Source: a virus (lineage: Duplodnaviria; Caudoviricetes). Taken from it: a stretch of 52,293 nucleotides of DNA. The stretch lies in the IMG/VR virus record IMGVR_UViG_3300020044_009895, positions 1 through 52,293 of that record. One strand, given 5' to 3'. Each line of letters opens with the position of its first letter. Position 1 is the first letter of the stretch. Positions 1 to 52,293 of the stretch are shown here, one piece after another. The notes beneath the pieces were generated by a model that saw only the letters and a program-made list of their open reading frames with translations, was not told the DNA's origin and did not search any database. The position numbers were made by a program, and so were the translations under genes.

Positions 1-93
1 CCGCGCGTGGTTGGTGGGGGTTGGGGCCATGCCTAAAAGCAGGACAGGGGGGTTTGATACGCTTGTTGCTGCAGTGTTGCCAGAATAAGGCAT
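1..93 (-). CDS. 5' part of the gene downstream of the major capsid gene (putative head decoration/minor capsid protein), cut by the window edge
   Basis: Not in the ORF track. ATG at 93 is preceded by an AGGAGA SD and reads MPYSGNTAATSVSNPPVLLLGMAPTPTNHAR, open to position 1. Confidence 0.6.
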   Translation of the reverse strand, partial: MPYSGNTAATSVSNPPVLLLGMAPTPTNHAR

Positions 94-129
94 GATTGTT
101 TCTCCTTGAAAAGGGTTGGATGTCTACGC

Positions 130-1089
130 TTAAGCGTAGGCCGAACCGTCTGCGGTGAAAACCACCACGCCGGTGTTCTGAAGCAGCTTGGCTCCCATGA
201 AACAGGAGGCTCGGGCCCACGAGTAGTCTTGCTCCTCGTTGTAGCCAACCGGCGTCGCCAGACCACCAGTGTCAGCAGCTTGGCCAATCGCCGTTTTGTG
301 GAACAGGAAGGACTTCTCGGCCGTGGTCGCCTTACCCGGAAGCAGCGGATGTTCCACGATCAGGCAGTTGCGCCAGCGGTAGGCCATCGGCCGGTCACGC
401 CAGGAGGGGTTGGCGTCGCTACCCGAGTATGGCTTGACGTCGACCAGCTGGGCATTGACGAACTCGGGCGTCTGCTCGAGGTAGGCCAGGTAGCTGGGCT
501 GGCACAGGAAGGTGATGTTGCCGTCCCATGGCACCGAGGCGTTCGACAGCTTGACGCGGCCGTTCTGGAACATAGACACGGTCGGGATGGTGCCGGTGGT
601 GCCGACAGTCACGGTGCCGGTGTTCAGTTCGGTGATGATCTGGTTGTCGATCTTGCGATTGAGCACTGCCATGGTGGTCATCTGCATGACGGCACGCTGG
701 TTGCCCTGCGATGCAAACACGTTGAAGCCGGTCTTGCGGACCAGGTCGTGTTGCTCTGACAAGGTGCAGGTGTTTTGCGTCAGGTTGTCAGCGCGTGCCG
801 GGATGAGGCCGTTGACGCCGCGGGTGACTGCTGATGCACCGCCTGAATCTGCCACCAGGAAGATGGCTTGATTGCCTTTGATCACGGCTTCAGTGGTTAC
901 CGTGTCGCGGAGCAGGCTGACGTGCTGCTCGAAGCCGGCAATGAATTCCTGCCGGTATTGGATCTGAAACGCAGTGTCTGCGTTCAGTTGGTAGAAATTC
1001 TCGTAAAACGGTCGGAACGGGGCAAACAGGCAATACAACGCCAGTCGCGCAAAGGCGACGAGAATGGCGTGAAACTTGATGGCTTTCAT
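130..1089 (-). CDS. Major capsid protein (BPP-1/epsilon15-like, HK97 fold) with an N-terminal extension
   Basis: 319 aa with AGGAG SD, lying after portal and scaffold. The core ADTAFQIQYRQEFIAGFEQ...LNRKIDNQII resembles capsids of this podophage group. Confidence 0.8.
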   Translation of the reverse strand: MKAIKFHAILVAFARLALYCLFAPFRPFYENFYQLNADTAFQIQYRQEFIAGFEQHVSLLRDTVTTEAVIKGNQAIFLVADSGGASAVTRGVNGLIPARADNLTQNTCTLSEQHDLVRKTGFNVFASQGNQRAVMQMTTMAVLNRKIDNQIITELNTGTVTVGTTGTIPTVSMFQNGRVKLSNASVPWDGNITFLCQPSYLAYLEQTPEFVNAQLVDVKPYSGSDANPSWRDRPMAYRWRNCLIVEHPLLPGKATTAEKSFLFHKTAIGQAADTGGLATPVGYNEEQDYSWARASCFMGAKLLQNTGVVVFTADGSAYA

Positions 1090-1262
1090 GATGGACTCCT
1101 ATGTGATGGAAGGGATTAGCTTCGTCGCATCGGGGTAGCCATCTAGCGCCGCGGTTGCAGGGGTGTCCACAAGGGAGCCTGCTCGTTGGGCCTCTGGGGC
1201 CGAGCTACCGAAAGTGCTGGTGCTCAGGGCAGGGCTCGTGGGAGGTTGTCTGCCGTGCCGCG

Positions 1263-1292
1263 ATTCTACACCCCCCACCATTCAAAATACAA
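1263..1292 (-). promoter_or_regulatory. Putative sigma70 promoter for the capsid gene
   Basis: TTGTAT-N18-TAGAAT on the minus strand, just downstream of the scaffold terminator. Confidence 0.45.
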
Positions 1293-1299
1293 GGGGCAA

Positions 1300-1326
1300 G
1301 AAAAACCCCGGCGCAGGGCCGGGGTA
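1300..1326 (-). terminator. Rho-independent terminator after the scaffold gene
   Basis: ACCCCGGC-CCTGC-GCCGGGGT stem followed by TTTTCTT on the minus strand. Confidence 0.75.
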
Positions 1327-1371
1327 AATTCACGCTTTGGGGCATGAAGGAGACAGGGTCAGTGTACTCCG

Positions 1372-2298
1372 TCAGGTTCTTGCTTTCAAGCCCTCCCTGG
1401 CGGTATACAGATCACGAAGCCTGGCTTGCATCTTCTCGTCCTTGTCATACGCCTTGCGGTTGGTTTTCATGGTTTTCTCGATTTCCGCGATCTGGTCATC
1501 GATGGCGCTGGCCGGGTTTCCAGCCGTGTTCCCGACCACCTTGCTGTGCGGGTTCAGCTGCAGGTTCATGTTCAGCAGCCACTTGATGGTGTTCGGGTCT
1601 GCCATGATCGGGGTACCGTTGGCCAGCCGGCCGAACTTGAAGTCGTCTGCCACCTCTTTGGGCATGGTTGACAGCAGGTTCTCCACCACGTTCAGGTTGG
1701 TGCGGTATTCCGGGCCCCATTCCTCCCGCAGTACCTCCTGGGCGGCAGATGCCAGGCTTTTGTCCTTAACTGCGCGCTCCTCGGTCTGGCGCTCGATCTC
1801 CGAGTAGTACCAGTCCACCGCTGTACTTGCCACATCCGGAGGGGTGTTTTTCTCGTGCATGGCCTTGAGGAAGCCGTCGATGATGGGCTTGTCATCCTTG
1901 CCGATCGACAGGCCATCCCGCAGCTTGAGCTCGTACTTGTCCGGGCTTTCCGGGATGCCGTTGTCAGCACGCCACTTGGCAATGTCCTCGGGTTTGGCAT
2001 CCTTGGGCAATGGCATCTTGATCTCGCCGGCGCTGATCTTCTTGCGGATCTCGATGGCGCTCTGGATGGCATCTGCCGGGGTAGCGTAGCGTCCCAGGAT
2101 GTTTCCGACCGTCTTGTCACCCTTGCTGATCTGGTCGCGCCAGTCAGGCTTCCACCAGCTTTCCTCGCCTTTTGGGGGTGCGTCGGGTGGGGTGCCACCC
2201 TTGTCATCTGGGGGCGGATCACCACCGCCGGCACCAGGTTTGTCATCTGGTGCTGCGTCTTGCAGGCCGTACAGCAGTCGTTGCAGTTTCAGGTTCAT
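1372..2298 (-). CDS. Putative capsid assembly scaffolding protein
   Basis: Lies between portal and capsid. Pro/Gly/Asp-rich N-terminus, helical body, IPESPDKYEL motif and EEWGPEY motif. Confidence 0.65.
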   Translation of the reverse strand: MNLKLQRLLYGLQDAAPDDKPGAGGGDPPPDDKGGTPPDAPPKGEESWWKPDWRDQISKGDKTVGNILGRYATPADAIQSAIEIRKKISAGEIKMPLPKDAKPEDIAKWRADNGIPESPDKYELKLRDGLSIGKDDKPIIDGFLKAMHEKNTPPDVASTAVDWYYSEIERQTEERAVKDKSLASAAQEVLREEWGPEYRTNLNVVENLLSTMPKEVADDFKFGRLANGTPIMADPNTIKWLLNMNLQLNPHSKVVGNTAGNPASAIDDQIAEIEKTMKTNRKAYDKDEKMQARLRDLYTAREGLKART

Positions 2299-2310
2299 GG
2301 TCCTCTCCTC

Positions 2311-2661
2311 TTACGTTGGGGAATCTCGCCGCATCTTGCTGATGTCGGCATTGCACAGCTTCACTATTTGCTGTCCGGCGAACATGCGGCCGATGGCCAC
2401 ATTGGTGTCTCGATCGTCTGGTCCTGGCCTGTACGGGAAGTCGTATGTCGCGCAGGCCATGCGGATGATCCAATCTAGGGCACGCTTTTGCTGTTCTGGA
2501 TCTGCGGTACCACGTTGAAGCGCTTGGATGGCAGTGGCGTCGGCAATGTCATAGTCGGCCGGCAGCCATGAGGCGGCAGCTGCCAGGGCCTGGTTGGTTG
2601 GTACGCGCTTTCTGGGTGGTGGTGGTTGTTCCGGCATTGCCGGGTTGGTTGGCTTGATCAT
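2311..2661 (-). CDS. Small conserved phage protein after the portal (Bbp19-like)
   Basis: Synteny plus the QQKRALDWI...AIGRMFAGQQI pattern. Confidence 0.55.
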   Translation of the reverse strand: MIKPTNPAMPEQPPPPRKRVPTNQALAAAASWLPADYDIADATAIQALQRGTADPEQQKRALDWIIRMACATYDFPYRPGPDDRDTNVAIGRMFAGQQIVKLCNADISKMRRDSPT

Positions 2662-2668
2662 TCAGTCC

Positions 2669-4303
2669 TCAGACCATGGCAGGCTGGGCTGCCGCGTTGT
2701 CTTTCTGGGCGGTGGCCATGGTTGCTGCTACGTCTGCACCCTGCTGCATGGTGGCCAACGTCTGCTGGGCCTGGGCTTGGGCCTTTTGCTGGTCCTCGAT
2801 GTCCTGCACCTCGACCTCGTCCCGCACCCATTTGGCAGGTACGCCAATGCCTTGGAGCACATCCCGCACGGTGACTTTCATGTCCACCATTGCTGCTACG
2901 CTCGGGTCCAGCTGTACACCTTGTGCAACCACCTGGTTGGCTTCAATGAACTTCTGGCCCTTGATGGCGTCAATCGCGTCGTGCAGGGGAGACTCAAAGC
3001 GGTATTGCAGCTTGGCATCCTGCAGGATCTTCGGCATGTCCATCGGGGATCCAAAACCACCGGCGCGGCGCATCAGGTCGAATGTCACGTTCATTAGTTG
3101 GCCGTTGTACTCGTGCTCCATCGGCTCGAACAGGGGCAGAGCTCCGCGGATGTACTCCTGGATGCGCTGTGCCACCTCGTAGGCCGTCATTTCCGGGGCG
3201 CGTTGGGGCAGGTTCAGCTTGTTCAGGTAGAAGGCCTGCATGATCATCTGCCTGGTGTCGGCCTGCATGTCGCGGCCGATCGGCATGCCTGACTTGTCGA
3301 TGGTCATGGGGCGGAGCGCATCTCCCAGCCGTTCGTCGTAGTCCCGGTCCACCCAGGTGATCCCGCCGGCGTAGATGTTGACGTCCGACCGGACTGCCTC
3401 ATGGGTTGCCACCATGGGGGGGTTGGTCATCTTCTCACCCGCTTCAAGCAGGGTGTACGTCATGCTTTGCAAGAGCCTGGCGTCGGGCAGTCCTGCGACT
3501 GTGGCTGGGCTGTAGGCGTACTGGCTTCCCGAGACTTGGGACCAGCGTGGCACGATGTACTCCTGGTTCCAGGTCGGGGTTTCTTCCATGGCGTGGTTGT
3601 TGTCCACATCCCACCAGATGCTGACTTTCGGCATTCCTCTGGCGTTGCCATCCCACATATCGGCGTCGATCACGAAGTGCATGCATTGGATTTCCTCGTA
3701 CCCCTTGTTCCGGTTCAGCAGGTCTTTGACCTTGTCGTGTATCTTGGCGCCGAACAGGCGCTCCAAGTCTCTGGCTGTCGGCTTCCATTTGCGGTAGAAA
3801 GCGCCGACCTTCCCTTCTTCGTTGTCGGTCCAGGCGCAGTCGCGCAGGTGCCAGGTCTGGTACAGCAGGGTGTCTTGCAAGCGGTTCAGCTTGATGCTCA
3901 TCACCGATTGGCCAAAGCTGGCGAAGTCGTGGTCGGACTGTTTGGCGGCTTTGGTGAACTGGCTGTCCGGGTCGTACATGGCACGCCGTTGGGTGGTGGT
4001 CGCCCATTCCAGCCAGCGTCTGGCTTCGTTGTTGTCACGGCCTGGGTCTACCGGCGCCATGTGAGCCCAGACCTTGGCGGTCGGTCTGAGCATCTGGCCG
4101 ATCTGATCCCCAAGTTCCCTGCGACAGATCAGCGGGTAGGACGTCATCAGGTTGCTGGCGAACTCTGCGCCAAGGTAGCGCTGGTAGGTGAAGTCTGCGC
4201 GCTCTGGGTAGAAGTTCTCGGCAATGTCCTGCCAAAGCAGCAGCAGGCTGGTGCGCTTGCCGAATGTTCGGTCGGCGGACTCGTGTATCTGCTTTGGCGT
4301 CAT
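2669..4303 (-). CDS. Portal protein (T7/BPP-1-type head-tail connector)
   Basis: 544 aa with WQDIAENFYPER, VPRWSQVSGSQYAYSP and EMTAYEV motifs and a Gln-rich C-terminus. Confidence 0.9.
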   Translation of the reverse strand: MTPKQIHESADRTFGKRTSLLLLWQDIAENFYPERADFTYQRYLGAEFASNLMTSYPLICRRELGDQIGQMLRPTAKVWAHMAPVDPGRDNNEARRWLEWATTTQRRAMYDPDSQFTKAAKQSDHDFASFGQSVMSIKLNRLQDTLLYQTWHLRDCAWTDNEEGKVGAFYRKWKPTARDLERLFGAKIHDKVKDLLNRNKGYEEIQCMHFVIDADMWDGNARGMPKVSIWWDVDNNHAMEETPTWNQEYIVPRWSQVSGSQYAYSPATVAGLPDARLLQSMTYTLLEAGEKMTNPPMVATHEAVRSDVNIYAGGITWVDRDYDERLGDALRPMTIDKSGMPIGRDMQADTRQMIMQAFYLNKLNLPQRAPEMTAYEVAQRIQEYIRGALPLFEPMEHEYNGQLMNVTFDLMRRAGGFGSPMDMPKILQDAKLQYRFESPLHDAIDAIKGQKFIEANQVVAQGVQLDPSVAAMVDMKVTVRDVLQGIGVPAKWVRDEVEVQDIEDQQKAQAQAQQTLATMQQGADVAATMATAQKDNAAAQPAMV

Positions 4304-4305
4304 GG

Positions 4306-4566
4306 TTACGCTCCGAGAGTAGCGCCACCGGATGATTGATCGGTCAGGATGGTTGATGCTCGGCCTTGTCGTGCAACCAGGCCGGCAATCGATTTGCGGC
4401 GCGCTGCTGCCACTGCCGCGTCGTTCGGGGTCGGCATTTCGGTTGGCTTTTCAACTACCGGTGCCGCTGCCATCTGGGGCTGCTGGTCGCTTTTGCCACC
4501 GCCCATCATGCTGTCAAAGATGGTGCCCACCGCTTTTGAGGCTACCGCACTCAGTACAGTTTCCAT
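4306..4566 (-). CDS. Small virion/tail assembly protein upstream of the portal
   Basis: ATG at 4566 with GGAG SD. C-terminal GRASTILT...LG is typical of this position in BPP-1-like phages. Confidence 0.6.
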   Translation of the reverse strand: METVLSAVASKAVGTIFDSMMGGGKSDQQPQMAAAPVVEKPTEMPTPNDAAVAAARRKSIAGLVARQGRASTILTDQSSGGATLGA

Positions 4567-4576
4567 GTCAATCTCC

Positions 4577-6163
4577 TTAGCTGCGCCCCCTCGCGTTTTG
4601 CCTGCCCATGATAGCACTGGGGAAGCCTCTCTTACTAGTCCCCATTTCGTTGGGGCTGCTCCAGATCTGGCCATCGGTCACGTAGGTTGGGCCTCCTGAC
4701 CAAGCCATTACGGCGGCATCACCCTCGTCCGGGCTTCTGCCAAGGCGCTTGGTCACCTCCTCTTTGGGCTCCATGTGGATTTTGCCGGAGCGCAGTTCCC
4801 ATGTCGGGGTGGCCAGGTCAGCCAGCAGGCTTTGGCTCGGGGGTAGGGAGATTGGCGATCCGCCTGGTTGGGATGGGTCAAGGGCCTCCCGGAAGCGCCA
4901 GTATGTCTCGGTTCGCATGTTGCCGAAGGCCAGTTGGCCGTCCAGCGTCCTGCGTACTGAGCCCTCCGATCCTTTGTAGGCTTTGACCTCAAGCTCGTTT
5001 TCCTTCAGTTGCTCGTAGACTGGGCCGCCGTAGCCCCCTCCCATGTCCACCACGATCAGGGCCTTGTTCCTGCGGTAGCTGACAATCACGCCGGCTGCGT
5101 ACTTTCCAGCCCGGTCTGGCGGAATGTCCTTGCCTGGCACCTTGATCATCTCCGAGTACCAGCCGTCATACCTTGGAGCAAGCACCATGAAGTCCTTGCC
5201 ACCACCAGAGCAATCAACGCCGATTGCGCACATCGGCACACCTGCTGGGCTCTTTTCGCTCCATCTGGCTTGGGCCAAGCGTATCCATTCGGTTGGGATC
5301 AGCTGGAATGCCTGGTCTTTCAGACCAGCTTCGAATTTTCCCTCGGCATAAGCACTTCGGAGCTCGGCCGGCAGGGCGTCTAGGGTGGCCCGGTAGTTGC
5401 CGTTCTGGGTCAGGTCCGGGTTGTCCGACAGCTTGGAGCGGATGAAGGTGCGGCTTTTCGCCATGACCTCCCTGCCTTCAACATAGTGAGGGCCTGGGCC
5501 ATCGACCTCAGTGTCGACGTCATCGATGGTCGTGTACCAGCGCAGTTCGCCACTCTTGGCCGGTTTGGGGTGCTTTGGATCCAGCCACGCAGCCCAGCGC
5601 TTGACCACCCACATGCCTTCGGGAGTGGTAGGCGGGTTTGTCGTTGCCACCACTCGGCAGCGTTGTCCTGGCTTGGTTGTCCTGGTCCATGTGGTGATGA
5701 ACAGGTACTGGCTTTCGGTGAAGTCGACCAGTTCGTCGAAGGCTTTAAGGTCATGCGCTATGCCCTTCCGCTTCTGTTTGTCGGCCTCCAGCTGGCAGCC
5801 ACCAATGTCGATGATCTTGTCCTGGTAGCGCCAGCCCTTCTGGGCGTTCTTGCCGTTGTCGTCACCGATGATGGCTTCGTACCGGTCAAACAGCTTCTCT
5901 GCTTCTTTGTTGGTGCGGCGCAGCACAAGGCTTCGGTGGTGCTCGGTCAGGCTCAGGCCGATGACAAGGTCGCTTTTGCCTCCACCAGCCTCACCGCCAA
6001 ACAGGAGCTCGTCTGCTTCTGAAAAGTAGGCGTCGGTTTGTGGACCTGGGGTTGGCACCCAGACCATGTCCTTGGTGGCTTCGAGTGCCTCCTCAACGAC
6101 TGCCTCCCGCTTTTCGGCTGGGAGGGCGTCGAGGGCTGTCAGGTACTCGTCAAGGGCGCCCAT
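4577..6163 (-). CDS. terL: Terminase large subunit
   Basis: Walker A GGEAGGGKS, Walker B AFDEL, TTNP coupling motif, nuclease motifs GVDCSGGGKD and SPDEGDA. Confidence 0.92.
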   Translation of the reverse strand: MGALDEYLTALDALPAEKREAVVEEALEATKDMVWVPTPGPQTDAYFSEADELLFGGEAGGGKSDLVIGLSLTEHHRSLVLRRTNKEAEKLFDRYEAIIGDDNGKNAQKGWRYQDKIIDIGGCQLEADKQKRKGIAHDLKAFDELVDFTESQYLFITTWTRTTKPGQRCRVVATTNPPTTPEGMWVVKRWAAWLDPKHPKPAKSGELRWYTTIDDVDTEVDGPGPHYVEGREVMAKSRTFIRSKLSDNPDLTQNGNYRATLDALPAELRSAYAEGKFEAGLKDQAFQLIPTEWIRLAQARWSEKSPAGVPMCAIGVDCSGGGKDFMVLAPRYDGWYSEMIKVPGKDIPPDRAGKYAAGVIVSYRRNKALIVVDMGGGYGGPVYEQLKENELEVKAYKGSEGSVRRTLDGQLAFGNMRTETYWRFREALDPSQPGGSPISLPPSQSLLADLATPTWELRSGKIHMEPKEEVTKRLGRSPDEGDAAVMAWSGGPTYVTDGQIWSSPNEMGTSKRGFPSAIMGRQNARGRS

Positions 6164-6166
6164 CAG

Positions 6167-7042
6167 TTAGTTGCGTTCGGATTCCCCGCGGCCTGGGTCT
6201 GGCACCACCACCGCGCTGGGCTCCAGTGTCGTCTTGTTGATCAGCGCACGGATCTTCGGGCTTGCTGCCAAGATGCCCGGGTTTGTACCCCTGCCGTCCC
6301 GATCCTGGCCCCACGTTTTCATGTGGTAGTCGTTGTCGCTGATGGCGCCGGCGAGGAAGTGGCGCTGCTGGGTGATGTTGGCCAGTTGGGCATCGCATTG
6401 GGATAGCCTGGCCTGCAGTTCGTTCTGGCGTGCCAGCAGCTTGATGTGCCACTGGTCGGACTCGGCCAGCCCATACCCTGGCATTGGTCGGAGCAGGTCG
6501 GATTCCGGCGGCACAATGATCTGGATGTCGAGCGTGTGGGCCAGGGTGATGAAGTGCTGGCAGCCTGCACGTTGGTACCCGTACTCCTCGTCGGCCGCCA
6601 TGTCCACACCGTACAGGCCAATGGCGTCAGGCTCAGCAGGAACTAGACCAGCAGCTTCGGTCTTGTCCCGATTGTTCAGAATCTGGTCGATTGCCATGGC
6701 CAGCATCCAGGCAATGCTTGAGGTGAAGAAGTAGTCGCCAAACAGGTGGCGTATCTCCTCCTCTGGGTAGGGCTTGCTGTTCGGGATTTCCCGTACCTTG
6801 TCCTTCATCCACACCAGCTTCTGGTGGCCCATCCAGAGCACGTATTCCGGGCTGAACCATGGCTTCTGCAGGGCTGCATTGCCGATGACTGGGGGCTCCC
6901 ACCGGTGAAGCTCAAACCAAGCGTCGCACCGTGGGATGTTCGGGAACAAGCCTGGGCTGCATCCCCAGATCGACCATGCCGGGTCCGAGAACGGCGCCAG
7001 GCGGATGGACGATGGGGCCGAGCCCATGATGGCTATTTTCAT
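6167..7042 (-). CDS. Putative CMP-nonulosonate glycosyltransferase (CstII/GT42- or Maf-like fold)
   Basis: KIAIMGSAPS / WSIWGCS / FTSSIAWMLAMAI / AIGLYGVDM parallel the CstII motifs VIIAGNGPS / DVFRCN / ITSGVYMCAVAI / IYLSGIDF (recalled from memory) in the same order. C-terminal coiled coil. Confidence 0.5.
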   Translation of the reverse strand: MKIAIMGSAPSSIRLAPFSDPAWSIWGCSPGLFPNIPRCDAWFELHRWEPPVIGNAALQKPWFSPEYVLWMGHQKLVWMKDKVREIPNSKPYPEEEIRHLFGDYFFTSSIAWMLAMAIDQILNNRDKTEAAGLVPAEPDAIGLYGVDMAADEEYGYQRAGCQHFITLAHTLDIQIIVPPESDLLRPMPGYGLAESDQWHIKLLARQNELQARLSQCDAQLANITQQRHFLAGAISDNDYHMKTWGQDRDGRGTNPGILAASPKIRALINKTTLEPSAVVVPDPGRGESERN

Positions 7043-7069
7043 GCTTCTCCTCCTCAGGAGTGGTTGGAA

Positions 7070-7504
7070 TCAGGTCGTAATCGATACGCCGGCCGTCAGC
7101 CCCACCACCGCCCATTGTGCAGTGCTCATGCCCACCAAGCGAACAAAGTCACCGGATGATTGCAGGCATACGCGCTGTTGGGTCGAGCCGAAGGTGCTGA
7201 TGATCTTGATGTTGCTGGTGCCGGTGATGATGTTGTGGCTGGTGCCGTTGCTCGATTGCATCAGCATCTTTTCGACACCAAGCATCGGCGGGTCCAGCAC
7301 ATAGGTCGATGCCGCGGCTGCGTTGAGGATGGTCAGGCCGTGGGCCGGGATCTGGGTTGCGGTAGATCCCAGGGTGGTCAGGCCTTGTTTGAGGGCGAAC
7401 GGGCCGACAAGGGCGCCGTCATCGTCAAGTGCAAGGCGGTCACCGTAGATGCTGGTGCGAATGCGGGAGCGGTACAGGGGGGCGTTGTTTGCAATGAATG
7501 GCAT
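7070..7504 (-). CDS. Hypothetical beta-rich, Ser/Thr/Gly-rich protein, possibly virion-associated
   Basis: 144 aa with AGGAGA SD and beta-strand patterning. Confidence 0.55.
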   Translation of the reverse strand: MPFIANNAPLYRSRIRTSIYGDRLALDDDGALVGPFALKQGLTTLGSTATQIPAHGLTILNAAAASTYVLDPPMLGVEKMLMQSSNGTSHNIITGTSNIKIISTFGSTQQRVCLQSSGDFVRLVGMSTAQWAVVGLTAGVSITT

Positions 7505-7600
7505 GTGATTCTCCTAGAATCCGGCCGGAGCCGTGGCAAATACGCGATCCCTCTCCCTCTTGCCCTGGTCGTCGCGGCGGCCGGCCAGGTTCCGGTGCGT

Positions 7601-7629
7601 AGTCTACATGGTGGGCTGGTATTTCACAA
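7601..7629 (-). promoter_or_regulatory. Putative sigma70 promoter
   Basis: TTGTGA-N17-TAGACT upstream of the 7070-7504, transferase and terL genes. Confidence 0.4.
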
Positions 7630-8373
7630 GCCACCCTGCTTCAGCCAGAAATAGGTATCTTTGTTGTTCAGTATGGGGTTGTTTGCACTGCGAATACTTA
7701 CGCCTTGAACGGTGATATTTGCAAAGTTCACAAGGTCATTGCGCCCAAACAAGGAAAAACCGTCAAGCGTTGCGGTTCCGTTGTCGCCTGTTACGGCGGC
7801 ATTATTGTTGATGCGGAGGCTGGAGCTAGCATTGCCAGCAAAGACCGCTTGCAGCACTTGCCTTGTTCCAAGTGTGGCGCTTACGCCTGCGCCAGTTATG
7901 GTGCTATATTGATACACCTCTGGCGTCACTCCAGCATTGAAAACAGCGGCAAACGTGGCAGGACCACCCGTTAGCCTGTCAAATATCGTGTCAAGAATTG
8001 TCCAAGTAACTGGAGTGAACAGCATCGTCACGACATACGGTGGGGAGATTGCAGCGCCAAACGCTGCGGTTTTCATAATGTTGGCTACGCCATCACCTGT
8101 CAATGAACCGTCTGCATTGATGGTTGGCCTTGCCGCACCGGCAGCAGTCAGGTGGTTACCGTTTCCGCTTCGGTCATCCCATTGCGAACACAACCCACCA
8201 CCAGCATTAGTCTGCCCAACACCCGGCAGCCAAAGCGCTGTTAGCGATTGTCTTGCATACCGTGGATCCCACGATTGGTCGGCGCTCAACGATCCAACGC
8301 GGCCACTCAAGTCAGAATCACGGCCAGCAGCAATCCTGCCACCACGAGCCCCACTGTACCTCTGGTAGATCAT
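7624..8373 (-). CDS. LamG/concanavalin A-like jelly-roll domain protein (putative carbohydrate-binding virion protein)
   Basis: SQWDDRSGNGNHLT...RPT motif typical of phage LamG-like domains. GC is visibly lower than in the flanks. Confidence 0.55.
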   Translation of the reverse strand: MIYQRYSGARGGRIAAGRDSDLSGRVGSLSADQSWDPRYARQSLTALWLPGVGQTNAGGGLCSQWDDRSGNGNHLTAAGAARPTINADGSLTGDGVANIMKTAAFGAAISPPYVVTMLFTPVTWTILDTIFDRLTGGPATFAAVFNAGVTPEVYQYSTITGAGVSATLGTRQVLQAVFAGNASSSLRINNNAAVTGDNGTATLDGFSLFGRNDLVNFANITVQGVSIRSANNPILNNKDTYFWLKQGGL

Positions 8374-8693
8374 GCCGGTTTGTACCAGCTTAAGGTGCCG
8401 GTGATGGCTTGATCAGCAATGACCGATATTCCAGTGGTCTGGGCCGTGCTAACAATGTTCCGGATCGTCGGGTTGATCTCGGATCCAGTGGCGGCCGTGG
8501 ACGAGGTGGTCACGTTCGCTGCACTTGTTGATCCGTATCGGGCAGAAAAGTCACCGCGGAAGGAGAACAGCACGTACCCCATGCCGGCTGGGGTGTCGAA
8601 GGCTTGGCCTACGCTTGAGGCCAGGGATACATGCTGGACAAAATCAGGGGCCGACAGGATCGTATTCGGCGGCAGGCCGGTGCCTTTGGGCAT
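8370..8693 (-). CDS. Hypothetical small Ser/Thr-rich structural-like protein
   Basis: 107 aa containing STSAANVTTSSTAATGS; ATGA overlap with the next gene. Confidence 0.55.
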   Translation of the reverse strand: MPKGTGLPPNTILSAPDFVQHVSLASSVGQAFDTPAGMGYVLFSFRGDFSARYGSTSAANVTTSSTAATGSEINPTIRNIVSTAQTTGISVIADQAITGTLSWYKPA

Positions 8694-8728
8694 GATGGTA
8701 CCTCACTCTTGTCCCTCTCCTTGGCAGA

Positions 8729-8757
8729 AGATTACCACCAGCACCAGCGTTTTACAA
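8729..8757 (-). promoter_or_regulatory. Putative sigma70 promoter with extended -10
   Basis: TTGTAA-N17-TAATCT with TGG immediately before the -10 box. Confidence 0.5.
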
Positions 8758-9033
8758 GGTCACCTCAGCCGGCTGGCACAGTTCCAAGTCAATCGCTTGG
8801 GCATGGGTAAGCTCGATCACCTTTGCACCAAGTTGGAACTTGCAAGGTCTAGGGGATTTCCCCTTGCAGGTGGCTCTCAGGCGCTTGGCTGGTGGGCTGC
8901 GCTCGGCATCCAAGTCGCCAACGTGCAGGAGCGGGCTCCGGACTTCCTCCCGATGGCAGGCTTTACAGGCCACCACGAACCTGGTCTGGAACTCGGCCAC
9001 CCCTGCTTCGTACTCGGCTTTGGTCAGGTTCAT
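8752..9033 (-). CDS. Hypothetical protein with Cys motifs
   Basis: 93 aa with CKAC and later Cys residues; ATGA coupling to the upstream gene. Confidence 0.5.
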   Translation of the reverse strand: MNLTKAEYEAGVAEFQTRFVVACKACHREEVRSPLLHVGDLDAERSPPAKRLRATCKGKSPRPCKFQLGAKVIELTHAQAIDLELCQPAEVTL

Positions 9034-9317
9034 TCCAGCGCCATGTCGGTGATCTGGAAGTTGACGCTGGTCTGCTCGTAGGCTTCTTTGCCAGTTGCAG
9101 CGCTTTGGCTAACCATGGTCACGCACACCTTGACGGTCATGGTCATCTCGGTCCCGACCTTCGGCAGGTCGGTAATGCCCAGCTTGTCCAGTTCGTCCTT
9201 GTCCATGTGGATGCACAGGCCGTAGGGGTAGTCTGGCGCCATGGCTTCCATGGGAGCGTGTTCGCCAGCATCCTCCCGCTTGTCCTCGGGGGTGCGCTTC
9301 ATGCTGATCATCTTCAT
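9030..9317 (-). CDS. Capsid staple/cement protein (epsilon15 gp10-like)
   Basis: YPYGLCIHMD..ELDKLG...LPKVG...FQITDMAL resembles epsilon15 gp10 YPWGLRITLD...LPAVG...LQITDIGL (recalled from memory). Confidence 0.7.
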   Translation of the reverse strand: MKMISMKRTPEDKREDAGEHAPMEAMAPDYPYGLCIHMDKDELDKLGITDLPKVGTEMTMTVKVCVTMVSQSAATGKEAYEQTSVNFQITDMALE

Positions 9318-9355
9318 GGTGTTCTCCTTGGGTTGGGGTAGTGTATTCCGAATGG

Positions 9356-9730
9356 CTAAGCTTTTGCCACACCCTTTGCGGCTTTTGCTGCCTTGGCACC
9401 CTGCGCCAGCACAAAGGCTACCCTGCGCGCCTTCTCAATCCGGCTGGTTTCGTCCTGCACCACTATCTCAATCTCCGAACTCCCAGCCTTGTTCACTGCC
9501 TGCAGTTTGGAATGCAGGTATGGGGCAGCGCAGTCGGCCATCTTGTCCCGCCTGGCCTTCTCGAAGCGTTTTTCATCCTCGCTCAAGTTCTTGGGGATGG
9601 GTGCGCGCATGACCTTGAGCATGTAATCCAAGGGCAAAATACCGCCTTTGATCGCCCTGACGCGCTGCGCCACTGACTTCTTGTTCGGCGTTCCTTTCTG
9701 CCGGCCGCCTGTCTTTGGTCTGGTTGCCAT
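9356..9730 (-). CDS. Terminase small subunit (putative)
   Basis: N-terminal KTGGRQKGTPNK and AAPYLHSKL motifs. Confidence 0.7.
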   Translation of the reverse strand: MATRPKTGGRQKGTPNKKSVAQRVRAIKGGILPLDYMLKVMRAPIPKNLSEDEKRFEKARRDKMADCAAPYLHSKLQAVNKAGSSEIEIVVQDETSRIEKARRVAFVLAQGAKAAKAAKGVAKA

Positions 9731-9756
9731 AAATTTTCTACTTTAGAACCAGTAAG

Positions 9757-10221
9757 TTACCCTATTTTGCCCAGTTCCTTGGCCATCAGGCTGCACAAGT
9801 CGCACAGGTCCAGGATGGTGCTGTTGCTGATGGTCTGGGTGCTCAGGTCGGCCTTGGCCTGCTCAATCACACCTCGGGATTGTTGCACTGCAGTACGCAG
9901 CTTTTGGGCGGCTTCCTTCTTGTCCTGGTCCTTTTCGGTCGATTCGGACTGGATGATGGCATTGCCGGTGGCAGCATCTTCCATCCTGACCACTGTATAA
10001 CCATGTCTGGCTTCGATGATCAGCTTGGGCTTTTGCTCGTTGTAGTCCAGGCTCTTGCGGAAGGCTTCCACCTGCTCATCCGCAATGACCATGGCGAAGT
10101 TGTCCAGGCTGTTGCGGATGCACCACAGCATGGCGGTGATGATGACGGCGTGCGGCTGGTTGGTCAGCATCTTGGCGGTGTCGGTTGGTTCTTTCGGTTT
10201 GGGTGCGACTACTGCGTTCAT
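9757..10221 (-). CDS. Hypothetical protein
   Basis: 154 aa with GAGGAGAGG SD, in the operon directly after pseI. Confidence 0.6.
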   Translation of the reverse strand: MNAVVAPKPKEPTDTAKMLTNQPHAVIITAMLWCIRNSLDNFAMVIADEQVEAFRKSLDYNEQKPKLIIEARHGYTVVRMEDAATGNAIIQSESTEKDQDKKEAAQKLRTAVQQSRGVIEQAKADLSTQTISNSTILDLCDLCSLMAKELGKIG

Positions 10222-10231
10222 GGGCCTCTCC

Positions 10232-11242
10232 TCATGTGATGCAATTGGCGGTCAGCGGGGTGCCGGCCGGGGTTTCCTTGGCAATCGTCCTGCCTATGTA
10301 GTTGCCAATGGTGTATGGGTCTGCCCCCTGGTTCGGCCGGCTGGTCACAATGTCCTGTTCCTGCAGGGTTTCGCCTGGTTTCATGTCGCGCCTGATGTAC
10401 AGGCTACGCCTCAGTTCAGTGTTTTCGCTGGCTGTTGGGCCGTAGGATACGCTCCCAATGGCCTTTGCTGCAATACGGCAATCCTCTGCCATTCGCTTGA
10501 ACTCGTGTGGTTCCATGCTGAATTCGGCGTCTGGTCCACCCATGGAGCGGTCCAGGATGAAGTGTTTCTCGATCACGGTGGCGCCCAAGGCTACTGCTGC
10601 AACGGCCACTGCCGATCCCAGCGTGTGGTCTGACAGGCCTACATTCCACTTGACGGTGCTCAGCGTCAGCCATTCCTTCATGTCTGCTATGGTGGCCAGG
10701 TTGGCATCCTCGGGGCTGGCTGGGTAGGCGCTGGTGCACTTGAGCATGGTCAGGTCCCTGCATCCCGATCCAATGGCTTTGGTTGCGGCCATCTTGGCTT
10801 CGTTATCGGTCGCCATGCCGGTGCTCATGATCATCGGCTTGCGGGTTTTGGCAATGGCTTCGATCAGCCGGATGTCGGTGAGCTCGAAGCTGGCTACCTT
10901 GTACATGGGGCAGTCCAGCGTTTCAAGGAATTCGAGGCTTGGCAGGTCGAATGGGGTGCTGAATGGCATCAGGTTCCAGCGCCATGCCTCGTCGAACAGG
11001 CGGCTGTGCCAGTTCCATGGGGTCCATGCGGTGTCGTACAGGTCGGCAAGGTTCTGCCCAGCCCACTTGCCGGTTTTGATGGTGTAGTTCTTGGCAACGC
11101 ACATCAGGTCTGGTGACCAGGTCTGGAACTTCACGGCGTCTGCACCGGCCATTGCCGCGGCTTCAATGGTCTTGAGTGCGGTTTCCAGGCTGCCGTTGTG
11201 GTTCGCGCTCAGCTCACAAACCATAAATGGGGGCTTTGTCAT
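10232..11242 (-). CDS. pseI: Pseudaminic acid synthase (NeuB family with C-terminal SAF domain)
   Basis: ELSANHNGS, ADAVKFQT, FSTPFD, YKVASFE, STGMA, KCTSAYPA, GLSDHTLG, VIEKHF, RRSLY. Confidence 0.88.
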   Translation of the reverse strand: MTKPPFMVCELSANHNGSLETALKTIEAAAMAGADAVKFQTWSPDLMCVAKNYTIKTGKWAGQNLADLYDTAWTPWNWHSRLFDEAWRWNLMPFSTPFDLPSLEFLETLDCPMYKVASFELTDIRLIEAIAKTRKPMIMSTGMATDNEAKMAATKAIGSGCRDLTMLKCTSAYPASPEDANLATIADMKEWLTLSTVKWNVGLSDHTLGSAVAVAAVALGATVIEKHFILDRSMGGPDAEFSMEPHEFKRMAEDCRIAAKAIGSVSYGPTASENTELRRSLYIRRDMKPGETLQEQDIVTSRPNQGADPYTIGNYIGRTIAKETPAGTPLTANCIT

Positions 11243-11697
11243 AACACTGCGGCCTTTCTTTCCCGACGATTAGCCTCATTTTTGGCTCTGCATATACGGC
11301 AGTTGCGCTTGGTTCCGTAAACGTAAGTATTCGCTTCATCGAACACATGGCCATTTTTACAATGTGTTTTGTTCCTTTGCCACCCTTTGGATGCCACTTT
11401 TGCCCGCCCTTTTTGTTTGGCATCCATATTGTTGTCTTGGATTGTCCCGAGGAATAGGTGGTCGGGCCGGACACACGATGGATTGTCGCAGCGATGCAAA
11501 ACGCACAACCCTTCAGGTATTTCACCGAAGTGTATCTGCCATGATGCCCGATGGCTTGATATTTGGGGGGCATTTCTATAAAGCCTAATACTCCCATATC
11601 CAAAATACATCTTGCGGCCAGTCCATTCCCAGCACCCATCCGATTTGTTGACGCGTGCCCAAAAAAACTCTGACAGTGTTTTTCTTGGTTTAGGCAT
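11239..11697 (-). CDS. HNH homing endonuclease
   Basis: CWEWTG, VLHRCDNPSCVRPDHLFLGT and THCKNGH motifs; AT-richer than flanks. Confidence 0.85.
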   Translation of the reverse strand: MPKPRKTLSEFFWARVNKSDGCWEWTGRKMYFGYGSIRLYRNAPQISSHRASWQIHFGEIPEGLCVLHRCDNPSCVRPDHLFLGTIQDNNMDAKQKGRAKVASKGWQRNKTHCKNGHVFDEANTYVYGTKRNCRICRAKNEANRRERKAAVL

Positions 11698-12109
11698 TTG
11701 GCTTGAGCCTGTAAGTGTACTGGATCAGTTCGCCACCCAGCTTCTGGAACAGGTGGTGGCTCGGGCCGTTGGTCGGCGCCACGTTGGCCAGGTATTCCGT
11801 CCTTGGGTGCTTGTCCATCACCGCTTTGATGCCGGCCATGGCGTAGCCTTTCTGGTGCTGGCTCTTGAATATGGCAACGCCAATCTCGCCCTTCTTCGTG
11901 ATGTATACGGATCCGACTGTCACCCCTTCGTCTTGTATCAAGTACCAGCCAAGGTGGTCGTGGTGCTCCACATGGCTTTGGTGGTCGGTCCATTCAGGCA
12001 GGTGGCCACCATGGCTAATGTTGGCTTCGGGTGGGCGCTCCTCGAGCAAGTCCCACAATACCTTGAGTGCGTCACTGTTCTGGCGCACGTCCTGCAGCGT
12101 TACTGGCAT
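11690..12109 (-). CDS. GNAT N-acetyltransferase (PseH-like role)
   Basis: EIGVAIFKSQHQKGYA and N..SHHLFQKLG acetyl-CoA motifs; lies inside the pse cluster. Confidence 0.75.
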   Translation of the reverse strand: MPVTLQDVRQNSDALKVLWDLLEERPPEANISHGGHLPEWTDHQSHVEHHDHLGWYLIQDEGVTVGSVYITKKGEIGVAIFKSQHQKGYAMAGIKAVMDKHPRTEYLANVAPTNGPSHHLFQKLGGELIQYTYRLKPNA

Positions 12110-12118
12110 GTCCTCTCC

Positions 12119-12859
12119 TCAGAGTCGTGTTTCTATGCCGTGCTCGGCCAAGTATAGGGCGGCTCCGCGTGGCGTGCAATCGGTGAATTGGAACAGGGCG
12201 CCGGCTGCGATTGCGCTGGCCCCAGCCTTTATGGCGTTCAGCATGTCCTGGTATCCAGAGCAGCCACCGTGTGCAATTACGGGGATGGGTACCGCGTCCG
12301 ATACCGCCTTGATGGTTTCCAGGTCGTAGCCTGTCATGGTGCCTTCCCGGTCTATGCTGGTTAGGATGATCTCACCTGCTCCCGCACTTGCCAAATGCTT
12401 GGCGTATTCCACTGGTGTTGCTGTGCCGCGTATTTTGGCGTGCCTGACGGTCATGGTTCCGTTGATCCACTCATAGTCCAGCGCGGCTGCGACTGCCTGG
12501 CACCCGTACATGGCGGCTATGTCGCTGATCAGGCCTGCCCCTGCGGCTCCAATGCACACCTTGTCGGCGCCGTTGTTCAGGCACACCTTGACGTCCTGGA
12601 GGCTGTCAATCCCTCCGCCGATCGTCAACGGCATGAAGCACTCGTCGGCGTACTTGCGGATATCGGCTGGATCCGGCCGGCGCTTCTGGGCTGTGGCGGT
12701 TATGTCCAGCAAAACCATCTCGTCGACGCCTCGCTGGGCCATGATGCGTACTGCCTGGCGGGCATGGCCTACCGATCGCCAGCCATTGAACTTCTCGCCC
12801 TTGACCAGCTTGTCGCCGTCCCGCAGAAGGGTTGGGATGATGCGCTTGGCCAGCATCAT
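12119..12859 (-). CDS. HisF2/WbuZ-type cyclase-like subunit associated with sugar amidation
   Basis: Start corrected to MMLAKRIIPTLL via ATGA overlap. Motifs VDEMVLLDI, PLTIGGGI, GAGEIILTSIDREGT. RIIPTLL lacks the catalytic Asp of true HisF. Confidence 0.8.
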   Translation of the reverse strand: MMLAKRIIPTLLRDGDKLVKGEKFNGWRSVGHARQAVRIMAQRGVDEMVLLDITATAQKRRPDPADIRKYADECFMPLTIGGGIDSLQDVKVCLNNGADKVCIGAAGAGLISDIAAMYGCQAVAAALDYEWINGTMTVRHAKIRGTATPVEYAKHLASAGAGEIILTSIDREGTMTGYDLETIKAVSDAVPIPVIAHGGCSGYQDMLNAIKAGASAIAAGALFQFTDCTPRGAALYLAEHGIETRL

Positions 12860-13254
12860 TTCTTCCAGCCGAAGTCCATGCTGCCATCCAGCCATACCCA
12901 CAGGTGCCGCATGTTGGCCACGTTCACGACATTGCTGTCTCGCGGGTAGACCTCGGCTGCGTCGTGGTTTCCGTATCCCGCTTCGCGTTTCAGGCGCTGC
13001 AGGTCGTCCCACGTGATGTTTTCTTCCCAACGGCCGTTGTTTCCCATGCTGGTGCGGTTAACCGACAGGCGCAGCATGGTGTTGCTTTCGTAGAAAGCCT
13101 GCACCAGAAATGCTCGTGAGCGCCAGACGCACATGCGATTCGGCTGCTGGGCTTTCAAGTGCTCCCATTCTCCTTTCGGCACTTCTACCAGATGCTCCGG
13201 ATACTTGGCGTTGTCTTTTTCAAGTTGGCGCCGCTGTTCTCTGTTTGGATTCAT
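12856..13254 (-). CDS. Conserved hypothetical phage protein
   Basis: Start MNPNREQRR at 13254 (TGATG overlap); motif ITWDDLQRLK...AEVYP...VVNVANMRHLW. Confidence 0.65.
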   Translation of the reverse strand: MNPNREQRRQLEKDNAKYPEHLVEVPKGEWEHLKAQQPNRMCVWRSRAFLVQAFYESNTMLRLSVNRTSMGNNGRWEENITWDDLQRLKREAGYGNHDAAEVYPRDSNVVNVANMRHLWVWLDGSMDFGWKK

Positions 13255-14372
13255 CACTCGTCCTTCAGCAGGCGCACGGTCTTGTCGTCCACGTGGTCCC
13301 GGGTGAAGATGTCCCAGTTGGTGAACTTGTCCATCAGCGTCCAGATTCTGTCCGGGTCGTAGCCAATCCGCTTCAGCATGTCCTGGTAGCCCACCCGCAT
13401 GTATTCTTCCGGGAACAGGCCGTCGTGGTGCTGTACCCATTCCAAGGCTGTTTCACGTGGAACCTTGCCTTGCCGGATGTCCACGCTGATCTGGGCGCAG
13501 CCCCTGCCGTACCCGTACTTGCGGTACATCATGTAGTCGTGCAGCCCGGTCTGGGCATTGTCTTGGTTTTCGCACAGCCACCAGTTTGCATGGCTGGCTT
13601 GTATGGCCCTCATGCCGTTCTTGGTGGCGATCCTGGCGTTCTGGGCGCTGTCCCATGGCAGGTAGTGGCCAAGGAAGTGGGCCTGGATGTGGCGTTCGGA
13701 TATGGTTCTGGCGTCCGGCGCCTGGTAGTCTTGCATGTCCTGCTTGGTGATTCCGTCATGGCCAATCAGGTCATCCGGCCGCAGGCCAAGGAATCCGCCA
13801 AACTCAGACACCCAGCGGCGCGTCATTTCCCGAGCTTGCTCAGTACCCGGGGGGCCGCCGTACTCGGCTTGGGGGTTTTCCCCGTACATGATCAGGGGTA
13901 TTCCGTAGGCAATGGCGGCTTTGAATGGGGTGGTGAAAATGCTCACGTGTTCCGGCCAGCTGATATCCCCGACCATTTCCAGCCCAGCCTTGTTCAGCTT
14001 CTTGCGGACTTCCGTGTTCGGGCTCACCTCGATGGTCGTGGCGAAGCGCTTCAGGTTGTCAATGTTGGAGCGGCCAATCTCGGTCAGGTGGCAGGTGCTG
14101 GCGGTCACCACCAGTGGTTTCACCCCCAGTTCAATCAGGGTCAGCACCTGGTACGTGCTGTCCTTACCGCCTGAGCTCGGGACAATGCAGTCGTATCCTG
14201 ATCCGTTCTTTGGGGCGCTCTCAAACAGTTCCTCAAGCAGCAGCTTGCGGTTAGACCAATCGATCTCCTTGCGCTTCTCGTAGGTGGTGCAGGCCGAGCA
14301 GACGCCATGCTCGTTGAAGTGAGTGTCGGGCCTGGTGTTGGGTATCAGGCACTTGGTGCAGCGTTTGTACAT
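13254..14372 (-). CDS. N-acetyl sugar amidotransferase (PseA/WbuX family)
   Basis: N-terminal CTKC...CSAC, PP-loop DCIVPSSGGKDS, YGENPQAEYGG, HDYMMYRKYGYGR. Confidence 0.88.
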   Translation of the reverse strand: MYKRCTKCLIPNTRPDTHFNEHGVCSACTTYEKRKEIDWSNRKLLLEELFESAPKNGSGYDCIVPSSGGKDSTYQVLTLIELGVKPLVVTASTCHLTEIGRSNIDNLKRFATTIEVSPNTEVRKKLNKAGLEMVGDISWPEHVSIFTTPFKAAIAYGIPLIMYGENPQAEYGGPPGTEQAREMTRRWVSEFGGFLGLRPDDLIGHDGITKQDMQDYQAPDARTISERHIQAHFLGHYLPWDSAQNARIATKNGMRAIQASHANWWLCENQDNAQTGLHDYMMYRKYGYGRGCAQISVDIRQGKVPRETALEWVQHHDGLFPEEYMRVGYQDMLKRIGYDPDRIWTLMDKFTNWDIFTRDHVDDKTVRLLKDE

Positions 14373-14391
14373 GGCTCCTCCTCAGAAGCGG

Positions 14392-15069
14392 TTAGGTTGA
14401 TTGTTTGAGCAGGTCCGATTCCATGGCTGCAAGGTTTGCCGGGGTTTGTTGAAATACTGGCAGCCCTTGCTTCTCCATCAAAAACCACGTTATGTCTCCT
14501 TGTGGAGCTATCGGGTCGCGGTAGTATACAAAGCCATAGTCGATCAGCTTCAGGTCTTGATATCGGTCCATGATCTGGCCGGCGAAGTCATCCTTCCACA
14601 GCAGGTTGTCCTTGCCGCGGTAGGGGATCATGGTGCGCTTGGGCGAGTAGTATTCTGCCACCATGATCCAGCGCTTGCTGGAGTGGTACAGCAGGTCATA
14701 TACCTGGTTCAAGTCCTGCTTGGGGATGTGGATCAGCACGCCTCTGGTGTACGTCAAGTCAACCTGCGGCATGGGCTTCAGGTCTTGGAGCGGGCTGCAG
14801 ATCATACGCTCGCAGTGCTCGGCAAGGTACAGGCAGGTGTCCTTGTTGATTTCCACCCCTGTACGATGGATTCCAGACCACACTCGCGGAAGAATAGACA
14901 GGTTGGTACCCATCCCTGCCCCAAACTCGATCACTGACTTTGGGTCGAGGTCTGGGTTTGCGTCTTGAATCTTGCGGAACATCACATAGGACGCTGTCGC
15001 ATCGCCAGGGCTCCTGGCTGCGTATTCCTTGCCTTCGTTGCCGGTCCAGTGCTCTTGTTGCTGGTTCAT
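14392..15069 (-). CDS. Pseudaminic acid biosynthesis-associated SAM methyltransferase
   Basis: W.G..GKEY, EFGAGMGTN, GVEIN, RGVLIHI, AEYYSP..IPYRG, DYGFVY.RD...DITWFLMEK. Confidence 0.85.
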   Translation of the reverse strand: MNQQQEHWTGNEGKEYAARSPGDATASYVMFRKIQDANPDLDPKSVIEFGAGMGTNLSILPRVWSGIHRTGVEINKDTCLYLAEHCERMICSPLQDLKPMPQVDLTYTRGVLIHIPKQDLNQVYDLLYHSSKRWIMVAEYYSPKRTMIPYRGKDNLLWKDDFAGQIMDRYQDLKLIDYGFVYYRDPIAPQGDITWFLMEKQGLPVFQQTPANLAAMESDLLKQST

Positions 15070-15662
15070 TTGTGGAGTTCCTCGTACATGGTTAGGGCTT
15101 TGTGCCAGTCGTCCTCGGTGTTGATGTCAATGGCTCGACGAGGGTCAATCTGGATCATCCTGGTGCGGTCGCTTATCAGTGGGGTGCCGTTCAGGAAGGC
15201 ATGGCTTACGCCAAAGTAAAACTGGCCGGGATCCTTCAACCATTCGGCCACCGGTACGCAATACCATGCCCGGTGTGGGTCTTTGTTGTTGACCACCAGT
15301 TCAGCATGCTTCAGGTCCAGCGGGTCCAGCATCGGCGCGCAGGGGTAGATGCAGCAGGTAAAGTCTGGCTTGATCGGCTGGTCGCCACTGTCAAGTACCT
15401 CCAGAGCGTGCTGGATTACCGGCCATGTGGGGGTTTGGTCGTCGGCCAGGTTGGCTGGGCGCTTGAGCACTCTGGCCCGGTACTGCCTGGCTACGGCTGC
15501 CACCTCGTCGCTGTCGGTGCTGACGATGATATGGTCAAAGAGCCCGGACTTCCTGGCGGCTTCAATGCTGTAGGCGATGATGGGCTTGCCGTGGAAGAGC
15601 CGTATGTTTTTCCCTGGAATGCGCCGGCTGCCACCCCTTGCGGGAATAATTGCACAGGTCAC
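15066..15662 (-). CDS. pseF: Pseudaminic acid cytidylyltransferase (NeuA/PseF family)
   Basis: GTG start at 15662 (GTGA overlap); IIPARGGSRRIPGKNI, IVSTDS, CIYPCAP, DPGQFY, DINTEDDW. Confidence 0.82.
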   Translation of the reverse strand: MTCAIIPARGGSRRIPGKNIRLFHGKPIIAYSIEAARKSGLFDHIIVSTDSDEVAAVARQYRARVLKRPANLADDQTPTWPVIQHALEVLDSGDQPIKPDFTCCIYPCAPMLDPLDLKHAELVVNNKDPHRAWYCVPVAEWLKDPGQFYFGVSHAFLNGTPLISDRTRMIQIDPRRAIDINTEDDWHKALTMYEELHK

Positions 15663-16000
15663 AGCACTTCCGCCATCACTTGGTCCACCAGCCTTTCCAC
15701 AATCTCCTGGTTGCTTTTCTTGTCGGCCAGCATGCTGTTGATCATGAGGGCGCACCGCTGGGTAAGTCGTTTGCGTTTCATTTCGATCATCTGGTCGGAC
15801 AGGCTGACCACCAGTTCTCTGGGTTTCCCGTACTTGGCGTAGTAGCTGGTCTTGCCAATGGTGTCAGCAATTTCCAAGGCGGTCTGGGGGTCGTACCGGG
15901 TGAACAGGATGTCGCCGTTGGGCTGGCGCATCTTGATGATCACAAACCCTTGGAGGGCGTCTACCTCCAGGCTGGTGGTGACTTCTTCCACATTGCTCAT
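15659..16000 (-). CDS. Hypothetical protein
   Basis: 113 aa, translationally coupled on both sides. Confidence 0.6.
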   Translation of the reverse strand: MSNVEEVTTSLEVDALQGFVIIKMRQPNGDILFTRYDPQTALEIADTIGKTSYYAKYGKPRELVVSLSDQMIEMKRKRLTQRCALMINSMLADKKSNQEIVERLVDQVMAEVL

Positions 16001-16251
16001 TGCAGGTCACCGTCAATGGATCGGACTGTGCAGCCTGGGGCATCGATCAGCGGGCGCCGGTAGGGCGGGGCTTGCATCCGCAGGGGTTTGATGGGGAAGG
16101 ATGGGCAGATGGTAATGTCTCCCTTGGTCAGTTGCATGCTGCGTCTGGCGTTGATTCTCTGGGCTTCTGCTTCCAGGCGCAGGTTCTTGAGCCTGGTAGC
16201 TTCTGCTGAGGTGCGCCAGTTTCCTTTGCCTTTGATGGTTGTCTTGGTCAT
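15997..16251 (-). CDS. Hypothetical protein
   Basis: 84 aa with ATGA overlaps on both sides. Confidence 0.5.
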   Translation of the reverse strand: MTKTTIKGKGNWRTSAEATRLKNLRLEAEAQRINARRSMQLTKGDITICPSFPIKPLRMQAPPYRRPLIDAPGCTVRSIDGDLQ

Positions 16252-16682
16252 TTGAAACGCTCCAAATAATTTTGAACTAACTCCGCATAATTTTCAAAAG
16301 CAGCTACAGCATTGTTGCATTTTGGGCATAACAAAGCCCTGATTTTTCCTGTCGAGTGACAATGATCAACGGCCAATCTGTATTTGAAGTTGCTTTGGTG
16401 TTTGCCACAAATTGCACAACACTGATTCTGAGCATGAAACATTTCATCCCATTCCTTCTGGGAAAGGCCATATTGCTTTAGATTTAATTCTGCCCGTCTA
16501 TCCTTATTTTTGGCGTAAGACTTCGCACCACGCTCCTTGTTCATTTGCGCCAATTTCTCCCATTTTTCAGGCTGGTTGACTTTCATGTTTTCTACATATT
16601 TTTTTGATCTTTCGCGGGAGCAATGCTTGCACTCTCCATCGGTGTATCTTTCACTTTTCCCGCACCTGATGCATGGCTTCAT
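16248..16682 (-). CDS. Endonuclease VII-domain homing endonuclease
   Basis: Start MKPCIRCGK (ATGA overlap with pseC). YGLS...QNQCCAICG...LAVDHCHSTGKIRALLCPKCN. Strongly AT-rich. Confidence 0.85.
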   Translation of the reverse strand: MKPCIRCGKSERYTDGECKHCSRERSKKYVENMKVNQPEKWEKLAQMNKERGAKSYAKNKDRRAELNLKQYGLSQKEWDEMFHAQNQCCAICGKHQSNFKYRLAVDHCHSTGKIRALLCPKCNNAVAAFENYAELVQNYLERFK

Positions 16683-17338
16683 TTGAATGCCCTGATCAAA
16701 CTTAAATCCGGATAGTCGCTGTTGGTGCCCGGGCCCCAAGGCAGCGGATCGTTGTGCTTGGGCAGCGTTGCCAACCTGACTATGCCGGCTGCTGCCGTTT
16801 CCGGGCTCATGTATGCATGGTGGCCTATGATCAGGTCATGGTCATCTTTGGGTGGTACACCTTCTTTGCGGCCGTCAAACCTTGCACGGCGCAGCCATTC
16901 GTCTGCTTCGGGGTTGTCGTGGAGGATGGCGCCACCCTGCTGGATACCCAAGGTTTTGGACCAGTGAAAGCTGACGCACTGCATGTTGTTTGGCCGGAAC
17001 ATGCGGCTGGTGAAGTACCTTGCGCTGTCCCAAACCGGCAACGGTTCCAACTCGTATTCGCCTTCCCATTGCTCGTCCCTGAACACCGGCCGGCCGCCAG
17101 CGTGGATGATGCTCATGGGTACGCCAACGTAGGTGCGCTTAGGGATGCTGATTGGATCTCTGAAAAGCGTTGGTGAGCCATACTCATCAACGGTCAGGAG
17201 CGGACCAGGGCGAAGATGCCAGGCGCAGGCCAACAGCAGGGCCATCGTGCAGCTGGTGCTGGTTACTGCGTACTTGGCGCCGGTGTAGTTGCAAAGAGCC
17301 TGCTCGAAGTCTCGGACCACCTTGAATGCATCCATCAC
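16679..17338 (-). CDS. Short DegT/DnrJ/EryC1/StrS PLP sugar aminotransferase (PseC-like)
   Basis: FEQAL...GAKYAV..SCTMAL, WDSA, SFHWSK (PLP lysine), GGAI; only 219 aa. Confidence 0.75.
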   Translation of the reverse strand: MMDAFKVVRDFEQALCNYTGAKYAVTSTSCTMALLLACAWHLRPGPLLTVDEYGSPTLFRDPISIPKRTYVGVPMSIIHAGGRPVFRDEQWEGEYELEPLPVWDSARYFTSRMFRPNNMQCVSFHWSKTLGIQQGGAILHDNPEADEWLRRARFDGRKEGVPPKDDHDLIIGHHAYMSPETAAAGIVRLATLPKHNDPLPWGPGTNSDYPDLSLIRAFK

Positions 17339-18315
17339 TCCACCCCTGTCAGTAGTTCACGGATCTGGTTCACGCTCAGTCTTACCGCCTGGTCGCTGCT
17401 CATCTTGTCCTGCCGGCGCTCTTTGCTGCAGGTCTGCGCCCATGTGCCTTTGAGCCAGTAAGCGTCTTGGCCTACCCGCCAGAATTCCTGCGCCTCAGAC
17501 TGGCTGATCATTTCCTCGTGCATCTTCTCGCCTGGGGTCAGGCCAGTGCACACCAGTTCCTCCGCATCCATGGCCTTGGCCAAGTCTCCCACTTCATAAG
17601 CCGGCAGGCTTGGAACTACGAGCTCCCCGCCGGTCATGTTGTGGATGGTCCATTGCACCAGGTCTACGGCCTCCTGCAGGCTCATCCAGTAGCGGGTGCA
17701 CCTTGGGTCGGTTACGGTTACCGTTCGCTTGCTTTCCCGCTTGTGCCAAAGCATGGAGCGCCAGGTTGGGATAATCGATCCGGTGGATCCAGCAACATTT
17801 CCGTATCTGGTCACGGCAAAAGCTGGGCCGTCCTGTCCAACGATGTTGTTGGCTGCCAGCATCAGCTTCTCGCCCACCAGCTTGGTGGCGCCGTAGCAGT
17901 TCAGCGGTGCACAGGCTTTGTCGGTGCTTAGGTAGACCACCTCGATCGGTTCCCGGGCGTCCTTGTGCAGATTGATGGCCGATGTGATCACGTTCCGGGT
18001 GCCGTCGACGTTTGTGTTTACCATTTCGATCGGGTTTGTTTCGCCCACCTCCACCCGCTTTAGGGCTGCTGCGTGCACCACCACATCGGCATCGCGCATG
18101 GCCATCTGGAGCCTTGGCTGGTCCCGAACGTCACCGATGAAGAAGCGCAGGCGCTCGTCGTTCTTGAACTTCTGGCGCATCAGGTGCTGGGTGTACTCCC
18201 CTCGGGAGTAGATGCACACCTTGTTGGTGCTTTCATGTTCCAGCAGGTGCTTGGCGAAGGCCTGGCCGAAGTAGCCGGTGCCGCCGGTAATCAGGTAGTT
18301 GATCACTTGATGCAT
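17335..18315 (-). CDS. pseB: UDP-GlcNAc 4,6-dehydratase (inverting), PseB/FlaA1
   Basis: ITGGTGYFG, FFIGDVRD, HAAALK, STDKA, YGATK, RYGNVAGSTGS, GEKMHE. Confidence 0.88.
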   Translation of the reverse strand: MHQVINYLITGGTGYFGQAFAKHLLEHESTNKVCIYSRGEYTQHLMRQKFKNDERLRFFIGDVRDQPRLQMAMRDADVVVHAAALKRVEVGETNPIEMVNTNVDGTRNVITSAINLHKDAREPIEVVYLSTDKACAPLNCYGATKLVGEKLMLAANNIVGQDGPAFAVTRYGNVAGSTGSIIPTWRSMLWHKRESKRTVTVTDPRCTRYWMSLQEAVDLVQWTIHNMTGGELVVPSLPAYEVGDLAKAMDAEELVCTGLTPGEKMHEEMISQSEAQEFWRVGQDAYWLKGTWAQTCSKERRQDKMSSDQAVRLSVNQIRELLTGVE

Positions 18316-18617
18316 CTCCTCACTGCCTCCTGGGTCAACTCCAGCAGGTATTCCTCTGTTCCATATTTTGCCTCAAATCTGGCTTTGTTTGGGTGTCGGC
18401 TTATTTCAATGCTTTGCGCTGGGGCTCCCTGGTGGTGGCCTGGATCGCACAGAGGTATGGTTTCCATGTGGCTCTGGCGCCGGCCGCCTAGAAGGATGTG
18501 GTGAGGGAGCGCTGGGACATACCCGCGATTCTGAATCCGGCAAACAATGCACCCCAGCCGGACGATCTTGTCCATCCATTCCTTCTCGGCCTTGGTTGGG
18601 GTCTTGCCGTGGATCAT
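18303..18617 (-). CDS. Ref-like (recombination enhancement) HNH-type nuclease
   Basis: LGCIVC...HHI...SHMETIPLC..HH...FEAKYGTE. Confidence 0.7.
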   Translation of the reverse strand: MIHGKTPTKAEKEWMDKIVRLGCIVCRIQNRGYVPALPHHILLGGRRQSHMETIPLCDPGHHQGAPAQSIEISRHPNKARFEAKYGTEEYLLELTQEAVRRCIK

Positions 18618-18844
18618 TTGTACCGCTCCCGAATTGCTTGTGCGCTTCTCATCATCGTTTCGCAGTGATACTCTTGTTGGTCACAATCTGAGTCTTCGGT
18701 AATAGACGCGCAATCCTCCGCTATCAGGCGGGCGAAGGCTTCAAGTTGTGTGCGGTTGAATGAAACTTCAAACTGACAGTCGGGGCCATCATCTCCAATA
18801 ACGCAACCAACATCCCTCGCCATACGTTCAATATGTGCGTTCAT
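18614..18844 (-). CDS. Hypothetical phage protein
   Basis: LEAFARLIAEDCA...AQAIRER pattern; coupled overlaps. Confidence 0.55.
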   Translation of the reverse strand: MNAHIERMARDVGCVIGDDGPDCQFEVSFNRTQLEAFARLIAEDCASITEDSDCDQQEYHCETMMRSAQAIRERYK

Positions 18845-19185
18845 TTCCCCTCCCGCGCTGCGTCGATGGCTGCGTCAAGCATCTTGCCGGTAAGCAAACC
18901 TTTTCCAAAGTCTCCGCGAGAGTAGTAGCACTTTTGAACTGGATTGGTCGGCTCACGCAGCCATCGATACCTCTCCGCATCAGCTTTGAGCGCATCCAAA
19001 CCAGCGTTAGTCGCGGCAAGGCAGTTCCCGCACGTTCCAGGGTCGGAGGTTGTAAAGCCATCGCCACAAGCGCAGGTTGCCAGTTCTTTGAGCGCATCTC
19101 GCTCTGCCGTAACTTCGGCAAGCTGGCGGGTGAGTTCGGCGATTTTTGCCCAACCTTTTTCCATCGTTTCAAAGTCGCTCATCAT
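18841..19185 (-). CDS. Hypothetical phage protein
   Basis: DAERYRWLR...LDAAIDAA motif common in proteobacterial phages. Confidence 0.6.
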   Translation of the reverse strand: MMSDFETMEKGWAKIAELTRQLAEVTAERDALKELATCACGDGFTTSDPGTCGNCLAATNAGLDALKADAERYRWLREPTNPVQKCYYSRGDFGKGLLTGKMLDAAIDAAREGK

Positions 19186-19209
19186 TCCCCCTTCGGCATC
19201 GTTGCCGGT

Positions 19210-19755
19210 TCAGGTCGTTCCATTCCGGGCGTCACGTAGACCGCGTGCATAGCCTTTTTCTTCTTCGCGTTGAAGTGCTAAATAGTGCGCCGATTCAAGA
19301 GCGGCAATTGTCCTGTGCAGATCGGTATCTTCCTCTCTGTAACGGCTCAACTCCGCTTCCATCTCACGCACATGCGCTGCGTCGATCTGGCAAATGGGCT
19401 GCACACGCTCAGTCGCACCAAAATGCAAACGCGCATCTTCCACGTTCGTAAATGACTCGGCGCAATGAAAGCATTTCCACGCAACTGGCTCCGGCGTTGA
19501 TGGGGTGATCCCACATAGCGCATCAAGTATTTCCTTTTGCACATCGGCAGGCGGATTCGTGTCAAAATCTGCCCGTGCAACTCGTAAGGAGCCGCAGCAA
19601 ATAACTCCGTTTGAATGCCGAAACGGACCCCACTTACCCAACATTTCTAAAACTGGATCAGGCTCCAGCGTTGCTGCTGCTTGGGCTGCATAGTGCTCGC
19701 ACTTGTAATCGTGGTTTCCGTTTATTCCACTACATTTACAAACTTCCATCTTCAT
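19210..19755 (-). CDS. Hypothetical protein with Cys/His motif
   Basis: AGGAGA SD; WKCFHCAESF...ARLHFG. Confidence 0.6.
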   Translation of the reverse strand: MKMEVCKCSGINGNHDYKCEHYAAQAAATLEPDPVLEMLGKWGPFRHSNGVICCGSLRVARADFDTNPPADVQKEILDALCGITPSTPEPVAWKCFHCAESFTNVEDARLHFGATERVQPICQIDAAHVREMEAELSRYREEDTDLHRTIAALESAHYLALQREEEKGYARGLRDARNGTT

Positions 19756-19764
19756 TCTCCTGTT

Positions 19765-19873
19765 TGGTGGGGCGGCGGGCTACCTTCGTTTTTGACGTAC
19801 TGTGTAGTCATGAGATGACAGGCCTTTCACGAGATTGCACCCCTGCAATCCAACTCCGGTCATGCGCCGCCCC
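19765..19873 (-). ncRNA. Putative structured RNA with a tRNA-like acceptor stem and ACCA end
   Basis: GGGGCGGCG...CGCCGCCCC-ACCA closing stem and inner hairpin GATTGCA-GGGG-TGCAATC; no TTCGA loop. Confidence 0.35.
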
Positions 19874-19879
19874 GTTGAT

Positions 19880-19951
19880 CTACACCTTCATCAGTTGCTT
19901 CAGCCATTCAATCCCGCGCTCGTCCCTTACTGCAGCCCCACTTACCTCAAA
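19880..19951 (-). pseudogene. Displaced original 3' end of the 20563-21090 endonuclease gene
   Basis: FEVSGAAVRDERGIEWLKQLMKV* aligns with LYVTGKMVRSGDSIVLVTEFL. Confidence 0.45.
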
Positions 19952-20594
19952 TCCCAGCAATCGCTTCCTCATATTTTTCTCGCCAATACATTGCCATCAA
20001 CCTGGCTGTGTTGTGGTCCATGTTGTTCTCGGCAATTGAGCCTAGCAGCAAATTCTCCGGCCGGTTGTCGTCTTTAATTCCATTGAAGTGCCTAACAACA
20101 GTTCCAGATGGGAGTTTTCCGTACTTTTTCAAAGCGACTAGCCTATGCTCGGCTACCAATCCACGGCCGGATGCTCTGACGCTTCTATGCCACATTGAAT
20201 GCTCATCGCAAAGAGCAATATCTGCTTGCGTCATACCACTTGCCGAAAGATAAATGTACCCGCTGCTGCTCCTCTGCCTACCAGTTCTTTGACGCGCTGG
20301 CTTCCACGCTATGCCGTTTCGGTTGAGGGTATGGAAGTCGATCCAATGCCAATATCTGGCGGATGGTATTTTGCTTTTTTCATTTCTTGCCCATACCAAT
20401 TTCCCATTCCTTCGTTTCCAATCCACTTCCCATGAGTCGGACCTGTATACCGGCGTCTGAATGCCAATCTTCCTCATGTATCCGGTTGGCACCAAATGCC
20501 ACTCTCTACCTGATTTCAGATGTGAATTCAAATTCCTTCCCCACACCATAGTGCCAGTGGTATTAGGGTGTGCCCAATCTAGTTCCCATGTCAC
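19947..20594 (-). CDS. HNH homing endonuclease
   Basis: VAEHRLVA...VVRHFNGIKDDNRPENL; AT-rich. Confidence 0.8.
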   Translation of the reverse strand: MTWELDWAHPNTTGTMVWGRNLNSHLKSGREWHLVPTGYMRKIGIQTPVYRSDSWEVDWKRRNGKLVWARNEKSKIPSARYWHWIDFHTLNRNGIAWKPARQRTGRQRSSSGYIYLSASGMTQADIALCDEHSMWHRSVRASGRGLVAEHRLVALKKYGKLPSGTVVRHFNGIKDDNRPENLLLGSIAENNMDHNTARLMAMYWREKYEEAIAGI

Positions 20595-21090
20595 TGTTCA
20601 AAAACTCCGTTACAAGGACGATGCTATCGCCAGATCTGACCATCTTACCAGTTACATATAACACTTTCCACCCATTTATTATGCACAAATTATGTTTCTC
20701 TATGTCCCTCTCCCACTTTCCTTTTATGCGATGAACCATTCCCTGTACCTCCAGGCCGATCTTCATGTCCGGCCAGGCAAAGTCCAAGCGCATGTCCCGG
20801 CCTTTGATGTGGTAATACTCCTCGATCGGATCGGGTAGTCCTGCTGTCTGGATCTGCTGGCGCATGCGGATGTGTATCTGGCTGGGTCCTGGTGGCGCCT
20901 TTGGTTTATCTTGGCCTGACGGATATTTGCCGCGGCTCACGGCGATCGCTTTAGGTTCCGTCTGACCTGTCTGGGCCAAGGTTTGCGATCCACCCTGGTT
21001 CGGTGCACGGTACGGCTTGGTTTCCCGTATGCCAGTGCGTTTCTGGAATTCCTTGAAGTCCTCCTCGGACTTAAAGCGCATCATGCCCAT
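20563..21090 (-). CDS. PD-(D/E)xK/DUF559-like phage endonuclease (possible resolvase)
   Basis: EEYY...RLDFAWPDMKIGLEVQG...RDIEKHN...GWKVL. Confidence 0.7.
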   Translation of the reverse strand: MGMMRFKSEEDFKEFQKRTGIRETKPYRAPNQGGSQTLAQTGQTEPKAIAVSRGKYPSGQDKPKAPPGPSQIHIRMRQQIQTAGLPDPIEEYYHIKGRDMRLDFAWPDMKIGLEVQGMVHRIKGKWERDIEKHNLCIINGWKVLYVTGKMVRSGDSIVLVTEFLNSDMGTRLGTP

Positions 21091-22076
21091 TATCCGGCCG
21101 CTTCCGCTTCATCAAAATTCAATGATTCTGACGTTTCAATGTCTTTGCGGCCGGCAGCAGCCATCTGCACATTCTTGACCGCCTGCCGGTAGTAGCTTGG
21201 CTTGAGCTCAACGCCCATGCCGCGGCGCCCGAGCAGCACCGGGCTATAAACTTCGCTGCCAACTCCCATGAATGGGGTGAACACTGTTTCGCCTGGGTTG
21301 CTGAAAAGCTCCACACACCGGTCAATCACGTCAAGCTGCAGCGGGTGCACGTGCTTTTCATCCTCGCTGTCGCGCGCTTCACGAAATGGTAGCACTCGGT
21401 TGATCCTGATGTCATCCCACATGCAATCGGCGTATTGCCGCCAGATCCAGTGCGAAAACCTGTTCTCGGTTTGCTTGCCAGTCCAGCCGCGATAGCTCAT
21501 CACATCCGATGGCGGAACACGTTCACCGGCATAGTCCATCATTCCATGCGGGTGTTGGACCGGCATAGGGTTCGTACCGGCACGACGGAAGGTCAGCAGG
21601 AAGTCGGCCGATGCCACTCCACAATCAATTGAATCAGCCACGAGTGAGGCGTGCGCCAGGTTCTTCTGCATTGTGCGAAGGCGCACGGCAAGCGGCTCTT
21701 TCCAGATTGCACGCCGACCTGTATAGCGCCATCCCTCTTTCTCGTGCAACCTGATGATGTCGCCAGGAAAATCGATCAGCGCATCTGTGCCGCTGTTGCT
21801 GCGCGGCACATCCATGCAATGCACTGCGCTAATCCTTCCGGCCATCGTAACCCTGGCCAGTTCCCGAACAATGAAGGTGTAGTGCTCGAAGAACGAATCG
21901 TAGTCATCGCAGTTCGACAGGTCGCGCTCGTTGCTGCTGTAGTGGTACAGGCCGCCGAATGGTGGCGAGTAGATCGAATGGTGAATGACTCCATCCGGCA
22001 GGCCTGCCATCACCTCCATGCAGTCAGCGTTGTAGATGGCAAACTTCTCGGTAATGCACTGGTCGATCACAGCCAC
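21090..22076 (-). CDS. DNA N4-cytosine/N6-adenine methyltransferase (beta class)
   Basis: Catalytic YSPPF precedes the SAM motif TPFMGVGS; also HVHPLQ and GVELK. Confidence 0.88.
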   Translation of the reverse strand: MAVIDQCITEKFAIYNADCMEVMAGLPDGVIHHSIYSPPFGGLYHYSSNERDLSNCDDYDSFFEHYTFIVRELARVTMAGRISAVHCMDVPRSNSGTDALIDFPGDIIRLHEKEGWRYTGRRAIWKEPLAVRLRTMQKNLAHASLVADSIDCGVASADFLLTFRRAGTNPMPVQHPHGMMDYAGERVPPSDVMSYRGWTGKQTENRFSHWIWRQYADCMWDDIRINRVLPFREARDSEDEKHVHPLQLDVIDRCVELFSNPGETVFTPFMGVGSEVYSPVLLGRRGMGVELKPSYYRQAVKNVQMAAAGRKDIETSESLNFDEAEAAG

Positions 22077-23431
22077 GATGGAACCTCCATTTTTTTGTTC
22101 ATGTTGTTTGCCCGGTCAATCTTGAGCGCGTTGTTCATTTCCGCCACCAGCCGCGAAAACATTTCGTCGGCCTGTTCCGCCTTGCGTTGCAAATTCTGCA
22201 TTACTCCACGCTCACCCTCTGTGCTGATAATGTCTACCTTTACTGCACACTTTTGCCCGAAGCGCCAGCAACGGCGCACGGACTGGTAATACTGCTCAAA
22301 CGAGTGCGATGGGAAAAACGTCACATGGTTGCAGTGCTGGAAGTTCAAGCCCCATGCGCCGATCTTCGGTTTCGTAATCAGGATGCGCGCCTTGCCGGCG
22401 GCAAAGGCTTCAAGCTTTTCCTCTTTCGCATCGTCAGAATCACTTCCGGAAACCTGCACCGCATCTGGTATCAACTGTTCAAGTAAGTCGCCTTCGTCGT
22501 TCAGGTGGCACCACACCAGCGCCGGCTGGCCGGTTTGGTTGACCAGTGCAGCGGTTCGCTCGCACCGCTCCTGGATCGTCCTGCGCCGTTCCTCGCGCTG
22601 CTCTTTCAAGCCAACGGCAGGCATGGCGAACAGCATCCCTGGCGCGAGCGTTTGTGCTTCGACCAGGTGCTCTACTTCATTGAGCGGCGGCAGGATAAAC
22701 CGCGCATCGTCAAAGCCAAGGTCAGACGGCCTGCGGATTGCCCGGGCCCATGAACAGACCCAACGCCAGAAGGGTAGCTCGGCATGGCCCTTCAAGCGCC
22801 ACTTCACCACCTCGCCACGCATGCGGCCGGTGGCGCTGTTGTTCAGGTCGTTCTTAAAGAACCGATTGAGCATGTCCATGTGCCCCATGTAGCCCAATGC
22901 CTCAGACGAAGTGCCGAGCTCGATGTAATCGTTCGGCGCCGCGGTCGCGGTTTGCAAAAGGCGGTACGGCACCTTGCGCATAAACTCAGTGATCTCTTTT
23001 TTTCGTTGGCCGGCAAAGCTCTTGAGGATGCTCGACTCGTCGCACACCACCCCGGAGAAGTCATCCGGCGAAAAGTAATGCAGCCGCTCGTAGTTCGCCA
23101 CGATCACATGCCCATCGTGCGCGCCGTCCTTTGATTGTTTCGCTTCAATCCCAAACTTGTTAGCCTCACGCACAGTCTGCGATGCAACCGCCAAAGGGGT
23201 CAGGTACAGCACTGGCTTGTTGGTATGCCGCACCACGTTTGATGCCCAAGTAAGCCCCATCGGTGTTTTGCCAAGCCCGCAGTCTGCAAAAACGGCGCAG
23301 CGCCCTTTGCTTACCGACCACTCAACCAACTCGCGCTGAAAATCAAACAGTAAGTCAGGCATAAACACGGGCTTAAATCCGCTGTCAGCACCGCCTTGCG
23401 ACTTACGATCGAGAAATTCCAAATACCTCAT
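22067..23431 (-). CDS. SF2 (SNF2-like) helicase
   Basis: DCGLGKT, CDESS, TATAAPN, GLNFQ, YQSVRRCWRFGQ. Confidence 0.88.
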   Translation of the reverse strand: MRYLEFLDRKSQGGADSGFKPVFMPDLLFDFQRELVEWSVSKGRCAVFADCGLGKTPMGLTWASNVVRHTNKPVLYLTPLAVASQTVREANKFGIEAKQSKDGAHDGHVIVANYERLHYFSPDDFSGVVCDESSILKSFAGQRKKEITEFMRKVPYRLLQTATAAPNDYIELGTSSEALGYMGHMDMLNRFFKNDLNNSATGRMRGEVVKWRLKGHAELPFWRWVCSWARAIRRPSDLGFDDARFILPPLNEVEHLVEAQTLAPGMLFAMPAVGLKEQREERRRTIQERCERTAALVNQTGQPALVWCHLNDEGDLLEQLIPDAVQVSGSDSDDAKEEKLEAFAAGKARILITKPKIGAWGLNFQHCNHVTFFPSHSFEQYYQSVRRCWRFGQKCAVKVDIISTEGERGVMQNLQRKAEQADEMFSRLVAEMNNALKIDRANNMNKKMEVPSWL

Positions 23432-23829
23432 ACAGCCTCCTTTTGAATTTTCCTATTTCTTACCCTGGCCAGCTTCTCCTCTGGTCCCAAGGCATCCCAC
23501 TCCGCTTGTTTCCGTTCCCGCTCTTTCCGCAGATTGGCAGCCTTCTGGGCTTCGAGTTCGAGTACGTTGATCTCCTCGGCCACCTGGTCCTCCCATCGTT
23601 CCCCCAGCAGCCATCTGTGGGGGTCTGGGATAAATCCCCGTACCCATCTGTCAGTTCGCTTCTGGTTCTCTATGGCCTGCAGGAGCTCGTCCATGCTGGG
23701 CCTGACCTTGCGGGTCTGGAAGAATGCCTTGCGTGCCTCTCCCTTGTTTTGCTTGCTCGGGTAGGCTTTCCAGAACACATCGAAGTCCTCTGGTTCCTTG
23801 GAGGTGGGGGGTACGATGGTCAGTTGCAT
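23428..23829 (-). CDS. Putative replication initiator-related protein
   Basis: Start MQLTIV with GGAGAG SD; FDVFWKAYP.K..K..A.KAF...FIPDPHRWL.GERWED domain. Confidence 0.6.
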   Translation of the reverse strand: MQLTIVPPTSKEPEDFDVFWKAYPSKQNKGEARKAFFQTRKVRPSMDELLQAIENQKRTDRWVRGFIPDPHRWLLGERWEDQVAEEINVLELEAQKAANLRKERERKQAEWDALGPEEKLARVRNRKIQKEAV

Positions 23830-24100
23830 AGGCTCTCCAAGGGTGGACAGGGTAGCTGTCCAGTCTCTCCGGGTAGGGAAGGGAAGCGGTGCTTTGCCTT
23901 CGATACCCCAAGTGCGCGAGGCGGGAGGTTCCTTTCGCTGCCGGCCTGGTTCCACCGTAGTGCCTGCAGCTTTACCCGGTACCCCTTACCTAGTCCGGGT
24001 CGGCGCGCACCCTGGTGACAGGTGGCCGGTGTTTTCTGATCTGCAGCCCATGCAGGCTCTCTGCTTACCCGGATCGTGGGAGCTTTGTGATCCCCCATGA

Positions 24101-24232
24101 AAAAGCCCACGTGCTGGGCAGATTCTTGGGGGTTGGCACCCGAGTCGCCCTGGCGGTGCAGTCCACCAAGGTACCCACTTCCGAAAATCCGCCCACCGCG
24201 TGGGCCTTCCTGCATGTCGCCCGGTGCCACCC
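24101..24232 (-). ncRNA. Putative c4-like antisense/structured RNA upstream of the replication genes
   Basis: Nested stems AAGGCCCACG/CGTGGGCTTT and TGGGCGGATTTTCGG/CCAAGAATCTGCCCA, with G-U pairs favouring the minus strand. Internal GGTGCCAACC is complementary to upstream GGTGGCACC. Confidence 0.45.
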
Positions 24233-24252
24233 GGGAACTTGTTGCAATCATC

Positions 24253-24465
24253 TTACCCCCCCTTTTTCTGGCTTGTCAACTGCGGCTTGATTCCCAGCAT
24301 CACCGCATCATGGTGTATCTGGCTTGCCCGCTGGTGGCTGTTCACCCCAATTGTCTCGGCAATCTCGTACCAGGTCTTGCCCTGAGCTCTCAGGTTTACG
24401 GCCATCTTCATCTGCTTTTCCTTCAGGTCAATCCGCGCTCGGCGCTCGGCTATGGTCAGTGGCAT
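24253..24465 (-). CDS. Cro-like helix-turn-helix regulator
   Basis: GAGGA SD; LRAQGKTWYEIAETIGVNSHQRASQI HTH; first gene of the leftward operon. Confidence 0.65.
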   Translation of the reverse strand: MPLTIAERRARIDLKEKQMKMAVNLRAQGKTWYEIAETIGVNSHQRASQIHHDAVMLGIKPQLTSQKKGG

Positions 24466-24496
24466 GTTCGGTCCTCGGTTCGTTGTTTCTGGGTGC

Positions 24497-24562
24497 ACTT
24501 TATACCCATTGCAAAATAAATGCAAATCTTTTCTTGCATTTTATTTGCGGCCATGTTTCAAT
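24497..24562. promoter_or_regulatory. Back-to-back divergent sigma70 promoters with an operator-like inverted repeat
   Basis: Minus strand TTGCAT-N17-TAAAGT; plus strand TTGCAT-N17-TTCAAT. Imperfect IR GCAAAATAAATGCAA (24511-24525) / TTGCATTTTATTTGC (24534-24548) at the strand switch. Confidence 0.6.
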
Positions 24563-24606
24563 GGCTTCGTGGCGCTCAATTCCTGAGCGTGTAACTGGAG
24601 AACGAA

Positions 24607-24816
24607 ATGGCCACCAATGAATCACTGCACATCGTTGTTGAGGTTCGTACCGTCTACGGTAACGAGATGATCTACCCGGCCTGCGAGAAGGCTCAGTCCT
24701 TCTGCGCCATTGCCGGCACCCGCACCTTGCCGCGGCACCTGTTGAAGCACATCACCGCCCTGGGGTTCGAGGTGCGTGTTGCTCCTGCCATTACCGTTCT
24801 GGCGGTGCCAGCATGA
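24607..24816 (+). CDS. Hypothetical early protein
   Basis: GGAG SD; VYGNEMIYP.CEKA..F..IAGTRTL motif. Confidence 0.65.
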   Translation: MATNESLHIVVEVRTVYGNEMIYPACEKAQSFCAIAGTRTLPRHLLKHITALGFEVRVAPAITVLAVPA

Positions 24817-25199
24817 AGCGCTTTCTGATTCGCTACTGGTTCCTGATCTGGTTTGTGATCGGTGCCACCATTGCGCTGGTTGCCGTTCCTGCGGTGGCCC
24901 ATGAGGTTGCCTGGCACAAGTCCACCGTTCGTGAACCTTCACCTGTTAAGCCGGTGATTTTGGAGGTTGACCGGTTTCCCGAAGGCTGCTATCGGAATCG
25001 GATTCCTGGCGTTGCCTCGATGCATGGCCCATTGGGCTGCTACATCCCTTGGTCGAAGGATCAGTACGGCCTGCCAAACCCTGGCTATATTTTGCTGGCC
25101 AAGCGGCTTGCACCTTGGACTCGTGAATGCGTGATTGAGCACGAGCTCAAGCATGATGCTGGGCTGGACCACACTGACGGCTGGGGGGACTGCAAATGA
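24813..25199 (+). CDS. Exported/membrane-anchored protein with HExxH motif
   Basis: N-terminal signal/TM segment; C-terminal HELKHDAGLDH. Confidence 0.55.
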   Translation: MKRFLIRYWFLIWFVIGATIALVAVPAVAHEVAWHKSTVREPSPVKPVILEVDRFPEGCYRNRIPGVASMHGPLGCYIPWSKDQYGLPNPGYILLAKRLAPWTRECVIEHELKHDAGLDHTDGWGDCK

Positions 25200-25315
25200 A
25201 CTGGTTCGTACAATTCCTGCGTGATTCCAACGAGATGGAGCAGCTTGTGGATGACCTTGAAGCTTTTGTTGTGGTGGTGCTGTTCTTTGTGTTCATGTAC
25301 TGGGTGCTGTCATGA
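25196..25315 (+). CDS. 39-aa membrane peptide
   Basis: MNWFVQ...AFVVVVLFFVFMYWVLS*; ATGA overlaps at both ends; below the ORF-track cutoff. Confidence 0.55.
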   Translation: MNWFVQFLRDSNEMEQLVDDLEAFVVVVLFFVFMYWVLS

Positions 25316-25650
25316 GGCCAATTCCATCGAATAACCCGGTGGCCTATGCTGCCGGCCAGCGCTGCATTGCTCGTGCTGCCTATGCTCTGGATGTGGGTGG
25401 TGTGCGTTCTCGGGAAAGTCTTGAGGTGGTCCAGCGGGTGGTCAATGCCAGGGCCAACGATCCGACCACCGAGCGGGTGCGCCACATTGACCTGCCAGTC
25501 CGGCATCAGATGGTGCGTATCACCTGCGTTCTGCCACCACAATTCACCATTCCCGTGATCGACAAGGTTGTCGGGGATGATGGCGAGATTTTGTTTTTGA
25601 CCTGCGACGAAGTACGGGCAATCCGGCCTGCACTGAAGCGCCTTTTCTGA
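25312..25650 (+). CDS. Hypothetical protein
   Basis: 112 aa, coupled start. Confidence 0.5.
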   Translation: MRPIPSNNPVAYAAGQRCIARAAYALDVGGVRSRESLEVVQRVVNARANDPTTERVRHIDLPVRHQMVRITCVLPPQFTIPVIDKVVGDDGEILFLTCDEVRAIRPALKRLF

Positions 25651-25661
25651 GGAGTAGCAAA

Positions 25662-25913
25662 ATGCCGTTTACCAATCAAGACAAGGTTTTGCTCGACCGG
25701 AATGCTCGTGCCGGCGAGATTGAAGCGAACAAGCTGCTGGTGACCTACGGGTCCAACTGGCAGGCCAGCAAGGAAGCCAAGCGTGCCAAGCTGGAATTTG
25801 ACCGGCTGGAGCGGGATGCCCGGGATACTCGGCTCTTGGCCAAGCGCATGGAGGCCGAGGAAAAACAACGGCGCAAAGGTCAGACTGTCCTTCCCATCGG
25901 GAATGCGGCGTGA
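25662..25913 (+). CDS. Hypothetical protein
   Basis: GAGGAG SD; 83 aa, coiled-coil-like. Confidence 0.6.
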   Translation: MPFTNQDKVLLDRNARAGEIEANKLLVTYGSNWQASKEAKRAKLEFDRLERDARDTRLLAKRMEAEEKQRRKGQTVLPIGNAA

Positions 25914-26071
25914 GCTTTGACGACGACAACGATGGCGGCCTGCAGTTCTATGACGAGGTTGCTGCCGAAGCAGACTACCGTGCCTGGATTGAGGAGATGG
26001 AATCCTTTGCCAAGCATGAGCAGTTCATCAAGAAACAACTGAGCGGGGTGGAATATGACGGACAAGACTAA
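25910..26071 (+). CDS. Small acidic protein (53 aa)
   Basis: GTGA overlap; MSFDDDNDGGLQFYDEVAAEADYRAWIEEMES... Confidence 0.5.
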   Translation: MSFDDDNDGGLQFYDEVAAEADYRAWIEEMESFAKHEQFIKKQLSGVEYDGQD

Positions 26072-26714
26072 GCTGGCAGATCTGCGTAAGCCCTTTCCGG
26101 ACAATCAGATCAGCAAGCTGCCGAAGCCAACAAAGCAGCAGACCCAAGAGGTGAAAGACAATTTTAAGGCTGGCGTGCGTTGCACTATTTGCGGCACCTG
26201 GCACCACCCGAAGGTGGTCCACCTGGACTACGTTGGGCATGCTGCTTTGACCGACAGGCTTCTTGACGTTGATCCGGAGTGGTCTTGGGAGCCTTTGGCT
26301 ATTGGACCTGATGGCTTGCCTGCGGTGGACAAGGATGGTGGCCTGTGGATTAAGCTGACCGTGTGTGGGGTTACTCGGTTGGGCTTTGGCGATGCAGAAG
26401 GAAAGACTGGTGGCAATGCTACCAAGGAGCGCATTGGCGATGCCCTGCGGAATGCTGCGATGCGGTTTGGCGCCGCTCTGGATCTGTGGCACAAGGGCGA
26501 TCTGCATGCCGATGACGAACCCGAGGTCAAGCCTGCTGGCCCTACGTTTGACAAGGATGACCTGTTGCGCCTGGCTGGGGTTGAGGCCAAGGCTGGCGTG
26601 GCGGCTTACAAGAAGTTTTGGGGAGGGCTGACGACTGCCGAGAAGCAAGCCGTGGGTGAATCGCGCCACGCCGACTTTAAGGCTATTGCTGCCGACGTAG
26701 GCGATGCAACCTAG
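26055..26714 (+). CDS. Rad52/Sak-family single-strand annealing recombinase
   Basis: LDYVGHA..TDRL..VDPEWSWE...LWIKLTVCGVTR.GFG...GDALRNAAMRFG. Confidence 0.75.
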   Translation: MTDKTKLADLRKPFPDNQISKLPKPTKQQTQEVKDNFKAGVRCTICGTWHHPKVVHLDYVGHAALTDRLLDVDPEWSWEPLAIGPDGLPAVDKDGGLWIKLTVCGVTRLGFGDAEGKTGGNATKERIGDALRNAAMRFGAALDLWHKGDLHADDEPEVKPAGPTFDKDDLLRLAGVEAKAGVAAYKKFWGGLTTAEKQAVGESRHADFKAIAADVGDAT

Positions 26715-27075
26715 ACAGTGGATCATCGACAGCAAGTTGCAGATGGAGCATGTCTGCAAGTTCCTCCTGCGCTTGCCTGTCGATTCCAGTCTCCATGTCA
26801 GTGTTTCCGACTACGAGCCACAGCGCACCAATTCCCAAAATGCCAGGCTTTGGTTGCTGCACGGTAAGGCTGCAGAGGTCACTGGTTACAGTGCAGAGGA
26901 GATGCACGAGTTTGCCCTGATGCGCCACTTTGGGCATCACGATATTGAGGTTGGCGAGTTGACCAGGCGGGTGCCGGTCAAGCGCAGCAGCACCAGAAAC
27001 AAGAAGGAGTTCTCGGCCTTCATGGAAGCGACCGAGGCATGGTACATAACTGACTTTGGAGTGTGGCTAGAATGA
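26704..27075 (+). CDS. NinB-like recombination protein
   Basis: RTNSQNARLW...SSTRNKKEFSAFME pattern. Confidence 0.65.
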   Translation: MQPRQWIIDSKLQMEHVCKFLLRLPVDSSLHVSVSDYEPQRTNSQNARLWLLHGKAAEVTGYSAEEMHEFALMRHFGHHDIEVGELTRRVPVKRSSTRNKKEFSAFMEATEAWYITDFGVWLE

Positions 27076-27734
27076 ACCTTTACCTTGACATTGAAACCAT
27101 CGGCACGACCGATCCTGAAGTGATTGCTGACCTTGCGGCCGGCATATCCCATCCCAAAACCATGAGCAAGCCTGACACCATTGCGAAATGGGTGGCAGAG
27201 GAAAAGCCTGCAGCAGTCCAGGAAGCCGTAAAGCGCACCAGCTTTGATGGCACCTATGGCCAGATCATCACCATTGGCTATGCCGTTGATGATGGCGAGG
27301 TCGAGACTGTCTATCAGGACGATGGCGTGTCCGAGCGGGATATTCTGGTGCTGTTTGCTGATGATATTCGCAGCATCATGTACAAAACCAATACCCGGCC
27401 TGTGCTGGTCGGCCACAACATTCACGGTTTTGACCTGCGGTTCCTCTGGCAGCGGTACATCATCAACGGGGTAAAGCCCCCATCACTGCCTTTTCAGGCC
27501 AAGGCCTGGGACAGCAACATCAACGACACCATGGTCATGTGGAATCCCGAGCGGGAGAAGCGCATCAGTCTGGACAAGCTGTGCAAGGCTTTGAAGGTCA
27601 AGTCCAGCAAGGATGGGTTTGACGGCTCAATGGTCTGGGATGCGTTCAAGGCCGGCGAGTTTGAGAAGATTGCCGACTACTGCAAGGCCGATGTGGAAGC
27701 GGTTCGCCAGTGCCACACCAAGATGATGGCATGA
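27072..27734 (+). CDS. DnaQ/PolB-like 3'-5' exonuclease
   Basis: ExoI LDIET, ExoII GHNIHGFD, ExoIII YCKADV. Confidence 0.85.
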   Translation: MNLYLDIETIGTTDPEVIADLAAGISHPKTMSKPDTIAKWVAEEKPAAVQEAVKRTSFDGTYGQIITIGYAVDDGEVETVYQDDGVSERDILVLFADDIRSIMYKTNTRPVLVGHNIHGFDLRFLWQRYIINGVKPPSLPFQAKAWDSNINDTMVMWNPEREKRISLDKLCKALKVKSSKDGFDGSMVWDAFKAGEFEKIADYCKADVEAVRQCHTKMMA

Positions 27735-28009
27735 CCGATATGCCCATTGCAGCGCTGGTGGAGTGCGTAGACCGGGAGGCCAAGTTCCGGTCTACCACCT
27801 ACCCGCGGTGGATCAAGTCTGGCAAGCTGACTGTTGCTGCAGCAGAGCAGGAGCGGCTTAGGCTGGCTGCTGTGCGCCGGCGGTTGATTGAGTCGGAGGC
27901 TATCAATCGGCTTTTGCCTCAGTTGAAAAATCAGGCTTGGCACCTGCTTGAGGAAGCACATGAGGCGGTTGAGGCGCAGTTGCCTAAGTGCCCGGAGTGG
28001 TTGGCATGA
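27731..28009 (+). CDS. Hypothetical phage protein
   Basis: CVDRE..FR...YPRWI..GKLT motif; ATGA overlaps. Confidence 0.6.
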   Translation: MTDMPIAALVECVDREAKFRSTTYPRWIKSGKLTVAAAEQERLRLAAVRRRLIESEAINRLLPQLKNQAWHLLEEAHEAVEAQLPKCPEWLA

Positions 28010-28110
28010 GGTTTGGCAGTGTGTGCTCAGGCATTGAAGCGGCCAGCATGGCCGTGCCGGTCATGCGCTGGATCGGCCAGCGCATTCAGATGGTGGAGGA
28101 CTTGGCATGA
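28006..28110 (+). pseudogene. Internally deleted C5-cytosine DNA methyltransferase (motif I fused to motif X)
   Basis: MRFGSVCSGIEAAS|MAVPVMRWIGQRIQMVEDLA*. Confidence 0.75.
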
Positions 28111-28514
28111 AGCTGCCCTATGTTCCGATTGGCTTTACCTCATGCACCGTCAGTGGTGTGGAAGATAGTGCATCCCTGTTGCCGGACTTTCTGGCTACGC
28201 CTGGGCGGCATGTGGTGTTTTGGGCGCCAGCCTTGGAGCTTGTGATCTGGGATCCGTGGATGAAGCTGGGGCTGGATTGGCTTGTTGTCGCTGGTGAGGC
28301 TGGTCCGGATGCTCGGCCATTCAAGCAAGAGTGGGCCCGGCATGCCATCCAGTCTGGGGCCAGGTGGAAGGTTCCTGTGTACGTGGTACAGATGGGATCG
28401 AACTGCCGTACCTGGTCTGGCATTCCTATTTGTCACCGGGATAAAGCAGGAGCCCAGCCTGCTCAGTGGCCTAGGGAGTACCGGGTGCGGCAGTACCCTA
28501 CAATCACGGCATGA
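28107..28514 (+). CDS. Truncated/divergent DUF5131 (phage Gp37/Gp68) protein
   Basis: LDWLVVAGEAGPDARP..EWAR...VPVYVVQMG matches the DUF5131 C-terminal half; N-terminal Cys cluster absent. Confidence 0.6.
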   Translation: MKLPYVPIGFTSCTVSGVEDSASLLPDFLATPGRHVVFWAPALELVIWDPWMKLGLDWLVVAGEAGPDARPFKQEWARHAIQSGARWKVPVYVVQMGSNCRTWSGIPICHRDKAGAQPAQWPREYRVRQYPTITA

Positions 28515-29383
28515 GTGATCCGTTCAAGATTGATTCACCTACCTGCCTGTCAGTGTCTGGCGGCAGGACCAGCGCTTACATGCTCTGGCGGGTGCTGCAA
28601 TCGAACGGCGGGAAACTCCCGCCAGAGGCCATAGCCTGCTTCGCCAATACCGGGAAAGAGGAGGAGGCTACGCTGCGCTTCGTGCGCGACTGCTCGACGA
28701 ATTGGGGTGTGCCGATCACCTGGGTCGAGTACCGCAACGACGAGCGCGGCTATGCGGTTGTGGACTTCGATACCGCCAGCAGGAACGGCGAACCGTTCTC
28801 GGCCATCATTGCCAAGCGCCAATACCTGCCGAATCCGGTGACGCGGTTCTGTACTTCGGAATTGAAGATTCGGACGATGCACAAATACCAGAGGGCGCAT
28901 TGGGCTGCAATGGGTCTGGACGCAAAAGAGATTGAGTGGGATCAATTCATCGGTATACGTGCAGACGAACAAAGGCGCGTTTCCAAGATTCGTAAACGTG
29001 GGCACAGCACGGAAAGCAGGCAAGAAATCATGTGCATGCCGCTGGCTGATGCTGGTGTGACGGTGCATGACATAACCGAATTCTGGTCGCGCCAGCCGTT
29101 CAACCTTGAATTGCCGACATACAAGGGGCGCACGCTGGCAGGAAACTGTGACCTGTGTTTCCTGAAACCGGCAAACCAGATTCTCACGCTGATCGCACAA
29201 AAGCCGGAACGTGCGGTGTGGTGGGCCGCTCAAGAGGCATTGGCATTGGCATCCAAGCCAAGCGGGGCGGTGTTCCGCTCAGATCGGCCGAGCTATGCGG
29301 CCATGTTTAAGAATGTCACGGATCAAGCCGACTTCATCGGGTACGATGATGAAGAGGGAATTGCCTGCTTCTGCGGTGACTAG
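28511..29383 (+). CDS. Phage PAPS-reductase-family (PP-loop, Fe-S) protein
   Basis: SGGRTS, FANTGKE, RFCTSELK, GIRADE, GNCDLCFLK, CFCGD. Confidence 0.8.
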   Translation: MSDPFKIDSPTCLSVSGGRTSAYMLWRVLQSNGGKLPPEAIACFANTGKEEEATLRFVRDCSTNWGVPITWVEYRNDERGYAVVDFDTASRNGEPFSAIIAKRQYLPNPVTRFCTSELKIRTMHKYQRAHWAAMGLDAKEIEWDQFIGIRADEQRRVSKIRKRGHSTESRQEIMCMPLADAGVTVHDITEFWSRQPFNLELPTYKGRTLAGNCDLCFLKPANQILTLIAQKPERAVWWAAQEALALASKPSGAVFRSDRPSYAAMFKNVTDQADFIGYDDEEGIACFCGD

Positions 29384-29426
29384 CGCGCAGTACCCCAGTC
29401 AGCCTTCAGCATGAGCACCGTGTTGA

Positions 29427-29900
29427 TCAGCGCTGGGTATCTTGCCTGAATATGGCGGCCTCGGCGTCACGGCGCCTGGCCAAGCCTCTCAGTTCAACGC
29501 CACCCGCTGTCCTTGGGCGTTTGATCAGTTCGGCCGCATCGTGCCACCTGCCTTGGTTTATGGCGGTTCGCAGGCGTGAATGTTTGAATGCTCCCACCCC
29601 GCAGTTCCATGCCCATGAACTCACAGCAGCCATGGCAAGTGGCTTAGAAGCCAAAGCAGGAGCAAGAGCCAGGCAACGTCGAGCATAGTCAGCCAGACCA
29701 GCTCCCAGTTCTTCTGCTGCTTCAGCTGCTGTAATTCCTCCTGATCCTTCGGTGATTCCATACGTCCTCCCGTACCCTCGGGTCCACACTGGCGGCTTTG
29801 CCAGCTTGTCCAAGTAGGGGTATATGCGGCCGTCAGGTCTACGCTTTTCGCACCCCTCAAACTTGGCTACCAGCGGAATGGCAACGTCCGACCACTTCAT
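29427..29900 (-). CDS. Endolysin (GH24 lysozyme)
   Basis: FEG...YLD...WTRGYG catalytic region; LRGLARRRDAE. Confidence 0.88.
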   Translation of the reverse strand: MKWSDVAIPLVAKFEGCEKRRPDGRIYPYLDKLAKPPVWTRGYGRTYGITEGSGGITAAEAAEELGAGLADYARRCLALAPALASKPLAMAAVSSWAWNCGVGAFKHSRLRTAINQGRWHDAAELIKRPRTAGGVELRGLARRRDAEAAIFRQDTQR

Positions 29901-30379
29901 TTGCCGACCTTTCGCAGGCTGCGGTCAGCAAACCAGAAGCTGATCATGGAAAAGCACAAAGTTCTGTCGGCCTCAGTGTAAATTGACAGGAAGGCTGCGC
30001 TCCAGGTAACGCCGCCGGCATAAGCAATGGCAAGCTGGGCAACTTTGACTGCTGTGTACAGAAAGATGCAATGCCAGAAGGTCAGGAGGGGGCGCATCAC
30101 GGCGCTGAATTTTTCCACCCATCCACCGGCATGGCTGGCTTCTGATGCCTGCGCGTTGATAGCTGCGATCAGCATGTCGGTGTCGTTCTTGTCGGCAGCC
30201 TGGCTGATGTCCATCGCTTTCAGTGCCCGGTTTTCTTGGGCCTGCATTTCCTGCAGCTTGATTTGGTTCTCAAACATGCGGGCCTCGTGGTCGCGCTCGG
30301 CCTGTTTGTCCTTCATCTCCATCCAGTGCTGGCCAAGCCTGGACACCCCACCAAACACCAGCCCGATAAGTTCAAACAT
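29897..30379 (-). CDS. Holin-like membrane protein
   Basis: Directly upstream of the lysin; VMRPLLT, TM segments, FWFADRSLRK. Confidence 0.6.
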   Translation of the reverse strand: MFELIGLVFGGVSRLGQHWMEMKDKQAERDHEARMFENQIKLQEMQAQENRALKAMDISQAADKNDTDMLIAAINAQASEASHAGGWVEKFSAVMRPLLTFWHCIFLYTAVKVAQLAIAYAGGVTWSAAFLSIYTEADRTLCFSMISFWFADRSLRKVGK

Positions 30380-30756
30380 TATGCTGACTCCCGCTTCATC
30401 GAATTGACGCGCTGCGTCAGGTCTTGGGTGGTGTCGAAGTGATACAGGCGTGCTTTGCGGCGGTCAGGTGGTCTGCTCGATTTCACGTACCCCTTGAAGG
30501 TCAGCCATGCCTGGACTTCCCTGTACAAGTAGTGGGCTGCCAGCACAGCAAAGCCGGCCAGTGCGATGATAATAGGGGTGGGTGGTAGCTCCATCCTGTG
30601 CCTGCCAATCTGCAGGGCGGTCCAGGCCAGCCCGACTATCATCAGCACCAGCCCGAAGGAAATGTCCGGGTATCGGCTCCTGTCAATGCGCCGGCCGAAG
30701 TCAAAAATAAAGACCATGAGGATCGTGCTGCTGATCCAGAACAGTGTTGCCATCAT
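30379..30756 (-). CDS. Three-TM membrane protein in the lysis module
   Basis: Three hydrophobic segments and a basic tail. Confidence 0.55.
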   Translation of the reverse strand: MMATLFWISSTILMVFIFDFGRRIDRSRYPDISFGLVLMIVGLAWTALQIGRHRMELPPTPIIIALAGFAVLAAHYLYREVQAWLTFKGYVKSSRPPDRRKARLYHFDTTQDLTQRVNSMKRESA

Positions 30757-31106
30757 CCCTCCTTTTTAGCGCGTGCCAAGATGAGCGAGAAGATCAAATT
30801 ACCTAGCAGGCCAAGAGCCGACGCCACGTACTCCTGGTCCACGTTGTTTACCCACTGAAAAGATTCGACGCCTTTGGCCCACGCCATGACGCCTTTGGAT
30901 CCGACCACCCCGAAGAACGTGCCGGTGAGCATCATGCTCATGGCGGTCCAGAATGTCGTTGGCTTTTGTGCCACCGTCCACACCATGGCCCCTGCTGCTG
31001 CTGCCATGATGATCATCCACAGTGGACTGTTGGTCCCAATTGCTGCAAGGGCTGGAGTTGCTGCTGCAGCCACTGATGTGGCGTGATCTATGGCTTGGGC
31101 TGTCAT
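30753..31106 (-). CDS. Putative holin/membrane protein
   Basis: AGGA SD; several TM segments; basic C-terminus. Confidence 0.55.
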   Translation of the reverse strand: MTAQAIDHATSVAAAATPALAAIGTNSPLWMIIMAAAAGAMVWTVAQKPTTFWTAMSMMLTGTFFGVVGSKGVMAWAKGVESFQWVNNVDQEYVASALGLLGNLIFSLILARAKKEG

Positions 31107-31132
31107 GATTATTCCTATTTTTGTGATGCAGG

Positions 31133-32230
31133 TTACACCTTGATTTCGCGGATAGTGATGGATGAAGCAGCTACACCCCCGAATATCCTGGCTCCTGATT
31201 GGCCGTTAAATGTTGTCGTTCCTGCGCCAGAGGATCCAGCTCGCACCCGAAAAGTGGTAGACGAAGTGGTTCCCGCTGTCATGCGGTGAACAACTATGAC
31301 TTGTGTCATGCTGTTGGCGGCTCCCGCTGATACTTTTGCTGCGGCAAGAGCACCAGCAGTTGCGTCTTGAAAAAGCGCGGCACACAGATTGCCATCGGCA
31401 CTATGGGCCAGGTTAACCACTACCGTAATTTCAAGCGCATTGGTGGCGCTGGTAGGAGTAATTGCCAGCGTCATGTATTGATCGCCCTCAGTGATTTGAG
31501 GGATAGTGTCATCAACTGGAATAACCGTTGTTCCAGTAGCAACAGCACCTGTTTGGGTTGATACGTTTTGAACAATCGAACCTGCCAATGCGCTGGCTGC
31601 GGTTGCCGTATAACCAAGTGCGCCACCGGTCAATGTCAACGGGGAGGAGACACTGATTTCTTCTGCCGCACCGCTGCTTGCCGTGGTTCTGCCAAGCAGA
31701 CGGCTTGTTGACATAGTGAGCGTGCTTGCCGTGTAGGCAACAGCGGATGCCACAAATGCGCTGGCGGCTGACAATGCGGCACTTCCAAGGCCAAGAACAG
31801 TTCTTGCCGCTGCTGCATTGACGGCTGCCAGCAATCCTTGCGCGTATGCAGTCACCACGGCAAGAACAGTGCTGGCCTGTCCAAAGTTGATGGCATCAGT
31901 TCCCGGTACAGGACTTCCAGTCGTTGTCACGTACCAGAAGCCCACCGTGGTGCTTCCACCATTCACCTTGACCAGCGTGCCTTCGACCACATCTCGGGAT
32001 CCGTCAAAGTCTTGCGTGCGCTCCCAGGCTCCGGTGTCGCTCAGGTAGATGCCGTTGTCGATTGCCGAGGCTTGGTTCTTGACCAGCACCCGGCTGGAAC
32101 TGGTCAACACTCCATCGATGGTCTGCTCTCCAGATAGAGTGATGGCGGCCGTGGTCGCCACTGCCACTGGCGTCTTGATGGCTGTGTTTCCGAGAACCCC
32201 GGACAGGCGGTCGGTTTGGGTAGTTGTCAT
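31133..32230 (-). CDS. Tail fibre/virion structural protein, Thr/Ser/Ala-rich
   Basis: N-terminal VATTAAITLSGEQTIDGV...RVLVKNQ...NGIY domain; beta-rich C-terminal domain ending SSITIREIKV. Confidence 0.65.
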   Translation of the reverse strand: MTTTQTDRLSGVLGNTAIKTPVAVATTAAITLSGEQTIDGVLTSSSRVLVKNQASAIDNGIYLSDTGAWERTQDFDGSRDVVEGTLVKVNGGSTTVGFWYVTTTGSPVPGTDAINFGQASTVLAVVTAYAQGLLAAVNAAAARTVLGLGSAALSAASAFVASAVAYTASTLTMSTSRLLGRTTASSGAAEEISVSSPLTLTGGALGYTATAASALAGSIVQNVSTQTGAVATGTTVIPVDDTIPQITEGDQYMTLAITPTSATNALEITVVVNLAHSADGNLCAALFQDATAGALAAAKVSAGAANSMTQVIVVHRMTAGTTSSTTFRVRAGSSGAGTTTFNGQSGARIFGGVAASSITIREIKV

Positions 32231-32466
32231 GGCCTGTATCCTATCTTTTTGACGAGCGATTTACCAGCATCCACAAACCCTATGAGGAAGATCACAGATG
32301 CACCAATTGAGAACATTCCGACCAGCAGCCACGGCCATACGGTCAGGTCTGCTTCTGGCACCAAGTCCCGGACCAGATCGCCAAGCACCCGGAACACTCC
32401 AGCGGCCACCACATTGGCGCCGAGGAATACGCCGTTGATGGTCAGGAAGGCGGTCAGGTTGCTCAT
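32227..32466 (-). CDS. Small two-TM membrane protein
   Basis: 79 aa; ATGA overlaps. Confidence 0.5.
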   Translation of the reverse strand: MSNLTAFLTINGVFLGANVVAAGVFRVLGDLVRDLVPEADLTVWPWLLVGMFSIGASVIFLIGFVDAGKSLVKKIGYRP

Positions 32467-33095
32467 GCGCGCCTCCCGTAATAGGTGCTCTCGATCACCT
32501 GGCAGAGCATGGCTGACATGGCCATGAGCTCCTCGTCCTCACTTTGGCGCTTGTCCAGCTTGTAGCCGTCCTGGTAGTAGTCGTGGGGGGTTATTGAGAT
32601 GCCGACAGCTTCAGCGGTGCTGGTGCCTGCTGCGGATCCAGCGGCCGAGACAATCACCGCGCTGGAATTGCCATCTGCTCCAACGGCCACCGCCGTACTG
32701 GCTCCAGCTGCATTCATTACCGCGCTGGCAATTGCCGCTCCTGCTCCAGTTGCCGCACTGAATCCAATGGCGCTGGCTGCCCCAGAGACAATGGTTGCCG
32801 TGTTGCCGTCAGTTCCTACCGCTATGGCTGTGCTGGCGCCGGCAGACAGAATTGCCCCAGAGGAAATTGCCGCACCGACGAACTGGGCAGTGGATACCCC
32901 TGTTGCCGATACTGCTCCGGTCGCCGTAGCAGCGCCGGTCATGATGCCGGTACTGGTTCCTGCTGCTGTAGCCCTTACCGCAGCTATTGAAGCCCCTACT
33001 CCTATTGCCGTGCTTGCCCCTATGGACGATCCGGCCCCGCTGACAATCGTCGAGCTGCTTGATACCTTGGGGTGGAATAGAAGGAGGATTGACAC
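32463..33095 (-). CDS. Ala/Gly/Ser/Thr-rich repeat structural protein
   Basis: ~20-aa G(A/T)ST-A-x-x-VG repeats followed by an acidic C-terminal helix. Confidence 0.6.
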   Translation of the reverse strand: MSILLLFHPKVSSSSTIVSGAGSSIGASTAIGVGASIAAVRATAAGTSTGIMTGAATATGAVSATGVSTAQFVGAAISSGAILSAGASTAIAVGTDGNTATIVSGAASAIGFSAATGAGAAIASAVMNAAGASTAVAVGADGNSSAVIVSAAGSAAGTSTAEAVGISITPHDYYQDGYKLDKRQSEDEELMAMSAMLCQVIESTYYGRRA

Positions 33096-33098
33096 GGT

Positions 33099-33836
33099 TT
33101 AGGTAAATTCGATGGTAGCCACGCTGCCTGCAACAGTTGTTGATGTAAGGTTGATGCCGCGCATTGGGCCAAGGTACAAAGGCAAACCGCCTTGCAATCC
33201 AAACGAAAGCACGCTTGATGGCGCAAGGAAAAGATCAACATTTGCCAGCGCCGTGGTGAGGATCGCGGTGGAATATCCGATGCCGACCGTCTGGGCTGTA
33301 CTGCGGTTTGCAATCACAAGGGCTTTGCGGTTGGCATTCGCTGCAATGATTTGAATATCGACCGTTGTGCTTACGCTGCTTCTGGCTACGTTCCCGCTTG
33401 AGAACGGGATCGATTGCATATATTGAAAGTTGGCAGAAGTGCCGGCTATTAGGGCAGCTTGCCCCAATATATTTGCAGATGATCCGCTGATCAGGCCGAC
33501 CGAACCAATGGTGTTGGCCGAGCTTCCTGCAACAAGGGCTGCCGAGCCGATGGTGTTGTTTGTCGTGCCAGCGGCAAGTGCCATGCTGCCGATCATGTTG
33601 GCGCTGGATCCAGCAACCAATACGGCGGCTTGGCTGAATGCCGTGCTGCCTATCGGTCGCACAACCAGCCCACCATCTGCGCTTGACGGCGTTGTTGCTT
33701 CAACGGCTGCCATCAAGGTTGAAGCGGACTGGCCGTCCACCAGCTTCATGTACTGGTATTCGGCACCGCCGATCTGCTCGGTGGCGACTGAGGCGGTTGT
33801 CCCGCCGGCGCCGGTGAGTGGGAGGTTTACTGGCAT
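33099..33836 (-). CDS. Ser/Thr-rich repeat virion protein (fibre/spike-like)
   Basis: Five 14-aa repeats AGSSANxIGSxxLx; C-terminal jelly-roll-like NANRKALVIAN domain. Confidence 0.6.
   Translation of the reverse strand: MPVNLPLTGAGGTTASVATEQIGGAEYQYMKLVDGQSASTLMAAVEATTPSSADGGLVVRPIGSTAFSQAAVLVAGSSANMIGSMALAAGTTNNTIGSAALVAGSSANTIGSVGLISGSSANILGQAALIAGTSANFQYMQSIPFSSGNVARSSVSTTVDIQIIAANANRKALVIANRSTAQTVGIGYSTAILTTALANVDLFLAPSSVLSFGLQGGLPLYLGPMRGINLTSTTVAGSVATIEFT
33429..33626 (-). repeat. 42-bp/14-aa degenerate tandem repeat, ~5 copies
   Basis: LVAGSSANMIGSMA/LAAGTTNNTIGSAA/LVAGSSANTIGSVG/LISGSSANILGQAA/LIAGTSAN. Confidence 0.75.
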
Positions 33837-33837
33837 G

Positions 33838-34284
33838 TCAATCCTCCGTAATGCTGGATCCGGTGGTCAGCCGGGGAATCACGTTCTGGCTGAAGTTTAT
33901 GTTTGGCGTCACCGTGCCGTTGTACAGTCCTGCCGCGGCCACAGAAGCGCTGGATGGGTACACCACAAAATGGGTGAAGGTTCCGGTGCTGGTAGTCGCC
34001 ACTTGGGGGAAGTCCACATTCCCGACCGGGCTGGCGCTTGCACTTGCAGCGCTTGTTCCAGACGTTACCGCCCACCCGTTTGCTGCAGTGCTCCGGTCAG
34101 TCAGTACCCTGGCGTATGCAGCGTATCCACCTTCGTTTGCCGTGGATCCGGCATCGCCCGGGTCGGCTGTGCACAAAGCCATCCACAGGCTGGTGGTTCC
34201 CCCGGTTGCTGTCACATTGGAAACGGCCGTCCCGTTGAAGGTTTGGCGCAGGAAGTTGTACTCAAATGCGTCGGACTTGCTCAT
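33838..34284 (-). CDS. Small virion structural protein (fibre-associated)
   Basis: MSKSDAFE...LWMALCTADPGD...YARV...VDFP...THF motif of a common phage structural family. Confidence 0.65.
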   Translation of the reverse strand: MSKSDAFEYNFLRQTFNGTAVSNVTATGGTTSLWMALCTADPGDAGSTANEGGYAAYARVLTDRSTAANGWAVTSGTSAASASASPVGNVDFPQVATTSTGTFTHFVVYPSSASVAAAGLYNGTVTPNINFSQNVIPRLTTGSSITED

Positions 34285-34285
34285 G

Positions 34286-34747
34286 TCATTCCTCCGGTAC
34301 CAGTTTCATTGCTCGGGTGTTGCCGGCGCCGTCTTTCTGCAGGTCGATGCGCCAGCCTTTGGGTGGGGGTGGGAGTTGCACAGGCTCCCGAGTAGCCAGT
34401 TGCTGGGCCATGGCTTCAGCACGCTTCTCGGCATCCTCGCAGTCCTGTTCTTCTTTGGTCAGTCGTTGGCACAGGTCGGCGCAGGTGGCACGTTCGGCTT
34501 CCAGCAGTGCCTCTGCTCTGGCTGCGCGCTCGGCGTCGTGCAGTCTGCCTTCTTGGGCTGTTCTGGTGCGTTGCTGCTCGTTTGCCAGTTCCTGTTCCAG
34601 CCGTTCACACTCGGCCTGCTCGTGGCGCACTTGCTCCTGCAGGTCTGCTATCTGCTGGCGCGCAATGGCTGCCGGGTCTGGTTGGCGGTTGATCGCCACC
34701 ACGGCCGCGGCTTGTCGCTTGATCTGACTGGCTACGCTCATTTCCAT
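34286..34747 (-). CDS. Hypothetical coiled-coil protein
   Basis: E/Q/A/R heptads; the start may be 34741. Confidence 0.5.
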   Translation of the reverse strand: MEMSVASQIKRQAAAVVAINRQPDPAAIARQQIADLQEQVRHEQAECERLEQELANEQQRTRTAQEGRLHDAERAARAEALLEAERATCADLCQRLTKEEQDCEDAEKRAEAMAQQLATREPVQLPPPPKGWRIDLQKDGAGNTRAMKLVPEE

Positions 34748-37326
34748 GCTCTTTCAAGGTCTGGCCCACGTTCTGGCGCCATCTCGCCTGGCCTCCAATA
34801 CCACTCCTGTCCATATTCCTTCATGGTCTTTTGCCGAATGGTAGCAAGGTAGCCAGGAGAAAGCATCTCCATTACGCGCTGCCAGATCAGGTGGTCGAGT
34901 GCAGCCTTGGTGTACCAGATGTTGTTTCCCGGCACAAAGCCTTTCAGGTCTTGAATGGTCTGGGCGGCCAGGTGTGTCTCTTTGCCTTCCAGTCGCTTCT
35001 TGGCTGCGTTCATGGGTTGCACTAGGCCGAGCTCCAGAAGCGGGCCTACGGTCGGGCCTGCCAGTACCTCGAGCGGTCCGGTGCCGTACCTGGTCTGGTT
35101 GGTGCTGGACAGAAAGTCGCCATAGATTCCAAGGGCACCACCCTGCAAGAAAGCGGCACCCCAGAATTTCCACCATTCCCTGTCGTTCATGGCTCGGGGG
35201 TCTTTGCCGGACAGCATTTCCCGGGTCTGGATCAGCATAGCCCCAAGCAGGGTAGTGCTGGCGATCAGGTAGCTGGTCATCACCGCTTTGCCCACCCCAG
35301 TCTCTGCATTGGCCACGGCATCCATACCTCTCTGGAGCATGGCCCATGGAAAGGCTTTGAACTGCAGGACGGACCGGGCAATCTCCCCTTTGATGGTGCC
35401 CCGCTGCAGGTCGCCATAGAAGGTCGCCCGTTCGCGCCAGCCTGGGGTGACAATGGCAAACTCTGATTCGGTGTTGACTGCCCCAAGCAGCTTGACTATG
35501 GCGGCTCTCCGAGCCTGTTCTGCTGTGAATCCCTCTTGCACAATGCCGGCTTGTTCAAGCGCTGCGTCTGGGATTCGGCCGATGGCTTCAGGTGTCAGCA
35601 CGTTCTTGTTACCGTTGCCCATGTCCTGGAGTTGGGCCAGCTGCCAAGTGTTCCAGTCGGTTGGCTGGATGCCGTATTGACGAAGCGTCCGGATATCGGA
35701 GTCCTGCAGGTTCTCGAACTTGACGCCGGCCTTGATCTGGTCACCGATCGCGCTCATCAGGCTGATGCCGAAGGCACCCTTGCGGATGTCGTTGATGGCG
35801 CTCATGCCGGTGATCCGCATCACGGCGTTGGCAATTCTGCCGGTGGTGCCTGTCTTGCCCAGCCCCTCGTAAAACCTCTGCAGGCCAGATCGAACCGAAT
35901 CAAGCATCAGGCCCTGCTGTTGCAGTAGCCGGCGGTCGGCGCTGTTGGTGGGGTTGAGCAGGGAGAGCTCGGTTGACCACCGGTTGAACATAGGCAGGTT
36001 GTTCAGGTGTGCAACTGCCTCCATCATGGCTTTGTCACCGAAAAAACTGGCTACTGCTGCTCCCCCGAGTTTGCCGGCCGTGTTCAGGTTTGCCACCCCA
36101 TCTGCCACCGCTTTCAGGTTCTGGCGGTAGGTCGGCTTCATCCTGCCGGCAGCGTAGTCCCACAGGTTGTCCAGGCCCACCGCTTCCCCTTCAAGTCTGG
36201 GGGTCTGGGTAGGGTTGGCCATGGCTGCTTCTTTGAGGGCGGCATCTCGCAGGGTTCTGTACGTGGTGTTCGGGTTGGGTCCGAAGTGCTCGACGAAGGC
36301 AATGTCGCGGGCCATGGTTTCCACATGCCCCTGGAGCACCTCGAGCACCGTCTTTTCCCCAAAGGTTTCCCAGTAGGCGATCACATCCTCGGCGCTCTTG
36401 AAGTGGATCTGGCGTTCCTCGGCATGCCGTCCAGCCATCCCTCCCTTGCCCATGGACTTGCCTGGTTCCAGGTTGGCTATGCCGTTGGTGGCGATGGTGT
36501 CCCATGCCTTGCCAAGAAACTCCCGCATCTGGGCGTCGTTCCATTGCTCCCCTAAGTCGTCCACGTACCGCTGCCGTTCAATCCGCGGCATGATTTCATC
36601 CAGCCATGCCTCTTTGCCGGCGGCTGCCACCTTTTCCTGGCTGTGATGTTGTGGCATACCCCAGTCGTCCAGCTTTCCGATCACCCCGCCGTTCTCGTTG
36701 AAGGACTGGCGGGCTTCTTCGGCTACGGTGTGGAAAGCATCTGCCCCTTTCTTGGCCAGTGCATCCCCTGTTTCCTCTCCCCGCAGTTGGCGCACCAGTG
36801 TCAGCAGCTTGTCCCGATCCTGCAGGAAGCCCATCCAGTCGTTCCCGAGGGCATCCCATGTGGGCAGGAGCTTGGAGTTCAGGTAGTCCCGGTAGCCTAT
36901 CACCCGCTGTTCCAGGCTTTCCACCTTGACCTTGCCGGTGTAGTCCCTGGCAATTGTGGCCTTGACGGCATCCAGTGGTTTCAGGCCGGCGGCTTTGATG
37001 CCATCCACATCAGCCATCCGGGCGCTCATGCGTACCAGTTGCAGGTGGGCATTGCGTTCGATGTTGGCGGCTTCGGCCTCGAGCTCTGCTGCGGCACGTT
37101 CGGCGGCTCTGGCCACCAGCGTTTGGGCATCGTCGGCGCCGGGTTTCCCCTGCAGGTCCAGCCCCAACTGCTTGGGCATCCTGACGTCGGAGCCCGGTTC
37201 CGCCCTGCCTGCCTTGATATCCAGCGCGGCCTTGTGCACCCGCTCATATACGTCCTGGACTTCGGCGTCGGTCAGTTCTCGGCCGGCGGCTTGGGCCAAG
37301 GACTTGATGCAGTTCATGTAGCTCAC
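34738..37326 (-). CDS. Internal virion (DNA ejection) protein
   Basis: GTG start at 37326 with GGAGG SD; ~860 aa, helical; GKDPR and GGALGIYGDF motifs of BPP-1/epsilon15 core proteins. Confidence 0.7.
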   Translation of the reverse strand: MSYMNCIKSLAQAAGRELTDAEVQDVYERVHKAALDIKAGRAEPGSDVRMPKQLGLDLQGKPGADDAQTLVARAAERAAAELEAEAANIERNAHLQLVRMSARMADVDGIKAAGLKPLDAVKATIARDYTGKVKVESLEQRVIGYRDYLNSKLLPTWDALGNDWMGFLQDRDKLLTLVRQLRGEETGDALAKKGADAFHTVAEEARQSFNENGGVIGKLDDWGMPQHHSQEKVAAAGKEAWLDEIMPRIERQRYVDDLGEQWNDAQMREFLGKAWDTIATNGIANLEPGKSMGKGGMAGRHAEERQIHFKSAEDVIAYWETFGEKTVLEVLQGHVETMARDIAFVEHFGPNPNTTYRTLRDAALKEAAMANPTQTPRLEGEAVGLDNLWDYAAGRMKPTYRQNLKAVADGVANLNTAGKLGGAAVASFFGDKAMMEAVAHLNNLPMFNRWSTELSLLNPTNSADRRLLQQQGLMLDSVRSGLQRFYEGLGKTGTTGRIANAVMRITGMSAINDIRKGAFGISLMSAIGDQIKAGVKFENLQDSDIRTLRQYGIQPTDWNTWQLAQLQDMGNGNKNVLTPEAIGRIPDAALEQAGIVQEGFTAEQARRAAIVKLLGAVNTESEFAIVTPGWRERATFYGDLQRGTIKGEIARSVLQFKAFPWAMLQRGMDAVANAETGVGKAVMTSYLIASTTLLGAMLIQTREMLSGKDPRAMNDREWWKFWGAAFLQGGALGIYGDFLSSTNQTRYGTGPLEVLAGPTVGPLLELGLVQPMNAAKKRLEGKETHLAAQTIQDLKGFVPGNNIWYTKAALDHLIWQRVMEMLSPGYLATIRQKTMKEYGQEWYWRPGEMAPERGPDLERAWK

Positions 37327-40300
37327 CGGCCACCTCCAAGCAGGCATTGCGCCGCGAGTTCGAATAGTCCCATGTCTTGGCGCTTGAGTTGTGCCATGGC
37401 CTGCGCTTCTGCCAGGTAATCCGATGCCTTCTGGTAGGTCGGGTTCCCTTCGCCGTCAGTACCGGTGGCGATCAGCAGGTCGGGGTTTTCCGCCACCATC
37501 CTCATGGCCTGCTGTGCTACAGGGTCTAGCCTCTGGTTCCCGGCGTCACGATTGGGGGTGGGGGTGCCTCTTCCTTCGGCGGTGGCGGCTCCACCTTGGG
37601 CGGGTTCGGCTGCACCAGCCGGCGTGCCACGTTCAGGAGTTGTTGCGTTCTCGTATCCATTGATTACGTCCCTCACTTGTGCCATGAAGTCAAAGTCATC
37701 GGCAGCGGTAATGGCTGCCCGTTCCACCCTGGCTTCGTCTATCTGCATGGCAATCGCCACAGCATCGGCGTCGACCACGTTCTTGGCCGTCGGTGCCAGC
37801 CCTTCAGCCATCACTTCACGTTGAATTGTAGCCCACTCCTCCGGGGTAAACATGGAGGAGGCGCTATCCCCTTTGCCATCCATCGATTCCATGAACTGGT
37901 CGTGCTCACGCAAGGCTTGCACCTGGGTGGCATCCCGTTCGGAATAGTGTTTGGTGCCACCCATCTCGTCCTGAATCATCTGGATCAGGCGATTCACCCC
38001 GCCATTGTCCATTTCGCTTGCAATGTCGGCATCGGTCAGGAAACCCTTCTCCTGCAGCAGCAAAGCCAGTTCGTCCACATTCTTGCCGGTTTTGCGGAAA
38101 AGGCCTACAGGTACACCTTTCTTGTCCGGTCCTGCAATGTCGGAGCGCAGGCTGGTATTGATTCCACCCAGTTCTTTGATGGCAGCCACCAGGCTTTGCG
38201 GCTCTTTTGGCCTTGGGCCCATGACCTTCATCAGGTAGGCCGGTTTGGCATCTTCAGCCAGGGATTCCATTACCGCTTGCATACCCATGAGTTGGCCGAC
38301 ATCTTCAAAGTAATCGGCATATTTCTCGTACAGGGCATCCACAATGGCATCGCCCCAGCGGGCTCTGGCAGTCGATTCTGCTGCCATGATGTCCTCGCGG
38401 ACTTGCTGCACTTCCGTAAGTACCAAGGCGTCCCCCGCAGTGTCGCCAATCCCACCACGAGGAGGAGGAGGAGTAGCAGAACTGGCGTCTTTCGGGGGGG
38501 CCTCGGTTCGGTTGGCCAGCATGCGGTCCATCACGGCGCGCACCTCTGGCGAAACTTCTACATTCAGTTGGGTTGCTGATTCATATACGGCTTTCAGCCA
38601 ATCCCTGAAGCGCTGGAACAGACTCTTGAGTGCGCTGGTTGGGGCCTGGCCGTCCCGCAGGTACCGCTCGAAGCCGCGGGCGAACTGCTCGTGGTACGGA
38701 CGTTTCTCGTCCAGCGTCATGTTGTTCCAGGTGTCGGCATCTTTGATGTTCCACCAGTTGTACAGGGTCTGCATGTCCTGCTTCATTCCAGCAGGTGCAT
38801 CTGGCTGGCTGGCAAGGTCGTTGGTGACCTCTAGGAAGAAGTGGCCGGATTCGTGCAGGAAGGTGCTGGGGTCGGCAGACTTGAGCAGGGCGATGGCCAT
38901 CTTGCCTTGCTGGTCAAATTGCAGGGCGCCGCGTTCGCCTTCCTGGCGCATGATGTTGTTGGTATCGCTACTAAATTTGCCCTTGTTGCCAATGGCGCTC
39001 TTGACTTGATTTTCCTCAAACGGGATGTAGACAGGGTGCGGATTCCCACCACCTTTGCCGGACCAATCCACAATTCCATCAAACCCAAGTTCTTTCAATG
39101 TTGCCGTGACCTTGTCGGGAATGGATGTCCAAGCGTGCTTTGCATCTGGGCTATTGAGAACTTCCACCCAGTCCTTCATGGTGCGGTTGTTCTTGTCCCA
39201 AGCATCAGCACCACCAAGTTTGGGGCGTGATCGATCGCGTTTTGCCGCTTGATTCAAAGCATCCATTACCGACTGCGGAATATCGTTGGTTACCAGAGGG
39301 CTTTGCATCTGGATGTAATTCTTGTAGACAAACGGGTAGGCCCCATGCGGGTCATCGAAGCTCAGATCCTTAACCGGGAAGTCACCAAGTTTTAGCACCT
39401 GCATGAACTCGACTTCTGAATTAAACAGAGAGCCACTGGTGAGCCATACCTCTTTAGCCGCTTTCAGTACATTGCCTTTGGCCTGTTTGATCTCGTAGTC
39501 CCAATGATCTTTCCCGGCCAGCCCATATTCTTCTGCACTGCCAAGCCGATAGGTGTCTTGCGTGTATCCCTCCGCATCCATGTTTGTCACATGGGGAAGT
39601 TTTTCAGAAATTCGCGCACGCTCCTCTGCGCTCAGAAAGTACCAGGCGCGATCCAGATCAACAGCGCTACGCATGCCCTTTGGCTTAAATTTGAACCATG
39701 CCTCGTAATTCTGGTTTTCTCCCGCCAGGCTGGTGTCTGCCTTACCTTTGGCGTATCCAGAAGCAAGCTCCGGGGAGCTTGTGTGGAATGCCATCGGGCC
39801 GGAGGTGGCACGCTTTTTCAGGAACTTCTCACCTACCCTGTCCGGGCGCTGGGTGCCGTGGTATGCCTCGACCACGATCTTCTGCCCGGTCTTGAAGTCA
39901 TGGGTTTCTGCTGCGGTTGACGTAATCAGCGGGGCATCGTTGCTCCATGCTTTGAAATTTGCGGTTTCAGTTTGCGGCACACCAGCCTGGAAGAGCGCCT
40001 GTGTATCCATTGCCTTTTCACGCATGGATGGGGTTATGTCGAAGCCGGGTTGCTGGGTTGGGGCCGACGGGTCTTGCGCGAGTTTGGCTTGCGCTTCGGT
40101 ATCGAATTCCCCTTTCAATTCCTTGCCGCGATACAGTTCCCAATACCCACCGGGCCGCTCTGGTTTCTTGATTGAGTACATCGAAACATCAACTTCCCCA
40201 ACCCGCCCCCCACCCAATTTCTTGAGCACATCGTTGGCAATGTTTGGGACTATCCGGTCATAAAATGCCTTCATCCCCTCCCCGCCGACTTTGAGGTCAA

Positions 40301-43300
40301 GGCCATGCAGACCTTTCCAATCGGATTCAGCACCCTCGGAAACTTTGGCTGCTATGTCCTTACCAAGCGTGTTTTCAATTTCATCCAGCGACGCGCCATC
40401 TTTATTCCAGACGGTCTTGCCCTCTTTCCCGACCACATCAACATCAAAGCCGGTGCCGCCCTTGGCTTTGCGGAATCCAATATTGGAAACATGCTTGCTC
40501 AAGTCATACCGTGCCGCCTGCTGCTCGCCATTCGTCCAGGCCACACGGTCAAAGCCGTTCTCGGCTGCATACCTGATCATGCGCTTGAGGCTAAGGCCTA
40601 CCCATGCTTCGGTCTTGCCGACGAAGGGGGCAGATGGCACACCAGCTCCAGCAGCCTCGCCATCTGCCCACCGCTGCGCGGCTTCCCTGTTTGCAAAGCC
40701 GGTTTCGATATTGCCGCGTGGGTCGGTCACCACCCAATCACCGCCGCCAGTAGCACGGCTTGCGCCAGTGGCATCCTGCGACACCGTGTACTCACCTTGG
40801 CCGCGGAACCCTTCCTTTTTCCCCTTCTGCGCCCAATCGCTCTGTATCTCCTCAATGAACAGCACCCGCTTACCCTCTGCATCGGTGCGCTCGTTGAAGC
40901 GGATGTGGGAGAGGATGTTGGGCTGGTCGAAGTGGCTAGACTTGAAAGTAGGAAATTCCCTATCAACAATATCTCGCGCTTCAAATTCCGGGTTACCTAA
41001 CTCAATCAATCTATTAAATCTCGCTTGCGCTTCATTTTTGCCGGATGGCAGCGTCAGCAGTAGCTCCCGGTAGTTCTCTCCGCCTGGTAGTTGCCATTGG
41101 CCAAACTTGGCGTCGCCGGTCTGCTTTCGCTCGTTCACCATATCCATGGCGGCCTGTTGAGCAGCCTCAATGGTCGGGTAATCTTTCGGAGCACCAACGT
41201 CTGTTGCCTCTGGCGTAAGTATCTGCAGCGTCGCTCCGGAGGCCCTGTTTTCGTTGTCAAAGAAAATGGTGACCGAATTGCCGTTTGGCAGCTTTGCGGC
41301 TATCAGGTTGTCAGTCTGCGGTTCCCAGTTTAGGTTGACAGGCTGGCTGCCTTCGCCAAGGGTAGTCTCCTCAACCTTCACCCCACCCTCTTTCATGAAC
41401 TGCTGTATCTGCTCTTTGGTTACCTTTCCTTGTTGCAGGTCGAGCCAATCCTCAAGGCCGGACCATTTGACTTCTTCAGCCTTTACCCCCTTGTTGCTCA
41501 GTCCCTTGATGTAGTTCTTCCAGTCTTTGGGGCTGGCGGATCCCATCTTGGCGGTGCCGATCTGGCGATCGAGTTCGGAGTGGTACCAGGGTACTGCGCC
41601 TTGGAATAGGATGTTGGGATTGTTCGGATCAAAAGTGCCGCGGTTGCCGGTGGCGCTTTTGATCTGCGTCGGCTCGAACACCACATAGACAGGATGCGCG
41701 ATTGCCCCTTTGGCGTCAGGCGATACCACCTTCAGCGAGCCGTCCTTCATCACCTTCACGTACTCATTGGTGATGACGCCATCGTACCCACGGCGTTCCA
41801 GTGAAGATTTTTCTTCAGCGCCGATGCCATTGAATTCACGTGCTACACCAAACCCCTGTTTGGTACCGGGTGGCAAGACATCGTTGATGTTGTCCACGCG
41901 AAAAGGATTCTTCATGGTCAGATAGACCGGCATGACATTGATCTTTTTCTCCGACCCGTCATATGCCTTGTCCATCTTGAAGGTTGCGGCATGCTGAGAA
42001 TACACATCCGCACCGGCCGCATCAGAAAAATAAAACCCATACCCGGCCATGCCTTTGCGCTGATCCGCCTTGCTGAAGGTGTCAAAGTCACCGTAGGTGG
42101 ATGAGTGATACACCACCATCGGCTTGCCTTCCGCATCCACCACCTTTGAGTCACCAAACCAGTTCTTGAACTCCGGGGTCTGGATTACGCGGTTTGCCTG
42201 CGCCAGCATTGGCCCTTCACCAGCCTGCCCGGTTATTCCCTTCATGTAGCGGTCGAAGAGCTCTTGGCCGGTTCTGCCGTAGCGGCTTGCCGTGGTGTCG
42301 AAGAAGGCTTGCCACAGAGTTGCGCCTGCCTTTGCTTCCTCTGGTGGTCTGCCGGCCTGCACCAGTTGCTCCTCGATCGTCTGGGCTATGGTCTTGCGGT
42401 CTGGTATCTGGGGTATTCCTTCCTCGGCTGCCACTGTTCTGGCGTGCTCCTGGATGGCCTCGCGGATGGCTTGATCTTGCTCAATTCTGGCAAGGTCTGG
42501 GTTGTACTTGGGCTGGGTGTCGGGCGTAGGAGAAGGGCTTTCACCAATGGTTTCCAGCGGATTGCCGGTTTCCGGTGTGATGATCTGGTCAGGCGGTGTG
42601 GTTTGCACATCCTTGACGATGTTGTCCACGTTGATTGGCCGGTCGTTTGCCATGTCATCAATGGCTTGGCGCATGCGCTGTACGTGTACGTCCAGGTCGG
42701 CGGCTGTTACCGGGGTGCCTGGTAGGCTGTCGGCGTTGATGTGCTGGGCTTCGCGCAGGGTGGCAAGTGCAGCCTTGTCGCTGGGTGGGGCGTCTTTCAA
42801 GAAGTTGCCAATGTCCTCCCATGCCTTTGCCCCTTGGGCGCGCATTGCCGGGTTGATGTGGGCATATCCCCCAAATGCCAGCCCCAGCAGGATGTCGAGC
42901 GTGAGCTCTGTTCCTCCAAGCGGCCGGAACTGTTCGGCTGCCTTGTCATCCCCCAGAATGGCTTTGCTTGCGGCTCGGGTGGCTACCCCTTGCGCCACGT
43001 TGAAACCCGCGCCACCAATCAGGATGCGCTGTACTGCGTTGGTTCCAAGTATGGGCATCCAAATGCCGGCGCCAAGGCCTAGTGCTTGGACTGCTCCCAC
43101 GGCTTGGGCTTTGCCCTGGCTCACCCCTTGCTGCACCAAGTCTTGGGCTTGGGCCATCTGGGTCGCTCCAACGGCCAGGGCTGGGCTGGCCATGATGGTG
43201 GGGAGCATGCTGAGAAGGCTTCCGGCCACTTCCCCTGCTACCCCTACCTCGTTTGGCCTGGGGGTCCAATAGTCGACGGCGGCTTGAAACCACTCATTGT

Positions 43301-43547
43301 GCTCTTTGAAGTAGCGGTCCTGGGCCGTGGTTACGGTATTCACCCGGTTGGATGCCAGCGCGTCTTGAACGATCGGGCCAACTGCGCCCACCATATCCAC
43401 GGCTCTGGCGGTTTTGGCCAGCCCTTGCATGGCAACCTTGGCGGCTCCCTGCATGAAGTTGTGGAACACCCCGACCTCGGGCGTCTGGGAGATTGGCAGG
43501 CTTGACGCCTTTTCCAGCATCTCCTCGGGGTGCAGATCCCAACTCAT
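37323..43547 (-). CDS. Large polyvalent ejected protein: two ART-PolyVal-like domains, an IEEIQSDW domain and an HExxH metallopeptidase-like domain
   Basis: FKNWFGDSKVVD..VYHS..GFYFS..GYDGVI..QIKSATGN; second copy AYHGT..GFDGIV..QVKSAIGN; TFLHESGH..HEQFARGFE. Confidence 0.7.
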   Translation of the reverse strand: MSWDLHPEEMLEKASSLPISQTPEVGVFHNFMQGAAKVAMQGLAKTARAVDMVGAVGPIVQDALASNRVNTVTTAQDRYFKEHNEWFQAAVDYWTPRPNEVGVAGEVAGSLLSMLPTIMASPALAVGATQMAQAQDLVQQGVSQGKAQAVGAVQALGLGAGIWMPILGTNAVQRILIGGAGFNVAQGVATRAASKAILGDDKAAEQFRPLGGTELTLDILLGLAFGGYAHINPAMRAQGAKAWEDIGNFLKDAPPSDKAALATLREAQHINADSLPGTPVTAADLDVHVQRMRQAIDDMANDRPINVDNIVKDVQTTPPDQIITPETGNPLETIGESPSPTPDTQPKYNPDLARIEQDQAIREAIQEHARTVAAEEGIPQIPDRKTIAQTIEEQLVQAGRPPEEAKAGATLWQAFFDTTASRYGRTGQELFDRYMKGITGQAGEGPMLAQANRVIQTPEFKNWFGDSKVVDAEGKPMVVYHSSTYGDFDTFSKADQRKGMAGYGFYFSDAAGADVYSQHAATFKMDKAYDGSEKKINVMPVYLTMKNPFRVDNINDVLPPGTKQGFGVAREFNGIGAEEKSSLERRGYDGVITNEYVKVMKDGSLKVVSPDAKGAIAHPVYVVFEPTQIKSATGNRGTFDPNNPNILFQGAVPWYHSELDRQIGTAKMGSASPKDWKNYIKGLSNKGVKAEEVKWSGLEDWLDLQQGKVTKEQIQQFMKEGGVKVEETTLGEGSQPVNLNWEPQTDNLIAAKLPNGNSVTIFFDNENRASGATLQILTPEATDVGAPKDYPTIEAAQQAAMDMVNERKQTGDAKFGQWQLPGGENYRELLLTLPSGKNEAQARFNRLIELGNPEFEARDIVDREFPTFKSSHFDQPNILSHIRFNERTDAEGKRVLFIEEIQSDWAQKGKKEGFRGQGEYTVSQDATGASRATGGGDWVVTDPRGNIETGFANREAAQRWADGEAAGAGVPSAPFVGKTEAWVGLSLKRMIRYAAENGFDRVAWTNGEQQAARYDLSKHVSNIGFRKAKGGTGFDVDVVGKEGKTVWNKDGASLDEIENTLGKDIAAKVSEGAESDWKGLHGLDLKVGGEGMKAFYDRIVPNIANDVLKKLGGGRVGEVDVSMYSIKKPERPGGYWELYRGKELKGEFDTEAQAKLAQDPSAPTQQPGFDITPSMREKAMDTQALFQAGVPQTETANFKAWSNDAPLITSTAAETHDFKTGQKIVVEAYHGTQRPDRVGEKFLKKRATSGPMAFHTSSPELASGYAKGKADTSLAGENQNYEAWFKFKPKGMRSAVDLDRAWYFLSAEERARISEKLPHVTNMDAEGYTQDTYRLGSAEEYGLAGKDHWDYEIKQAKGNVLKAAKEVWLTSGSLFNSEVEFMQVLKLGDFPVKDLSFDDPHGAYPFVYKNYIQMQSPLVTNDIPQSVMDALNQAAKRDRSRPKLGGADAWDKNNRTMKDWVEVLNSPDAKHAWTSIPDKVTATLKELGFDGIVDWSGKGGGNPHPVYIPFEENQVKSAIGNKGKFSSDTNNIMRQEGERGALQFDQQGKMAIALLKSADPSTFLHESGHFFLEVTNDLASQPDAPAGMKQDMQTLYNWWNIKDADTWNNMTLDEKRPYHEQFARGFERYLRDGQAPTSALKSLFQRFRDWLKAVYESATQLNVEVSPEVRAVMDRMLANRTEAPPKDASSATPPPPRGGIGDTAGDALVLTEVQQVREDIMAAESTARARWGDAIVDALYEKYADYFEDVGQLMGMQAVMESLAEDAKPAYLMKVMGPRPKEPQSLVAAIKELGGINTSLRSDIAGPDKKGVPVGLFRKTGKNVDELALLLQEKGFLTDADIASEMDNGGVNRLIQMIQDEMGGTKHYSERDATQVQALREHDQFMESMDGKGDSASSMFTPEEWATIQREVMAEGLAPTAKNVVDADAVAIAMQIDEARVERAAITAADDFDFMAQVRDVINGYENATTPERGTPAGAAEPAQGGAATAEGRGTPTPNRDAGNQRLDPVAQQAMRMVAENPDLLIATGTDGEGNPTYQKASDYLAEAQAMAQLKRQDMGLFELAAQCLLGGGR

Positions 43548-46285
43548 TGAGCCCCCCTACGGATTTCCCAAGGCTGCTTCATGGTTCGGACCTGCATCTT
43601 CATGTCGGTTGGCGCCAGTGCTGCCGTGTTCACAGGTTGGATGGGGTTGCTGTCGAAGTCGATCACGATGGGCCTGCCTTGCCTGTCTGCCAGCCTGGCG
43701 TCACCCGAGCGCAGCACGTACTTGTTGTCGCCCACGTTCTCCAGCGGCAGGTCTTTCAGGTGGCTGGCCATGACGTTCTCGGGCAGCATGCCGCGGCGTT
43801 CCATGTCATCAATTCGACGGTACAGCCCATCCTTGAACTGCCCGTAGTCGTGTCCCCACGGCATGGTGATGTACCGGCCGTTGTACTTGTCGATGCCACC
43901 GGTGGCCATCTTCATGGCGGTGTCGAAGCGTTGGGCATTGATGGCATCCCCATCCTGGTTGCCGGCGTCCGATGTCAGCTTGGCGTATATGGCCTTGGTC
44001 ACCTGCAGGAAGGCGTTGCGGGTTTCTGGCGCACCAGCGAAGGTGGTGTTGGCCGTGCTGTCGAACTGCTTGTCGAACTTGCTGTCGGGCGGCATGGTGA
44101 CCAGCTTGCCACCGCTGGGCTTGCCATCCATCTGCCGGTTGGGCTGCAGTAGGGCTTGGCCGGCAAGGATGAGATCGGACACCCGTTTGGCCTGCTGTGG
44201 TTCCAGCTTCACCCCAACGTCGGACACCATGTGGGCTCGGCCGGCATGAACTCCTGCGGCTGCGGTGACCGGATCGTCCGGCGCCAGTTGGGCCATGATG
44301 GCTTTGTACCCATGCATGTCAGTACCCGCAGCTTGGGCAATCTTGCCGAAGATGACAGACTTGCCTTCCGGGTTGGCGTTCTTCAGGGCGGTCGTGGCCA
44401 AACCTACTTCTTCGGTGGTCAGCGGCTTGATCGGGGCGCCGTACTGCTGGTTCATCCCTCGGGCCAGGGATATGCGGGCCTGCAGACTGTTGGGTTGCAG
44501 GGTGTCCGGCTTGCTCAGGTCGATGGGTGCGGCGGCTTGGTCGTCGGCCTTGATCAGCCCTTGGCGTACCGCATAGGTGGTTGGATCCTCCCGAAGCGCC
44601 GTTTTCTGGGCTTCGTGGATTGCCTGAAACCGTTGGATCATGGTGACGTCAAACTTCATCTTGTCGGCGCCGGATACCGCTTTGGCTACCTTGGCTGCAT
44701 AGGCTGCAGGGGTTGTGCCAAGCGCATCCTTGACGTCGTCCCGGATGGTGCCGTCTGCCTTGATTGCACCACGGCCGCCAATGTAGGCTGCGGCTGTTTT
44801 GGCCACATCGCCGTTGTAAAAGTTGAAGTCGTCGGTGATCTTGCGCAGCGCAGCATTTACCCGGTCGTTCTCGTTGTCGTAGGATTCGCCCGGTTTGGCG
44901 TACTGCTTGAAGGTGTCCGGCATGATCTGCATCGATCCGCTGGCGCCTTGCGGGCTCACGGCTGCTGCTGGATCTGCGGTACCGCCGGATTCCACCCCAC
45001 GGATGGCTTTGACCAGCGCCTGGAAGGTGCTCAGGTTGTTCCGCACCCCTTCCCCGCTTCGGGCGGCTACGGTCAGGCGGCTGATCTCCTGGGCCTGTTG
45101 GGCGGGCGGCATTAGGCGGAACTGCCTGGCCATGGTCATGGTGTTGACCAGTTCGTCCACTTCCGCTTCCATCGGGGTGCCGCGTGTCATCCCTACCAGC
45201 GGGCTGATCTGGTCTATCGTGGGCTCAAAACCTGCCAGCGCAATGCCCTGCAGCTTCTTGATGTCGGCGCCTACCTGTTTCTCCCAGCGGGTGTACTGCA
45301 TGTCCTGCCGTTTGGCCACGGTATCAATGCGGCTCAGGATCTGGGAGCGGATGGTGTTCTTGCGGGTTTCGTCCAGTTGCTTGTCTGCAATGACGTCCCG
45401 CTCGAGCGCTTCCAGCCCTTTGGGGTCGTCACGGACTGCCAGGAAGGCGTTGTTGTACCCGGCCGCGATGCCCTTCTGGGTACCGTCTTTGACGGCTTTA
45501 GCCAGCATGACCGACGTTTCCTTGTCGATCTGACCGGCGTTTTTGTTGTACCAGTCTTGCGCGTAGGTGTAGCCTTGGCTGTTCCCAGCCTCACCAACTG
45601 CCAGGGCTTGGGCTATCACCGATGCGTGGATCTTGCTGGCGTCTTGGATCATCACGGACTTGGTATATTCCGCCGGCCACCCCTCGGATTCAGCCCGTTG
45701 CTTGACGGCCGCTTCAATCCGGCCAAGGCTGATGTCGATCGCTTCCGGGTTGTTCCACTTTGCTGTGGCGTTCCGGGTTTCCAGGTTGACGATGCCGTCG
45801 TACACCTCTTTTCCGTAGACACTTCCCTGGCTGACCATGTGGTTCAGCACCCCACCTTTGAACTCCAGAGCTGCCACATTGGCGCGGCGGGTGAACAGGG
45901 CCCGTTGCTCGTCGTTGTCCAGATCGGCCGCGGAGGTCTGCACGGCCATCTCGAACTTGGCGCCGTAGTCTTTCAGGAGCGGCTTGGTTACTGCATTTGC
46001 CCCTTTCTGCTGCACGAATCCGTCTGGTCCGGTGGTCAGGTTCAGCTGCTGTTCACGCAGTTTGGTGAAGGCTGCCTCGGCTCGGAGGGTATCTGCCTTT
46101 TCCTGCTCATGCTTGATGCGGAGGTGGAAGTTGTTGCCGAACTCCTCTACCGTCGCACCTGCTCTTGCAAGTGCTTGGCCTGGGGCTGTTATGGCCCCTT
46201 CGTCCACGGCGTTGTACCGGGCAATCCCTCCGACCGGCTGGGGGATGGCCTTGGGTAGTGCGTTCTCGTCGAGTAGTTTTGCCAT
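43544..46285 (-). CDS. Internal virion/ejection protein with lytic transglycosylase (SLT) domain
   Basis: Start MAKLLDE (TGATG overlap); VESGG...AVSPQGASGSMQIMPDT...AAAYIGG. Confidence 0.8.
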   Translation of the reverse strand: MAKLLDENALPKAIPQPVGGIARYNAVDEGAITAPGQALARAGATVEEFGNNFHLRIKHEQEKADTLRAEAAFTKLREQQLNLTTGPDGFVQQKGANAVTKPLLKDYGAKFEMAVQTSAADLDNDEQRALFTRRANVAALEFKGGVLNHMVSQGSVYGKEVYDGIVNLETRNATAKWNNPEAIDISLGRIEAAVKQRAESEGWPAEYTKSVMIQDASKIHASVIAQALAVGEAGNSQGYTYAQDWYNKNAGQIDKETSVMLAKAVKDGTQKGIAAGYNNAFLAVRDDPKGLEALERDVIADKQLDETRKNTIRSQILSRIDTVAKRQDMQYTRWEKQVGADIKKLQGIALAGFEPTIDQISPLVGMTRGTPMEAEVDELVNTMTMARQFRLMPPAQQAQEISRLTVAARSGEGVRNNLSTFQALVKAIRGVESGGTADPAAAVSPQGASGSMQIMPDTFKQYAKPGESYDNENDRVNAALRKITDDFNFYNGDVAKTAAAYIGGRGAIKADGTIRDDVKDALGTTPAAYAAKVAKAVSGADKMKFDVTMIQRFQAIHEAQKTALREDPTTYAVRQGLIKADDQAAAPIDLSKPDTLQPNSLQARISLARGMNQQYGAPIKPLTTEEVGLATTALKNANPEGKSVIFGKIAQAAGTDMHGYKAIMAQLAPDDPVTAAAGVHAGRAHMVSDVGVKLEPQQAKRVSDLILAGQALLQPNRQMDGKPSGGKLVTMPPDSKFDKQFDSTANTTFAGAPETRNAFLQVTKAIYAKLTSDAGNQDGDAINAQRFDTAMKMATGGIDKYNGRYITMPWGHDYGQFKDGLYRRIDDMERRGMLPENVMASHLKDLPLENVGDNKYVLRSGDARLADRQGRPIVIDFDSNPIQPVNTAALAPTDMKMQVRTMKQPWEIRRGAQ

Positions 46286-46899
46286 CAGACTGCATCCCAA
46301 TCCCAAGAAGCTGCCGCCATGCTATCGGATGAATTTTCCCTGATCGGCGCCTGGTTTCCTCCGGTCTTGCTCTCGGTGCCAAAACCGTATTTGTTGAACA
46401 GGCTGCCTGCACCCCTGAACAGGGCGGTTCCTGCTGCAGTGCGGTAGGCTTGGTCCTTGAGGTACCCAGCTTCCTCGGCCACCATTCCTTCGTAGTTCCG
46501 GGCGGCTGCCTGCATCCTCATGCTGCGGGCTTGGTCCTCACCTTGGTATAGCGCCACGTTTGCGTTGTAGGCACCCCGAGCACTGGTTCTGCTGATCAGG
46601 TTGATGATGGTCGGGTCGCTTGCCCCACCACCCCCAGCAGCGGCTACGGCAAGAATGCGGCTTTCCACCAGACCTGCTTGGCGTCTTGCTTCTGCTGCTG
46701 CGATCTGGCTGGAGGCTTGGGCTTGACCGGCGTTGATCAGGTACTGCTCGGCCTCGAACTGGGCTGCCACCTTGCGCCGTTGGCCGGCAATGATGGACTG
46801 CTCCCCCATACGCAGGTTGCCGCTGGCCTCTCCCAACGAGCCCAGAATGGTGAAAGCGGCCGGGGCTATGCTCTTGAAGTTGCTCAGGCTGAAGTCCAT
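46285..46899 (-). CDS. Internal virion protein (T7 gp14-like position)
   Basis: Ala/Gly/Gln-rich helical protein; synteny. Confidence 0.6.
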   Translation of the reverse strand: MDFSLSNFKSIAPAAFTILGSLGEASGNLRMGEQSIIAGQRRKVAAQFEAEQYLINAGQAQASSQIAAAEARRQAGLVESRILAVAAAGGGGASDPTIINLISRTSARGAYNANVALYQGEDQARSMRMQAAARNYEGMVAEEAGYLKDQAYRTAAGTALFRGAGSLFNKYGFGTESKTGGNQAPIRENSSDSMAAASWDWDAV

Positions 46900-47252
46900 G
46901 GCTGCCTTCCATATAGGTTGCCGCGGATCTGGGTGAAGCCGGCATGCCGAAGCAGGGTTTCTGCTCCTGCTATGCAGTCATCCTTCATGGCGTGGAGTGG
47001 GAGTTTACGTGTTCCGACCATCAGGTTCAGCAGTTTCATGCCACGGATGATGGTGCGCTTGTCCTTGCGTAGCTCGTCGGTCAGCTTGATGAATACGATG
47101 TACCGCTCTCCGTCCGGGAAGTACCCTGCCACCCCGATCGTGCGGCCGGCTGCCTGCGCTGCAATCCCCTTGACGGTGACTGCTGGGGGCTGGTCGCAGA
47201 AGGAGTCCAGTATTTCCCTGGTCAGGGGCACAAGTTTATTCAATTCCGTCAA
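46884..47252 (-). CDS. GNAT-like virion-module protein (T7 gp13-like position)
   Basis: TIGVAGY...ETLLRHAGF; synteny after the nozzle gene. Confidence 0.55.
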   Translation of the reverse strand: MTELNKLVPLTREILDSFCDQPPAVTVKGIAAQAAGRTIGVAGYFPDGERYIVFIKLTDELRKDKRTIIRGMKLLNLMVGTRKLPLHAMKDDCIAGAETLLRHAGFTQIRGNLYGRQPWTSA

Positions 47253-49995
47253 CGTCCAAAATGGCAGCCAGCACAGTTGCGGGCCTTGGGGCTTGGCCTT
47301 GCAGGCACAGGCGAAGGTCCGGATCCCAATGGCCGGGGAAAATGAAAGCTACGTCGTCGTATTCTGTCCGGATGGTGTTGGCCGGCACTGGCACACCAAG
47401 TTCTATGCTGGGCATATCGTTGAGCGGGTTTTCGGTGTTGTCAAACTCGGTGCCAAACTTGAGCCCTTTGGGGTGCAGGTTGACGGCAATCACCCCAAGC
47501 TGGGAGATGGTCTTTTGCTTGGTCAGGGCTGTGCCTCTTGGCAGCTGCATGATGGTTGCCAGTTTGCCGCTCTTGAACCTTGCCTTGTATGGCAGTCCGA
47601 CCACCACGTTGCTTGCCGCGGTTGCCAAGGTGATCTGGCCACCGGTGACCGTGTAAATCAGGCTGGTCGAGCCGTCCGAGTTGTCGGTCGTTCCAACGTC
47701 GGCGCCGTCAGCCCAGACAACCACTTCCTCGCCTTCCAAGTGGCTCAGGCCGGTGATAACCGTCGCAGGTGCTCCTGTGTAGGTGATGTAGCTGTCGGCC
47801 AGCAAACACAGCTGGTCCAGGCCTGTGCATTCCGCCTCGGTTGCCCAGCGTTCAAGACGGCGGCTGGTGGAGCCGTTGATGGTGCGCTTGACCAGGTAGT
47901 AGGTGTGGTCCTCGTCCTCGTCCGAATCGCCTGGGAGGGTCACAACGTCCTCGATCAGGCCGCTTGCCCCATCGCTTTCCACCTCAGTCCAGCAGATGAC
48001 GTTCTCGATCTTGTCGAATACCAGCAGCGCCACGGTTCCGTCTGACCGAACGAAGTGCACCCGGGTGTCCGGTTGGCGCTGCACATCCATGCGGATAATG
48101 CCTGGGGAGCCAATCTCCGGGCAAAGCTGGGACAGTTGCTGGCTGCCGTAGTCGTAGGCGGATGCATCAAAGTCCAGCCCGAATACCCGATACCCTCCAG
48201 ACTTCACGTAGATGCCGTTGCTGTCGACCGCCACCGCTTGGACCGGCGCTGATCCCTGGCGGCTGGCCGGCTTGATGTTGAAGTTGGTCGGAGTCAGGGG
48301 CTCGTCCAGGCTGTTTGACCTGCAGGAGTGCTCTGCTCCTTGGCCTCCAAGCATCAGCCTTTGAAGCGGCAGGATCCAGTTGATGGTGTCTACAGGCCCA
48401 GATCCAATGCTGCGGTTGATCGGGCCGCTGTCACCCTCGGTGTGGGAATCGAAGGAGTAGAAGGCGTCGGACACGGACAGGATGGCCTTGTCTTTTCCAG
48501 CCCATGCCAGCCTGCCTTCATAAAATGCCACACTTCCCGGGAATCCCTGTTTGTTTGACCATTGCCCCTCGGACCACGTATCGCTTGCGGTGGTCGCTCC
48601 AAAGTCGGTGATGATCTCGATGTCTACCACCGTACTGCTGGTGAATCCAGTCACCCGGCAAACCCCTTCAATAGTGCCGGTGGCGATTGTCAGGGAGGAG
48701 TTTGTCGTTCCTGCCCCCCCAAGAACCGACAGCAGCAGGCGGTAATAGACCGTCTGGTTGTCCAGGCCGTCGGTGTACGCCTCGGTGGTATCTGCCGTCC
48801 ATGACTTCCCAGAAACGGCCGCCCACACAGCATCGTCAAATGATCGCTGTAGGATGACAGTCCGACCGGCGCCGATCGCCGTCAGGTTGGATATCACAAT
48901 GGTGAAGGATCGGTCGGTTCCCGTTCCCGTGACCAGCATTGAATTGGTGGCGTCGTTCAAGGCCGCCATGGCTTTGGTGACGGTCTGGCCGACCGACGTC
49001 ACGGCAAATAGGGCACCCACATGGGTGGACTTGAAGTAGGGCACGCTTGCTGTCAGGGTCCCATTCCCCGACAACGCGCTGGGCGTCATGGTCGTGGGGC
49101 TGATGTTCTCGATCAGGAATGGTCCATCTTCGGTTTCGTACTTGACGCAGGACCAGCTTCTGGTGGCTCGGCGCTCGATCTTGTATTGCTGGTAGCCGAT
49201 GTTGTCAGACACCTTCCCACACCCAATGAACAGGATGTCGCCGGATTGCGCGTACCGGATGCGGCCAAGGTCAGCTTCTGCCCACGGTGCTGGGACTTCC
49301 ATGTCGCCGGCGGCCTCGATCGTGCAGTTGGACAGGTGCACGATGCGCTTCAGGCGTGATTGGAAGCGGATGAAGAAGTTACCGGTGGGCGTCAGGCTCA
49401 GACTATGACTTCCCGTCCCAAGGTCGGTCTGGCTGATGTAGTCGTCGGCGCCGCTGGTCGATCCTACCCGCAACGTTACAGGGCCCCTTGGGATGGTGAT
49501 CTTCAGGGCATGCTCCACCCCTATGTTTGCACCTGCCACTGTGACCTGCTGGGTTCGAATGGCGGCGGCTGTGCCGGTTCCGGTGAATCCGACCAGGCCA
49601 GCCGATATCCATGCCGATGTGGCGCCACCTTCGTCGTCGTCAGTCCAGCTGGAAAAGTTCGTAGGGAAGGTGCCGTTGGTGACTGCGCTGGTGACAGATG
49701 GCCGGGAAATGATGGTATCGCTTACGCGCACCCGCATGACGGCGTCGGTGAGCTCCACGATGGCCTTGTCATCGGTGGAAAACACGAACTTGAGGTGGCG
49801 GGCGGTTTTGTTGCCCTTGGTCTGGCTCAGGGCTTTCATGCCCGGGCGCAGGGTCATCGGTCCCAATACCCGCGGCAGCCAATTGGTCTGCATTTGGGCA
49901 GACATTGCCAGGCGCTTGATGTCGGTGCGGGCAAGTCCGAGGACTGAGACTATCCCTCGGTTGAATGCCAGAAATGCCGGGAACTGGCGCGGCAT
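47236..49995 (-). CDS. Tail tubular protein B / nozzle
   Basis: 919 aa; AFNRG.VS, G..TLRPG, YAQSGDILF, FPGSVAFYEGRL, VGLPY. Confidence 0.85.
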   Translation of the reverse strand: MPRQFPAFLAFNRGIVSVLGLARTDIKRLAMSAQMQTNWLPRVLGPMTLRPGMKALSQTKGNKTARHLKFVFSTDDKAIVELTDAVMRVRVSDTIISRPSVTSAVTNGTFPTNFSSWTDDDEGGATSAWISAGLVGFTGTGTAAAIRTQQVTVAGANIGVEHALKITIPRGPVTLRVGSTSGADDYISQTDLGTGSHSLSLTPTGNFFIRFQSRLKRIVHLSNCTIEAAGDMEVPAPWAEADLGRIRYAQSGDILFIGCGKVSDNIGYQQYKIERRATRSWSCVKYETEDGPFLIENISPTTMTPSALSGNGTLTASVPYFKSTHVGALFAVTSVGQTVTKAMAALNDATNSMLVTGTGTDRSFTIVISNLTAIGAGRTVILQRSFDDAVWAAVSGKSWTADTTEAYTDGLDNQTVYYRLLLSVLGGAGTTNSSLTIATGTIEGVCRVTGFTSSTVVDIEIITDFGATTASDTWSEGQWSNKQGFPGSVAFYEGRLAWAGKDKAILSVSDAFYSFDSHTEGDSGPINRSIGSGPVDTINWILPLQRLMLGGQGAEHSCRSNSLDEPLTPTNFNIKPASRQGSAPVQAVAVDSNGIYVKSGGYRVFGLDFDASAYDYGSQQLSQLCPEIGSPGIIRMDVQRQPDTRVHFVRSDGTVALLVFDKIENVICWTEVESDGASGLIEDVVTLPGDSDEDEDHTYYLVKRTINGSTSRRLERWATEAECTGLDQLCLLADSYITYTGAPATVITGLSHLEGEEVVVWADGADVGTTDNSDGSTSLIYTVTGGQITLATAASNVVVGLPYKARFKSGKLATIMQLPRGTALTKQKTISQLGVIAVNLHPKGLKFGTEFDNTENPLNDMPSIELGVPVPANTIRTEYDDVAFIFPGHWDPDLRLCLQGQAPRPATVLAAILDVDGIE

Positions 49996-49999
49996 TCGT

Positions 50000-50686
50000 T
50001 TACCCGATCAGGTTGCTGCGGCTGCCACCATCCCGCCAGTTGCTGTTGCCGTACCGACGACGGCTTTGTACCCACGATCCTGGCGCCATTGTCTTGGTGG
50101 GCCCAGCCCATGCATCCCGGTTCTGGGCCAGCAAGCGGGCGTTGTGCAGAATCCCGCTTTTGTAACCCGAACCATCAGGTCCAAGGATCTCGTTGGCCAT
50201 GCTGGAGTTGACCTTGTGCACCACTTTGGAGGCAAACCACGCCACCACAAACTCGCGGAAACTTACCGGCCAGATAGCCAGGTTGTTGCCGTACAGGCTG
50301 TCCGAGCTCACGTATTTGATGTAGAGCGGGTTGATCGATGACAGCCAGTATTGATTCTCATCGGAGTATTGCAAAACCGGGGCGCGGTAATATTCGTCGC
50401 TGCAAACGGACACGGTTTCCAGCCAATCGGTCGGTTTGTCAAAAGCGAACTGGTAGCCGAACTCTGGGGTGATGTCGTTGTTGTAGTCGAACTTGCTTGA
50501 CCGGGTAGCGAACTTCCACTGGCCCTGTTCCAGGCACGCCTCCACACCTCCAGCACCAACTCCAGCACCGTTCCACACGGTATCCAGAAGTCGGCGCCCT
50601 TCCTCGTTTACGTCAAGGCTGGAAATGCCACGCTGCCCCAACAGGAGCAGCGCGTCGTTGTAGATCTGGAGGCGGCTGGCTGCCAC
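50000..50686 (-). CDS. Tail tubular protein A / adaptor
   Basis: IYNDALLLLG...WKFATR...YQFAFDKPTDWL. Confidence 0.8.
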   Translation of the reverse strand: MAASRLQIYNDALLLLGQRGISSLDVNEEGRRLLDTVWNGAGVGAGGVEACLEQGQWKFATRSSKFDYNNDITPEFGYQFAFDKPTDWLETVSVCSDEYYRAPVLQYSDENQYWLSSINPLYIKYVSSDSLYGNNLAIWPVSFREFVVAWFASKVVHKVNSSMANEILGPDGSGYKSGILHNARLLAQNRDAWAGPTKTMAPGSWVQSRRRYGNSNWRDGGSRSNLIG

Positions 50687-51189
50687 TAGATGCCTGCCTT
50701 GATCCGGTCATCCAGCCACTTCATGGCCGAATCCTGGGACTCGGCGCCAGAATGCAGCTTCTGGCTGTCGCTGCGGCGGATGATGCACCATTTGTCGTGG
50801 GGGCCCATGTGCTCACAACGGAACTCAGCATACCGGCCTTTGACCTCGGACTGCGTCAGGCTCACATCGCCGGTGGTCAGTTTGTAGGCGTTCAGGATGT
50901 GCACCCGGGCCCAGTTGCGGGCGCTTTCCAGCACCAGCAGTTCTGCCAGCCATGCGCCGTCGTTTGCCCGGACTTCGATGCGGTCCCACGGTTTCAGGTT
51001 GGCCGACACATGCGCCCAGTATTCCGGTCGCAGCATGTCCTCGGGGACGGTGTTTTCCAGAGCGGTGGCTACCCACACGGTGCGCTGGAACTCCTGCTCT
51101 TTGATGCGTTCGCCTGGCATGGGTTGGCCTGGCTTGCGCTCCTCAACCGGCTTTTGGACCTGCTTGGGGGATTCCTTGGTTTCTGCCAT
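50686..51189 (-). CDS. Hypothetical protein between the head decoration and adaptor genes
   Basis: Start MAETKE at 51189 with GAGGAG SD. Confidence 0.65.
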   Translation of the reverse strand: MAETKESPKQVQKPVEERKPGQPMPGERIKEQEFQRTVWVATALENTVPEDMLRPEYWAHVSANLKPWDRIEVRANDGAWLAELLVLESARNWARVHILNAYKLTTGDVSLTQSEVKGRYAEFRCEHMGPHDKWCIIRRSDSQKLHSGAESQDSAMKWLDDRIKAGI

Positions 51190-51260
51190 TTCCTTCTCCT
51201 CTTGAATTGGGGGGCGCTCCCCGGGCAGCAGCTTGTACTGCTCCGGGAAGCGATCGCCGG

Positions 51261-51356
51261 TTAGGACGATTGGATTGCAGCGCCGATGGCGACGTTGAAG
51301 CCGGCCGTGCTGTTGGTGGTCACAATGACGCCGACCTGCATGTTCGGGCTGGTGCC
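51261..51356 (-). CDS. 3' end of a gene cut by the inversion junction (probably the same gene whose 5' end is at 1-93)
   Basis: ...GTSPNMQVGVIVTTNSTAGFNVAIGAAIQSS*; fits the circular gene order capsid, this gene, adaptor. Confidence 0.5.
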   Translation of the reverse strand, partial: GTSPNMQVGVIVTTNSTAGFNVAIGAAIQSS

Positions 51357-52293
51357 AAGACGGCCGCAGCCTACATTGGAGGCCGCGGTGCAATCAAGGC
51401 AGACGGCACCATCCGGGATGACGTCAAAGATGCGCTGGGCACAACCCCTGCAGCCTATGCCGCCAAGGTAGCTAAGGCAGTATCCGGCGCCGACAAGATG
51501 AAGTTTGACGTCACCATGATCCAACGGTTTCAGGCAATCCACGAAGCCCAGAAAACGGCGCTCCGCGAGGATCCAACCACCTATGCGGTACGTCAGGGGC
51601 TGATCAAGGCCGACGACCAAGCCGCTGCACCCATCGACCTGAGCAAGCCAGACACCCTGCAACCCAACAGCCTGCAGGCCCGCATATCTCTGGCCCGAGG
51701 GATGAACCAGCAGTATGGGGCGCCAATCAAACCGCTGACCACCGAAGAAGTGGGGCTGGCCACGACCGCCCTGAAGAATGCCAACCCGGAAGGCAAGTCT
51801 GTCATCTTCGGCAAGATTGCCCAGGCCTCCGGGACCGACATGCATGGGTACAAAGCCATCATGGCCCAACTGGCGCCGGACGATCCGGTCACCGCAGCCG
51901 CAGGAGTTCATGCCGGCCGGGCCCACATGGTTTCCGACGTTGGGGTGAAGCTGGAACCGCAGCAGGCCAAACGGGTGTCCGAGCTTATCCTTGCCGGCCA
52001 GGCCCTACTGCAACCCAACCGGCAGATGGATGGCAAGCCCAGCGGTGGCAAGCTGGTCACCATGCCGCCAGACACCAAGTTCGACAAGCAGTTCGACAGC
52101 ACGGCCAACACCACCTTCGCCGGCGCCCCGGAAACCCGCAATGCCTTCCTGCAGGTGACCAAGGCCATATACGCCAAGCTGACGTCGGACGCCGGCAACC
52201 AGGATGGGGATGCCATCAATGCCCAGCGCTTCGACACCGCCATGAAGATGGCCACCGGTGGCATCGACAAGTACAACCGCCGGTACATCACCA
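51354..52293 (+). repeat. Inverted, ~95% identical copy of 43864-44803 (fragment of the SLT ejection gene from a variant)
   Basis: Collinear without indels. About 50 substitutions counted by eye, nearly all synonymous (4 aa changes). Confidence 0.9.

Follow-up and report, generated by a model that had tools for sequence, protein, structure and literature searches.

A compact phage enzyme family with a predicted Maf/GT42-like fold, paired with a Ser/Thr-rich protein: a candidate CMP-nonulosonate O-glycosyltransferase of uncultured tailed phages

The tailed phages that carry the gene family described here probably attach sugars to a protein of their own particles. The gene under study occupies positions 6167..7042 on the minus strand of the window, the whole 52,293-nucleotide stretch of viral DNA that was analysed, and its product, P0001, belongs to an unnamed phage family with a Maf_flag10/GT42-like catalytic domain. 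We consider it rather likely that the enzyme is a CMP-nonulosonate O-glycosyltransferase for the protein encoded by the neighbouring orf144; the constant pairing of a cut-down relative of bacterial enzymes that put sialic-acid-like sugars on proteins with a small Ser/Thr-rich protein is what points to a decorated particle. Behind this proposal stand four observations: a predicted fold, conserved motif residues, a gene pair that stays together, and nonulosonate cassettes that are enriched in genomes with the family.

The open reading frame is exact, with an ATG start and 291 codons for amino acids. A Shine-Dalgarno sequence, GAGGAGGAG (7047..7055, minus strand), lies 4 nt 5' of the ATG, and 3 nt separate the stop codon from the start of the large terminase gene, terL (4577..6163, minus strand; phrog_979, E = 2.8e-25). 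An earlier note on this DNA had picked out four motifs and read them as those of a sialyltransferase-like CMP-sugar transferase. The motifs are present in the order it gave, KIAIMGSAPS at residues 2-11, WSIWGCS at 23-29, FTSSIAWMLAMAI at 106-118 and AIGLYGVDM at 140-148, and they are beyond chance since they form the conserved core of a family. P0001 matched nothing in Pfam, PHROGs or NCBIfam, and its single match among PDB sequences (E = 0.39) fell on the coiled-coil part and was nothing real.

The gene is not the orphan that the note had taken it for. An exhaustive search retrieved at least 2111 representative clusters (E ≤ 1e-3), 1146 of them with E ≤ 1e-10; in a word-indexed search, 1381 of 2645 candidate proteins passed E ≤ 1e-3. 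The sources of the latter search name family members only "hypothetical protein", the label that the note had expected of automated pipelines; the annotation libraries (Pfam, PHROGs, NCBIfam) miss the family. The family is almost purely viral. Two short contigs of metagenome-assembled genomes were the only cellular matches in about 185,000 species genomes, and a cellular origin or prophage state of the family was rejected on this ground. Just one of 50,697 deposited phage genomes, that of the Microcystis phage Mvi-Yong1342-1, contains a homolog, labelled "type 11 methyltransferase", which is likely a mis-annotation.

Conservation was followed in an alignment of 35 relatives (A1) and in one of 64 relatives of 33-54% identity (A2); related loci were found with the narrower alignments A1, A3 and A6 as queries. 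Residues G7, S8, C28, S29, S108, S109, G145, D147 and M148 are invariant in A1. In A2, G7 and G145 never vary, and conservation of S108, D147 and M148 is 90% or higher. E44 shows no variation in A1 or A3 and is 90% or more conserved in A2. The family core reaches approximately residue 245, and the family is conserved at the level of terL and portal. Two separate intein insertion sites were found, both within the conserved stretch D-M-x-A/x-E-E-Y/x-Y-Q-R, at the points marked here by slashes. Longer fused forms amounted to only three proteins, two with inteins and one with an N-terminal extension of unknown nature, and a Pfam scan of 25 long or fused members returned no informative domain, only weak intein and PhyH hints.

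The AlphaFold2 model of P0001 (pLDDT 89.9, pTM 0.76) comprises three parts. Residues 1-186 (6485..7042, minus strand), supported by pLDDT values mostly of 92-98, by alignment to Maf and by conservation, are predicted to form a Rossmann-like catalytic domain with the fold of Maf, the GT42 sialyltransferases and MptE. In this domain the G7-S-A-P-S11 loop follows strand 1, E44 and H46 stand at the end of strand 3, S108-S109 begin helix 109-130, G145-V-D147 follows strand 140-144, and E153, Y154 and Q157 lie at the start of helix 153-170. A single long helix, residues 197-244 (6311..6454, minus strand; DSSP, pLDDT of about 95), is conserved in the family with the motif L.GA.DD..Y...TW, and a variable, low-confidence tail, residues 250-291 (6170..6295, minus strand; pLDDT 42-74), is unaligned in relatives. 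The earlier note had described a C-terminal coiled coil that might dock the enzyme on assembling particles. One predicted helix of 48 residues indeed stands there, its sole structural matches being generic coiled coils (Z of about 5.7), and it may serve in oligomerisation or in docking of the acceptor.

Structural comparison matched the catalytic domain best with Maf and GT42 enzymes. All four Foldseek matches in the PDB at E ≤ 1e-3 were CstII (best 1ro7_D, E = 3.8e-4, probability 1.00), and among the 12 matches listed, to rank 14, every one was CstII or Cst-I, with low TM-scores of 0.29-0.44. In a Foldseek-independent search that aligned 48,161 chains, just four reached Z ≥ 8: Maf of Magnetospirillum magneticum (5mu5, 10.6), the MptE pyrophosphokinase HPPK (8sd5, 9.2), Cst-I (2p56, 8.9) and SteA (8.3). 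Maf, the top chain, superimposed its residues 273-500, the central Maf_flag10 domain, on residues 1-186 of the model with an rmsd of 2.8 Å over 151 residues and 11% structure-based identity. GT42 enzymes scored Z 8.7-9.5 (rmsd 3.4-3.7 Å over 147-157 residues, 15-20% identity) and GT29 enzymes Z 6.0-6.5; in a second comparison CstII reached Z 9.5, compared with at most 4.7 for unrelated Rossmann-like folds. The model thus has the fold that the note had named, with Maf best, CstII and Cst-I next and GT29 weaker, and not the unrelated fold that the note had said would refute its proposal. The same fold is shared by pyrophosphokinases, such as MptE itself (132 residues aligned) and thiamine pyrophosphokinase (TPK; 3lm8, Z 9.1 over 119 residues), so the fold alone is no proof of the chemistry.

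The target model matches both the modified GT-A fold of the central Maf domain and the single-domain sialyltransferase fold of GT42 with its CMP-binding Rossmann core. It is colinear with Maf in the G-x-x-P-S loop, the acid closing strand 3, the [ST] at the start of a helix, and G-x-D. As published, Maf consists of an N-terminal Rossmann-like domain, the central domain and a C-terminal helical bundle. The target, with 291 residues compared with more than 600, lacks both outer domains, and one 48-residue helix and a disordered tail stand where Maf has its bundle. In size and in being single-domain it resembles the GT42 enzymes (CstII, Cst-I and Pasteurella 9c08; PF06002), the top Foldseek hits, whose acceptors for sialic acid are glycans of lipooligosaccharide and not the Ser/Thr of proteins.

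The catalytic histidine of CstII is His188, downstream of its G-x-D motif. The family alignments show no invariant counterpart after G-V-D: residues 148-190 include no invariant or near-invariant histidine, and H46 is the only invariant one. Candidate catalytic residues are offered by Maf, whose activity reportedly requires residues 324 and 415 and, in CbMaf, also a conserved serine, S334 (10.1101/2020.06.03.131540). The correspondence of CbMaf D272/S334/D357 to Maf of M. magneticum follows the same preprint. In Maf domains aligned to 5mu5, E324 closes strand 3 in PDFQMLLE, GPTV contains T392, and LFGVDLG has D415 as its Asp. In the target, E44 closes strand 41-44, TSS is present, and G-V-D recurs unchanged at a comparable distance; the stretch between the loop's first Gly and the Glu of strand 3 measures 37 residues in the target and 45 in Maf. 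We infer that E44, S108/S109 and D147 are the counterparts of the residues needed for Maf activity, E44 being equated with E324 from spacing and secondary structure. E44 and D147 would then act like E324 and D415, and the G7-S-A-P-S11 loop together with S108/S109 would bind the CMP donor.

Links at the level of sequence were fainter. The family profile gave 14 PDB hits at E ≤ 10, of which seven were GT42 enzymes (E 0.38-1.3), its best hits outside coiled coils, aligned on TSS..A.AI..I.L.G.D..E..Y, and the other seven were coiled coils; the 35-sequence profile found coiled-coil noise only. Aligned with hhalign to real Maf domains, the family gave P = 0.018-0.02 (score 22.0, where the highest of 40 shuffles reached 20.4), with FFTSS...GVDM of the target paired with GG[ST]V...GQDL of Maf; the N-terminal 60 residues alone were not significant (P = 0.13, with 6 of 60 shuffles as high). 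A Maf HMM built for this analysis scored family members at up to 10.0 bits and reversed controls at 2.1 bits. PF01973, the Maf family, was the sole Pfam label near the target in the ESM Atlas, a sub-threshold lead only. Searched directly (gathering score 34.6 bits), it had no hit at E ≤ 1 in P0001, none in the 35 or the 64 aligned members, and none in a six-frame search of the window. PF06002 likewise did not hit P0001 and matched one of the 64 members below threshold (E = 0.092). Each of these links is sub-significant and centred on one motif of about 30 residues, yet all point, weakly, in the same direction.

The proposed acceptor, orf144 (7070..7504, minus strand), stands out by synteny and composition: it is small, and Ser and Thr make up 20.8% of its residues. 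In 97 of 107 unique loci a homolog immediately precedes the enzyme gene and in 5 it lies further upstream, the remaining 5 having no room upstream; the partner is therefore present in all 102 loci with room, at a median gap of 37 nt. Reciprocally, the enzyme follows the partner in 36 of 39 loci with downstream room, and in three related loci a partner-like Ser/Thr-rich protein stands directly before terL with the enzyme absent. In the Microcystis phage PP496355, the small ORF upstream of the enzyme is not detectably orf144-like. Median S+T content of the partner family is 26.3%, against a background of 13.1%, and in about 22 alignment columns Ser/Thr reach 60% or more, a pattern that fits an acceptor of O-glycosylation. 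Near its N-terminus the partner carries the motif TSI.GRRLGLD. The triplet ST[AG] occurs 173 times where 51.7 are expected (0 of 300 shuffles), an excess inflated by shared ancestry and therefore not counted as independent evidence. No PHROG or PDB entry identifies the partner and no source names it; its RecA matches were dismissed as artefacts of multi-copy fusion chains.

The note had placed the gene beside terL, which is true of the window and not of the family. A terL homolog is found within 2.5 kb downstream in 72 of the 85 unique loci with room, and none is nearby in the other 13. In clades away from terL the pair follows the major capsid gene, sits between the portal and head-closure genes, or lies among tail genes, always within the virion-structural module. 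Adjacency to terL is thus a feature of a clade, and the constant neighbour of the family is the Ser/Thr-rich gene.

A pseudaminic-type cassette is encoded elsewhere on the minus strand of the window. It includes a pseudaminic acid synthase, PseI (10232..11242; TIGR03586, 394.9 bits against a cut-off of 340.25; Pfam NeuB and SAF), a WbuZ/HisF2-like acetamidino-modification protein (12119..13030; TIGR03572, E = 2.3e-64, below the curated cut-off; Pfam His_biosynth), a WbuX-type N-acetyl sugar amidotransferase (13254..14372; TIGR03573, 273.8 bits against 203.2) and a pseudaminic acid biosynthesis-associated methylase (14392..15069; TIGR03587, 176.6 bits against 112.05). A PseF-like cytidylyltransferase (15066..15755; TIGR03584, E = 1.1e-57, at 195.2 slightly below the cut-off of 205.7; Pfam CTP_transf_3) would make the CMP-activated donor. 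The cassette also contains a short DegT/PseC-like aminotransferase ORF of 219 aa (16679..17338; Pfam DegT, E = 1.3e-16, with the PseC model matching over a short stretch only) and a PseB-like UDP-GlcNAc 4,6-dehydratase (17335..18315; TIGR03589, E = 1.6e-98, below cut-off; Pfam Polysacc_synt_2). A scan of 42 window ORFs recognised no further glycosyltransferase.

In the terL-adjacent clade, genes of such a cassette occur in 24 of the 25 unique loci whose upstream flank spans 8 kb or more; among 50,697 deposited phage records, just 3 have a PseI homolog. Phages with nonulosonate cassettes are strongly enriched for the family. An unrelated siphovirus-type genome of 66.7 kb carries the pair together with genes for GNAT, NeuB, a cytidylyltransferase, DegT and UDP-GlcNAc 2-epimerase, a legionaminic/neuraminic-type cassette as opposed to the pseudaminic type of the window. 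Neither NeuB nor a cytidylyltransferase was found in the family-bearing genomes G124 (96% complete), G126 (88%) and G133 (100%) or in PP496355; these records were picked for having no cassette in the flank, and absences are therefore over-represented among them. Strict coupling of the family to a phage pseudaminic acid pathway was rejected on the evidence of such complete genomes, and the donor is therefore not always phage-made CMP-pseudaminic acid. The note's proposal that the enzyme uses the product of PseF is in keeping with the window, with its PseF-like gene and pseudaminic-type cassette, and with the enrichment of the family, and does not extend to these relatives. Maf enzymes reportedly take CMP-Kdo and CMP-Neu5Ac when their native donor is lacking.

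These results suggest a model in which P0001 would be a minimal, phage-specific glycosyltransferase of the Maf_flag10/GT42 sialyltransferase fold. Late in infection it would take a CMP-activated nonulosonic acid and transfer the sugar to Ser/Thr hydroxyls of the orf144 protein, encoded immediately upstream. The donor in the window phage would be a pseudaminic acid derivative made by its own PseB, PseC-like, PseI, WbuX/WbuZ, methylase and PseF proteins, and relatives with no cassette would draw on a CMP-sugar of the host, CMP-Kdo for instance. The presumed acceptor, the orf144 protein, would be sited on the particle and is most plausibly virion-associated. The arrangement recalls that of maf genes, which reportedly stand beside flagellin, the Maf acceptor, and glycan genes; here a small phage protein would take the place of flagellin, and most relatives add a Pse/Leg-type pathway. 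Mycobacteriophages likewise keep glycosyltransferase genes within the structural operon, next to the capsid gene, and the enzymes reportedly decorate the particle. The literature searched yielded no report of phage nonulosonic acids, of phage enzymes of the Maf/GT42 fold, of a dedicated small acceptor protein, or of the family itself. The virion glycosyltransferases known from mycobacteriophages are members of other GT families, with ordinary nucleotide sugars as donors.

Directly before terL is the classical position of terS, which raises the question of whether the gene encodes a small terminase subunit or terminase accessory factor. The close linkage to terL in most loci, with the 3-nt spacer in the window, would suit such a role, as would a long helix able to oligomerise, and neither Pfam nor PHROGs identified a terS in the window. 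This identity is nevertheless largely refuted, and we regard it as extremely improbable: the predicted structure is that of an enzyme, in which polar residues never vary, and does not combine a helix-turn-helix with an oligomerisation core; some loci have the pair by capsid, portal/head-closure or tail genes without terL in the vicinity; and in the Microcystis phage a terS of typical kind stands separately between the enzyme gene and terL. Only slightly better is the prospect of a non-catalytic role, as assembly factor or chaperone of the orf144 protein with a degenerate enzyme fold, comparable to tail-fibre assembly proteins. Strict adjacency downstream of orf144 and a helix that could dock are what such a factor would show, and the C-terminal helical domain of Maf is reportedly weakly similar to flagellin chaperones. 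Against this, the residues of the nucleotide loop and the acidic residues vary little or not at all among members sharing 33-54% identity, inteins target this motif, and conservation of the family equals that of terL and portal, features that are together typical of an active enzyme; we hold a chaperone to be very unlikely.

Two further explanations retain the fold and change what is done with it. The enzyme could be a nonulosonate or Kdo transferase whose acceptor is the capsid, another Ser/Thr-rich tail or fibre protein, or host LPS, capsule or flagellin, in the service of takeover or superinfection exclusion. The evidence of fold and cassette is identical for this and for orf144 as acceptor. 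The window has further Ser/Thr-rich ORFs (8370-8693, 26%; 31133-32230, 25.5%; 32463-33095, 24%; 33099-33836, 23%), partner-like proteins occur where the enzyme does not, GT42 enzymes act on lipooligosaccharide according to PDB titles, and one paper speculates that a phage-annotated sialyltransferase has host exopolysaccharide as its target (PMC12772287). We nonetheless judge another acceptor unlikely: the orf144-like gene is the only neighbour constant across backbones, the pair never leaves the virion-structural module, and the conserved Ser/Thr columns of the partner fit O-glycosylation. Still less probable is a different chemistry, that of an MptE/TPK-like pyrophosphokinase or of a nucleotide-dependent transferase that phosphorylates or nucleotidylates a small molecule or the partner. 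MptE, TPK (Z up to 9.1) and SteA (Z 8.2-8.3) nearly match GT42 in score, several complete family-bearing genomes have no nonulosonate genes at all, and the one deposited homolog is annotated as a methyltransferase. However, the kinases align over fewer residues (119-134, compared with 147-157 for GT42 and 151 for Maf) and at lower identity (11-14%, compared with 17-20% for CstII/Cst-I), and the motif [ST][SG]..A.A..G..I.L.G.D, with the [ST]...G-x-D common to the target, Maf and GT42, aligns with both transferases, whereas MptE meets the PF01973 profile over its N-terminal half only (positions 20-125). The phages that carry the family offer no pterin or thiamine context, and the family co-occurs with two different nonulosonate cassettes. 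The earlier note's observation is in sum partly confirmed and its interpretation as a CMP-sugar transferase partly supported.

If the proposed transfer of nonulosonic acids to the orf144 protein is correct, thousands of uncultured phage lineages would O-glycosylate a protein of their own with sialic-acid-like sugars, nonulosonic acids would join the short list of known phage particle modifications, and there would be a reason for lytic phages to carry costly Pse/Leg pathways. A minimal enzyme family recognised by no annotation library would gain a function, and the methyltransferase label on the single deposited homolog would likely be corrected. A compact protein-O-sialyltransferase, with a catalytic domain of about 190 residues and a cognate acceptor of 150 residues, would be of interest for glycoengineering, a use for which Maf enzymes are already under exploration (PMC11339370). 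A broader picture, which we offer tentatively and at somewhat less than even confidence, is a widespread, hitherto undescribed two-gene "virion sialylation" module of uncultured tailed phages, in which the enzyme would load Pse-, Leg- or Kdo-type sugars on a Ser/Thr-rich carrier that decorates the particle. Such a module would move as a unit between unrelated backbones and recruit whichever nonulosonate pathway phage or host provides, giving the particle a host-like acidic glycan coat that may serve adhesion, camouflage or stability.

The reading frame placed by the earlier note at 6167..7042 was recovered at exactly those coordinates on the minus strand, with an ATG start and 291 residues, and translation located the four motifs that had suggested a CMP-sugar transferase in the order described (residues 2-11, 23-29, 106-118, and 140-148). 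A ribosome-binding site, GAGGAGGAG, lies 4 nt 5' of the ATG, and 3 nt separate the stop codon from the start of terL (4577-6163, minus strand; phrog_979, E 2.8e-25), downstream of which lie a T7-type portal gene (PF12236) and then the capsid gene. The protein had no match in Pfam, PHROGs, NCBIfam, or the PDB sequences. The description of the gene as an orphan proved incorrect: a word-indexed search retrieved 2645 candidates, of which 1381 were relatives at E<=1e-3, and an exhaustive search through 1.84 billion cluster representatives matched 2111 with E<=1e-3, including 1146 with E<=1e-10 and 141 with E<=1e-30, revealing a conserved core from residue 1 to about 245. The expectation that automated pipelines would call it hypothetical was borne out, as the 1381 relatives carry no Pfam domain and 'hypothetical protein' is their sole name.

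Among 64 members of 33-54% identity, G7, H46, A117, G145, E153, Q157, and Y190 are invariant, and conservation is at least 90% at S12, E44, S108, D147, M148, and some other positions; the pattern also holds in 12 of the most distant members, and the motifs noticed earlier are the conserved core of the family. In about 15 of the 35 close relatives the C-terminus is rich in Lys and Arg (e.g. ...KPK..KRKR) and could serve as a tag for binding DNA or the particle; the tail of the window protein (6170-6295) does not have it. In one 504-residue member (P0262) the enzyme is fused to an N-terminal domain that weakly resembles PhyH, of the 2OG-Fe(II) dioxygenase type (E 0.0014, below the cut-off), and that may supply a second protein-modifying activity. 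The family is essentially viral: with one genome per species across ~185,000 species, its cellular occurrences are two short MAG contigs, and tblastn with three different member queries, run on 50,697 genomes of deposited phages, found a homolog in a single one, that of Microcystis phage Mvi-Yong1342-1 (PP496355.1 34781-35584, equal to 5902-6705 of locus L001; family HMM E 3.4e-58).

A structure model built from the 64-sequence alignment (mean pLDDT 89.9, pTM 0.76) consists of a beta/alpha Rossmann-like domain (1-186), a single helix of 48 residues (197-244), and a tail predicted with low confidence. All four Foldseek matches to the PDB at E<=1e-3 are CstII, and the 12 matches listed to rank 14 are CstII or Cst-I throughout, followed by a thiamine pyrophosphokinase, 9c08 (a Pasteurella sialyltransferase), and 8sd5 (the MptE kinase); the TM-scores, 0.29-0.44, are modest. 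In a second, independent structural search, the model was aligned to 48,161 chains, of which only four reached Z>=8: the flagellin glycosyltransferase Maf 5mu5 (10.6), the MptE HPPK 8sd5 (9.2), Cst-I 2p56 (8.9), and SteA (8.3). In the 5mu5 match, residues 1-186 of the model pair with the central domain, Maf_flag10 (273-500), at an rmsd of 2.8 A over 151 residues. GT29 sialyltransferases scored 6.0-6.5 in this search and 6.3-6.9 in a second look, where CstII 1ro8 gave a Z of 9.5 over 152 residues at 18% identity; below GT29 there is a clear gap to unrelated Rossmann-like proteins, at 4.7 or less. The best matches in a viral structure library were uncharacterised proteins of uncultured phages, and the few named ones lower down were DUF115, GT29, and MptE-like. 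The model thus agrees with the earlier proposal of a GT42, GT29, or Maf fold and not with an unrelated one, Maf 5mu5 and CstII ranking highest and GT29 weaker. Because of this predicted fold, the label 'type 11 methyltransferase' on the Microcystis phage homolog is probably a mis-annotation.

Links to GT42 and Maf at the sequence level are weak but consistent. A 64-sequence profile run against the PDB sequences gave 14 matches at E<=10, seven of them GT42 enzymes (9c08, E 0.38; six CstII entries, 1.2-1.3) aligned over TSS..A.AI..I.L.G.D..E..Y, and seven coiled-coil proteins aligned on the long helix. Comparison by hhalign with 21 genuine PF01973 domains, taken from 14 of 121 bacterial genomes, gave a P of 0.018; the score, 22.0, exceeded the best of 40 column shuffles (20.4) and the reversed controls (15.0 and 13.5). 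A separate run against Maf gave a P of 0.02 over 47 columns. The N-terminal 60 residues alone fell on the Maf G-x-G-P-S loop, colinear with the central motif, without reaching significance (P 0.13; 6 of 60 shuffles scored as high), and the C-terminal part alone gave a P of 0.009. Family members scored up to 10.0 bits with a Maf HMM versus 2.1 bits for reversed sequences. Since none of the 35 close relatives or the 64 members reaches PF01973 and one of the 64 touches PF06002 (E 0.092), the proteins form, by profile criteria, a separate family inside the superfamily.

Maf_flag10 is described, in the preprint 10.1101/2020.06.03.131540, as a modified GT-A fold related to CstII; there residues 324 and 415 of MmMaf are critical, the pair being written once as E324/D415 and once as Asp324/Glu415, and CbMaf requires D272, D357, and S334. 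When the Maf domains were aligned to the 5mu5 chain, position 324 was the Glu ending strand 3 ('PDFQMLLE') and position 415 the Asp of 'LFGVDLG', with T392 within 'GPTV'. The target counterparts are the Glu E44, invariant among the 35 close relatives and ending strand 41-44, the TSS opening helix 109-130, and an identical G-V-D with D147, lying 37, 102, and 140 residues from the first Gly of the loop compared with 45, 113, and 136 in 5mu5. The putative equivalence of D147 and the Ser to Maf residues rests on the alignments, and E44 is a candidate counterpart of Maf E324 by spacing and secondary structure. The target is placed, in all likelihood, on the glycosyltransferase branch because the [ST]...G-x-D motif is common to Maf, GT42, and the target, while the Maf profile aligned to the MptE kinase over its N-terminal half only.

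terL follows the enzyme gene in 79 of 80 related viral loci, the remaining one stopping at a contig edge. In a second set, for which distant members served as seeds, no terL was detected near the gene in 17 loci; PHROG annotation of the neighbours of nine of these placed the enzyme gene about 1 kb past the major head protein in six (L105, L107, L135, L140, L154, and L157), between portal and head-closure protein in L119, and near tape-measure genes in L110; L117 was uninformative. Deduplication left 107 distinct enzyme sequences; 85 of their loci have enough downstream sequence, and in 72 of these a terL homolog starts no more than 2.5 kb away. What stays constant beside the enzyme gene is a homolog of orf144, the Ser/Thr-rich protein encoded at 7070-7504 (minus strand). 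It is the immediate upstream neighbour, on the same strand, in 97 of the 107 loci, with a median spacing of 37 nt, and lies slightly farther upstream in five; the other five have less than 500 nt of upstream contig, so that it is present in 102/102 loci with room.

A reciprocal search with the N-terminal motif of this partner found 40 loci, with the enzyme downstream in 36 of the 39 with room. In the other three, a Ser/Thr-rich protein (L202 1832-2281, L203 2805-3254, L204 1228-2196) sharing only the N-terminal 'TS(I/V)HGRR(L/F)G' directly precedes terL; the motif is possibly a portable peptide for docking or recognition. Partner proteins are 83-219 residues long, with a median Ser+Thr content of 26.3% versus 13.1% in all ORFs of the loci and about 22 alignment columns of at least 60% Ser/Thr; PHROG, PDB, and source names gave them no identity. 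The S-T-A motif occurs 173 times against 51.7 expected (0/300 shuffles), a figure inflated by shared ancestry. Four more window ORFs (8370-8693, 31133-32230, 32463-33095, and 33099-33836) contain 23-26% Ser+Thr (the median across 40 genes of the window is 10.6%) and are possible additional glycosylation targets, e.g. fibres or decoration proteins. The window also encodes a 2074-aa protein (37323-43547) with the ADP-ribosyltransferase domain of polyvalent proteins (PF18760, E 2.9e-33) and, after it, one of 920 aa that carries an SLT transglycosylase domain; both are probably ejected internal virion proteins.

The PseF gene presupposed in the earlier note has a PseF-like counterpart in the window, which carries a pseudaminic-type cassette of PseB-like, short DegT/PseC-like, PseF-like, Pse-associated methylase, WbuX, WbuZ/HisF2-like, and PseI genes, three of them above curated NCBIfam cut-offs, and no further glycosyltransferase was recognised among 42 window ORFs scanned. 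PseG, PseH, and HisH/WbuY were not recognisable in the cassette; a 259-aa ORF between PseI and WbuZ (11214-11993), without a Pfam or NCBIfam match, may fill one of these roles. The DegT/PseC-like ORF (16679-17338) is only 219 aa long, PseC models having about 380 positions, and overlaps an endonuclease VII-domain ORF (16248-16739); a further ORF, at 19947-20594, encodes an HNH endonuclease. This may reflect invasion of the cassette by homing endonucleases or, alternatively, a shortened form of the aminotransferase.

Cassette genes occur in 24 of 25 unique loci of the terL-adjacent clade with at least 8 kb upstream (PseI/NeuB in 20, other cassette genes in four), against a base rate of 3 in 50,697 deposited phage records with a homolog of the window PseI (E<=1e-10). 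The enzyme-partner pair recurs in G132, an unrelated phage whose complete genome of 66.7 kb encodes a tape measure and a terL of the Terminase_6C type; the cassette there is a different one, GNAT, NeuB, cytidylyltransferase, full-length DegT, and UDP-GlcNAc 2-epimerase, which we take to be a legionaminic/neuraminic-type rather than a Pse-type route. NeuB was found in four of 15 whole records picked for flanks without a visible cassette and was absent from 11. Strict coupling of the enzyme to a phage nonulosonate pathway was rejected, as G124 (96% complete), G126 (88%), G133 (100%), and the complete Microcystis phage have neither NeuB nor cytidylyltransferase. Given that Maf enzymes without their native donor accept CMP-Kdo and CMP-Neu5Ac, according to PMC11339370 and 10.1101/2020.06.03.131540, a host-supplied donor would be plausible in cassette-less phages.

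We consider the protein to be, with somewhat better than even probability, a minimal O-glycosyltransferase of Maf/GT42 fold that would transfer a nonulosonate from its CMP-activated form to the adjacent Ser/Thr-rich protein, itself probably a particle protein. That the same enzyme modifies an acceptor other than orf144 is appreciably less probable, a different chemistry on the same fold is unlikely, and an enzyme-fold protein serving as a chaperone is very improbable. Identity with TerS is effectively refuted by the fold of the model, by clades without an adjoining terL, and by the separate terS of the Microcystis phage.

Literature searches turned up no account of this family, nor of phage particles glycosylated with nonulosonates; the nearest cases are mycobacteriophage virion glycosylation and an annotated sialyltransferase of Azotobacter phage TayeBlu, for which a host target was speculated (PMC12772287).

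Inteins are known to insert in functional motifs, and in this family they interrupt the most conserved one at two distinct points, after 'DMSA' (P0121) and after 'EE(W/Y)' (P0200 and P0213). P0272 is a further member listed with these, and the two sites, four residues apart, fall at the slashes in D-M-x-A/x-E-E-Y/x-Y-Q-R, which correspond to residues 150/151 and 154/155 of the window protein (about 6578-6593). Small accessory enzymes do not usually carry inteins, and their presence here suggests that the protein matters to these phages.
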